Assembly: GCF_001194135.2 (NCBI RefSeq)
Contig: NC_068988.1
Coordinates: 52,193,512-52,256,779 of the forward strand
Length of the DNA: 63,268 nucleotides
Source: Octopus bimaculoides
Taxonomy: Eukaryota
Reading direction: 5' to 3'
Both the position numbers and the translations under genes were made by a program. Of this stretch, positions 1 to 63,268 are shown in pieces (the first letter of the stretch is position 1; every line of letters starts with the position of its first letter). Below the pieces are notes generated by a model that saw only the letters and a list, made by a program, of their open reading frames with translations, was not told where the DNA came from and searched no databases.

Positions 1-250
1 TCCGATCTTAGACCCTGCTATGTCAAGATGGACTTATATATTCTTCCTCACATTTGGATTTTATGTATGCTCTCTCCCACTTGGTTTTAATATGTTGCCA
101 CATTTGTAATATGTCTATTTCCGGATTTTTCGTGCAGCTGAAGATTGCTCTTCATATTGCATTTAAGGTAATGCTCATATTACTTAAATAAATTGAAGTA
201 GCATGAAACGTGAATACTGCAATCACTTTTGAAATCCGTGTTGCTTATTG
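1..250 (+). mobile_element. Probable Penelope-like retroelement terminal remnant carrying a degenerate hammerhead-like motif (truncated by window start)
   Basis: CTGAAGA(138-144)...stem...GAAAC(205-209) flanked by complementary TGCAG/CTGCA, immediately followed by a (TA)n tract; this arrangement is typical of PLE termini. No PLE ORF is visible. Confidence 0.4.
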
Positions 251-252
251 TT

Positions 253-254
<2 letters not shown>

Positions 255-304
<50 letters not shown>

Positions 305-313
305 GTATGTATA
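255..313. repeat. (TA)n(TATG)n microsatellite
   Basis: Directly visible simple repeat. Confidence 0.95.
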
Positions 314-577
314 GTGCATGTGACAGTTAGCACAATACATACATGACAAATTGAGATAATTGAATCTATTGAGTAAACTCATTGCTAAATGAGCCTCAGT
401 GTGGTGACTCAACCTACTAGAAACACCTGTCAGATTTCTCTCAATTTATTCCCTACTATGTTAGGAAAGAAAGCCACATGAAGAAATATGGTTGTGGGTT
501 CACTGTGCCTCGGATAGAGACAGGATGATCACTGTTGGAATGCCTTTGATCACATGTCTGCTTAATCAGGACTGTGT

Positions 578-956
578 GTGTTGGCACTCCGTCGCTTATG
601 GCGTCAAGGGTTCCAGTTGATCCGATCAACAGTACAGCCTGCTCGTGAAATTAACGTGCAAGTGGCTGAGCACTCCACAGACACGTGTACTCTTAACGTA
701 GTTCTCGGGGATATTCAGCGTGACACAGTGTGACAAGGCTGGCCCTTTGAATTACAGGCACAACAAAAACAGGAAGTAAAAGTGAGAGAAAGTTGTGGTG
801 AAAGAGTACAGCAGGATTCGCCACCATCCCCTGCCGGAGCCTCGTGGAGCTTTAGGTGTTTTCGCTCAATATACACTCACAACGGTCTGGGAATCAAAAC
901 CGCGATCCTATGACCGCGAGTCCGCTGCCCTAACCACTGGGCCACTGCGCCTCCAC
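578..956 (-). mobile_element. tRNA-derived SINE (family D), near full length, with 12-bp target-site duplication
   Basis: Minus-strand head GTGGAGGCGCAGTGGCCCAGTGGTTAGGGCAGCGG...GGTTTTGATTCCCAG has A/B-box-like motifs; TTAATCAGGACT at 562-573 and 957-968; near-identical copy at 27930-28297. Confidence 0.85.
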
Positions 957-2590
957 TTAATCAGGACTAGCATGAGGCTAATCAACAACTTTTACTACAA
1001 CTTGTTAGTAGAGAATTCATTTTAGTATTAAATTTTACTTTTTCTAATTCTTTGTATTTGATTCTGGAAATTCCTAGGAAAGAACATTATTGGCCGACAT
1101 GAACATTCCTGTGAAGTCTGCATTCCAGTTAAGGTAAAACAGTTTTCATTTAAAATATTATATCTCATTTCACTTGTCTTAATGGTTTCATTTGTCTTTC
1201 TTTTTTTTTTTGTGTCTCTCCTGTCTTGTTTCTTCATTGGAAATGTTTTCATTCACTGTAAGAATACTCTGAGAGTGGGATGTAGAAATACAAACATTCC
1301 GTTATTTATCCATGTAACTAAGAGAATCAAAATCAGCTTTTTAAAAGATGTTTATGAAATTTAGATCATCAGAAGGTCAAAAGCATCTACAATGAGGCAT
1401 AATTCTTGTGAATTTGAAGTGTTGACTACCAACCATGTAGTCATGAGTTCAAATTTACATACAGATGTTGTGTTGGCCCTATATATTAGAACAATAAGTT
1501 AATTATTTATAAGCACTTATCTAAAACTAAAGCTTTATGTGTAAAAGACATATTAACAGGATTATCAAAATAATATTAAAGTTTCAACCTTCTTGACTCA
1601 AAAGGTTTACCATCACTGCCTTACACATTTTGTGCTCCACTCCCATTCACCACTACACTTCATCTAGTCACTACTCTGTTTATCTTCTACTAACAGGCAC
1701 CACCATTACTTAACATCATTCAGTTACTACACTCTATGTATTCACTACCACATTTACAAGATTCAGTCACTACATTGTGTCTGTACTACCTGTCTTCCCA
1801 CAGATTATTCAATCACTATATTGCACTGTCTGTGTTCCACTACTATAGACCATCATACTTGTCTCATACATCAATGATGTGTGATGGTGTATAGCAGTGG
1901 ATATATGCACAGTGTAATAGAGTGACTGTGAAGGCAATGGCATAGTGGTTAGTATAGTCAGCTCATCATTTAACATCCACCTTCCATACTGGCATGGGTT
2001 AGATGGTTTGACAGGAGCTGGCCAGGCAGAAGATTGCACCAGACTTCTGTGTCTGTTTTGGCATGGTTTTTACAACTGAATGCTCTTCTTAACACCAACC
2101 ACCCTACAGACTGAATGCTTTTTACATTGCACTTGCACAGGCAAGGTCGATTTTGGCTTGGTTTTTACAGCAGGATGCCAGCCACTTTACAGTGTGGACG
2201 GGATGCTTTTTACATGAAATGATCATAAAATTGTGAGTTCGATTCTGGTGGTATGTTGTCATTGCACTATGTTCCATTTCAATGCACTACAAAACTCACC
2301 ACACTTACAACATTCAGTTGCTACACTGACCTGGTTCTCTGTTGGTGATGATAAGTGTTCCAGCTGATATGGTCAACTCCACAGACATGCATACCATTAA
2401 CATGGTTCTCAGGGAGATTCAGCATGATGCACCAAATGTGACAAGGCTGGCTCACTGAACTACAAGTACAGCTCATTTTTACTAACTGAATAGACTGGAA
2501 TAACATGAAACAAAATGTCTTGTTCAAGGACACAAATCTCCACTGGGAATCAAACTCACAACCTTATTATTGTGAGCCAAATACATTATA

Positions 2591-2757
2591 GGCGTAGGAG
2601 TGGCTGTGTGGTAAGTAGCTTGTTTACCAACTACATGGTTCCGGGTTCAGTCCCACTGCGTGGCACCTTGGGCAAGTGTCTTCTACTATAGCCTCGGGCC
2701 GACCGAAACCTTTTGAGTGGATTTGGTAGACGGAAACTGAAAGAAGCCTGTCGTATA
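2591..2757 (+). mobile_element. tRNA-derived SINE (family B); about 15 further copies, e.g. 5505-5680, 7930-8090, 10165-10330, 13575-13720, 15305-15470, 39360-39530, 61082-61240 (+) and 25300-25410, 35650-35810, 46130-46265 (-)
   Basis: GGCGTAGGAGTGGCTGTGTGGTAAG...GGTTCAGTCCCACTGCGTGGCACCTTGGGCAAGTGTCTTCTACTATAGCCTCGGGCCGACC recurs throughout the window, followed by (TA)/(TG) tails; boundaries of other copies are approximate. Confidence 0.85.
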
Positions 2758-2964
2758 TGTGTGTGTATATATATATATGTCATTTAGTTCCTACACCAGA
2801 CTTATTCCACTATCATTTCCTTCATTTAGTCATTTCTTTGATAACATACACAACTAGACTTCTCATACTTGAAATAAATTATCAACTCTTTGCATAAAAA
2901 AAAATATTAAATAAAATAGTGTTGTCAGGCTTCTCTATATTTCCGCTATTAATTTTTTTTCTAG

Positions 2965-3057
2965 TCACTGTCCAAGAAACACGCTTGTATAGAAGTCACA
3001 GGCCGTTCTCACTTACTCTATGATATGAGCAGCCGCAATAAGTCTCGAAGAGGAACA
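2965..3057 (+). CDS. MDC1: MDC1 exon, FHA domain (SLSKKHACIEVTGRSHLLYDMSSRNKSRRGT)
   Basis: ttttctag acceptor and GTAAGT donor; 93 bp, phase 0-0; FHA S-x-x-H and N motifs. Confidence 0.92.
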
Positions 3058-5391
3058 GTAAGTCACTTCATATATTTTTTATTGGTTAACTCAATAGATT
3101 TGTGTATTGATGAGATTTTGCTGTTTAGAATATTGGTCAACTGTTTTCCTTTGTTATCTTCGTTACCATTACCATTTTCATCATTATCCCCCACCAGCCT
3201 TCTTCTGGTGTGTATAGAGGAACTCGATATTGATGATAATTTGTGGCATGGATACAGAAGTATGTGTACCTTCTTTATGTTCCCCCTGTTTTATTATTTC
3301 AGCTTTTCCTAACCCCTGAGGTGCGATATGAACTGAAACATAAAGATACGCTGGTCTTTGCTGATGTTAGCTGTCAATACGCTATTGAGGAGGTGTGTAT
3401 TATCATTTTATTTGTATAAAATTAGATGTTGTTGTCATTGATTGCAGTTTCGGCAATACTGACTTTAAGAGTGCAATTCGTTTGATACCAAACCACCTGA
3501 TACCACTTGTGGTTTCATGATACAAAACCACTTGCTTTAAAGTGTTCATAATCTAATTAAAACACTCTATCAGGATTTATATTAAGTTTGTTACAGACAC
3601 CACTTTTTTTCTTGTAGTCAAGTAGGCATCCAGTACCCACGATCCTTTCCAGAGTTTCCTCTTCTACAGGTTCTCTCCAGAGCCAGGTTTCTAGCTTCAG
3701 AAACCTGGCTCAGATGCTTGTATTTGAGTGGACTTCACTGAAGGCACCAAAACCAGAATGTAATGTTAAACTGGGCAATGAATAAAGTCTTTTGTTCAAG
3801 TAGGTTATTATGAGATTTGAACTCAGAACAGTGAGAGTCAGAAAATATCCCACAAAGTATCCTCCAGTTATGCTGAACTGATGTATATCAGTACATTTTT
3901 ATTGACCCTCTATATCAAGGTTTTCAACCATTTTTTATCTATGGACCCCTTTGATTATTATTTTATACTGATGGACTCCCATAGCTATTCAATGTTGAAA
4001 AGCAAGTTTCATAGCCACTTCTTTCAGTATTCCTATTTTGTTTTCCACATTAACTTGTGCAGGTTGAACTGTGTAAAATGTTAGAGTAAGAAACCTAGCT
4101 GCTTCTTGCTATATATACCAATACATATATCTAAAGAAAAATTTTTTCAGGGACTTGTAAAATACTATTGCGGATCCCCAATTTACTATCTTGTTGTATG
4201 GGCCTGCCAAAATCTTATATGGACCCTGGTTGAGAATCTGATCTAGATGAAAGAAAGGCTAAGTCAAACTTGAGTGTCAAAGAATCAAAAGAGAACACTG
4301 CATGAGAGTCTAACTGATGTTATAACATTTTTCCTAATTCACTGAAACCACTATATACCTTTCCAAATTTTTCTTATTTTAGAAGTTACTCCAAATTCTT
4401 GAACATTTTTAAAATCATTTGAAACATAGCTGTGTGGTTAAAGCATTTGCTTTATAACTGGTTTCAAGTTCAAATCTGATTGTGTTGCATCTTGGGCAGT
4501 GAATGTTTGTTCATTATTTTTGCTATGTATGTCTTCTCTGTAGTGCATTTTATTTAAAATGTTTAACAGTCTCTTCTATTAATTTTTTTTTCCAGATTGC
4601 TCGTGCTTCAGATTCTGGCTCCAACACTGAGTCAATGTCAGATTTGGAAGACGAGTTGGACGAAATCACTACAAATACTCCTACAATATTGAAATCTAAT
4701 ATTTCATTGCAACTGGAAAACTCTAATAGCAGTTCCAGCAGTGACATTCTTCTTCCAACACAGGTAGTGTAATGTACTTTAGTGTTACACAATACAGTAT
4801 TATTCCAAAGGTCTCGGTCAGTAGTCATCGCCTCGGTGAGGCCCAATGTATGAAGGTCTTGCCTCACCACCTCAGCCCAGGTCTTCCTGGGCCTACCTCT
4901 TCCACGGGTTCCCTCAACTGTTAGGGTGTGGCACTTTTTCACGCAGCTATCCTCATCCATTCTCACCACATGTCCATACCAGCGCAATCGTCTCTCTTGC
5001 ACACCACAACTGATGCTTCTAATGTTCAGCTTTTCTCTCAAGATACTTACACTCTGACGGGTATTCACATTGACATTACACATCCAACGGAGCATATTGG
5101 CTTCATTCCTTGCGAGCTTACGTATGTCCTCAGCAGTTACAGCCCATGTTTNNNNNNNNNNNNNNNNNNNNNNNNNNNNNNNNNNNNNNNNNNNNNNNNN
5201 NNNNNNNNNNNNNNNNNNNNNNNNNNNNNNNNNNNNNNNNNNNNNNNNNNNNNNNNNNNNNNNNNNNNNNNNNNNNNNNNNNNNNNNNNNNNNNNNNNNN
5301 NNNNNNNNNNNNNNNNNNGTTTCCTGTTTGTTTACAGTCTTTATTGCACCTGAACATCTGCCACAAACAAAAACTAACTTCCTAGTTAACC

Positions 5392-5433
<42 letters not shown>

Positions 5434-8400
5434 CTTAAGCCTTATGATTGGATTCGGTAAACAGAAACTGACAGAAGCCCATTGTGTGTGTGTGTGTGTG
5501 TGTATATGTTTGCATGTATGTACAGAGGTGCAGGTGTGGCTGTATGGTAAGAAGTTTGCTTCCCAACCACATGGTTCTGGATTCAGTCCCACTGCGTGGC
5601 ACCTTGGGCAAGTGGCTTCTACTATAGCCTTGGGCCAACCAAATTCTTGTGAGTGGGTTTGATAGACGCACACTCTGTGTGTGTGTCTTTTAGTCTGTGT
5701 TCGTCCCCCTCCCCCCATCACTGTTTGACAACCAGTATTGGTGTGTTTATGTTCCCATAACTTAGTGGTTTGGCAAAAGAGGCTGATAGAATAAGTGCTA
5801 GGCTTAAGTCCTGGGATGGATTTGTTTGACAAAAGCACTTCAAGGCAGTGCTCTAACATGGTCACAGTCACATGACTGAAACAAGTAAAAGAATACATGT
5901 ATATGTATGCTGTGTGTACCCCTGTCATAACATCGTGTGATGGTTGTAAATGAACATCATCATCATCTTACAAACAATCTTCCATTCATTTCCAGCCTTT
6001 TGTAGAAAGACCATATCTGGTCATGGAGAAATATTACCTTGCCTGGAAACAGTTGAGGGTTGGCGACAGGAAGAGCATCCAGCCTTAGAAAATCTGCCTC
6101 AATTTTGTACAAGATATTCAGTTCTACACCTTCATATGTATAGAAAAGTATTATCTATACACCTATATGGACAATCTGATTTTTTTTTTTTTTATCATAT
6201 TAGAGATTTTATCTTTGTACTTTTGACCACTAAAGCATGGTGTCAATCATCACTCTGTTGCTTTCTGTCTCTTTCTGGTTTACCTCTTCTACTTCTTCTG
6301 AATTGGCCAGTAGAGGTAGTGTTGGAGGTGCAGTGTTAACAACATATGTTAGTAATGAGATGTGAACATGCAACTCTTCCTCATTTTGTCACCCATTCCG
6401 TTGTTTCTCCCGGTATCCAAACTAACTGTTTTGTCCAGTCCTTTCTCTTTTCTGGACTTTATTGCCATGGAATCGCCTTCTGTGCTCCCATTTTTGACAT
6501 AAACATCGACTTGCAGCTGTTCCAATTACATAGAAATCTCACTGGTCTTGAAGGGTCTGCAAAGGTTATAGACACATTTCCTTCCTTCTGATCAAAACCG
6601 TAAAAAGAAACTGAGAAAAAAATCATTTGGCAACAAATCCATTTAGCCATTACCACTCCTGTATACTCATGTTCTCATTAGTTTAATACGTCATTTGATA
6701 ATAGTGAAACATGCCACTTACAATTTCTGGAATGTATGGACATCTGTGGTATTAACTGTAAGGAATGGGTTGACTGTATGTTGTTGTTTAGAGTCAGTTC
6801 AGCCTTGATCAAGCAGACCAATAAACCAAGACGGTCCAACTGTGATCAAACATACTATATCCAATGTGTCTGGCTCTTTTTTTTAAATGGCTGGGTGTGA
6901 GTGAAGGCACATTGTCCAGTGGTTAGCCTGTTGCAGATCAGTAACTCTGTGACTGACTGGTGTCCTGTTCAGAGTGAATGTTGTGATCTTGGTCACATAT
7001 ATACAATGGCCAGAGTAATCAGTCTTATAGATCCTAGGACTTGAGACAATAATGTCCAGGGGTTGGTGATGGTAATATGACAGATGTGGCTGTTGTTTCT
7101 AGCAGCTTGAGTGTCCAGATAGAGACCTCTTTGTTGAATTACTGTGGTTTGTTGTTTTTAACTGCAGGTCAATGATGTTTGAAGAAACTTATGATCCATT
7201 CCTACCATGATCATCTCACATTTTTAGATTCTACATTACCCTTCCATTTTTAAGACAATACGGTATGATTTCAGTGAGATTTGGCAACTATTTCTAGAAG
7301 GTTTAACAGACACATTGAAGTTTCCTCTTGTTGGGCCTTGTATCACTAATCGTATTCCTTTCAGTAAACCAAATCTTAGAAGGTTAAAGACACTGTTGCA
7401 GAATATGCTTTGACAACCCACAATTTTAATGCTTTGTCTTTTGTATTCCTAGTAGTATTCAACCATCAGCATCCACAGTGATATACCTTCAGTGTGTTTC
7501 ATATTCTTCTTTTGTTTTCATTGCTGCAGGATTTCCCAGTTCATGAGTTAACCAAGCATTCAAGCCAGGGCTTAGCAAATATATCTCCAGTGAAAGGTAA
7601 GGACTATATATTCTTTGATTTCTGATTCCTGGAAGGTGAGATTGAGAAAATGAAATGTCTTACCTTAATGTCAATGCAGAAAATATTTTTTCTGGCATAA
7701 CCCCTACATACAACAAAGTACTGGCTATCTACATAAGCTGTGCTGATCAGGCAAAATGCTATGCTGTATCAAGTTACTGTTCTTTACATTCTGAGATCAA
7801 ATTTGCCTTTCATACCTTAAGGGTCAATCAGATAAAATGCTACTCATTTACTGGGATCAATGTAATTGAGTATCTTCCAATCATCAAAATTCCTGACTTT
7901 GTGCCTAAATTAGAAATAATTCAAGTTAGGTACGTGTATGGTTGTGTCGTAAGAAGTTTGCTTCCCAACCACATGGTTTTGGGTTCAGTCCCACTGTGTA
8001 TCAACTTGGACACGTGTCTTCTACTATAGCAGTGAGTTGACCAAAACCTCATGAGTGGATTTGGTTGACAGAAATTGTGTGGAAGCCTATCATACATATG
8101 TGTGTGTGTGTGTTACTGTCTCCTTGCCTTGACATCATGTGATAGTTGTGCATGAGTATCACCATCATTCAAGCTGTGTCCTTCATTTCCAATATTCAAC
8201 ACATTTTGGCACAAGGCCAGCAGTTTTGGGGGATGGGATAAGTCGATTATATTGACCCCAGTGCTCAACTGGTATTTATTTTATCAACCCTGAAAGGATG
8301 AAAAACAAAGTTGACCTCAGCAGGATTTGAACTCAGAATGTGAAGATGGAAGAAATAATACTAAGCATTTTGCCCAGCATGCTATCGATTCTGCTAGCTA

Positions 8401-10684
8401 TCATATTTTGCTTGCTAGTAATATTAAGAAGGACAATGAATCATTCCATGCTCTCTTGGACTTTTTTATTACATTTCCTTACAATTCTGGTTCATGTTGC
8501 ATTTCTTGTTATTTCAGCTGAAGTACTTGCTGTAGATTCCAGTCCAGAGAACCAAGGGGAATCATCTTATCTCAAAGATAGAATATTTTTCCAGAATAAT
8601 GGTATATTCAATGTATTTTCTTTAAGTGTGTCCTCATTGTCATAGCCATAATCATTCATTATCATCATTTTCCAACCACCTTCCTATTCCAGCATCTCAG
8701 CATTTCACCATCATTGTGTTTCTTTGTCATCTAGCTGTCACAGGAACAAAGAAAACCCACCAGTTTCTGTTAATGTGCATGTCTGTACTACCAGTCATCA
8801 CTTCCTCTCCTCTGATTGATAGTCATCATTGTCCCTTATTCATGTTGATCATCAACCACTCTCCACTTTTCTTCACCATTTACTACGTTCATTTCTACCT
8901 CTATTTCTAACCATCTCTCTCACTCTGCCACCACATTTTTACAACTTTTACCCTCCTGCCTTTCCTGATCATCTATCCACACACTCTCTTCTATTCAACT
9001 TCTGAAGATACAGTGTCACCACCATCTTTCCAGCTCCATTCCATTTACTCCTACCCAAGCTCATAAAATGGCTTAGCCTCATATTTCCTCTTTAACAACA
9101 AATCTATTCATGTTGCTCCTGTCACACTCCAATCTCTCAGCACCTCGCATAAAGCCTCCTCTACTATATTCCTTTTTGGTCAAGTAGGCTCTACGGTGAC
9201 ATCACTAATGCTGATGCCATGAAAAAACACTCGGTACACACTGTAAAGTGGTTGGTGTTAGAAAAGGTATCCAGGTGTAGAAACCATGTCAAAACTGAGT
9301 TACTAGCATGAGACATGCTTCTCCAACATGTTAAATTCTTTCAAACCATCCCAACCCATGCCAGCATCGTTAATGATGATGGTCTTACAGCTGAATACCA
9401 TTTTTGTTGCCAATGATTTTGAAACATGAATTGCCTCATTAATGACAATAAAAAATATATATCATCATCATCATCATTATCGTCGTTTAACGTCCGCTTT
9501 CCATGCTAGCATGGGTTGGACGATTTGACTGAGGACTCGTGAACCGGATGGCTACACCAGGCACCAATCTGATTTGGCAGAGTTTCTACAGCTGGATGCC
9601 CTTCCTAACGCCAACCACTCCGAGAGTGTAGTGGGTGCTTTTACGTGCCAGCGGCACGAAGGCCAGTCAGGCGGTACTGGCAACGGCCAAGCTCAAAATG
9701 GTGTATTTTACGTGCCACCTGCACAGGAGCCAGTATATTTGTGAAAATTGTAACAAATGTGGAGAACATACAGGAAATAGCATTAATAGGCTCCACACTT
9801 TCATTTATGTAGAGTATTCTCAATACAATATGAAATATTAACCAAAAAAAAAAATTTGCCTCTTATCAAAGGTGTTTGGTTATGCACTGAAAGCATGCAG
9901 TGAAATTTTTTTTTCTTTTTTGAGCCCTAGGACTCCTTGAAAGGGATGTCAATCCATTACAGGCTTTAAGGTTTGCAATCCTGAGGCGAGGGAACAAGTT
10001 GATTATTTTGAACCCTTGTACTTGACTAATAGTTTATTTTGTTGACCCTGAAAGGATGAAAGGCAAAGTTGTCCTTAGTGGAATTTGAGCTTAGGGTGCA
10101 AAGAACTAAAACAGCTGCTAAGCATCTTGTCTGACACGCTCATAGTTCTGCCAGATGAATTATAGGCGCAGGTGTGACTGTGTGGTAAGACGCTTGCTTC
10201 CCAACCACATGGTTCTGGGTTCAGTCCCACTGCACGGCATCTTAGGCAAGTGTCTTCTACTATAGCCTCGGGCTGACCAAAATCCTTGTGAGTGGATTTG
10301 GTAGATGGAAACTGAAAGAAGCCCGTCATCACTGCTTGACAACCAGTATTGGTGTGTCTATGTTCCTGTAGCTTAGTGGTTCAGCAAAAAGACTGATAGA
10401 ATAAGTGCTGGGCTTTAAAAAGAAAATAAGTCCTTCGGTCAGTTTGTTTGACTAAAACCCTTCAAGGCTGTGCTCCAGCATGGCTGCTGTCAAATGACTG
10501 AAACGAGGTGAAGAATAGTTGTTAATGTTAATATTATTATTGGCTTTCTAAGTTTAGCATTTTAAAGGGGTTTATAGTCAGTTTGCTTAACCCCAGTACT
10601 TGATAGCTTCTTATTTTCTTGTAATGTGCACCACTAATTGATGGCAGTTAACTCTCGGAAAACTATATCTCAGATGTTGATTTT

Positions 10685-10719
<35 letters not shown>

Positions 10720-13700
10720 TTATTTCCAAAAATATTTTTGGATTCCTATGTTTTTGATGTAGGAGATTATGATTTTGCCAAAAAAAAACACATTTTCAAA
10801 ATCTATTTTCCCCTTCTCTACCCCAATTATTTATTTTTTTTTTAATCAGTGTAGAAAAATACAGAGATCACACATACACACTGGGTAAAACACAGATTAT
10901 GTTATTTCTTGCTATTTGCATGCACAAAATTACAGCTCAACTCCAATTAAAACAAACTTTTTTTTTATTTACGTATTTAAAAATCTGATCTTCAATGTGA
11001 ACTCAGAATGAACTTTTTTCAGAAATTATGTCATTTAGCTGTTATTTCTAGAATGTCGGGTTTTTTCTGGTAATGATTTGATATTTTTTCATCCATTGTT
11101 GTAGTAGAAATCTACACATGTGTAAAACATGAAATTGTTAGCTTTTTGGAAGGCGGGAGGGAAATTGAGTGTTTTTTTAAGAGAAATTGGAATTTAATAA
11201 AAGAATTTCTTTTGCAATTTGTGCCGCTGGACTGGCTCCTGTGCAGGTGGCACGTAAAAAACACCATTTTGAGCGTGGCCATTGCCAGTACCACCTGACT
11301 GGCCCTCATGCCGGTGGTACATAAAGGCACCCACTACACTCTCGGAGTGGTTGGCGTTAGGAAGGGCATCCAGCTGTAGAAACTCTGCCAAATCAGATTG
11401 GAGCCTGGTGAAGCCATCCGGTTCACCAGTCTTCAGTCAAATCGTCCAACCCATGCTAGCATGGAAAGCAGACGTTAAACGACGACAATGATGATGATGG
11501 TGATTTAGATACTAAATCATCATCATCATTGTTTAATATCTGCTTTCCATGCTAGCATGGGTTGGACACTGACTGAGGACTGGAGCCTGGTGCAACCTTC
11601 TGGCTTGCCAGTCCTCAGTCAAATTGTCCAACCCATGCTAACATGGAAAGCAGATGTTAAACGATGATGATGATGATTTAGTATAATAAATTATAGATCA
11701 ACATACTAAAAACATCCACTTGTGACCATCATAGTCTGGTTGTCCAGCATCCTCACGACACCCACTTGTGACTATAATGGTCTGGTAGCAACATCTTTAT
11801 GACATCCACTTGTGACCGTCATAGTCTGGTTGTCCAACATCCTCATGACACCCACTTGTGACTATAATGGTCTGGTAGCAACATCTTTATGACATCCACT
11901 AGTGACTATCATTGTCTGGTAGGCCAACATCCTAATGATGTCCACTTGTGACTATCATAGCCTGTATGTCAACATCCTTATGATACCTAGTTGTAACAAT
12001 CATTGTCTGGAAGGTTGACATCCTAATGACATCTGTTTAAAACTAGTCAGATAGGTCAATGTTTTTAATAACTAACGACAGGTACTCGTGACTATCATAG
12101 TCTGATGTTTCAGTATCCTAGCAACATTTCACCTATGACTGTCATGACCTGGAGAAACACATTAAAAGCAAAACTTAAGAAATGCTTTCAATAACCTGGA
12201 TAATTTATCTTCTCAGTAACTCCTGAATTATTTTAGATAACACATGTTCTACTTTAAATAGCATATTTTTGGTAAAGCATGTTCCAAATAATACAGATCT
12301 ACATTTAAGAGATGAATTATGTACATTATTTACATTTGACTGATTTTTGTCCTCATCTTGTTTGTTGTTAACATAACGTTTCAGCTGATATACCCTCCAG
12401 CCTCCATGAGGTGTCTTGGGAAAATTTCAAACCTGGGTTCTCATTCCTAAGGTATTTTTCGCACGCTTCTGTATCGGTGGCACGTAAAAAGCACCATTTG
12501 AGTGCGATCGTTTCCAGCTTCGCCTTACTGGCACTCATGCCGGTGGCATGTGAACAAAACATTGAACTGACTCCTGTGCAGGTGGCACGTAAAAAACACC
12601 ATTTGAGCGTGGCCATTGCCAATACTGCCGGACTGGCCCTCATGCTGGTGGCACGTTAAAAGCACCCACTACACTCTCAGAGTGGTTGGCATTAGGAAGG
12701 GCATCCAGCTGTAGAAACTCTGCCANNNNNNNNNNNNNNNNNNNNNNNNNNNNNNNNNNNNNNNNNNNNNNNNNNNNNNNNNNNNNNNNNNNNNNNNNNN
12801 NNNNNNNNNNNNNNNNNNNNNNNNNNNNNNNNNNNNNNNNNNNNNNNNNNNNNNNNNNNNNNNNNNNNNNNNNNNNNNNNNNNNNNNNNNNNNNNNNNNN
12901 NNNNNNNNNNNNNNNNNNNNNNNNNNNNNNNNNNNNNNNNNNNNNNNNNNNNNNNNNNNNNNNNNNNNNNNNNNNNNNNNNNNNNNNNNNNNNNNNNNNN
13001 NNNNNNNNNNNNNNNNNNNNATATGCCCGTGGGCGTAGTGGTTAAGAGCATGGGCTACTAACCCCAAGATTCCGAGTTCGATTCCAAGCAGTGACCTGAA
13101 TAATAATAATAATAATAATATCGAAAAATACCTTAGGAAAGAGAACCCAGGTTCAAAATTTCCCCAAGACACCTAATGAAGGCTGGAGGATCAGCTGAAA
13201 CGTTGTGTTAACAACAAACAAGATGAGGACAAATATCCGTCAAATGTAAATAATGTATATTCCAGATAACTTGTAATTTTATATTACTCTTATTCTAGAT
13301 AATTTCTGATGTATTTTGATAAACTGCTAATATGCTAATTTGTTTAGTAATAACATTTCTTGTGTTTTTAACTCTTCCAGCTAACAAGGAAGATAATATT
13401 GATGCAGAAATACTTGCAGCTGCTACACAGGCTTATGTTGCTGATTCTGATGATGATGGCAAGTGTTCCTTCTGTGTCGTGTATTGTGTGGCATGCAGCT
13501 CTCTTCGTCAATTTATCTAAAAATAGATTCTTCATTTAAAATTTTAAAAAAAATGAAAACAAATGATAGTAGACACAGAGGTGGCTGAGTGGTTAAGAAG
13601 CCTGCTATGTAACTACATGTTTTCAGGTTCAATCCCACTACATGGTACTTTGAGCAGATGTCTTCTGATATAGGCCCTGGCGAACCTATGCCTTGTGAGT

Positions 13701-16700
13701 GAGTTTGGTAGAAAACTATCAAATATGTATGTTCGTGTGTTTCCTACTTCTACTTAGCAACCATTGTCAGTTTGTTGGTATTCCTCTAACACAGTGGTTC
13801 AACAAAAGAGACTGATAGAATACGTACCAGATATAGAAAGAAAAAAAATGTTTGGGGTCAGTTAGACTAAATCTTTCAAAGTGGTGCTCCAGCTTGGTCG
13901 CAGTCCAGTGACTGAAACAAATAAAAGATGATTATTATAATCTTCCTCACTATTATGTTTATGCATGTACTGACAAGAGGGCAACGTACATATAGCAGCT
14001 AAATCTCCTTCAAATCACATCCTACTGTCTTAAAAAGACAAAAACTAGGTTTGTGAAATGAAATGTAAGTCTACTTGATCAGGGCTGGCCTGGATCCTAA
14101 CAACAACAATTATATTTATATTGGTTTCAAATTTTGGGACAAAGCCAACAATTTCAGGTGAGCAGGTAAGTCAATTACATTGACCCCAGTGCATTGACTT
14201 ATTTTATCGACCTTGAAGGGATGAAAGGCAAAGTAGACCTTGGTGGAATTTGAACTCAAAACGTAAAGATGGACAAAATGCCACTTAGCATTTTTTCCAG
14301 CACTGTGATGATTCTGCCAGCTTGCTACTTTACCAATAATCTTTATATTAACTACTATTTAGTCACAGGTGTGGCTGTGAAGTCTAGAGTTCACCATGTA
14401 ACACCTTGAGCAATGGTCAGGTACTCTAGCCCCAGACTGATGAAAGCCTTGTGGATTTTGTAGTGGGAAACTGGGAGAAGCTTGTCATATATGCATGTAT
14501 CTATATATTTGTGTGTGTATACCATTGTCTTGACATCGCATGCTGGTCATAAACATGCCTCACTGACATGCGATGCTGTTCATTTCCTGTCTTCCATGAA
14601 AAATATGTCTGGCTATGGGGAAATATTTCTTTGCTTAGAAATGGGTGAGTGTTGGTGGCAGGAATTGCATCCTGTCATAGAAAATATGCCTCAACAAATT
14701 TCTTCTGACCCATGCAAGCATGGAAAAGTGGACATTAAATAATGATTTGTGTATTATAGCGTTTCCTTGCTGCTGGAATTTTACCTCTCTTAATCTCCTG
14801 TTAATGAGGTTTTTTATCACACTCCTTCAAGCTCTCTGGATTTATTTACTGTTTGCTAATGGGTTTAAGGGTTTTTCACCACATCTCTTGTTTTAAGAAA
14901 TGAAATCTTCATTTGTTATTTTGTCACGTATGAGTTTCAAAGAAATTTTCTGTTTGAGAAGAATTGCTATTTGCTCTCTCTCATTGTGTGGTTAGCTTGG
15001 CTGGAGGAAGACAGTAAATATAAACTTCCTCTACATCACTGACACAAGTACCATTACTACCACAACTGCCACCGTCAACAGTTTCACATATCACAACTAC
15101 CACCACCACCACCAATACCATCACCATCATCACAATCATTGTCAACAGTTTCATAATTAGTGTCTAACATTTCATAAACCTCATTATCATTATTGTTAGT
15201 AGAAGCTTTGTGTTGTTATATCTAGTCGTGATTCAACTACTGAATACTCTTCCTATTACTGTTTTCTGTGGTATAGTGCATGATTATTTGCTGATAATTC
15301 TCTGTAAGAACTTTGAAATACAAGTGCAGGTGTGACTGGTAAGAAGTTTGCTTCCCAACCACATGGTTCTGGGATCAGTCTTCAGGCAAGTGTCTTCTAC
15401 TGTTGCCATGGGCTGATCAAAGCCTTGTGAGTGGATTTGACAGATGAAAACAGAAAGAAGCCTGTCATGTGTGCGTGTGTGGCAGCCTTTGTGTCTTCCC
15501 CCACCATTTGACAACTGGCGTTGGTTTGTTTACATCCCTGTAAATTAGCACTTCAGCAAAAGCGTCTGATATAATAAGTACTGGAGTTGATACGTTCAAC
15601 TACAAAAACCCTTCTGGATGGTGTCACAGCATGGCCACAGTCTAATGTTTGTAACATATAAAAAGATAAAAGATATCTCATAGACAAAGCAGAGTGCTGT
15701 GGAGCTGAAGGTAAGCTCTCAGTAACCTGAGCCAACAGCTTTGTTTCAATTCTTAGTTGCAGTTGTTTCATTTTACTGATGTTACCAATGCTCTTTAGGC
15801 TAAGTTGTGTGTCTATTACACATGAAATTGAGTTTGGCACATTGCAAACTAACAAATTCTTTGTTGTTTCCTCAAGTACTGCAGCAATTATTTTGGCCAC
15901 AGGCTCAATAAGGGTAAAGACCCTCTTTGGTCATGAATGACCATGGGACCCTCTGAGTCACAAGACCAGCAGTTGCCCGTGCATACCAGCCTCCCTTCTC
16001 TATGCCACCCATGTTTTCCAAGGGAAAAGCAAAGGCCAATAAATCTTGGCACTAGTGACACTGCAACTCATTTCTACAGCTGAGTGAACTGGAGCAATGT
16101 GAAATAAAGTGTTTTGCTCAAGAACACAACACACAGCCTGGTTCGGGGATCAAACACACTACCTCATGATTGAGAACCCGACACTATAACCACTGAGCAA
16201 TTTGCCTTCATAGGCTCAGTACAGTATCAATAATAGGATATAAACAGCTAACCACACGGTTGTTCCTTATTTAGCCTTCATGCTGGCAGACAGCTTACCA
16301 TTCGGTTTATTCATTACTTATCCATCATGCTAGCTTCAAATTGGCTTCATGTTGGTTTCAAATTTTGGCACAAGGCCAGTAATTTGGGGGGAGGGTGTGA
16401 GTTGATTGCATCGACCCCAGTGCTCAACTGGTACTTACTTTACCGATTCTGAAAGGATGAAAGGTAAAGTCAACCTCGGCTGAATTTTTGAACTCAGAAT
16501 GTAAAGATGGGTGAAGTGATACTAAGCATTTTGCCCGGCATGCTAATGATTCTGCCAGCTCACTGCCTTGTGATAGCCAATAATCTTGATGGATTTAGCC
16601 TATATCATTATACTTCCATCTTGCTCAGATGTTTGTTGTAAGTTTTTATGTATTTATATATATATACATATAATTACAGAATCTAAATCAGAAGTGTATG

Positions 16701-19700
16701 ATACTGAAAACCCCATTGCAATTGTTGCTGATACGCAGTCACCCAAAGAGGTGAGTCATTCAAATTTTGTTTGATTTAAAAAAAAAATTCTTTTTAATGC
16801 TATGAACATTTGTTGTACCATGTTGTTATAGTAGGTTGGTTACATCTGAAAATTTTAACTCACTCTTGCTACTTGGAATTGTATCATATTTAAGTTTCCT
16901 CATTGAATCTTTTGTTGTGTAGCACTAGTTCCCCCCCTCTCCCCTGCATATGTACACATCATCATCCCTGATTAAAATGCCTATGACACTTAGGTAATCT
17001 TTCAAAGGACTAATTGTGATTTGCAGATCCAGAGCACCAAATACATTAAGCACCCATGAACGCTCAACTTAGTTGCTTGACCTGCTAAAGATAACAGCCA
17101 ATCCTCCATTAAATCATACTCTACAATCTTTGAAAGAAGGAATATATTTGATAGTGTAGTCTTAGATACACAGCTGGTGTTAAGTAAAAAGCACCCAATA
17201 CACTCTGTAAAGTGGTTAGTGTTCAGAAGGGCACCCAGCCATAGAGACCATACCCGAACAGACAACAGAACCTAATATGGCTCCTGACCTAACCAGCGCC
17301 TTTCAAACAATCCAACCCATGCCAGTGTGAAAAATGGACATTAAATGATGATGATGTGGTCATGGCAGGAATGCCTTTTATCATCATAATGTTTGCTCAG
17401 TCAGGGTTGAACTGGGGTTAAACAGCTAACATGCAGCTGCTTATTCTAATGAGGTCAGTGTGACAGTGTGGACATATCCTTCACTGTCCAATCAATGCCT
17501 GTTGCTGTTACTTTTGTTGTGACTGGATGTGAACATGGCCAAGTGGTTAAAAAGTTTGCTTTGCAGTCATGAATTCACTGTTTCAATCTGGCTGCATGTC
17601 ATCTTGGACAAATGTATAAAACTGCTAAAACTAAACTAAAGTTGTTTATCAATCACTAGAGCAACTATATGTAAAACTAATAAATGCACAAACAAATGTA
17701 TCTTATGTTTTCTTTGATTATCTCACCTGATATCAGATAACTCATAGCTTTTCAATATTTATATATTCTAGTCTCAGAAATCAAACCATGATAAGCCTGA
17801 AGATTTGCCAAAGGAAACAAATAAACCCAAGCTAAATTCTTCTCGATCTTCTCCATCTCAAAGTGCTTGTGGCGAATCTGAGGGATTTAAAACGAAGTCT
17901 TCATCTGAAATGCCTGTTAATACTAAACCAGAGGAGAAAGTAGATTATGATCTCTTTTTTATGTCCACCTATAAGAACGACATTGAAATATCTGATGAAG
18001 AATTGTCTCCTGCAAGTAAGTCACCCATGAAAGAGCCAGTTACCATCACAGATCAAGGAACTCTTCCTGCAACAGAGGCACCTGTAGACCAGGATCCAAA
18101 TGAATCATTAAGTTCTGCTAACAAATCACCTGAAAGTAAGCTATCATCCACCATTAACAAGTCTACTGTATCTAGTCCTGTTATGGATACTGTTCCTGTG
18201 GGAAGTTTTCAAAAACTTGCATCGCCTGTAGATAAAACCGTCAAGGCACCTTCTAACACAAGCACTCCTATGAAAGAAACTGTGCCTCTGTCGAGCACTT
18301 TGATGGAGACCGTTGAAGTTGTGGAATGTGTAAGTCCAGAAAAACAACCAAAAGTTGCTATGCCATTGGAAACAGTAGCTATTGAAACATTCTCTGAAAC
18401 ATTGCGTGTTCAGGAAGATAAAGTTGATACAAGTTCTCCAGCAAAAAATCGCACAACGATAACCAGTCGAAATTTATCTTTGGTCAGCAGCCCTAAAGCT
18501 CATGCTTTGACTGAATGTAGTGAAAATTTCAGTTTAGATGCAACACAGCCATATGCGTTAGATAGTAGCATTAGTTCACCAAATACTAAGAAGCTGTCAG
18601 CATCTACACCTAAAACTCCTGATAAAACACAGCCTTTACGGCAAAGCTGTGGTCTTGATATAGAAGTAACAAATGACAGTGTTGGTGTTATGAAAGATAG
18701 TACTCCTGTGAAAAATAAACAATCTGAATCACCTGTTCAAACTCCTAAAAGATCAAGGGCGCATAGTATTTCCTCGGATGAAGAATCTTTAACTGATGAA
18801 CCAAACTTTAAAGACAAACCTATCTTGGAAGGTGATAGCAATAACCAGTCAAAGGACCTTCAGGAAAACATCCCCAGTTCTGTTAATACATTGTCTGGGG
18901 ACATTTTTTCCTCTGGTAAATCATCACAGACTACCTCATCTTCTACCCCTGATGTTACTGAGACAAAGTATTCTGGTGAATCAAACGCAGCTTCATTAGT
19001 TCCTGCTGTGGAAGAACAGACAGGTAAGTTTACATCAGTCATAATTGATTTACTATTACACAAGGACAGTAGTAGAAGTGGTGATAATCATGCCGTTCCT
19101 ACTAGGAGTCAGAATTGGCACCTATTTTTTAAAGGGGTGGAGATGGAATAAGTGGATGATATCTTCATGGGGAGATAACTGGGGTACATTTAGCTGTCGC
19201 ATTGAGCAAGTTGAACAACTGTGAAGAATCTCTTTGACTAACTTCTCTCCAACTGTACAGAACAAAAATGGCTGGGTGTGAGATCTGTCAGCAATATGGT
19301 TTCAATCCTTGGTGAACGGTCCAGAGGATTGAACAGGGTGCACAAGTAAGGTCAAGAGAGTACAAATGGAGAGTGATGGATAGATAAGGATAGAGGTGAA
19401 TGCAGTGAATGATGAATGTAAATTCTAAATACAAATAATTTTACTATGTATTTATTTATTTATTTATTCATTACAGATTTAGAGACCAAGGCATCAGAAA
19501 AATCTAATGTAAGTTATTTTGATTCTTCATTATTACATACATCATCATTATTGTATCTTTTACTTGCTGGGGCACTATCTTGAAGAGTTGATTCAAAGAA
19601 ATTGACAAATTGTCCCCTCAGTACTTATTCTATCTGTCTTTTTTGCCAAACCACTAAGTTATGGAGATATAAAGAAACCAACATTGATTGTAAAGCAGTA

Positions 19701-22700
19701 GGTGGACACACACACACACACACACGAGGAGTTTCCACACAGCTTCTGTCCACTGAACTCAATGGTCATCCTGGGGCTAGAGTTGAAGACACTTGCCCAA
19801 AGTGTCCTATAATGGGACTGAACATGAAACAACATTTTTTTTTCTTTTGTTTGGACACTGACATGGATAAGGCAGGTCTTCACCAACACAACAATCTTGT
19901 TGCTAACTTTTAGCAGATCAAGCAATCGTGTAAGGGAGGCCTTCCCCTGTTGAGTCTCAGTATTCTTGCTTGCTGTATTATCCTAGATATATTGTGCTCA
20001 AACAAGACTGCGATTAAAAGCATTCCAGTTGTGACAATCCAGTTGTTTTGTGCCTCAGGAACTATGTTGTTAATATTTAAGATGGTAAATAAATATTGAT
20101 TTCAAAGTTTGGCACATGGTCAACGATTTAGGGGGAGAGGGTAAGTCAATTACATTGACCCCAGAACACAACTGGTTCTTATTTTATTGACCCTGAAAGG
20201 ATGAAAGGCAAAGTCAACCTCAGTGGAATTTGAATTCAGAGTGTGAAAACGGACAAAATGTCTCTAAGCATTTTGCCAGGTGTGCTAATGATTCTACCAG
20301 CTTGTTGCCAATGGTAAATAAATACTAACAACATGATCCTACACCAGCTTCACATAACCAGCCCCTGCCCATCCAAAGTACCTTGGATTGTAGGGCGACC
20401 TGCTGTGCTTGAGGAGACCTATTGAATCAAGTACATCAGCATCAAAATAAAAATCAAATGGAAATTGTAGTTGTGATACCTGTGCCGGTGGCACGTAAAA
20501 TGCACCATCTGAATGTGGCCGATGCCAGCGCCACCTTGACTGGCTTCCATGCCGGTGGCACATAAAAAGCACCAACTGATCGTGGCTGTTGCCAGCCTCC
20601 TCTGACCCCTGTGCCAGTGGCTCGTAAAAAACACCCTCTACACTCACGGAGTGGTTGGCATTAGGAAGGGCATCCAGCTGTAGAAACACTGCCAGATCAG
20701 ACTGGAGCCTGGTGCAGCCTCCTGGCTTCCCAGATCCCGGTCAAACTGTCCAACCCATGCTAGCATGGAAAACGAATATTAAACGATGACGATTCCTGGA
20801 GTGCAAAAAATAAAAAAAAACAACTGGATTGTCATAAGTGGATTACTATTCTTTTTTTTTTTTGCAACTCAGGAATTATGTCATTAATATTCAAGATGGT
20901 AAAGGCAGTGAGCTATCAGAATTGTTAGCATGCCAGAAAAATGCTTGGCAGCACTTCATCTGCCTTTACATTCTGAGTTTAAATGCTACTGGGGTCAGTA
21001 AAGTAAGTACCAGCTGAACACTGGGGTCAATATAATCAACTTATTCCCGCCCTCAAAATTTCTAGCCTTGTGCCAAAGTTTGAAATCAGTATTTAAGATG
21101 GTAGAGTGTAATTTGTGTGATTTGTCTGTTATTTTCAGAAAGTTGGCCAATTTTGTGTTAGATCCCCCTGAACAAATTTGTTTGCCAATGACATGCACAC
21201 ACTCTCTCACTCTCTCTCCGTCTCACATACACACGCTCTCTCTCTCTCTTCCTTTTGTTTAATGTGGTAGAAGGAATATGTTTGTTCGTTACTTCAGTGA
21301 GGTAGTTGCTGTTTGGAGCAGTTATTTTCAGTTAAACGTAAACATATGAAAACATTAAAATCATTATTATTAAGCTGTGGATTGGCCAGATTATTAGAGC
21401 AATAGGCAAAATGCATTGCAGTATTTGATTATGACCTGTTATGTTCACAGTTCAAATCCACTGAGGGTAGATTTATTTTTCATCTTCCCAGGGTCAATTA
21501 CAATCAACTGCTTCTCCCAGATTTCTGGCCTTCTCTCTTATGTTAGAAACTATAATTTTTGTGCCATCAAAGACTGGGATTTGGAATTTGCTTGTGTCAA
21601 ATTCCTCTAATATTCATTAATACTCTTTCAGGTCTGAGACGTTGTGGCAGAGTTGTGTTGGCATTGCTGATTCAGTGCCACCTTATTCAGTATTAAATGT
21701 TTTAATGTTTCTTTTGTTCTCTTTTTCTCTGTCTGTCTGTCTCTCTCCCCCCTCTCTCTCTATCTATCTATCTATATGTGTGTGTGTGCAAGCATCTAGT
21801 TATGTTTGTATGTATGTGTAGTGTCTCTCATTCTCTCTCTCCCTCTTTTTACACATTGTGTATATTTCTGCCTGCATGCGTATGTGTTTGCCTCCAATAC
21901 CAAAACATACTGTTGCCCAAAACAGATTGAATGTCCAATCAGTCTCACCAGATCATCAGCGTTGAAATAGATACACCTAATTGTCTCATTCTGATATCTT
22001 CCTTTAACTCCAGATAGCTTTTTGGGGTAAAAAGCAGTGTTCTTTTCTTAATGCCAGAGTATGAAAATGTTGCATGTGAGAGGTTTATATTTTTAATTTC
22101 CCATATGTAAATTGCTCAGCATTATCATATTTAGGATATTGTGATTTTAACAAGACTTGTCTCAAATATGATCTTCATCATTGAATTGTCTTTGCAGATC
22201 ATTAATCTCTCTTCATGAATTTCAGGTGATAGTTGTCAGTACAAGCAAAGCTACTGATGAGGAACTTCCTGTTGAATTAGAAGATAATGAAACCATTTCT
22301 GACATTGAGGAAGATATTAAGAGATCTAAAAGACTTAAAAAGGATGCTACTTCCACTCCAGTCTCACAAGAGGGTAAAAGACTTCTTAGAAATACGAGAA
22401 AAAATACTAAATCTACAGACACACCCTCAGAACTTATAGAAATTCCTGAACTACAAAGTGGAGGAAAACGGTCACTGAGAAATCATCCAGAAACTAGTGA
22501 TTCCCATTCTAAGGATAAGAAATCAAAAGTCAGGAAATCGATCAGATTTGATCTTCCTGATGAGGAAAGCAGTTCAGAGGAGGAGAATTATTTAGACAAG
22601 AACGTGAAACGGTCATCAAATAGATCTAAGAAAAGTTCTGCAGACATTAAAGATGACAAAGCTAATAAAAAGTTGTCTAAAGGATCGGATTCAAAATTAG

Positions 22701-25700
22701 CAGATTTAAAGAATGAAGAATGTTCTGAAGACAGCAAAACGAAAATGAAATCAAAAACTGGGAGAGGAAAAAGAACGAAAATGGTTAAAAGTTTGATTGA
22801 GAGTGAAATGGAGGCTGATGAAGATTTTGTAGAAAAGAAAAGTTTAAAATCTAACGAAATAACTGTTGAAGAGACTGAGAATATTTCTCTAGAAGTGAAA
22901 GAAGAGAATGTTGGTGACATATCAGTGTTGTCTGAAAATACGGTTGATTCTAGGAAAAGTGGGAGAGGTTTGAGAGGAAAATCTAAGCAAAATAAAGAGA
23001 AAGCACGGGAAGAAATAAGTGACTTTTCAAATACGACTAAAACATATCTGCATGTCGATATTGTGAGTGAAGATTCTAAAGTCACTCGTAAAAGTGGGAG
23101 AGCATTACGGAGTAAATCAGTAAAAGAGGTGAAAGAACCACCTGATGGAAGTGCATTGGAGACGAGCAACAATAATACTCCAAGTAGCAGAGGGAGGAGT
23201 ACTCGAGGTGCAAAGAAAGAAGTTGCTGAAGATAAAGCGCAAAGTAAAAAGGGCGGTAAAGTATCTTCAAAGAAGTCTTTAGATTCAAATAAACAAATTG
23301 AGGAGGAACCTTGCCAGAAGAGTTCCAATGAAGAAACTAAAAGTGTAAATCAGAAAGAAGACATGGAAGTAGATAAAGATGATGACTCAAAAACCAAATC
23401 AAATATTGAGGAAGAAAACACAGAAGAAAAGAAAAATTCTCAAAGTCGGACTCCAAGAAACAAGCGAAAAAAATCTGATGAAGACGTAGATAGTAAAATC
23501 TCTGAAAGGAACTCTAAGAAAAAGAAAATAGCTTCCAATGAAGAAACAGGATCGTCTCAAAATACTCCCTGTTCTTTGAAACAAAAAAGTGTTTCTGCTT
23601 CAAAAGATCATGCTGAGAATTTGAATCTAAGTTCAGATGTGTCAGCTGATACCACCGCACCCTCGAAAACTACTCCAGCAAAGAGAACTCTCTCTAAAAG
23701 ACAGTTAAGTCATTTGCAGGATACAAAAGAGGACGCTTCTGAAATGCAAGAAATGAAGACACCCGCTAAAAGGAGGGAAAATCAAAGAACTGCTAGTCAA
23801 TCAAGTAATGAGGTTTGTGCTGATTTTTGTTTTTATATAATGTATTTGACTATATAAAAGACATATAGGCATGTTAAATGCACCCCAATTTCAGCAGCGC
23901 ATATTTAGGGGGAAAAAGTTTTTAGTGCTTTAAAGTATAAGGGAAGCCCAACTTCACATGTAGGACCCAGAGTGATTGTTTTGAGATTGGTGGTGGGGCA
24001 GGTGTCTTATTTGTCATAAAGTACAGTGCCTTGACTCTTTATCCTTTTTAACACAGGATTCTCTTGAGTTAATGAAGCAGTTTCTTAGTATGCTAAAAGC
24101 CACATTTAAATTTTCTCTCAAATCACATCTTTTGACTGCAAATAGAAGGCGACATTAACGTACACTGTCTGTCACAAAAAGATGGACTGGTCACAACTAA
24201 GACACCTTTGATCATAAGTATCTTGGATCGGGACTCACTTGGGGTTAAACAATAACAACTATTGAGTATCCTGTGTCTATCACTTTTGCAGACCTTCATC
24301 TGATGTAGAAAATTGTGTACCACTTCATTCATCTGTCACATCACTTCTTGTTATATAATACCGAGCTAAGATTACAGACAGCAGTTTAGTTTTCCTTCAT
24401 AGTCCATGACATTCTCATCTTAAACAGTTCAGACATATTTACAGTTCTATCATTGGATAGGAGTCTTTACANNNNNNNNNNNNNNNNNNNNNNNNNNNNN
24501 NNNNNNNNNNNNNNNNNNNNNNNNNNNNNNNNNNNNNNNNNNNNNNNNNNNNNNNNNNNNNNNNNNNNNNNNNNNNNNNNNNNNNNNNNNNNNNNNNNNN
24601 NNNNNNNNNNNNNNNNNNNNNNNNNNNNNNNNNNNNNNNNNNNNNNNNNNNNNNNNNNNNNNNNNNNNNNNNNNNNNNNNNNNNNNNNNNNNNNNNNNNN
24701 NNNNNNNNNNNNNNNNNNNNNNNNNNNNNNNNNNNNATGCACATATACATACACGTCCATGTGTGTGTGTTTTATATATATATCATCATCATCATCGTTT
24801 AACGTCCGCTTTCCATGCTAGCATGGGTTGGACGATTTGACTGAGGACTGGTGAAACCGGATGGCTTCACCAGGCTCCAATCTAATTTGGCAGAGTTTCT
24901 ACAGCTGGATGCCCTTCCTAACGCCAACCACTCAGAGAGTGTAGTGGGTGCTTTTACGTGTCACCCGCACGAAAACGGCCACGCTCAAAATGGTGTCTTT
25001 TATGTGCCATACACAGAAAGATAAATTGATAGATACAATTGAGTGGGCAAACAAAAATATGAGACACTGCCTTGAAGAATTTTTTATCAAATGAATCGAC
25101 CCCAGTGCTTTTTCTTTATTCTGATAAGCCTGGTACTTATTCTATCAGTCTCTTCTTGTCAAGCCACTAAGTTATGGGGATGTAAATAAACCAACAGTAG
25201 TTGTGAAGCAGTAATGAGGGAGAAACAGAGACACAAAGACACACACATACACTTACATATATGTATACAATTGATTTCTGTCTATGAAATCCGCTCACAA
25301 TGCTTTGGTTGGTGTAAGGCTATAGCAGAAGACTCATGCCAAGGTACCACACAGTTGGACTGAACCCAGGACCATTAGTTTTGGAACCAAGTCTCTTACC
25401 ACACCTGCACCTCTCTCTCTCTCTCACCATATGTGTGTATGTATATATATGTATGTATATATGTATGCATATGCATGTATGTATATGTATATACATATCT
25501 ATATGTATAAATATTTGTATGCATGTATATGTGTATATATATATACACATATATACATACGTATATATATATATATGTTTGTATGCCTGTATATGTATGT
25601 GTGTGAGATAATAGTTTCAGTATTAATAGTGAAACTATTAAAGTGAAAGTATCTGACGTTATAATAGAGAGATGTTATTGCTTTGCTTTTGACACATTAT

Positions 25701-28700
25701 AATGAAAAAGTGGAAGGGGCTTGCATTAGGCAAGAAGTCAAAAAAATTTTTGACTCATGACACTACATGGACCCTAAGTAAGGCCTGTGTAAAATTTGAA
25801 TGAAATCGGTTGTGTAGTTCTCGAGTTTTAGGGATTCACACAGAGACAGACAGACAGACACATATTCTCATCTTTATATATACAGACGTTATAAAATATA
25901 AGGGAGAAGGATTGGCAGAATTGGTAGAGTGTCAGGCGCAATCCCTTGTGACATTCAGTTGTGTCACTTTACCTTCTGTGTTTGATGAATCCTGCTGGGA
26001 TACATCAACCCTTTCATACTTCTAGGTTCAATAAATAAGTACCTGTAAAGAACTGGGATTAATATGATTGATCATAACCCTTCCCCACCATTATTCGTGG
26101 GCTTGTGCTTACATCAGATTCACTATTTTCTTTATTTTCAGAGTAGTAACATGGCCACTCCTAAGAATCTCAAGTCCAACCAGTTTATATCTCCCAGGAG
26201 AAACAATGGACAGTTAAAGCCCAATGTCATGTTTACTGGTTTGACAGATGATACGGGTCAAAGGGTAAGTTACTGGGTTTTTTTTTTTTTTTGCCTTCTT
26301 GTATTTTGGTTTTCTTAAAACAGTACAATGTGAGCATTGTACCAGGTTCAAGGTAAGACTCCATTAAACCAAGCTTTTGACATTATTATGCAAATAAATG
26401 CTCCTCAAACTCAAAGGGTTTGTTAAGGGCTAGTGTTTATCTCTGATTTTATGGGGCTAAGCAGATGTGGAATAACTCATCACCTTGATAGGGCACTAGT
26501 TCATTCATTTGTAACATTTCCAAAAGATTTGGCATGAAAATGTAGGCCCTTATATCATCATCATTATCACTTTACATCTGCTTTCCCTACTGGAATGGCT
26601 TGGTTGGTTCAACAAGTTAGAGGACCATAGTTTGCTCCAGTGTCTCGGTTTTGGCTTTGTTTCTATGGCTGGATGCCTTTTCTAACATCAATCACTTTAC
26701 TTACATGTATGTATACACATATGGAGTGGTTAGCATTAGGAAGGGCATTCAGCTGTAGAAACCATGCCAAATAAGACTGAAACTTAGTGCAGCTCTCAGG
26801 CTTACCAGTTCCAATCAATCCATCTAACCCATGCTAGCATGGAAAGCAGATGCTAAATGATGATAATGTGTGTATGTATATAAAGAATTGACAGTATGGC
26901 TATGTGGTTAAGACATTTACTTTGTAACCACGTGGTTTCAAGTTCAGTGCCCACCATGCAGCCTACTATCACACTGGCCAAACCAATGCCTTGTGATTGA
27001 ATTTGGTGAACAGAAACAGTATTAAGCCCATCGTATGGTTTATGTGTGTCGTGAATGTGCAAGAATCTCAACACTTCACTTGCCACCATGTAAGTATAGC
27101 AGTGCTGACATTCCTTGTTCGTATTATGACCAATTGGCCTGCACTTTCAAAGGCCTGTAGGATATAAATCTCTTACTTGACAAACCTGATGAGGGTTGGC
27201 AGCAGCAAGAACATTTGGCCATAAAAAACTGCCTCAAAGTCAATTTCATATCCAAGCCATGCTGAGATGGAAAACAGATGTTAAATGAATAAATGAACAA
27301 TTTATAGTATTTGCTTTTAATTCTCTTTTATATAATATTTGTGTTTGCTTCCATATTTAATTTTTGAAATAAAACATAAACTTGTATTTCTTACTTGATT
27401 CTAGATTAGTAGATTGGTCCTCAAAAAGAAGTCATGTGCACACATACACATGTATATATTACACACACACACACATATTCATGTATATATGTGTGTGTGT
27501 GTGAAGATTGCGTCATCTTCACAGATGATTGCCATCTCCTTATGCTTCTTTATTGTCTCTGGCATTTCTGACTTACCATCCTGTGACCTCTTAGATGACT
27601 ACTGAGTCCCATTGCTGATCTGCATGGTTTGAAGCATAAGTGACTGACAAAGACAAAAGTTGTATATTTGTGTGCACTTCCAACTGGTTAGGTTTGCACA
27701 CGTTACCACACTTCTATTACCATAGGACTTTCAATAGATGAGGTCACCATAAAGGGACATCTGTGTGTCAGTGGATTATAATGATAGACGTTTGTACAAC
27801 ATGAGTAGCAATCTCTGATTCTCCATGATTAGTACTGTTGTCACAGCATCCATCTACAAAAGAGATATTCTAATGTAAAACTTGCAGTTTCACGTGATTA
27901 CTGGACATCTTGCTTTGGCCTGTCTCTAGGTTGTTGTTGTTGGCACTCCGTCGCTTACGACGTTGAGGGTTCCAGTTGATCCGATCAACGGAACAGCCTG
28001 CTCGTGAAATTAACGTGCAAGTGGCTGAGCACTCCACAGACACGTGTACCGTTAACGTAGTTCTTGGGGATAATCAGCGTGACACAGTGTAACAAGGCTG
28101 GTCATTTGAAATACAGGCACAACAGAAACAGGAAGTAAGAGTGAGAGAAAGTTGTGGTGGAAGAGTACTGCCGGAGCCTCGTGGAGCTTTAGGTGTTTTT
28201 GATCAATAAACACTCACAACGCCCGGTCTGGGAATTGAAACCGTGATCCTATGACCGCGAGTCCACTGCCCTAACCACTGGGCCATTGCGCCTCCACAGT
28301 CTCTAGGTACTATATATTTATAGGTACACAACTTAGTGCTGATGTTTTTTCACTTCAATGAAGATCAGTTGATAGATTTCATGTTTGCTATTTTTGTGTA
28401 AATATAATAGTTTTGTTGTTTTGTCAGATTGTTACAGAACTTGGCGGGATTGTTGGGACCAACTTTAATTGCTGTACTCACCTCATCACTGACAAGGTAA
28501 TATTGATTTCTCTTTGGTTTTATTAATAACTTCTTTGTTAGNNNNNNNNNNNNNNNNNNNNNNNNNNNNNNNNNNNNNNNNNNNNNNNNNNNNNNNNNNN
28601 NNNNNNNNNNNNNNNNNNNNNNNNNNNNNNNNNNNNNNNNNNNNNNNNNNNNNNNNNNNNNNNNNNNNNNNNNNNNNNNNNNNNNNNNNNNNNNNNNNNN

Positions 28701-31700
28701 NNNNNNNNNNNNNTATATATATATATATATATATATATTTAAATCACTTTGATCTCTGATGATCATGAGGTGTAATATTGTTAAGTATGGATATCATATG
28801 GAGGACAAGGTTGATTTTAAGCCACCTGAAGAGAAAAGGAACATATCAGATGACAGGAAAGAAAGGCTTGACAAAGTCAACCTCATCCTCCACTAACATT
28901 ACCATGCAGTGAATGCCATTAACTCTTCTATACAATAATTGGTCTACAGTCATCAATGCTATCACCATAAAGGAAGTGTTCAGCAAGGAACACTCAACCT
29001 CAGATACGAGATAAAGCTGCCACCACTAACGGACATCTTACCAAATTGGATTCAATCTGGGAACCTTTGTGTTTTAATGAAGAGTTATATTTTAACCACT
29101 AATCACTGACATTATAACCTTTAATTTAGAAGTAATCCTTTCTGCTAAGGCACAAGGTTTAAAATTTGGTGGGAGAGGGTTGCTTGATTGCATCAAGACA
29201 TTTCTCCACAGTGCCACTCTGTGGGATTGAACCCTAACCATATGACTGCAAAATGAGCTTCTTAACCACAGAGCCATGCATGCATTATGATATTCTCTGT
29301 GAAGTGAGTTTCTAGAAAGTTGAGTTGCATCTGGTATGTTGTGTGTAATTGATGGCTGCCAGTGGAGTTGAACACTAGTCTTCCTTTGGCTGTAAAGAGA
29401 TGACAGATTGCAAAGCATTACTCAATAATACTAGCCTAGGTTCCTTGTTTCAATCTAGTCTTCTAGTCTAGTACTGTGTATGCATTTAGTTATATATACA
29501 AAATGACCAGAAATCAAACTGATAGATGTAGTATTGATATATTTAAGATATTCATCTCTAAAGATGAAGTTAATAATTGGAACAATTATAAACAGTTATA
29601 ATCTAATAGCAATAAACCCATGTTAAACATTTAAGTATTTATTCCTTTACCTGATGTTACCACATAAAAAGCACTGGTGATAGCCAACATAACCTCTAGC
29701 TCAAGAAAAGACACAAAATCTTCAGATCTGTTTACAATACCTTTTCAGGTCCGCCGAACTGTGAAATTCTTGTGTTGCCTGGCACGTGGTATTCCAATCG
29801 TCTCATTATCTTGGTTGACTAAATGCAAATCTGCCAAGACGTTCATTGGTAAGTCCCTGTCAAGAGTTTTTTTTTTTTCTTCCCTGAAGGTCACAGTCTC
29901 TTTCAGTATCACAGACTGAAGATTGTCCAAAGTTAGTGAGGACTGTTGATGGAGTTACAAGAAATATTTTACAGTGCACTAAAAGCACTAGTGCTGGTTC
30001 CACATAAAAAGCACTGGTGATGGTGTCACATATAAAGCACTGGTGATGATGCCACATAAAAATCACTGGTGATGGTGCCACATAAAAAGCACCCAGTATG
30101 CTCTGTAAAGTGGTTGGCATCAGGAAGGGCATCCAGCTGTAGAAACCATGTCAAAACTGACTATGGTACCTGGTGTAACTTTTGGCCTAGCCAGCTCCTG
30201 CCAAACAGTCTAATCCATGTCAGTATAGACAAAGGATGTTAAATGGTGATAATGATGACAACTAATTAAAGTGAGTTTTTTTTTCTATCTCTAATGGATC
30301 CTTGACAAGGATTTCATTCAGATCTTTTACTTCTTTAGTTGGTGCACACTTAAATAATTCTAGTATCAGTGCCACAACAATGCCTTCCTTCAACACTGAT
30401 CAGTTAAACATTCCACCCATGACCATCTCATCTTTTTGTGTTGTATTTATTTAATGTTTCCTTAGTATTTTAAGAAAGGAAAGTGTGATTAGAATTAGAA
30501 GAAAATAATTGTAAAAAATGATCTGTTGGTATGTTCGGTGTATCTGATTGGTGATCTATGATTATAAATAGAGTATTTGATTTGCTGATGATGAACATTT
30601 AAAGTGGTTCTAGGTAGATTCACCTTCTGAACCAGCTGGATATGTGTGAAAGAACCTGGTAGAGTAGTAAATAATGGAGTGATCATATGAACATAACAGA
30701 AGGGTTTCTTTTATTTTGTGTATGTGTGGTCGAGGTTGTATTTTGGTAGCAATGCTGCAACACTTCCGACTGAATCAAAACATTAAGAGTTAGTTCTTGG
30801 CATTGTCCTGGCACATCACCATTTCTGGTGCCAGCTTCATTGGCAGTGATGAAAGTGCTAAGTCTGGGTGTGAGAGTTTAGTGAGTAATAGTAAGATATG
30901 TCTGATGACAGCACCGCCTGGCTGGCATCCGTGCCAGTGGAATGTTAAAAGCACCATCCAAGTGTGATCGTTGCCAGGGCCGCTGACTGGCTCCAATGCC
31001 GGTGGCACATAAAAAACACCATTTGAGCATGATCATTACCAGTGTCACCTCACTGGCACTTGTGCTGGTGGCATGTGAAAAACAACATTCGAGCAAGGTT
31101 GTTGCCTGTGCCGCTGGACTGGCTCCTGTGCAGGTGGCACATAAAATCACCATTTGAGCATAACCATTGCCAGTACCGCCTGACTGGCCTTTGTGCCAGT
31201 GGCATGTAAAAGCACCTACTACACTCTCAGAGTGGTTGGCGTTAGGAAAGGCATCCAGCTGTAGAAACTCTGCCAGATCAGACTGGAGCCTGGTGCAGCC
31301 ATCTGGCTTGCCAGTCCTCAGTCAAACCGTCCAACCCATGCCAGCATGGAAAGCGGACGTTAAATGATGATAATGATGATGATTAAAGGTTCAAGAAAGT
31401 AGGTGTTCAACCAGCATAATTGAGGTGTCATTTTGTTAGACAGTGGAATAAATGTATGATAGAGATATGAAATGAGTATATCTTATTTGGAGTGGGGCGA
31501 GAGTGTTAAAATATTTTCCGCTAACTAAACAGCCTTGCATGTGATATGTAATTTACGAAATTACCACATCTTCCATTGTGTTACTCATGCTGTCAGAACT
31601 TTGTTAAAATTTTCCAATAACATCTTGTTATGTATATACCAGTTATTGTATCTTACTTTGTAAAAATTGTATCACAGATTACACTCCATATATTTTATCG

Positions 31701-34700
31701 GATTCTGATGCTGAGAAACAATACAATTTCTCCTTAAGCCAGTCTCTTGAACTTGCTCGAAGTTCGTCACCACTAAAGGGGTACAAGATACATGTTACCA
31801 AATCTGTTAAACCTAATGCTGAGCAAATGAAAGGTAAATAATTTAACAACTTTATCTATCTGATGCAAGTCAAGTAAATACTGCTAAACATCACATATTT
31901 ATGATTTTTCCAAACTCTGTCTTTTTTTATTCTAACTATATTAGCCCCATCAATTATCCTCATATTCCAGTCTATGAGGAACAACAAAGAAGAACCTTAT
32001 AGACATAGTCACTTCCTTCATAAAAGCATAAAACAATATGTAATTTATAAAATAATATAACAGCCATCTATGCATCTCTATGCGATATATGATTTATAAA
32101 ATAACTTAACTGCCTCTGATAAATAATTTGTTAATATGACAGCTATCCATATATCACTCTATAGTCTAATCTTTTACCAGTTTCATGCATTGGACTGCAG
32201 CCATGCTAGGGCCTTTAAGGATTTAGTCAGTCATATTAACTTCAGTTCTTATTTTGGTCTGGTATTTATTTTATTGAAATCTGTTTGTTGGACTGTTGAG
32301 TTACAAAACAAAAGGACACAGCATGAACAAAAACACCAGATTTTAGACTGTTGTGAACAGACTTTAGCATTAAGAAGGGTATCCAGCAGTAGAAAACATG
32401 CCAAAGCTGACATTAGAGCTCAGCACAACCCTGTGGCTTGCCAGGTTTTTATCAAACCGTCCAACACATGCCAGCATGGAAAATGGATGTTAAATGATGA
32501 TGGTGATGATGATATATATATAGTCATCATCATTTTATTGTCTGTTTTCTTTGCTGGCATAGGTTGGATGGCTTGGCAGTAACTTACTAACCAGAGGCCT
32601 GTATTGGCCTCTTGTATCTGCTTTGGCAAGGTTTCTTAAGCAAGATACCCTTCCTAATGTCAACTGGGTAGTTTTTATATGGCACCAGCATTAGACCCCT
32701 TCGACTGAATTGGAGTAGGGTATTGAGAGAGGTAGTGGGAAGGAAAGAGGGTGGTGGTGAAAATGTGTATAGTTTATGCTAGAACATAATATATCAATGA
32801 ATAATAATGTGTATTGCTATTCACAAAACATTATAAGGTCCATGTAATGACTTAATCATTATCTTATTGTAATATATTATTATAAAGCTTTTTTTCTTTC
32901 TTTTTTTTCATACCAGAAATTATAGAGAGTTGCAAAGCAAAGGTAATTTATAAAATATTTCTATCTAAAATTGAAAGTATATATTTTTATATATGAAAGG
33001 GATTCATATTTTTCTGTGCTTATCATGCCTGTTTTCTATGCTCTTTAGATTAAATCTTAGTCTTCATTCTACTTTATTCTCTAAATTAGCTTTGCAGTTA
33101 TCCCCCCTTCACACAATCTCATTTATGTTGATTTATTTTAATGTGAATATGAAGCCAATCTATTGCACCATTTGGCACATCTTTGGAATTGTATACACAC
33201 GCACAACAAGCTGCCATCTACCAAATTCTTCTCCTAAGTTTTTATTCAGCCAGTGTTATAACACAAGACACTTGTTTAAGATACCAAGCAATAGGATTGA
33301 ACCTGGAACCATTTGGTTGTGAAGCAGACTTCTTAACCAACACAGCCATGTCTGATCATTTTCTTAATAGTTTGCGAATTAGCACTACTTTGAAAAGTAA
33401 CCTTCTGAGTCATTTTATATATCTACTTCCACCAAAGCTTAGGTACCCATAGAAACATTAAATATGCACAGAATCTAACCAACCTCTCTCTCTCATACAG
33501 ACCTTCCCAAACTATTAAAAGTTGAATATGTAACTGAAGGTATAACTAGAACTATAGTGGTGATGATGTGAAATATTTCTGTCATATCTTGCAGTTTTTA
33601 GCAAAACTTCCCACAGAGTTTAAAGAAGAAACCATTGTGATTTCCTGTGAAGATGACAAGTCATCCTGTAAGAAAGCCATCCAAGCTGGCATCCCAATAG
33701 TAGAAGCTGAGTTCCTGTTGACTGGAATACTGCAACAAGATTTATCAATAGACAAATATCCTTTCTTGCAACATTTTATTTTTCTGTATATGTATGTTTT
33801 TTGTTTGTTCAATTTTATGTTGAATTTTTTTGCATTTTGGCTTGGTCAGACAAGACTTGTTGGAACAGATTATCTAAGACCAGATGTTCTTCCTGTCACC
33901 AACCCGTGTCTGTTTCCCAAGTAAATATGTATGGTTGGTGTTAGGAAGGGCATCTAGCTGTAAAAATCTTGCCAAAACAGTCACAGAAGTCTGGTGCAAC
34001 CGTCCCACTCATGCTAGCATAGAAGATAGATGTTAAACGATGATGATGTGTGGGTGTGTGTTAGAATATGCATTAACCCTTTAGTTTTCAGATTTCTGTC
34101 AAATGTAATGCTTATTTATTTACATTCTTTTGAATTAATACGCCAGGCAAAATGCTTAACGGTATTTTGTTTATCTATAAGTTCCAAGTTCAAATTCCGT
34201 TGAAGTCGACTTTGCCTGTCATCCTTTTGGGGTCGATAAATTAAGTACCAGTTGCATACTGGAGTTGATCTCATCGACTGCCCCCCTCCTCCAAAATTTT
34301 GGGCCTTGTGCCTAGAGTAGAAAAGATTCTTTTGAATTAATTCATGCATTATCTTGTAACTTCAAGGTTTCAATGATGTGATTGTTTATTTTTAGAATGG
34401 CATTGTAGGATAAGTGAGAGAGGTCAAATCTGGCCAGTTTGAACCGAATACGGCTAGTTTAAATGCAAAGAGTTTAGTGAGAGTGAGTGTGTGGTGTGTA
34501 AAGTCTTTTTGTCTTTTTTGGCTCACAATTCAGTAGAATTTAGCACATGAAAGAAGAATCTACCTGTAATTAGGACATCAGTTTATTACACGTGAATTAA
34601 ACTGGTGAATTTTGGAAAACAAGTTGGAAAGTCCTGTCCAGAGGGAGAGACAGCCAAAATACCTCACTGTTTTTATTAATGCTCTTAAGAAAGGTATAAA

Positions 34701-35589
34701 TGTCACAATTCTTCCTTTCTCATGCAATATTAAGCCGTTTCAGCATCAGCATCATTGTTATCATCATTCAACATCTGTCTTCCATGCTGGTGTGATTTGG
34801 GTGGTTCAACAGGAGCTAGCAAGCCAGAGGACTGTGTCAAGCTCCGTTGTCTGCTTTGGCATGGTTTCTTCAGCTGGATGTCCTTTCTAATACTGACCAC
34901 CTTGCAGAATACACTGGGTGCTTTTTACGTGGTACCAGCACTGGTAGGTCACTATGTACCTTGCAAGACAAAGACACCCTCAACTGAGAGGAGTAGTGGT
35001 ATTGAGGGTGGTGGCTTTGTGTCAAGTGATGGGGGGTTATTGACAGAAACAGGTTTTTTGCTGTCAAGGAGATACATGATTACCCCAGTTAAAGTTGGTG
35101 GGGAGAGAGAAAGAGAGATGGCAGTCGTGCTAGGGCATATCCTCAAGGTACAAGGAGGTGAATGTAAATGACAAAAGAAACCTTAGTTTTATGTAAGTTA
35201 ATGTTAAGATGCGGATTGATGGTCGAATAGAATGCTTTGAGATATTTGTTGTGGCTTTCTATGCTCCAAGTTCAAGTCCTGTGGGTGTCACTTTTGCTTT
35301 CCATTCCTTCAGGGTTAATAAAAAAAAAAGTATTCATTCAGGGCAATAGATTGGCAGAACTTAGGGGATCATGTGCAGTCATGGCTGTAAAGATACACAC
35401 ATATAAATATAAACATATATATATACTGTATTTTAATGTGTATAAGGAACCCCCTAATTTTGGGGGCTTAAAATTTGGAAAAAAGGTTTTCTAAGAGATT
35501 ATGATACTGTCCATGTATAAGAAACTCCCATATATTTTTAACCTAATTTTTGACAAAAAAGGGTTCATTATACACGTTAAAATATGGTA

Positions 35590-35645
<56 letters not shown>

Positions 35646-36694
35646 ATGAGTTCCTTTCAGTGTCTGTCTACCAAATCCATTCACAAAGCTTTGATCAGCC
35701 CTGGGCTATAATAGAAGACTCTTGCCCAAGGTGTCACACAGTGGAACTGAACCCAGAACCATGTGGTTGGGAAGCAGACTTCTTAGCACATAGCCACACT
35801 TGCACCTATATTTATCTACCGATCTATCACACACACATACCACAGGTTTCTTTCAGTTTCCATCGACCTTATCCACTTACACAGCTTTGGTTGACCTGTG
35901 ACTATAGTTGAAAACACTTGCCAAAGGTGGTGCTACATAATGGGCTTCACCTGAAATCACGTGGTTAGAAAGTGTGTGTGGCTGTCTGGCTAAGACATTT
36001 GCTTCAGAACTACATTGCAATGGGCTGACCAATGCAGTGTGAGTGAATTGGTTGCTGGAAACCGATCATATAAATTAGTGTGTTTGTGTCTTAACATTTG
36101 TACCAGGAAAATCAAGTAATTGTTCAAAGAACTTGGGGAAATATTGATTTCAAATTTTGGCACAAGGCCAGCAATTATGGGAAAGAGGTAAGTCGGTTGT
36201 ATCGCCTCCAGTACTCAACTGGTACTTATTTTATCGACCCTGAAAGGATGAAAGGCAAAGTCGACCACAGTGGAGTTGGGGAAATATTAATTGCTAGGAA
36301 ACAGATGTGATTTGACAACAAGAAGATCTTCTGGCTATAAAATATTTAAAAGAAAGATCTCTCTCAACAAGTTTCTTCTTGTTCATGTAAGCATGAAATA
36401 ATGGAGATTAAAAATGATGAAGGTGATGTATATATATATATATATGTGTGTGTGTTTTTTTAACCAAATGTTACAGTTTCTAAACAAAAAAGAAAGTAGT
36501 CAATACATGTTGCAGTGTTTATTTGAGTTAAGATTTTGGGTTGCTGGTTCAGTTTCATTGTCTATTGCATGTTGTTTAGTTGCCTTAACAACAGTACATA
36601 TCAGATCTTTCAGACATCACCAACCAGTGAAAAATGCAAACAGCCTGCTCCTACAGAGAAGAAATCCAGAACCACAAGAAAAACCAAGAAATGA
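2965..36694 (+). CDS. MDC1: Mediator of DNA damage checkpoint protein 1-like, multi-exon and 5'-incomplete: join(2965-3057,3303-3392,4596-4763,7530-7596,8518-8601,13381-13458,16680-16750,17772-19023,19477-19508,22226-23812,26142-26264,28428-28496,29749-29848,31678-31833,32917-32942,33595-33755,36598-36694)
   Basis: N-terminal FHA (SLSKKHACIEV...LVFADVSCQY), long S/T/P- and K/E-rich linker, C-terminal tandem BRCT (VMFTG...[30 protein letters not shown]...EFLLTGILQQ) closely matching the MDC1 architecture as I recall it; all 16 junctions are phase-compatible, giving ~1417 aa to TGA. Confidence 0.9.
3303..3392 (+). CDS. MDC1: MDC1 exon, FHA C-terminal part (LFLTPEVRYELKHKDTLVFADVSCQYAIEE)
   Basis: tttcag acceptor and GTGTGT donor; 90 bp, phase 0-0; matches the MDC1 L-x-FAD-x-x-CQY pattern. 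Confidence 0.92.
4596..4763 (+). CDS. MDC1: MDC1 exon (IARASDSGSNTES...DILLPTQ)
   Basis: tttttccag acceptor and GTAGTG donor; 168 bp, phase 0-0; acidic Ser/Thr-rich. Confidence 0.85.
4804..5151 (-). mobile_element. RTE-clade LINE, 3' end of ORF (runs into gap)
   Basis: Translation LREKLNIRSISCGVQERRLRWYGHVVRMDEDSCVKKC...GRGRPRKTW...TDRDLW is the characteristic RTE ORF C-terminus; near-identical to 43057-43202. Confidence 0.9.
5152..5318. other. Assembly gap (others: 12726-13020, 24472-24736, 28542-28713, 40367-40737, 43203-43419)
   Basis: Runs of N. Confidence 1.
7530..7596 (+). CDS. MDC1: MDC1 exon (DFPVHELTKHSSQGLANISPVK)
   Basis: ttgctgcag acceptor and GTAAGG donor; phase 0-1; creates TQDF with the previous exon. 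Confidence 0.8.
8518..8601 (+). CDS. MDC1: Probable MDC1 exon (AEVLAVDSSPENQGESSYLKDRIFFQNN), possibly a cassette
   Basis: Good acceptor (tttcttgttatttcag) but weak donor (G|GTATAT); symmetric 84 bp, phase 1-1, so it can be skipped without frameshift. Confidence 0.55.
9461..9734 (-). mobile_element. RTE 3'-UTR / SINE tail (family A); further copies ~11218-11507, 12461-12725, 20339-20793, 30910-31383, 47175-47627 (+) and 24780-25010, 62160-62350, 63070-63268 (-)
   Basis: Conserved CACTCTCGGAGTGGTTGGCGTTAGGAAGGGCATCCAGCTGTAGAAAC...CCAACCCATGCTAGCATGGAAAGCGGACGTTAAACG ending in a (GAT)n tail; lies downstream of an RTE ORF at 43057-43702 (across a gap). Confidence 0.85.
11713..12150. repeat. ~45-bp minisatellite, about 9 units, with a 90-bp (46+44) higher-order dimer
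   Basis: CATCCACTTGTGAC starts at 11713, 11803, 11893; CACCCACTTGTGAC at 11759, 11849; decays rightward. Confidence 0.9.
12322..12461 (-). mobile_element. Tail half of family E SINE (Penelope-like tail), interrupted by a family A insertion
   Basis: Reverse complement matches 13120-13257. Confidence 0.75.
13021..13257 (+). mobile_element. Family E SINE: tRNA-like head + (AAT)n + Penelope-like tail with degenerate hammerhead core
   Basis: Head GGCGTAGTGGTTAAGAGC...GAGTTCGATTCC; tail CTAATGA-A-GGCTG-loop-CAGCT-GAAAC at 13173-13201. Confidence 0.7.
13381..13458 (+). CDS. MDC1: MDC1 exon (ANKEDNIDAEILAAATQAYVADSDDD), ending at a GC donor
   Basis: cttccag acceptor; G|GCAAGT donor; phase 1-1; contains TQAY. 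Confidence 0.8.
16680..16750 (+). CDS. MDC1: MDC1 exon (ESKSEVYDTENPIAIVADTQSPKE)
   Basis: ttacag acceptor and GTGAGT donor; phase 1-0. Confidence 0.8.
17772..19023 (+). CDS. MDC1: MDC1 large Ser/Pro/Thr-rich exon
   Basis: ttctag acceptor, 1252 bp open in the 448-aa ORF frame, G|GTAAGT donor; contains ATQPY and many SP/TP sites. Confidence 0.9.
19477..19508 (+). CDS. MDC1: MDC1 small exon (DLETKASEKSN)
   Basis: ttacag acceptor and GTAAGT donor; 32 bp, phase 1-0, which bridges the two large exons. Confidence 0.8.
22226..23812 (+). CDS. MDC1: MDC1 large Lys/Glu/Ser-rich exon
   Basis: ttcag acceptor, 1587 bp open in the 558-aa ORF frame, GAG|GTTTGT donor; phase 0-0. Confidence 0.88.
26142..26264 (+). 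CDS. MDC1: MDC1 exon, start of BRCT1 (SSNMATPK...LKPNVMFTGLTDDTGQR)
   Basis: tttattttcag acceptor and GTAAGT donor; P-x-V-x-FTG motif. Confidence 0.92.
27930..28297 (-). mobile_element. tRNA-derived SINE (family D) with 10-bp TSD
   Basis: GTCTCTAGGT at 27922-27931 and 28299-28308; homologous to 578-956. Confidence 0.88.
28428..28496 (+). CDS. MDC1: MDC1 exon, BRCT1 (IVTELGGIVGTNFNCCTHLITDK)
   Basis: ttgtcag acceptor and GTAATA donor; LGG...THL BRCT motif. Confidence 0.92.
29749..29848 (+). CDS. MDC1: MDC1 exon, BRCT1 ([33 protein letters not shown])
   Basis: cttttcag acceptor and G|GTAAGT donor; RRTVKFL is the phosphopeptide-binding signature of MDC1/PTIP-type BRCT pairs. Confidence 0.95.
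31678..31833 (+). CDS. MDC1: MDC1 exon, BRCT linker and BRCT2 start (DYTPYILSDSDAEKQYNFSL...GYKIHVTKSVKPNAEQMK)
   Basis: atcacag acceptor and G|GTAAAT donor; phase 1-1; D-x-x-x-EK-x-x-x-FSL linker motif. Confidence 0.93.
32917..32942 (+). CDS. MDC1: MDC1 26-bp micro-exon (EIIESCKAK)
   Basis: Long poly-T tract + taccag acceptor, AAG|GTAATT donor; supplies the BRCT2 'EII-x-x-CGG' equivalent and the needed phase 1-0 change. Confidence 0.88.
33595..33755 (+). CDS. MDC1: MDC1 exon, BRCT2 (FLAKLP...IVISCEDD...EFLLTGILQQDLSID), ending at a U12 AT donor
   Basis: cttgcag acceptor; exon ends AA|ATATCCTTT. Confidence 0.9.
33756..36597 (+). other. U12-type (minor spliceosome) AT-AC intron, 2842 bp
   Basis: 5'ss ATATCCTTT at 33756; branch TGCCTTAAC at 36581-36589; terminal AC at 36596-36597; no polypyrimidine tract; joining restores the frame. 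Confidence 0.88.
35423..35590. mobile_element. Short non-autonomous DNA transposon (MITE), 23-bp TIRs
   Basis: ATACTGTATTTTAATGTGTATAA vs reverse complement ATACCATATTTTAACGTGTATAA; TA context suggests the Tc1/mariner/pogo superfamily. Confidence 0.7.
36598..36694 (+). CDS. MDC1: MDC1 terminal exon ((K)YQIFQTSPTSEKCKQPAPTEKKSRTTRKTKK*)
   Basis: Follows the U12 AC acceptor; in-frame TGA at 36692-36694; basic NLS-like tail. Confidence 0.8.
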
Positions 36695-38809
36695 TGGAAA
36701 ATATCTGAATGAATCCTTAAAACAGAAAGCAGAAGCAAAAAAGAAAATTAAACCTTGTGTTTGTCAACAACTCGACCCTGTTACAAAAACTTCACACATA
36801 TTTCATTTGATCTTTTATTCCGTCTATATTCAGTTGTCTCTAAATTAATGTATCTTCTGGCAACTGAATTCATTTTACTGACAAAACTATTCTAGAATTT
36901 GTAATGTAATTATTAGTAATTAAAATTATCAGCTGACAGCTTCATAGACAACATACTGAGACCGAGTTGACAGGTACAATCAATCTTAATATGAAGATGG
37001 CTCAATGAAATCTCTAATCTCGCTTACCATTAAACACATACAAACATTCGTATAATATATACATTATATCCCATAGTCTAGTGTCAAAATAATCGTCATT
37101 TTCTTTACATAGTTTTTTATTGCGATATTTCCAAATCTATCCTAAATTTTATATCAGTTCCTATACTGTAATGAATTACAATTGGCTGTGACCTCCAAAA
37201 GACAATGTTTTTATTTTGTTGCTTTTTTATGACTTGCTGCTGTTGTTATTATCCATACTTGGGGTTAGGGTGAATCTGGGTTTGTTATCTTCAGTTTCAT
37301 TTGAACCTTAATGATATTCCAGAATGAATTTAAATTATTTTGAAGATTGTCATCATAGATATTGTTGTTGTTGATTAATCAATTATGAGGGTGTTGATTA
37401 AATAAACTACATGCTATCTTTAAATTTTATTGCCTTGTTAGGAACCATTATTATTATTATTTTGTCTCATTAGCCAAATGGATAAGATTCTAGAGTTTTC
37501 TCTGCTTAGATGTTCCTAGCATGATCTTATTTGCCTGACCCTTGATTATTAGAGAAATTGATATTTATCATTGTGATATCATCACCTTTTGATGTCCACT
37601 TTTCCATGCTTGCATGGGTCAGACAGAGTTTATTGAGGCAGATTTTGTACAGTTGGATGCTCTTCCTGTCACCAACCCTCTCCTATGGCCTGACATGTTT
37701 TCACAATATTAGGAACAAACAACTATTTGTATGATAGTGACACTTAGTTACGACTATTACATTATGTCAGGACAAAGAGGCACAAATACACACATGCACA
37801 TATATAAATATATATACTTTGGGCTTCTTTTAGTTTCCATCCACCAAATCCAAAATCCACTCTCAAGGCTTTGGACGGTCTTGGGCTATAGTATGAAACC
37901 ATATGGTTGGAAAGCCAACTTCTTAACCATACATTCTCAGACAGTTGCTTCCATTTGTTTTATGGATTGAAAGTTTTCTGTCAGACTTTTTCATTGCATG
38001 GTGTATCGATGAGACTTTTGTTGACTATTAGGGTGTACTCTTATAGTTGGTGTATGACACCCCACTGTACTCTTCTTTCTGTACTTCAATTTCGTTTGAC
38101 ACTTTTAGCATCACAGTACTTGCAGATTAAAACTCTGCCATTTTTCCATAACCTGCTACAAACGCTCATCTTATTCACGTGTAATTTGGACACTCCTCCC
38201 ACTAAACATACAACTACCTCCATGAACAGTTAAGCTTGAAAACATCCTTGAATGGGGATATGGCTCTGGGGTAGTTTTAACAGAGCAAAGAAACATTTGC
38301 CACACACACACATATTGTGCTATGTAAAGGCACATGGCTTAGTGGTTAGGATATTCAGCTCATGATTGTTAGGTCCTGAGTTCAATTCCCAGCAACATAT
38401 TGTGTTCTTGAACAAGACACTGTATTTCACATTGCTCCAATCCATTCACCTGGCAAAAATGAGTTGCACCTGTATTTCAAAGGGCCAATCTTGTCACATT
38501 GTGTCACGCTGAATCTCCCTGAGAACTACATTAAGGATACAAGTGTCTGTGGAGTGCTCAGCCTCTTGCATGTTAATTTCACAAGAAGGCTGTTCTGTTG
38601 ATCAGATCAACTGGAACCTTTGTCGTCATAACCAACAGAGTGCCAGTATATATTGTGCTACAACTTGTCTATGCATAATAAACACAATTTAATTTCTCAA
38701 TATCTCTCCACGAATTCTAGGACAAATGATCTCTCATAATGATCTCAATGTATGTGACAAAACTAACCTTTTAAATTATATAGTTTATGTGTTAAGCTTC
38801 AATACAGTT

Positions 38810-39033
38810 TATTTTTCCTTTACTGCCCACAAGGGGCTACACACAGAGGGGACAAACAAATGGATTAAGTCGATTATATCGACCCCTGTGCATAACTGGT
38901 ACTTATTTAATTGACCCCGGAAAGATGAAAGGCAAAGTCGACCTCGGCGGAATTTGAACTCAGAGCGTAGCGGCAGACGAAATACTGTTAAGCATTTCGC
39001 CCGACATGCTAACGTTTCTGCCATCTCGCCGCC
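38810..39033 (-). mobile_element. tRNA-derived SINE (family C), well-preserved copy; about 12 more, e.g. 8200-8410, 14120-14330, 16360-16570, 20100-20310, 34080-34330, 49150-49590, 52810-52990
   Basis: Minus-strand GGCGGCGAGATGGCAGAAACGTTAGCATGTCGGGCGAAATGCTT...CTGAGTTCAAATTCCGCCGAGGTCGACTTTGCCTTTCATC; recurs across the window. Confidence 0.85.
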
Positions 39034-39538
39034 TTAACACAGTTCACGCTTCAACACAGTTTCTATCTACTTAACTTCACTTATTAGGCTTGGTTCAACT
39101 CAAGATCTCAGGGTTGTAAAGCTGAGTATGTAACCATTCAGCAGTGTTGCAAATAGAATGTTTACAGGGGAAGTTTAGTTCGTATTATGTATAATTAACC
39201 CTTTCGCATTTAATCCAGCCATATCTGGCCCAAATATTCTACTTGTTTTATGTTAAATCTAACCAGATCCAACCTCTCACACCTACCCTACAATGTCAGT
39301 CTAAAAATATACAAATACACCATTAAAATTTTGAAGCTACAAAATAATGTGGTTAATAGGTGCAAGCATGGCTGTGGTAAGAAGCTTGCTTCCCAACCAC
39401 ATGATTCCAAGTTCTGTCCCATTGCATGGCACCTTGGGCAAGTGTCTTTTACTATAGCCTCGGGCTGACCAAAGCTTTTTGAGTGGATTTGGTAAATGAA
39501 AACTGAAAGAAGCCCGTTGTGTATGTGTGTGTATATAT

Positions 39539-40366
39539 ATAGGTGGTCTGATCAATGAGTATCCGGACTGTTGCCATAGTAACAAAGCTAAAGCACACAG
39601 AGTGAAGATGCTTGGCACAGATTGACCTTGAACTTTGCTGTGCATGCACAGTAAGTTTTAACATTCTAGCTCACCTCCGCTGTTTACAGCAGCAGTGCTT
39701 GGAAGGAATGTGTGTAGCGTAAGATCATTGCGTTGACCATGATAGAGAAATTCAAGCAGAGAATCTGCATCAAATTTAGCCAAAAGCATGGTGATACCTT
39801 CTCAGAGGTCTATGCAAAGTTGTAGAAAGTGTATGGAGAGGAGTGTATGACTGCACACAAGCGTACAAGAGGTTCAGATGTTTCCAAGATGGCTGAATAA
39901 TGTCGATAGTGATGTTCTGGGAGACCCGCAACCAGCAGAACTGAAAAATCATCACAGATTTGTGTGCTGCTGTGAGGGGAAATCATCAAATCACCATCTA
40001 TGAGTTATCGGAGAATGTACAGATAAGTTTCAGTTCAGTTCTTTATCACTGAAGATTTGGGTATGAGACTCATGTCTGCCAAGTTTGTGCCAAAACTGCT
40101 TTCATCTGACCAAAAAGACACCCGGGTTTCAGTTGTACAAGATCTTGATTGTGTGGAGAACGATGAAAACTTTTTGAAAATGGTCATAACAGGTGATGAA
40201 CCGTGGGTCTATGGCTATGACCCTGAAACAAAGGCTCAGTCTTTGCAGTGAAAGACCCCAACCTCTCCGAGACAAAAGAATTGAAACAAATGTAAAGACA
40301 CTGTTGACCGTATTCTTCGCCTATAAGGGGATTGTTCATCATGAATATACTCCACCTGGTCAGACA
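39539..40366 (+). mobile_element. Decayed mariner element (left TIR + N-terminal two-thirds of transposase, cut by gap)
   Basis: TIR-like AGGTGGTCTGATCAATGAGTATCCGGACT after TA; translation M..KF.QRICIKF...KVYGEECM...; MSAKFVPKLL; ITGDEPWVYGYDPETKAQS; stops and frameshifts present. Confidence 0.9.
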
Positions 40367-41265
40367 NNNNNNNNNNNNNNNNNNNNNNNNNNNNNNNNNN
40401 NNNNNNNNNNNNNNNNNNNNNNNNNNNNNNNNNNNNNNNNNNNNNNNNNNNNNNNNNNNNNNNNNNNNNNNNNNNNNNNNNNNNNNNNNNNNNNNNNNNN
40501 NNNNNNNNNNNNNNNNNNNNNNNNNNNNNNNNNNNNNNNNNNNNNNNNNNNNNNNNNNNNNNNNNNNNNNNNNNNNNNNNNNNNNNNNNNNNNNNNNNNN
40601 NNNNNNNNNNNNNNNNNNNNNNNNNNNNNNNNNNNNNNNNNNNNNNNNNNNNNNNNNNNNNNNNNNNNNNNNNNNNNNNNNNNNNNNNNNNNNNNNNNNN
40701 NNNNNNNNNNNNNNNNNNNNNNNNNNNNNNNNNNNNNCAGACCTCGTATATTTATTTATATGTGTATCTTTGTGTCTGGCCTTGCCCCCTCCCCCAACTG
40801 CTTGACAACCAATGTTGGTATGTTTATGCCCCTGTAACTTAGCGATTCAGCAAAAGATACTGATTGCAAAGAATATGTCCTAGGGTAGATACCTTAAACT
40901 AAAATCCCTTTAAGGCAGTGCTCCAGCATGGCTGCAGTCAAATGACTGAAACAAGTAAAAGAATAAATAAGCATCACATTTGAGAAAGAAATCTTAATGC
41001 TAAAGGATTAAGGATGATGCTGTGAGATGCAGTATAGCGATAGTGGGACTGATTGAGTGTATCTAAGATGAAGCTAGGCTATGGATCTGAGTGATTAGAT
41101 ACTAGATATCTGATACCATTTATCTACTAGTTACACAAGTTGTGTTTGGAGGGTGATATGCAGAGCTGTGATGGCTATTAAGGGAGACATATCACGCAAG
41201 TTATATCCTATAGTACAAAAACTGAAATGATCCATCCCTCTCTTTCTCTCTCTCTCTATATATAT

Positions 41266-42489
41266 ATAGGGTTGACAAGAAAGTAATTTTGTTTTTTGCA
41301 AATAGAGTTACAATTTTTTTTAATAACTTTTGTCAATGTTATGGTTTTTTCCTTTTGATATTTGATAGCCATTACTTTTAGCTTACTTTAGAAGCAAATT
41401 GCATGTAATTTTGTTTACAGCTGTTCAGTGTCCATTTTAACATGGAGTGCAAAAACAAACATTTTCAACATATTTTGCTTTTTTTTATTTCTGTAAAGGC
41501 AAGAAAGATACTGAGTTTCACAAAGAGATATGTGAAGTTTATGGTGTTGATTGCTTAACAGGATGCACATGTCAGAAATGGTTTTTAAAATTCTGTTCTG
41601 GAGATTTTTCACTCAAAGATGACCAGCATTCTGGTTAACCTACTGAAGTTGATGACCAAATCAAAGTCATAATTGAAATCTGATTGTCATATAACTGTCC
41701 AAGAGATTGCAGAGAGGTTAAATGTATCACACAACAATTGAAAATCACTTAAAATGTCTTGAAGCTCAACATTTGGATTCCTCATAAATTGAAAGAGATT
41801 CACTTAATGAATCAATAATTGCGATATGCATCTCAAACACAATGAAAACGACCTTTGTTGTAACAAATCATCACTGGTGATGAAAAATGGATTATCTACA
41901 ATAATATCAATCAAAAACAATCATGATCCAACCATAATTAACCAGCACAAACCACATCAAAAGCTAAATTGCATAAAAAAATGGTCATGCTGTCAATTTG
42001 GTGGGATTACAAAGGTGTTGTGTATTTTGAGTTGCTTCCAAGGAACCAAATGATCAGTTCAGATGGTTACTGTCAACAACTAATGAAACTGGAGGAAACA
42101 ATCAAAGAAAAATGGCCAGAATTGGCAAATCGTAAAGGAATCATGTTCCACCATGACAATGCTAGACAACACACGTCTTTGCTAACTCGTTAAAACTTAT
42201 TGGAGCTTGATTGAGAAGTGATGTCACATCCACCATATAGCCCTGACCTTGCACCATCAGATTACCATTTATTTAGAAGTTTGCAAAATTCTTTGAATGG
42301 TAAAACTTTCAGATTTTGGCTGATAAGGACCTGAAGTTCTGTGAGCGTGGAATCATGAAGTTGCCAGAAAGATGGCAAAAGGTCATTGAACAAAATGGAA
42401 AATATATAATTGATTAAATTCTTTGTATGAAAAAAATTGACTTTTATTTCAAACTAAAAAAAACAAAATTACTTTCTTGCCAACCCAAT
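41266..42489 (+). mobile_element. Full-length decayed mariner (DD34D, Hsmar1/cecropia-like) with both TIRs; pseudo-CDS 41442-42417
   Basis: TIRs ATAGGGTTGACAAGAAAGTAATTTTGTTTTTT and reverse complement ATTGGGTTGGCAAGAAAGTAATTTTGTTTTTT; motifs WIPHKL, ITGDEKW, HHDNARQH, HPPYSPDLAPSDYHLF; multiple stops and frameshifts. Confidence 0.95.
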
Positions 42490-43024
42490 GTATTTATATA
42501 TCATCATCATTTAACGTCTGCTTTCCATGCTGGCATGGGTATACTCTTTTTACTCTCTTTTACTTGTTTCAGTCATTTGACTGTGGCCATGCTGGAGCAC
42601 CGCATTTAGTCGAGCAAATCGACCCCAGGACTTATTCTTTGTAAGCCTAGTACTTATTTTATCGGTCTCTATTGCCGAAGCACTAAGTTACGGGGACGTA
42701 AACACACCAGCATCGGTTGTCAAGCAATGTTGGGAGGACAAACACAAACACACATATATATATATATGATGGGCTTCTTTCAGTTTCCATCTACCAAATC
42801 CATATATATAAACAAGAATGTTGTTGATAGGGACTTCAAAGTCCGGCCAGCTAAGCCATTGGTAGTCCAGTGATGGCTTAACTGGTTGAAACTTCAAAGT
42901 CACTATCAGTAATATTCTCGTTTAAGAATAGTAAATTTGTCCTCTACAGTAATATAGAGTAACCCATTATATTAATGTAAAATGGTTTTTATTATAACTG
43001 AACATAAAAACAAATATTAATATC

Positions 43025-43055
<31 letters not shown>

Positions 43056-43056
43056 C

Positions 43057-43702
43057 AACATTAGAAGCATCAGTTGTGGCGTGCAAGAGAGACGATTGCG
43101 CTGGTATGGACATGTGGTGAGAATGGATGAGGATAGCTGCGTGAAAAAGTGCCACACCCTAACAGTTGAGGGAACCCGTGGAAGAGGTAGGCCCAGGAAG
43201 ACNNNNNNNNNNNNNNNNNNNNNNNNNNNNNNNNNNNNNNNNNNNNNNNNNNNNNNNNNNNNNNNNNNNNNNNNNNNNNNNNNNNNNNNNNNNNNNNNNN
43301 NNNNNNNNNNNNNNNNNNNNNNNNNNNNNNNNNNNNNNNNNNNNNNNNNNNNNNNNNNNNNNNNNNNNNNNNNNNNNNNNNNNNNNNNNNNNNNNNNNNN
43401 NNNNNNNNNNNNNNNNNNNGTAGGATTTTCGAGTGAGATCGTTGCCAGTGCCCCTGGACTGGCTTGTGCGGGTGGCACATAAAAGACACCATTTCGAGCG
43501 TGGCCGTTTTCGTGCGGGTGACACGTAAAAGCACCCACTACACTCTCTGAGTGGTTGGCGTTAGGAAGGGCATCCAGCTGTAGAAACTCTGCCAAATCAG
43601 ACTGGAGCCTGGTGTTGCCATCCGGTTTCACCAGTCCTCAGTCAAATCGTCCAACCCATGCTAGCATGGAAAGCGGACGTTAAACGATGATAATGATGAT
43701 GA
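43057..43702 (+). mobile_element. 5'-truncated RTE LINE: ORF C-terminus + (gap) + 3' UTR/family A tail
   Basis: VQERRLRWYGHVVRMDEDSCVKKCHTLTVEGTRGRGRPRK before the gap; family A tail with (GAT)n after it in the same orientation. Confidence 0.85.
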
Positions 43703-46700
43703 TTGTATGTATATACACACATAAATCTATTTGAATGGTTAAGTTAATGGTTTCTAACTAGGCACCATGCTGTACATTATAGAAGAAGGGTTGTAGTCAA
43801 TTTAATCAACCTCATTATATGTCTGGCACTTACTTTACAAACCCCACCCCAGACGGATGAAGGGCAAAGTTGAACTCTGTATATAAAGGAACACATCTGA
43901 ATACAACAAAGAATTCAATCTGGTGTACTATTCTACCATTAGCTGATGACATCAGTAGTAAATAAAAAAAAAGACTTTTACAATGAGAAATATTCTGTCA
44001 ACCATTTACAAAATTTTAATATTAAAAAAATAATTTATTATGACTATTTACTCTAAATAGATGTGATTTCAGACGTACTTTATATACTTGTCAATACGTT
44101 TTAAGTGTTTATACGAATAACAATAAATTGTTTTAGTAATCTTGTTATTGTTTATGTGATGATTTGTTCTCTGAACTTCCACAGTCATGGTATGTCACAA
44201 GTGTCATCACCATCGTTGTTTAATGACCATTTTCCATGCTGGCATGAGTTGGATAGTTTAACATGAACTATCGAGCCAGAGAACTGTGCCATGTGTCCAG
44301 TGTTTGCATTGACATATTTTCTACAGCTGGATGCCTTTCCTAATGCCAGTCACTTTACAGTATCGACTGGGTATTATTTATGTGGCACCAGTACTAGTGA
44401 TGTCACCAAGACAAGACAAAACAAAACAAGACCCTGATCTGCTTTGGGGTAGATTATTGAAAGGAGAAAGTATAATAGAGATAGGAACAGATGTCTTTCT
44501 AAAGAGAAGATACATGTGTTTCCCACCTGGAAAGAGAGATCTGATGTCATAATGTATGGAATTTTGTGTGTTAGAGTGGTTCAACAACTCTTGTGTAAAT
44601 CCTGGTGAACACCTAACAATTCCAGTTAGTATTGTCCCAGTTAGATTGTTAAATACTTTTGGGAAAGGATGAATGTTACATATTCTTTCTGATGGATTTA
44701 TCAGAAGGAATATGTAACATTCTTCATCATCTGTGAAAACATATCACTGGCCAACAATCAGGATCTGACACTCCAGTGTCTTTTTGACATGGTTTCTACA
44801 GCTGGATGCCCTTTCTAATACCAACCACTTTATAGTGTGAACTGGGTGCTGTTTTTTTTTTTTATTTCATGCCCACAGCACTAGAAGTAGCTTGCAAGAC
44901 TACAAATCGTGTGTGGTAAGGGGGGGGGACTTTATGCTAGAATAAGAAGTAGAGAGGGATTAATCATGAGAGAAAAGGGCAGGAACAGAAGAGGTTTCAT
45001 GCTGTAAAGGACCTATATGACTACTCACATTTTACAAGAGAGGGTGAGGATGGGGAAATAAATAATACGTGGTTAATTTAATATATTAGTAGCATTCACC
45101 TTGTACCTTGGAAGTATGCCCTAACAACTTGTCACCATCATCTTTATTTCACTTTCTAGTTGCCCTCAATCATACTTTAACCTTTCAAAACCAAGAATAA
45201 AGTCACTTCCCTCTCAACTACACCTCAACTGAGTTGAGGTGGCAGATCTTTTTTTACACCTTGCAAGTTACTTAGCAACCTCACTAGTGCTGGTGGCATG
45301 AAATAAAGCATTCTGTACACTCGGTAAAGTGGTTGACATGAGGAAGGGCATCCAGCTGTAGAAACCATGCCAAAGTTGGCACTGGAGCTCATTGATGCAG
45401 TCCTCCGACTTGTCAGACCCTGTCAAACCATCCAATCCATGCCAGCCTCAGAAGACAAAATATCAAATAATGATGGTGGTATTTTTGTAAAATAATTAAA
45501 ATTGCAATGTCAAAAGTGGTGTCATTTTGGTAATCAGCACCCAAAATGCACATTAGAATATGTCTAACTTCTAAGGCACCAACGTGTAAAGTGCAACTGA
45601 ATCAACAAATTTCAGTATGAGTGATTACATCAACATATAATAAAGGAGCATTCTGTGTCTGCAAAACTAGAACTGATAATATATTTGGGCTCAGTCTCCC
45701 CCAAATTAGGTTTTACTGCTAAAGCACCAAAATATAGTAATTAAGTACTTTTACCAATATTTATTAAAAATAAAGGTATGCCGTAGAACAAACAAAAATT
45801 GATGTGACAGGAAAAAGACAATGTGATTTTGGGATTCTGTGCCCCCAAATTAATCAAAGTCAAATCTGAGATTTGAATTAAAATTGTATTGTTCAGTGAT
45901 GTCTTTTATTTGCTTCAGTTACTGGTCTGCAGCCTTGTTAAGGCACCATCTTGAAGGGTGAAACCAAACAAATCAACCCCGGTGCTTAATTTTTTTTAAA
46001 GCCTGGTATTTATTCTACTGATCTATAATGCGGCAAACACTAAGCTACAGGGATGTAAACAAACCAGCATCGGTTGTCAAGTGGTGGTGGGATACAATCA
46101 CAAATACACACACATATATAAGCATCATTCAGTTTCTGTCTATCAAATCCATTCACAAGGTGTTGGTCAAAAGGAGCCTATAGTAAACACTTGCTCAAGG
46201 TGCCAAGCAGGGGACAGAACCCAGAACCATGTGGTTGGGAAGCAAACTTCTTACCACACAGCTATGTCTGTACCTATATTTAGAAATCTTGCGCTTATAA
46301 AGATTATGCAAGCAATGACTTTTAAAAGTATGCAGAGCCACTAACAAAAAGAATTTCAAAAAATTTGATATTGGAACTATCAGGAAACAGAGAAGTCAAT
46401 AACCTGAGTTAATATTTAAGTGTAATAAATGAGGCAAAGGATATGAATATAACCTTCATTAAGAATTTAAATAGATTCAAGACACAAACTGATAGCAAAA
46501 ACAGTTCAAATATTATTTGGCAACTAATATATTTACAAATATGTATGGAAGCCTCTATATAATTGTTATTTGACCTGCAGGAAACATTCTTCAAATCACA
46601 GCCCATTTTCACCTTAAGAAGTAGAGTAGTATAAATTAGATAATGTAGTCCTAGTTACCTCTAAAAAGATGGACTAGTCCTGGCTGGATTACTTTCAATC

Positions 46701-46829
46701 ATAGGTTCTCTTAATGAAAGTTGACCTACTGGGTTCTTCTCCTCCTCCTCCTCATCATCATCATCATTTAACATCTGTCTTCCATGCTGGTATGGATCGG
46801 ATGGTTTGAAAGGGAACTGGCTAGCCAGA

Positions 46830-47115
46830 GGACTGTCTGCTTTGGCATGGTTTTTACAGCTAGAAGCCCTAACACCAACCATTTTACACAGTGGACTGAG
46901 TGCATTTCATATGCCACCAGCACTGACAATGTCTGTTTTGGCATGGTTTTCACAGCCAGATGCCTTTCCTAATGCCAACCACTTTACAGAAGTGACTGGG
47001 TGCTTTTTACATGGCACCAGCACTGGTGAGGTTTGTTTTGGCATGGTTTTCATGGCTGGATGCCCTTCCTAGCACCAATCACTTTACATAGTAGTGTGAG
47101 TGCTTTTATGTGGCA
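46830..47115 (-). repeat. Three tandem ~96-100-bp copies of an internal family A segment
   Basis: TTGGCATGGTTTT...CCAACCA...GCACCAGCACTG recurs at ~46842, 46938, 47038. Confidence 0.75.
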
Positions 47116-50100
47116 CCAGTACCAGCCAGCTGAATCTCCAATAAATCATAATGAAATTGAAATCAAATTTGATGACAGAACCACGTGACTGGCATCCATG
47201 CCAGTGGAGCGCGATTGTTACCAGAGCAGCTGACTGGCTCCCACGCCGGTGGCACGTAAAAAGTACCATTTGAGCATGATTATTACTAGTGTCACCTTAC
47301 TATCACTTGTGCCGGTGGCATGTGAAAAACAACATTCAAGTGAGGTCGTTGCCCATGTTGCTGGACTGGCTCCTATGCAGGTGGCATGTAAAAAACACCA
47401 TTTGAGCATGGCCGTTGCCAGTACTGCCTGACTGGCCCTCATGCATGTGGCATGTAAAAAGCATCCACTACACTCTTGGAGTGGTTGGTGTTAGGAAGGG
47501 CATTCAGCTGTAGAAACTCTGCCAGATCAGATTGGAGCCTGGTGCAGCCATCTGGCTCGCCAGTCCTCAGTCAAACCGTCCAACCCATGCCAGCATGGAA
47601 AGAGGACATTAAATGATGATTATGATGAACAGTGTGGTGGGACACAAAACAAAAACTGGAGAGTTACAGTTGAAACACCTTTCATAACAGGGTTTATTCT
47701 AAGCTAAAGAAATAAGTATCTATAAGTAGGTTGTGTATGCAACATGCATGTGGTTGATAAGTTTGCTTTTAAACCACATGATCCTACCCACTGCATGGCA
47801 CCTTGGGCAAGTGTCTTCTACTATAAATCCAAGCTGACCAAAGCTTTGTGAGTGGAACTGATATAAAAACTGAAAGATGCCCATCATATACACAGGCACA
47901 CATATCTATATACACATACATACACACATATTTATATATATGCATGTGTGTGTCTCCTTGTCCAGACATCATATGATAGTTGTGAATGAGTATCTGTCAT
48001 ACAAGCAACATCATTCATTTCCAATATTCTGAAAAAATACATCTGAGCATGGAGAAATATTAACCTTGCTTAAAAACAGGTGAGGGTTGATGACAGGCAG
48101 GGCATCCAGCTGTAGAAAATCTACCCCACTAATGTCTATGTGACCCATGCAAGCATGGAAAAGTGGACATTAAAACGATGAGGATGTCTGCAGAAGTAGG
48201 TTAAGTAGTCTCTAAACTTCAGTGATGAAATAAACTGATTGAATGTGGCAATGCACCTACAAAGCTTCCCTCTGAGACACAAGTCCGGGCAAGGTCGTTT
48301 CTGGAAGACCAGCAGTCTCCCATGCATACCAACCTCCCCTCTCCATGCCACCAATGTTACCCACAGAAAAGACAGAGGCCAGTACAACTCATTTCTACAG
48401 CTGAGTGAACTTGAGCAACGTGAACTAAAGTGTCTTGCTCAAGAACACAGCATGGTCCAGGAATTGAACACACTACTTCATGACTGTGAGCCCGACGTTC
48501 TAACCACTGAGTCATGCGCCTTCACAAACTGATTTAGTGACAGAATTGTTTTAATGGAAATAAATATTATTTTTGTATCAAAATAGTAGACAATTAACTA
48601 GAGTTGGTAAGTCAAACGATGCTGATTTTGGAATCAGCAGCCCACATATATCCAAGAATGTGAATAACTTCTAAGGCACCAATATGTAAGGAACAACTGA
48701 GACTCCCAAGTTTCAGTACATAAAGAGATTTGTTAGCATAAAAAGGAATCTACTGAATTTCAAATTATTTCAGAAATTCAATCTGGGTCTGAGTATAAAA
48801 TGAGTAACAAATTTACTTGTATGAAACACCTGGCAGTTTGTTGTGCTTGAAAAGACATGTCAAGCTAAGTAAATGCGGGGTTGCCCTTGCACACAAGCTC
48901 ATCCCCTGCAACCCTAATCTTGTGGTCTTGCAGGTGCTGGTGCCACATAAAAAGCACTAGTGCCAGTGCTGCGTAAAAGCACCCAATACACTCCGTAAAG
49001 TGGCTGGCATTAAGAAGGGAATCTAGCTGTAGAAACCTTGCAAAAACAGCCTTTCAGCTCCTGTCAAACTGCCCAACACATGTCAGCATGGACAACGGAC
49101 ATTAAATGATGATGATGATAGTTGCTTTTATCATTTAGTTGAGTGAAAAAAAAAGGTGGCAAGCTGGTAGCATCACTACGAAACTGGACAGAATGCTTAG
49201 CAGCATTTCTTCCAGCTCTTTACATTCCAAGTTCAAATTCTACCAAGGCTGATTTTGCCTCTCATCCTTTCAGGGTTGATAAAATAAGTATCAATTGAAC
49301 ACTGGGGCCAGTGTAATCAACTCCCCCATCCTCAGAGTTTGCTGGCCTTATGCCAAAATAAGAAAGGATTAGTTTAGTTGAGGAAACTGTGGCACGCTGA
49401 CAGAATCATTATTACACCAGACAAAATGCCTAGCAGGATTTTTTCTGGCTCTTTAAATTCCGAGTTCAAATTTTGACAAGATTGGCTTTGCTTTTTATCC
49501 TTTCAGGGTCAATAAAATAAGTACCAGTCAAGTACCAGGGTTACTATAATTAACTAGCCCCTTCACACAAAATTTCAGGTCTTGTGCTTATAACAGTTGA
49601 GAAAAAAATAAAAAGCAGAGTTCATGACTTTTGTGTGACTTCTTTGACCTCTACTTCTCAATCTTTTTGACTTTCTGGGAGACTGGAGAATAAATAATGA
49701 AAAAAATGATAACTGGTGCATTTGTAATTCATCATCAATGTTTTGACATCCACTTTACCATGCTTGAATGGATCAGATGGAATTTGGTGAGGCAGATTTT
49801 CTACAGTCAGATGTCCTTCCTGTTGCCAACCCTCACCTGTTTCTGAACAAAGTAACATTTTCCCCATGTCCAGACATATTTTCCATGGAAGATTGGAAAT
49901 GAGCAACATCATTTGTATGAAGAGGATACTCATTTACAGCCATAATGTCAAGACAACAGTACATACAAATTTACTCACATATATACACATACACATATTT
50001 GACAGTTCTTTCAGATTACATCTATCAAATCCACTCAATATTATTGATAAAATCTAATAAAATGAGTCCTTTTTTCTTTGACTCTCTTTATACTTGTACA

Positions 50101-50834
50101 TTATATAATCCTTAAGCTTAATGTCAGTAGCCATCCCCTAGTTTATGAAAAAAAAAATACAAAAACCCTTGCAAAGAACTGTGCACTTCAAAGTTCTAGC
50201 GATGCGGTGTTTGGCTGTTATACACATGCTCACATGTCCGAGATAGGAAGCTGCACACTAGGGAGAGAGAGCACTGTGGTTCATGCAGTGCTGACCCTGG
50301 TGTGCTGGTGAAAGGTAATGTTTCTTTTTGACTTCGCATGTATTGTGCTTAAAAACATATTCTTGAATGTGATAAAGTGTAGAATTAGATTATTATCCTA
50401 CTTCCATCTACAGTGTTGCTGCCAGGATTTGAAAAATAGGGCAGATCCCCCCACTACCATTTTGTTATTTAGGGGGCATTTTTGAAAAACAAGGGGCAAT
50501 TTGCAATGGTGTTCAGTGAACAAATTAAACACACTACCTGGCAGTGGCTAAAATGCAAACCGACCAAGTTTATGTATAAATTATCTTTTTATATGTTTGT
50601 TTCCTTTTACACAATATTAAAACAATGGCTAAACATTTTCTGAAGCAGCACCCCAACTAATTTTATCTATGAGCCACCACTGGTCCAAGGTACCATGCAG
50701 TGAGACTGTACCCAAGACCACATGGTTGAGAAGCAAGCTTCTTAACCACACAGTCACACCTGTGCCTGATTAAATTACATAAAGTTACTGGTATGCCTCA
50801 CATGAAACGTTATATACAACTATGTATGTGTATG

Positions 50835-50881
<47 letters not shown>

Positions 50882-51063
50882 CAATTGTTCACCTTGTTTT
50901 ATTAATCATATTTGAGTAAATCAGAATAATGACTAATATGTGTTTTAAGACATTCAAGTATTAGTATGTTACGGAGATGTACTTGCATACCAAGCGTTTT
51001 TATCTGTGACTGTGTGTCGAATTTAAGACAATTGCATCATAGAAGACACAGGTCAGCCATTCA

Positions 51064-51250
51064 GAAATACACAAAGACCATTAACTTCACTTAAACATTT
51101 ATTATTTGTAATGTGGTATTAAAATTTTCAATGCTCAAAACTGCGACCTGGACACTGACAAGATTTGTGCTGCATCTCAGTTTCAAGTAATGAAAATTTC
51201 ACCACCATATAATAAACGCTGAAGTGAAGTTAACATTCTTTGTGTGTTTC
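51064..51250. repeat. Imperfect inverted repeat (~60-67-bp arms, 60-nt spacer), MITE-like
   Basis: 51064-51130 GAAATACACAAAGACCATTAACTTCACTT...AAAATTTTCA vs reverse complement of 51191-51250. Confidence 0.7.
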
Positions 51251-54200
51251 CATACGGTAATTATCTGTATTTGTATGAACTTTCTAAAACCTTAAATTTT
51301 AGTTTTAATATATATGCTACAGTAATGTGAGAACTACTGTCTTTGACTGGTGAGGTTGATGCTTGTTGAGAAAATAAGGCCCAGGAAGGTATTCCAGAGT
51401 ACAGGTACTTATAATCTGCACTAATTTATGAGTAACAATTTCAACTTTCTGCATTTGCCAGACTAGTTTACTAGTACCTTGCACATTAAGTATTAATAAA
51501 CTTGTTCCACCTATACTAATGTACAGGTACCTGTATTTCATTTAATTATCTAAGTAAATTTAATATTTGTTTAATTTAGAGTGTGTTGACAAAGGAACTT
51601 GGAAAAGCTTTGGAACCAAAGGTTTCTGAAAAATCAATGTTATTCATGTACTGCAGTTTGGAATAGGAATGACTACAGAAACTGTTTATTGTTTAATCCT
51701 TCAGTGTTCAGATAACTTTGTAGAATGTGATGCTTATATATTCACATTGTTTTAAATTAACCATGCATTGTAACATAGCTTTGAGATTTCAATGATGTGA
51801 TTCTTTATTTTTTAAGAATGATGTTGTTGGATAACTGTGTTGTTGGATAACAGGTAAAATATTTCAGTCCGATATGGCTAGATTAAATGCTAAAGTAGGA
51901 ACAACAAAAGGAGAGGCTAATGCACTGAATTGGCTTGGGCAGAAGTGGTAGAGTTATAGTGAAGAAAATAGTTCTATTAAGTATTGGTTTAGTTGCAGGA
52001 ACTATTAGAAACCACATCTATTTAACTAAATTTTGTAATAAATGTCCTCACTTTTCCTTTACTATTCCAACTCTACCTGATACAGATCTTGAGTCCTTCA
52101 ATGAAGTCTTTTGTGGTTGCCATGACCTGTTTGAAACTGTGGTCCCTAGCTTCAAGGCAGTGAAGGGAGAAATTTTTACCTGCGGTATTGAACCATCAAG
52201 TGATCTGTAACAACTAGAATAACATAACAAGCAAAAAGATAAGGTAAGAAGAGGGCTTGTATGTGGTTGGTTGACTTATTAGAATTAGCAGCTAAAACTT
52301 CCTCAAATCTTATTTTTCCTTCTTTAAAAAGAGGATGGGCACACTGAATACGCTATGTCTGAAAACAAAAGACAAGATTGTAAATGTTGGAACAATTCTG
52401 CTCACAAGTCTGTTGGACCCAAGCTAACCTCTTGAGAAAGAAAAAAAAATCTGGTATTTATGAAATAGAGAGAAACCTTTAAGAAGATATAAAATCTAAG
52501 ATTATCAGATCAAACTAATAAGTCATGGTTCTTAAAATATCTGACATGCTGAATATCTTCTACACATCACCAAATATTGAACCAACAAGGTCACTCAATC
52601 TGTGAGAAACAGCACAAATTTTCCAGAAATTACACCCTACTGTTTTATGAAAACAAAACAAAGAAGGACACATTAGATAATGTTGTTTGAGATAAATAAA
52701 AAGCTGGTATAGTGATGGCTGGAATATCATTGATGATAGACTCACTTAATCAGAGTTCAACAGGAGTTAAACAACCATTACCATCAACAAAAACTAGTTT
52801 ACCATTAATAATGGTTTCAAATTTTGGAACAAGGCCAGCAACTTCAAGGAAAGAGTTAAGTTGATTACATCAACACCAGTACTCAACTGCTACTTATTTT
52901 ATTGATCCCAAAAGGATGAAAGGTAAAGTTGACCTCAGAACGTAAAGACAGATGACATGCTGCTAAGCATTTTTTGCTCAGCATACTTATGATTTGCTAG
53001 CTCATTGCCTTAAGTTTACCATTAATAATAATGATAATCAACATCCAAACAGCATATACAATTCCTTTCATCCTCATCATCATCATTTAACATCCATGTT
53101 CCTGTGGATGGTTTAACAGGTTTTGATGGGGGCCAAAGATTGCATCGTACTTTGGTGTCTACTTTGGTATGGTTTCTATAGCTGGATATCCTTCCTGAAA
53201 TCTACCACTTTACAACAAGTACTTGGTGCTCTTTTTGTACCATCAGCACCAGTGAGGTCATCATGCAGCTCGCAAGACAACGAACTCCAATGAAGTGGGG
53301 AAAGATTGTCAGGTTTATGTTAGGAGATGAGTTAAAGTATGAGAGACTGGTGGGAGCACATTCATCATCATCATTTAGCATCCGTTTTCCATGTTCATGG
53401 CATAGGTTAGATGATTTGATTTTAACTGGCATGCTGGAGACTGGTAACCAGGCTCCAGTTTGTTTTGGGCTGGTTTCTAAGGCTGGATGCCTTTCCTAAT
53501 GCCAACCACTCCACAGAGTGTACCGGATACCTTTTATGTGTCACCAGCACAGCTTATGGTCAAATTTTTATTTTGAACATTGAAACTGACAAGGCCTTGT
53601 TTCTGTAAAAGACCAATAATGGGTTAAATATTTTGCAAAATCTACCTGGATGCTTGATGTCAATCAGCCATTGCCCTTAAACCATAAGATTTACAGAAAA
53701 AGTACCCGGAATGGGAGCCCCAACATGTGCCATCTGGATCTTTACCCATTATTCTTACTGGGAAGCTAAGACAGTAGCGCTATCCCTTGGTCAAAATGAA
53801 CAATACATAGGGTGACAAAGGAGTTATGATGGGTTTCCGAGTTATTGTAACCAATTTCTCCACAATTTCTTTGTACCTATCAATAAAGATCAATATTGTG
53901 AAAGAAATACATTAGAAAAAAAGGTTTAGAGGTTAATATGAAATGGATTTAATTGTGTTCTTGTGAAGCATTCTTCAAATACAAAAACATTTAAACATAA
54001 TGATTTCATCTTAACATATAATGGTTGTATAAACATGATGCCTTATAACAGGAATTACATTTTTAACTAAAAGAAAAGTTATATAATTGTCATTTGTACT
54101 AATTTCAAATTATAGCTATCACAATATAATGTTTGGCATTCTAAGTATCTGAGATAAAACTCCCTAATAATCTAACAAAACTGTTGAGTTTTCATTTTTT

Positions 54201-55390
54201 TCAACTTTTCACATCTAAATCTCTACACATTACCCTAAATATATACATGCACAACACCTACTGTCCAGACAGTGATGGTCTGGAATCACTTATAATCCAT
54301 ACTAATTAACACTTATGTACAAGTAACTGCATTTCATTTAATTATTCAAGTAAATTTAATATCTGTTTAATCTAGAGTGTGTTAACCAAGCTGACCACCT
54401 CTGGTTGGGAAAATCAGTAATTCAAAAAAACTTTGAAACCAATGGTTTCAGAAAAACGATATTGTACCTGTATCACAAAACCTGCATGTGGATTATTACA
54501 AAGGTTTTGCAGTAAAGAAGTTTCACATTATTTCCACTAAAAAGGATGGAAATTTCGTTCACATTGTTATGCTTTTTATGAAAGTTAGGGTTGAGAGAAA
54601 TCTGAAAGAGTTTCCTACCTTGATGAAATTTCTGTTGCTAAAGAACTACTAGTAACTTAAAAATTATTCTACCGATACCTAATTGCTTTTCACTGGCTCA
54701 TTATTTTCTATTGAACTAATATATGAGCAGCTTTTCCCAAAGGGTAAGCATTTTGGAATGATTTTAACACACAATTCTCATTTTAACTATCAATTAGTAC
54801 AACTATGGCGACAATAAGAAGCAGTTACAAAATATCCGCTTGGTGCCCTTGCTAAGAGGGAGCTTCAGTGTGGTCACGCAACTTCTAGAAATAACAGCCA
54901 AACTTTTTCTTAAATCGCACCCTACCAGCTTTAAAAAAAAAAATGTAGGAGGAAACACATTAGATAATGAAGTTTTGTATCCCAAAAATAATGACACATC
55001 ATTTCTGCTCATAGGTATTTTTGACCAAGACTAACTTGGGACAAAAAGTAAAATAACGATAATAATAATTAGATTTGAGAAAAGTTAATATTTCAATACT
55101 AACATATAACTGGTAGCTTTCGGAAGATAGCAAGATCTTCGAACTTAAGAGCAAAGTTAAACTAAATAGACATCCGATATTTTAATAGTAATCATTGTTG
55201 TTTGTGAGAAATTCAACCCAATCAAATGATTTGTAATTCTTAATCACAAATGAATCTTATCTTTAAATACAAACAGAAGGATTCGATACGCTGTTTATAG
55301 TGGTAAAGCATTGTCAGCATTCAGTAAATAGATGATAAGTTTGGATCTTGTTGTCCCTGGCTGGATTATATTTCTGGAAAAAGCATACGG

Positions 55391-55733
55391 ACAGAAGTCC
55401 TTAACAAAAAAAACAAAAAACAAATAAATCATAATAATAATAAAAAGATGTTCTCATGAGATAAAATTAATATTACATTGAGTTAACAAATAATACATTT
55501 TAACAAATGTTTGCAGAAGAAATAGTGACGGAATCTCAGCACCACCAATTCCATCTGACAAATAAATTAATCATACAACCACATACATATAAGACATGGA
55601 ACGGAGATCGCAGCTGGAATGTGTCACTGATTGTTGTTACTGATGAAGTGAGTGATACTGGTTACAGAGTTGCGCCGGTTTTTACCAAAGTGCTTTCCGT
55701 AAAATATAAATGGATCTTTTTAAAAAGAAAGTT
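55391..55733 (+). repeat. Left arm of inverted repeat flanking TRAPPC6B
   Basis: Matches reverse complement of 57347-57669 at about 90% by eye, with small indels. Confidence 0.93.
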
Positions 55734-55977
55734 ATTTTTACAATATTTTTTTTAGTTTCCAAAATGGCAACAACTCTCTTTGTGTTATATATAGATAGAT
55801 AGATATACACACACTCAAAAAGAATGCATGTATAAAGAGTAATCCTATCTCCACAGTAACACAGTAGAAAACTTGGTTCATCGACTACGTATGTCCGGAA
55901 TATAAATATTACCACGACATACTAATCAACAAGACAGAGAGATTGTGATAACATTATCTAAAGGCATGACTACATCA

Positions 55978-56445
55978 CTAAAGTCTTTGAATATGGATCT
56001 GGAATTTGCACGATGGCATAACTGTAACTTCAGCTGTAACTACACAGTTGATTCCCAAATTGGAGAGGGCTCCACGTATAATACCACAAGACATGGCTAA
56101 ATATTTTGGGGCGTTTTCAAGATACTGCTTTCCTGAAGATAACTGCACAAGAAAACGAAAACGGTTATCAAGCAATACATACACTCCCATGTGATTGGTA
56201 CGTAGGTTATCCACTTGTTTTTTATATACAGCCATCCAAAAGTCTTTACATATAAATTTCATAGTGTCTAGTTCGTCCTTATATCGGGGCCAGTCGCGAG
56301 TAAAGCGCTCCACTAGCGATTGTCCGACACGGAATCCTAACGATTCTAGGTGTGAAATACAGTTTTCTTTCTCGTCTTTTGTCGCCGTTCGGTAAACATA
56401 GTTAATTATTTCCATGTGTAAAAATTCAAACATAACTTCATCCAT
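55978..56445 (-). CDS. TRAPPC6B: Trafficking protein particle complex subunit 6B-like (TRAPP Bet3-family), intronless, 155 aa
   Basis: MDEVMFEFLHMEII...LESLGFRVGQSLVERFTRD..RYKDELDTMKFICKDFW..VYKKQVDNLRTNHMGVYVLLDN.FRFL...YLAMSCGIIRGALSNLGI...VTAEV...PSCKFQI is a full-length TRAPPC6/Trs33 sequence; ATG to stop in a single ORF. Confidence 0.96.
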   Translation of the reverse strand: MDEVMFEFLHMEIINYVYRTATKDEKENCISHLESLGFRVGQSLVERFTRDWPRYKDELDTMKFICKDFWMAVYKKQVDNLRTNHMGVYVLLDNRFRFLVQLSSGKQYLENAPKYLAMSCGIIRGALSNLGINCVVTAEVTVMPSCKFQIHIQRL

Positions 56446-56526
56446 GATTTATATTTATATTCCGAAAATTTGACAAGAAAATAACCACCTACTATCAAAT
56501 CAAACTGTTGTTATAAAGAGCTCTTC

Positions 56527-56535
56527 ACCGGAAGT
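56527..56535. promoter_or_regulatory. ETS-family site ACCGGAAGT ~80 bp upstream of the TRAPPC6B ATG, in a CpG-rich putative promoter
   Basis: Exact ETS consensus, common in housekeeping promoters; function not demonstrated. Confidence 0.5.
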
Positions 56536-57346
56536 TCTCAACAGTTATCTACCGTTAGCTGCCACTTGTGTAGCAACCCAGCTTCTATATTGATTCCTGT
56601 TTGCGTAAGGATTTTAGTCCGCGATAACTTTGGGATGTGATAGGGCAACAGTCTTCAATCTTTGCACCTCGGACCGGTTAGCCAGACAATTTTTCCACTG
56701 ACCGGGTAATCGCGTGCATAACGAAATACATTGAAATGCATAAGATATATGATTTAATTATTATGTATATAATGCAAGTTACCTGCAGACTGTGATAGTC
56801 AATAAAATAGAAACAAAATTTTAGAATTTGTTCTTTCTGTGCGGTCCGTTACCGAATAATCCATGGCCTAAGACCAAATGATCCGCGGTCTCATGGTTGG
56901 AAACATCTGTGAAAAGGTACTTGACAGTGGAAGGGAATAGTTTACTGAATCGATTCTGTTCATTACTACTACTTATCAATTTTGAAGGGCAAAGCTTTGT
57001 CTCACCTGACGAAACTTCAACTCAGTATGTGGAGTTGAGGGAATACTTAATTAATTTAATGTATTCAATCTTTTTATTACAATTCTTCCAGACCAATTTT
57101 GCTAGTGTAGATAAAGTCGATTGAATCGTCATTAGTATTGTGCTGATGTGCATTTTATCAAACTTCGCTGTTTGATAAGTAAAGTATCTCCTGATAAGAT
57201 TTGAATTAAGTAAAAATACTAAAAGCAAATGCAATAAAGCTGTTAGTCATCTCCGAAACTGCCTCCTTGTGAAATACAAGATGTTAAAGTGTTAACTATA
57301 CTGATATTTAGTGTGAGTCTGGATGCGCCGCATACTCCCCACTACC

Positions 57347-57669
57347 AACTTTCTTTTCAAGAAGATCCATTTATATTTTACGGAAAGGACTTTGGTAAAA
57401 ACCGGCGCAACTCTATGACCAGCACCACTCACTTCATCAGTGACACATTCCAGCTGCGAACTCCTTTCTATGTATGTCTTATATGTATGTAGCTGTATGA
57501 TTAATTTATTTTTCTGGTGGAATTGGTGGTGCTGAGATTCCATCACTATTTCTTCTGCAAACATTTGTTAAAGTATTATTAGTTAACTCAATGTAATATT
57601 AATTTTATCTCATGAGAACATTTTTTTATTATTGTTATTTATTTATTTTTTTTAGTTAAGGACTTCTGT
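57347..57669 (-). repeat. Right arm of inverted repeat flanking TRAPPC6B
   Basis: Reverse complement of 55391-55733. Confidence 0.93.
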
Positions 57670-59272
57670 ATTTCTGTACACTGGTAGATTGTTAGGATGG
57701 CCACATCAGTTATGGGCAAGTTGAACTCAGGGTATAGCAGTTGCTATTATTCTGCATTTGTTGGCGTGTGCTATAATCCTCAGCTTGACTGGCATATGAA
57801 AAATGCATAGCAGGTTGCATCTTTCTACTGGACCAACTAATTGAGAACTGTAGGTTAGCCCAATCAGAGCTGGCCTGGTGCTACACAACTATAAAACAAT
57901 GAGAGAGCCTCTACGTGGCAGCCCAACTTGCTAGAAAATTGGCAAAATTACTCTATATTTTTAAGAAAGGAAACCTTAGATCAGGTAAGGTGGGGGTGGG
58001 GGCTGGAGGTACATTCACTATGTCTTTAAAAAACAGATGAGATAGTCGTAGATGGAGTGCTTTTATTCTTACATTGGCTTAACTTTTTCTCAAACCTCTC
58101 TCACCATCTAAAAATATGATGGTGGGATATTTGATAGTGCAATCCTAGGTATATCCTATCTGAAAAACAATAAGGTTATGGCTTAGGTATCTTTGATTAC
58201 AAGGGGTGTTTTTTTTTTTACCTAATTAGGGCTGAACTGAAACTAAATAAACAAGAACAACTTAAAACATGACACTAGTATTTATAGCAAATTAAAAATA
58301 TTAATTTTAACTTAGCAAAGCATGAGGCTCTATATTTTAATGAATGCCTTTCTCAACAGTATTGGCAACATAAATGAAGTGAAATTTTATCCCAACAAGA
58401 ATAGAAACTATACCAAAATCAACTTCCTGAGAGCTTATCTCTTCATAGTAAAACAAAAATGTTGAGTTCATACAAATATGTAGTTCTTTAGTTTACAGTG
58501 ATCATCGTCGTCATCATTTTACCTTTCACTTTTCCATACTCATACAGATTAGATTAAACTTGTTGAGGCAGAGTTTTCTATGAACAGATGCTCTTCCTGT
58601 TGCCAACTGTTACCTGTTTTCAAGTAAGGTAATATTTCCCCATAACCAGACATGTTTTTTGCTGATGGCTGATGCTCACATCAACTATCATGTGATGTTA
58701 AGGCAAAGAAAAGAGCACACATATATATATAAATATACTTATATATACATGATGAACTTTTTTTTCTTTTTCCACCTACCAAACCCACTCACAAAGCTTT
58801 GGCTGACTCAAAACTATAGTAAAAGATACCTGCCCAAGGTTGGCTGAACATGGCAACATGTGGTAGGAATGCAAACTTCATACCACAGCCACACCTACAA
58901 CTGGCAATCTGCCTAGAAAATGGAATTACTGTTCCTAATTAACAGGTGATTTATTATTCCTATTTATTTTGTCATCTTCATACTTTCCCCAATGATATTA
59001 CCTATATGAATGAAATAGAAGAGAAAATGAGTTGCTCGTAAAGAGTCTATCAGTGCTGAACAATAAAAAAAGTAATACTGAAACTGAAAACATCAGATAA
59101 GCATGAAGCACAGTTTCCTGCAACTCTATATATAATGCCATTTTAAAGCATATGTATGATGCGCATACAGGGTGCCCCCTAGGTTTTGAGGTACGTTACT
59201 AATCTATGTATGCTATGACTTGATGTCAATACAAAATACTTTATGCTTCAGTGTATTGTCTTGGATTAATCC

Positions 59273-59466
59273 TGTCTACAGAAGAAACAGTGACGGAATC
59301 TCAGCACCACCAATTCCATCTGACAAATAAATTAATCATACAACCACATACATATAAGACATGGAATGGAGATTACAGTTGGAATGTGTCACTGATTGTT
59401 GTTACTGATGAAGTGGGTGTTGCTTATCATAGAGTTGTGGTGCTGGTTTTTACCAAACTACTTTGC
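59273..59466 (+). repeat. Third, partial copy of the same repeat (starts at the CAG acceptor-like site)
   Basis: CAGAAGAAACAGTGACGGAATCTCAGCACCACCAATTCCATCTGACAAATAAATT...GGTTTTTACCAAA matches 55514-55690. Confidence 0.9.
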
Positions 59467-59599
59467 CTAAGACAAATCCTGTTAACCTAACCCCGAATAC
59501 AAGTGTACCTACTTATGGTAGGCCTTACATATTACTCAGTTTAACGCTACTTACACCTGGGCCTTACTTATTAAAGTTCTTTACTCTTTAAGGACCGTG

Positions 59600-60010
59600 G
59601 CTATCAGCAACTTTTCTCTACTGTTCTTCACTCAGGGCTGTCTTCTCTGCTTCATATCTTTCCCTGAGAGAATCCCTTCCACCTCTATGTCTTGAATTGT
59701 CATTGATGCTTCTTGGTTTTTTTACTTGGTGGGAGTTTTGGCCTATGCAAACCCATTTTAGCTTTGCAAAGAGGTGGTCCATATTAATTTTGCCTCTCTC
59801 CTTTGGCCTGCCCAGCAAGGAGCTTGTGTTTCACTAGCATAGCTCTCAGGGTCATTGAGGCACACAACATCACACCATAACAAGAGTTTGACCTTGTGGT
59901 AGATGCACAGTTCTGACATTGACAAGTCCCTTAACTCCTTGGGGGTTGTTGGGGCCCTGCAGCCATGCAGCATATCCAGGACAAGAAAACCTGGTGGAAC
60001 CCATCCCTCT
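59600..60010 (-). mobile_element. Probable RTE-type LINE 5' region remnant
   Basis: GC-richer island; minus-strand GTGTGCCTCAATGACCCTGAGAGCTATGCTAG resembles RTE 5' sequence as I recall it; no RT motifs. Confidence 0.4.
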
Positions 60011-61506
60011 CTGAGCTAAACTCATTTCTGCAGCTGAGTAGACTGGAGCAATGTGAAATTAAGTGTTTTGTTCAAGAAGAGAACAGATAGTCCAGTCCAG
60101 GGATTGAAACCACAATCTTACAGTTGAGAATCCAATATCCTAACCACTAAGCAACACATTTCCATTAATGGTACTCATTTCTACAGCAGAGTGGACTGTA
60201 GCAGTGTGAAATGAAGTGTTTTGCTTCACCTGGTCCAGGAATTGAAGCCACAATCTTAGTCATGAGTCCAACACCCTAACCACAAAACCACACACCTCCA
60301 CACTGTTCTAGGGTAGCATTAGTGTTTAAGGAGTTGACTCTGTTGCAAGTTTTATTATAAAAAATCCACCAGTTCCCTCACTCATATATGTCCAGGTTGG
60401 GTATCTGATATCAGTCTCACTAGTCTGAAACAGCCTAGGAAGGTTATAAGCATTTCTTCCCTTCTTTCTCCTGATATACCTGGCTCTCTGTTGGTTACAA
60501 CAATGAGTATTCTAGTTGATTTGATCGGCCAAACAGCTTGCTTGTGAAATAAATGTACAATTGGCTGAGCACTCCACAGACATGTCCCCTTAATGTAGTT
60601 CTCAGGGAGATTAAGCCAAATGTGACAAGACTCTTTGAATTTTTTTCCAGCTGAGGTGACTGGAGCAATATGAAATAAAGTGTCTTTGCTCAAGGACATG
60701 ACACACCACCAGGAATTGAACCCATGACCTTATGATTGTGTGTGGAAAACCTCAACCACTAATAATCAAGAAAAATATCTGCTGATACTTCGTTTTTGTA
60801 TCTCCTGATAATTGATAAATTCACAGGGAAGTGAAAGGTAAACAATATTTATTTCATATGTTTACATATGAAATTAATATTTTTTACCTCTCACTTCAAT
60901 TGAATTTTATTAATTATATATACACTCTACGACTGTGATTCCTAGGTTTTTAGAGGCATAGTGATGTTAGATTATATCCTAAACTTAACTACTATGTTAC
61001 CTGAGAGCCAGACACCTACTGAGAGCTCACTGTGAGTACTCTTTGATTCTCTGCATCCCTATTTCTATATTTATAGATATAGGTGCAGGAGTGGCTGTGG
61101 TAAGTAGCTTGCTTACCAACCACATGGTTCTGGGTTCAGTCCCACTGCGTTGCATCTTGGGCAAGTGTCTTCTACTATAGCCTCGGGCCGACCAGAGCCT
61201 TGTGAGTGAATGTGGTAGACAGAAACTAAAAGGAGCCTGTCATATATATATATATATATATATTTATTTATTTTATAGAGAGAGAGATATATGTATGTAG
61301 GTCTGTCTGTCTGTGTTTGTCCCCCCCAACATCGCTTGACCACCGAAGCTGGTGTGTTTATGTCACTGTAACTTAGAATAAGTACTAGGCTTACAAAGAA
61401 TAAGTCCTGGGGTTGATTTGCTTGACTTAAAGCTGTGGTCCAGCATGGCCACAGTCAAATGACTGAAACAAGTAAAAAAATAAAAGAATATATATGTGTG
61501 TGTGTG

Positions 61507-61842
61507 TATAAAATAAGATTTAAGGTAAAAAAAAAAAAGCACAGTAATCTTGTTTGTGTAGATAAAGATTATTTAATCCATTACAATATGTACAGGGTTG
61601 ACCAGTTTTGCTTCACTAATCATAACGCATAAGGTTTTGATTTAATCTTCTGTAGAAGCAGATATGAAACAGATTCATACCTGCTTCTACACAAGATTAA
61701 ATCAAAAACTTATGGTTTCGTAACACTGAGTCATGATTAGCAAAGTGAAATTGGTCGACCCTGTACATATTGTAATGGATTAAATGAATCTTTATCTACA
61801 CAAACAAGATTTTGTGCTTTTTCACTTAAATCTTATTTCATA
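61507..61842. mobile_element. ~335-bp near-complete fold-back palindrome (MITE / hairpin element)
   Basis: Arms 61507-61668 and 61674-61842 pair over ~160 bp around a 5-nt loop (ACAGA); TA ends. Confidence 0.85.
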
Positions 61843-61876
61843 TTTACCACCACATGGAATCTCCCTCCGAATTTCA

Positions 61877-61878
<2 letters not shown>

Positions 61879-61945
<67 letters not shown>

Positions 61946-62020
61946 ATATATATATACACGTATACATATACGTATATATGTATATATATATATATGTATA
62001 TATGTATATATATATATATG

Positions 62021-62065
<45 letters not shown>

Positions 62066-62162
62066 GTATGTATATATATGTATATATATGTATATATATA
62101 TATGTATGTATATATATGTATATATATGTATATGTATATATATGTATATATATATATGTATA
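61879..62162. repeat. Long (TA)n/(TATG)n compound microsatellite (similar tracts at 25430-25600, 50820-50880)
   Basis: Directly visible. Confidence 0.97.
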
Positions 62163-62528
62163 TCATCGTCATCATCATCATCCTCCTTTAATGTCCGTTT
62201 TTCTATGCTAACATGGTTTGGATAGTTCGACCAGAGCTGGCAAGATGGGGAGCTGCACCAGCTTCCAGTCTGATATGGCATGATTTCTATACCTGGATGC
62301 CCTTCCCAATGCCAACCACTTTACCGTGTTTGCTCGCTGCTTTTAATGTGCCAGCAGCATGAGCATCTTTTACATGGAAATGTCAAAACTCTCCAAAACA
62401 TTATTACAACTACTTAAAAGTTTGTTAAAATATATATCATTAATTACAATAAGTTAATTTGGCACCAACAGAAGAAGAATTTAAAATTTCAGTCACTTCA
62501 GAGAGCGAAAGAAAATAGATTGACTTTT

Positions 62529-62780
62529 TTATAAAGTATTTCTTGGATTTTTTTGTACAAAGTTATGTGTTCTGATGGTATTAGGACCCTGTGCATGTGT
62601 TATGTGTTTAGCTGTTGGTGTTGGATTACCATCAGCAGCTTCCAGCTTCATTTGAACTTTGACCCTGAAGGATTTGGCAACTTTCAGGAAGTTAGCTATC
62701 TCTGTATCACTATGCTGCACTTTTAAGGCAATGTTTACAGCATGACATTTCGTTTGCTGAGTCAACATGATGTCTGACAT
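62529..62780 (-). mobile_element. Tc1/mariner-superfamily transposase N-terminal remnant
   Basis: MLTQQTKCHAVNIALKVQHSDTEIANFLKVAKSFRVKV...EAADGN resembles a paired-like HTH transposase N-terminus; no catalytic domain present. Confidence 0.6.
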
Positions 62781-63268
62781 TATTTATCTGAAAAGTAAGG
62801 TGAAAAAAAAAAAAGAAAGAAGGAAGTTAGAAGAAAGTTTAGAGCTCTTGAAAAGAGGTGTCCTCAAAAAATTTACGCGCTCTGTCAGATTACAAATATC
62901 ATTATCATGCACACTGATAATGATGATGATGATGATGTTGATCAGCATCATCATTTAACATTCTATTTTCCAAGCTGGCATGGGTTGGACTACTTGCATA
63001 CTGGCATTAATATATATATATATATATAATGTATGATGATGATGATATATATATATGTATATGTATTTATATATATCATCATCATCATCATCATCATCGT
63101 TTAACGTCCGCTTTCCATGCTAGCATGGGTTGGACGATTTGACTGAGGACTGGTGAAACCGGATGGCAACACCAGGCTCCAGTCTGATTTGGCAGAGTTT
63201 CTACAGCTGGATGCCCTTCCTAACGCCAACCACTCAGAGAGTGTAGTGGGTGCTTTTACGTGTCACCC

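What the first reader, a model, noticed from the sequence alone, without database searches (positions are those of the whole stretch)
33756..36597. U12-type AT-AC minor intron as the last intron of MDC1
Seen: AA|ATATCCTTT donor, TGCCTTAAC branch site, and AC nine nt after the branch A, with no polypyrimidine tract. Splicing gives ...LSIDK-YQIFQ...RKTKK*. Established: this is the minor-spliceosome consensus; AT-AC introns are rare and often rate-limiting. Retention would replace the basic tail with a hydrophobic read-through (YPFLQHFIF...), which is what the ORF track and GT-AG-only predictors produce. Inference: minor-spliceosome control of the C-terminus/NLS of a core DNA-damage mediator. I do not know whether this intron is catalogued or conserved in other MDC1 genes. 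An AC at 36591-36592 would give another frame but is too close to the branch site.
Basis: partly seen in the sequence, partly recalled or inferred. Interest (0 to 1): 0.72.

Follow-up and report, generated by a model that had tools for sequence, protein, structure and literature searches.

The report
Minor-type AT-AC intron in octopus MDC1
The last coding intron of the Octopus bimaculoides DNA-damage gene MDC1 is a genuine but ordinary minor-spliceosome (U12-type, AT-AC) intron that public gene models already splice correctly; the modest new point is that it is ancient, being shared with other molluscs, with annelids and with the sister gene PAXIP1, and lost in vertebrate MDC1.

Summary
At 33755|33756 the exon ends GACAA and the intron starts ATATCCTTT. 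TGCCTTAAC lies at 36581-36589, and AC at 36596-97 lies 9 nt after branch A 36588. Joining 33755 to 36598 gives ...LSIDK-YQIFQ...RKTKK*.

The window is Octopus bimaculoides. RefSeq MDC1 isoforms X1 and X2 and UniProt A0A0L8GN63 end with exactly this junction. When X1 is mapped on the window, this is the only AT-AC intron among 17 (15 GT-AG, 1 GC-AG).

A U12-type intron sits at the same codon and in the same phase (2) in MDC1 of five other taxa:
- Lottia: AT-AC.
- Lymnaea, Capitella, Lamellibrachia and one metagenomic eukaryote: GT-AG.

The paralog PAXIP1 has it too: AT-AC in Amia calva, and mouse Paxip1 is in a published minor-intron list. Fish, lizard and Trichoplax MDC1 have no intron there.

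The spliced tail matches a C-terminal basic tail conserved from a chytrid to vertebrates, and it scores best of six alternative junctions.

No RNA reads could be examined. Verdict: real, a routine member of a known class, already in public annotation, with a small evolutionary point added. Low interest.

The parts
1077..36694 (+). MDC1 gene of Octopus bimaculoides: 18 coding exons covering residues 46-1481 of XP_014779485.1. The first 45 residues lie upstream of the window.
   Evidence: Exact mapping of P0143 on the window. FHA domain PF00498 and BRCT families. PDB best hit is human MDC1 BRCT. Names.
33595..33755 (+). Penultimate coding exon: the end of BRCT2 (FLAKLPTEF...AEFLLTGILQQDLSID + AA of the Lys codon). 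It ends in phase 2.
   Evidence: It aligns to the end of the human MDC1 and PAXIP1 BRCT pairs.
33756..33764 (+). U12-type 5' splice site ATATCCTTT, a 9/9 match to the AT-AC consensus.
   Evidence: Identical in a ~90%-identical contig of a related species (L006), while the cryptic GT stretch downstream is not conserved there.
33756..36597 (+). AT-AC intron, 2842 nt, phase 2. It is the only non-GT/GC intron among the 17 in the window. It holds microsatellites and an inverted pair of interspersed repeats.
   Evidence: the only junction with recognised termini that reproduces the RefSeq protein. (repeats).
33757..33924 (+). Read-through frame that intron retention would translate (YPFLQHFIFLYMYVF...LFPK*).
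   Evidence: It scores 18.1 bits against the profile of ortholog tails, against 38.3 for the spliced form.
36581..36589 (+). Branch-point sequence TGCCTTAAC (8/9 to TTCCTTAAC, core CCTTAAC exact). The presumed branch A is 36588.
   Evidence: The assignment of the branch A rests on the published consensus and is an inference.
36596..36597 (+). 3' terminal AC. The C lies 9 nt after the branch A.
36598..36694 (+). Coding part of the last exon: A + YQIFQTSPTSEKCKQPAPTEKKSRTTRKTKK + TGA. The 3'UTR follows. The nearest polyadenylation-like hexamers are ATTAAA at 36747, 36919, 37029 and 37397 and AATAAA at 37401.
   Evidence: The 31-residue tail is 100% identical to the C-terminus of XP_014779488.1.

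Best explanation
Positions 33756-36597 are a genuine U12-type (minor-spliceosome) AT-AC intron, the last coding intron of Octopus bimaculoides MDC1.

Mechanism, inferred from the established U12 pathway and not tested here: U11 and later U6atac pair with ATATCCTTT at the 5' end. U12 pairs with GCCTTAAC and bulges A36588, which attacks the 5' splice site. The exons are then joined at the AC 9 nt downstream. This completes the Lys codon AA|A and appends a 31-residue tail that ends in a basic cluster (RKTKK).

The intron is old. It occupies the same codon and phase as U12-type introns in MDC1 of other molluscs and of annelids, and as the AT-AC last intron of the paralog PAXIP1. The position therefore most likely predates the MDC1/PAXIP1 split. 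It was lost precisely in vertebrate MDC1 and is also absent in Trichoplax. Its subtype switched between AT-AC and GT-AG in different lineages.

Nothing indicates it does more than an ordinary constitutive minor intron.
For: Sequence and gene model:
- All U12 hallmarks are present at the stated coordinates.
- An exhaustive phmmer search with the last-exon peptide found a single protein, XP_014779488.1, MDC1 isoform X2 of O. bimaculoides. It is 100% identical at its C-terminus and contains ...LSIDKYQIFQ... Isoform X1 (the same sequence as UniProt A0A0L8GN63) has the same end.
- Mapping X1 onto the window requires exactly 33755^36598. This is the only AT-AC junction among 17 introns; the others are 15 GT-AG and 1 GC-AG.

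Protein conservation:
- Orthologs from a chytrid, Trichoplax, molluscs, annelids, fish and a lizard carry a tail of the form [YH]-x-[LI]-[FS]... ending KRRKR, GRGRKKT or KTRKK.
- Against a profile of 33 such tails the AT-AC product scores 38.3 bits. The alternatives score 31.2 (AG 36594), 25.3 (GT 33792 with AG 36594), 18.1 (read-through), 12.6 and 11.5.

Orthologous U12-type introns at the same codon, phase 2:
- Lottia: CAATC|ATATCCTTTA...TTCCTTAAC, 11 nt, AC.
- Lymnaea: AAATC|GTATCCTTTT...TCCTTGAT...AG.
- Capitella: GAGTT|GTATCCTTTT...TTCCTTAAT, 13 nt, AG.
- Lamellibrachia: GACCA|GTATCCTTTG...CTTAAC, 11 nt, AG.
- Metagenomic eukaryote L003: AGGAC|GTATCCTTTT...CCCTTGAC, 10 nt, AG.

PAXIP1:
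- Amia calva: GAATC|ATATCCTTTC...TTCCTTAAT, 9 nt, AC|G TAT AAA TTC ACA TGA.
- Mouse Paxip1 is listed with 5' splice site ATC|ATATCCTTT in Olthof et al. 2019 (PMC6717393 supplement).
- The split codon aligns without gaps between MDC1 and PAXIP1.

Background:
- Phase 2 fits the known bias of U12-type introns against phase 0 (PMC7367187).
- Molluscs are relatively rich in minor introns (PMC10639083).
Against: - No RNA evidence was examined.
- The 8-mer and 7-mer motifs are not enriched in the window.
- The distance from branch site to 3' end (9-10 nt) is at the short end of what is usual for U12-type introns.
- The branch site has one mismatch (G at its second position).
- An in-frame AG three bases upstream (36593-94) could serve as an alternative acceptor.
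- Common ancestry with the PAXIP1 intron is inferred from position, phase and class only.
Confidence: 0.9

Rival explanations
1. The intron is normally not removed. The mRNA reads through 33756 and the protein ends with the hydrophobic extension YPFLQHFIF...LFPK*.
For: The frame stays open for 56 codons. Gene models of several other species end this way.
Against: - The read-through sequence has no counterpart in any ortholog and scores 18.1 bits against 38.3.
- It is already frameshifted by a 7-nt indel in a ~90%-identical related species.
- No AATAAA lies within about 800 nt; there is only one ATTAAA, at 34596.
- The read-through models in Lottia, Lymnaea, Lamellibrachia and Amia all have a downstream exon that encodes the conserved tail.
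Confidence: 0.03
2. A U2-type GT-AG intron uses a cryptic donor (CT|GTATAT at 33786 or AT|GTATGT at 33792, both phase 2) and the AG at 36593-94.
For: Both donors are in the right phase, and AG 36593-94 keeps the tail frame.
Against: - It would insert about 12 hydrophobic residues where orthologs align without a gap, and it scores 25.3 bits against 38.3.
- The GT stretch is not conserved in the related octopus contig, whereas ATATCCTTTCTTGCAA is.
- The public proteins do not contain the insert.
- Six other taxa have a U12-type donor at exactly this codon.
Confidence: 0.02
3. The same U12-type intron is used, but some or all transcripts use the AG at 36593-94 (AT-AG). This gives ...SIDN-T-YQIFQ..., one residue longer.
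For: It is in frame and scores second best, 31.2 bits. Non-canonical AT-AG termini occur in a small minority of U12-type introns (established knowledge).
Against: - The AG ends only 6 nt after the branch A, too close for U12-type 3' site choice by the known distance rule.
- The public models use the AC.
- The AC form fits the ortholog profile better.
Confidence: 0.04
4. The motifs are a chance coincidence in AT-rich non-coding DNA, and MDC1 ends elsewhere.
For: The motif counts in the window equal the chance expectation.
Against: - My estimate: the donor falls on the one nucleotide where orthologs have their U12 donor (about 2.5e-5 per position). The branch-site motif lies within the roughly 100 nt in front of the conserved tail frame (about 6e-3).
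- The joined product is identical to the RefSeq protein.
Confidence: 0.01

Closest known systems
Last intron of PAXIP1 (PTIP), a U12-type AT-AC intron. Mouse Paxip1 is in the minor-intron list of Olthof et al. 2019 (PMC6717393).
   Same: - It lies after the last helix of the C-terminal tandem BRCT, in the codon just before a conserved Tyr, in phase 2.
- It is U12-type with an ATATCCTTT donor.
- In Amia the AC lies 9 nt after the branch A, as here.
- Only a short tail is left for the last exon.
   Different: - It is a different, paralogous gene.
- The PAXIP1 tail is only YKF[NT]* and not basic.
- The PAXIP1 intron is retained in vertebrates, whereas the MDC1 one is not.
Orthologous MDC1 introns of Lottia, Lymnaea, Capitella and Lamellibrachia
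   Same: Same gene, codon, phase and U12 class. The downstream exon encodes the same kind of basic tail.
   Different: - The subtype is GT-AG in Lymnaea, Capitella and Lamellibrachia, and AT-AC in Lottia and octopus.
- Lengths run from 78 to 2842 nt.
- Three of these public gene models read through the intron.
Vertebrate MDC1 (Oryzias javanicus, Phrynocephalus forsythii; human and mouse by list)
   Same: Same protein architecture, and in fish and lizard the same basic C-terminal tail.
   Different: - There is no intron at this position, and the tail is contiguous with BRCT2.
- MDC1 is not in the human/mouse minor-intron list.
Minor introns as 'molecular switches' limited by unstable U6atac (Younis et al. 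2013, PMC3728624)
   Same: It applies in principle to any gene with a single U12-type intron.
   Different: - There are no data for this gene or organism.
- As the last intron, its retention would leave FHA and both BRCT domains intact and change only the tail.

Membership tests
U12-type (minor-spliceosome) intron, AT-AC subtype | 5' splice site matching /[AG]TATCCTT | tested here: met
   ATATCCTTT at 33756-33764.
U12-type (minor-spliceosome) intron, AT-AC subtype | Branch-point sequence close to TTCCTTAAC near the 3' end | tested here: met
   TGCCTTAAC at 36581-36589, an 8/9 match with the core exact.
U12-type (minor-spliceosome) intron, AT-AC subtype | Short distance from branch site to 3' splice site (about 10-15 nt) | tested here: met
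   9 nt from A36588 to the terminal C, 10 nt to the first exon base. This is at the short end. The orthologs have 9-13 nt.
U12-type (minor-spliceosome) intron, AT-AC subtype | AT...AC termini that restore the reading frame of the real protein | tested here: met
   It is the only junction with recognised termini that reproduces XP_014779485.1.
U12-type (minor-spliceosome) intron, AT-AC subtype | No strong polypyrimidine tract | tested here: inconclusive
   The last 40 nt are 60% pyrimidine with a longest run of 4. The U2-type introns of the same gene range from 50 to 75%, with runs of 4-22.
U12-type (minor-spliceosome) intron, AT-AC subtype | The junction is present in mRNA | not testable with these tools
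The support is indirect: the public protein models and an intron-free Logan contig, read here as a spliced transcript, of another species that encodes the same kind of junction and tail.
U12-type (minor-spliceosome) intron, AT-AC subtype | Excision depends on the U11/U12/U4atac/U6atac snRNPs | not testable with these tools
   This needs an experiment. Published surveys report minor introns in molluscs, including Octopus sinensis (PMC10639083).
MDC1 (mediator of DNA damage checkpoint 1) | N-terminal FHA domain | tested here: met
   PF00498, E=2e-8, from the exons at 1077-3392.
MDC1 (mediator of DNA damage checkpoint 1) | C-terminal tandem BRCT closest to that of MDC1 | tested here: met
   Human MDC1 BRCT structures score 164 bits (E=1.7e-47) against 112 bits for PAXIP1. 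The Pfam families are PF16770 and PF16589. RefSeq names the protein MDC1.
MDC1 (mediator of DNA damage checkpoint 1) | Binding of phospho-H2AX, and the SDT/TQXF repeat functions | not tested
   Not examined.

The most novel reading that the evidence does not exclude
The U12-type intron at the end of the BRCT pair was inherited from the common ancestor of MDC1 and PAXIP1. It has been kept as a minor intron for hundreds of millions of years because slow or stress-sensitive minor splicing gates production of the C-terminal basic tail, a candidate nuclear localisation signal. That would couple minor-spliceosome activity to the supply of DNA-damage mediators in animals that keep it. Vertebrates would have released MDC1 from this control by precise intron loss.
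Probability: 0.07. Interest if true: 0.55.

Novelty: new member of a known kind. Interest (0 to 1): 0.22.

Why it matters
For octopus it matters little. The junction is already in RefSeq and UniProt, and the intron is a textbook U12-type AT-AC intron.

Three small things are worth keeping:
1. An intron position shared by MDC1 and PAXIP1 adds a datable, very old U12-type intron. It shows subtype switching (AT-AC and GT-AG) and clean loss in vertebrates and Trichoplax, which is useful for studies of minor-intron evolution.
2. Several public gene models lose their true C-terminus because the predictor read through this intron. They are Lottia LOTGIDRAFT_103252, Lymnaea, Lamellibrachia LSAT2_021845, Amia PAXI1 and a deer PAXIP1.
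3. The basic C-terminal tail of MDC1 is conserved from a chytrid to reptiles, and its function could be tested.

Tried and rejected
I did not try to reach read-level data by another route.
- First word-indexed protein search: it missed the octopus protein itself. Only the exhaustive search with the last-exon peptide found it.
- Exact look-ups of three window ORFs found nothing.
- Eleginops P0015 had no locus on record.
- Motif enrichment in the window is not above chance. The other ATATCCTT hits (17474, 53186, 46437 on the minus strand) lie in non-coding or repeat context.
- The polypyrimidine argument does not discriminate.
- Rfam gave no hit anywhere in the window.
- Literature: no paper links MDC1 to a U12-type or minor intron. 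The held supplements of the intronIC/IAOD paper and of the pan-eukaryotic survey contain no gene lists, and one paper had no held supplement. No paper describing a C-terminal nuclear localisation signal of MDC1 surfaced.
- Rejected readings: read-through, cryptic GT-AG, AC at 36591-92, AG at 36603-04, and chance. See the rival explanations.
Full report
**What is in the sequence.**
- The exon ends ...ATA GAC AA at 33755, and the next nine bases are ATATCCTTT.
- TGCCTTAAC lies at 36581-36589.
- AC lies at 36596-97. Its C is 9 nt after the second A of TTAAC (36588).
- The sequence then continues A TAT CAG ATC TTT CAG ... to TGA at 36692-94.
- Joining 33755 to 36598 gives ...LSIDK|YQIFQTSPTSEKCKQPAPTEKKSRTTRKTKK*.
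- Reading through gives ...DKYPFLQHFIFLYMYVF...LFPK* and stops at 33922-24.

Taken alone the motifs are not remarkable. ATATCCTT occurs 4 times against 3.2 expected, and CCTTAAC 9 times against 7.6. The other ATATCCTT copies sit in non-coding or repeat context. The pyrimidine content in front of the AC (60%) is no lower than in front of the gene's ordinary acceptors (50-75%). The case rests on position, frame and comparison.

**The gene.**
- Exons on the + strand encode an FHA domain (PF00498, E=2e-8) and a tandem BRCT (PF16770, PF16589).
- The BRCT pair is closest to human MDC1 among solved structures: 164 bits (E=1.7e-47) against 112 bits for PAXIP1.
- An exhaustive phmmer search of 1.84 billion representatives with the 31-residue last-exon peptide returned one protein, 100% identical at its C-terminus. 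It is XP_014779488.1, 'mediator of DNA damage checkpoint protein 1 isoform X2 [Octopus bimaculoides]'.
- Isoform X1 (XP_014779485.1/86.1) is the same sequence as UniProt A0A0L8GN63 and has the same end.
- The window is therefore O. bimaculoides, and public models already contain the proposed junction.
- Mapping X1 exactly onto the window gives 18 coding exons (residues 46-1481; the first 45 residues lie upstream of the window) and 17 introns. Fifteen are GT-AG, one is GC-AG (13459-16679) and one is AT-AC (33756-36597, 2842 nt, phase 2).
- It is the last coding intron. Whether the 3'UTR holds another intron cannot be told.

The support is comparative.
- MDC1 orthologs from a chytrid fungus, Trichoplax, molluscs, annelids, fish and a lizard all continue after the last BRCT helix with [YH]-x-[LI]-[FS]... 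They end in a basic cluster such as KRRKR, GRGRGRKKT, AKRRR, or KTRKK in the slug Arion.
- A profile of 33 such tails scores the six possible octopus C-termini as follows:

| Junction | Bits |
|---|---|
| AT-AC at 36598 | 38.3 |
| AT-AG at 36595 | 31.2 |
| Cryptic GT 33792 with AG 36594 | 25.3 |
| Read-through | 18.1 |
| AC 36591-92 | 12.6 |
| AG 36603-04 | 11.5 |

- A genomic contig of a closely related species (Logan SRR11869391, about 90% identical) keeps GACAA|ATATCCTTTCTTGCAA unchanged. It has a 7-nt indel and substitutions in the stretch that holds the cryptic GT donors. As a result the read-through frame differs between the two species.
- An intron-free Logan contig, read here as a spliced transcript, of another, unidentified species runs uninterrupted through ...LSLEEYKLFADE...KRRKR*.

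**The same intron elsewhere.** At the same codon, always in phase 2:

| Taxon and gene | Donor | Branch site | Branch A to 3' end | 3' end | Length | Tail or calls |
|---|---|---|---|---|---|---|
| Lottia gigantea MDC1 | CAATC\|ATATCCTTTA | TTCCTTAAC | 11 nt | AC | 394 nt | FRLFGEGSNKTPQKGRSRKR* |
| Lymnaea stagnalis MDC1 | AAATC\|GTATCCTTTT | TCCTTGAT | not determined | AG | not determined | YSILTAGNTQSTDKRRSKKK* |
| Capitella teleta MDC1 | GAGTT\|GTATCCTTTT | TTCCTTAAT | 13 nt | AG | 78 nt | |
| Lamellibrachia satsuma MDC1 | GACCA\|GTATCCTTTG | CTTAAC | 11 nt | AG | not determined | |
| Metagenomic eukaryote L003 | AGGAC\|GTATCCTTTT | CCCTTGAC | 10 nt | AG | 94 nt | |

- Two further gene calls end in the tell-tale read-through '...EYP[LF]' (P0033, P0041).
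- The public models of Lottia, Lymnaea and Lamellibrachia read through the intron and lose the real tail.
- In Oryzias javanicus, Phrynocephalus forsythii and Trichoplax adhaerens the tail is contiguous with BRCT2, so there is no intron at this position.
- MDC1 is not in the human/mouse minor-intron tables of Olthof et al. 2019, which do contain PAXIP1.

**The paralog.**
- Those tables list mouse Paxip1 with a 5' splice site ATC|ATATCCTTT and an intron at chr5:27742504-27744114.
- PAXIP1 BRCT5-6 is the closest relative of the MDC1 BRCT pair. It aligns without gaps here...LTGVLTQTLDYES-YK to ...LTGILQQDLSIDK-YQ.
- In Amia calva the PAXIP1 locus reads GAC TAT GAA TC|ATATCCTTTC...TTCCTTAAT, 9 nt, AC|G TAT AAA TTC ACA TGA. 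That is an AT-AC intron in the homologous codon and phase.
- The Amia and a deer PAXIP1 model read through it ('ESYPF', 'ESYPL').
- Independent gain of two U12-type introns at one codon is very unlikely. The parsimonious reading is a single old intron that predates the MDC1/PAXIP1 split. It was kept in PAXIP1 and in lophotrochozoan MDC1, lost in vertebrate MDC1 and absent in Trichoplax, with switches between the AT-AC and GT-AG subtypes. This is an inference from position, phase and class.

**Mechanism.**
- Shown here: the sequence signals, the frame, the conserved product, the orthologous and paralogous introns, and the public models.
- Inferred from the established U12 pathway: U11/U6atac recognise ATATCCTTT, U12 pairs with GCCTTAAC and bulges A36588, and the nearby AC is chosen by distance.
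- The phase fits the published bias of U12-type introns against phase 0 (PMC7367187).
- Molluscs are reported as relatively rich in minor introns (PMC10639083). Most mollusc orthologs of human minor introns are also classed as minor (PMC11347168).

That the tail is a nuclear localisation signal is plausible from its composition and conservation, but it is untested, and I found no paper on it. That minor splicing controls it is speculation.
- The intron is the last one, so retention would leave FHA and both BRCT domains intact.
- Vertebrates and Trichoplax do without the intron while keeping the tail.
- No expression data were available.

**Verdict.**
- The classification as a U12-type AT-AC last coding intron of MDC1 is well supported (0.9).
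- The junction is already in public annotation, and the kind is entirely known.
- No paper linking MDC1 to minor splicing was found. This makes it a new, unremarkable member of a known kind.
- The side results are the shared MDC1/PAXIP1 position, the vertebrate loss, and a set of misannotated C-termini.
- Interest is low.

Noticed in passing
L001 12541-12934 (Lottia); L011 8071-9038 (Lymnaea); L012 13667-15520 (Lamellibrachia); L010 from 9899 (Amia PAXIP1): Public gene models read through the U12-type intron. They end in spurious residues ('SYPLLYKLF...', 'SYPFLTFSSLS', 'QYPLTIESM...', 'SYPFMVSEQ...') and miss the real last exon. The models are LOTGIDRAFT_103252, a Lymnaea unnamed product, LSAT2_021845, Amia PAXI1 and a Cervus hanglu PAXIP1-like protein.
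   Followed up: yes
window 13380-13458 and 13459-16679: The 79-nt exon encoding ANKEDNIDAEILAAATQAYVADSDDD is the piece absent from RefSeq isoform X2. It is followed by the gene's only GC-AG intron (atg|GCAAGT), so it is a cassette exon with a weak donor.
   Followed up: partly
proteins P0001-P0055; window 36659-36691: MDC1 orthologs from a chytrid (Gaertneriomyces), Trichoplax, molluscs, annelids, fish and lizards end in a short basic cluster (KRRKR, GRGRKKT, AKRRR, RKTKK). From memory, the human protein ends differently, without one. The function is unknown; it may be a nuclear localisation signal.
   Followed up: partly
window 55978-56445 (-): An uninterrupted 155-aa ORF matches the TRAPP component family end to end (PF04051, E=5.5e-44). 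It is either a TRAPPC6-like gene without introns or a retrocopy.
   Followed up: partly
window 40193-40366 (+) and 43081-43200 (+): Transposable-element remnants lie next to assembly gaps. One is a mariner-type transposase fragment (PF01359, E=4.6e-4, below the curated cut-off). The other is a peptide that looks like the tail of a retrotransposon ORF but has no Pfam match.
   Followed up: partly
window 34193-34302 and 36168-36277; 35584-35647: Inside the AT-AC intron there is an inverted pair of 110-nt interspersed-repeat copies (75% complementary) 1.9 kb apart, and a (TG)n(TA)n(CA)n microsatellite. The same repeat family is scattered through the window.
   Followed up: no
window 5152-5318, 12726-13020, 24472-24736, 28542-28713, 40367-40737, 43203-43419: There are six runs of N (1487 bases in all). 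Four of them lie inside MDC1 introns. None touches the finding.
   Followed up: yes
window 36414-36848 (+): A 144-codon ORF in another frame overlaps the last exon. It is the frame that AG 36603-04 or AC 36591-92 would enter. It has no homolog support (11.5-12.6 bits) and is taken as chance.
   Followed up: yes
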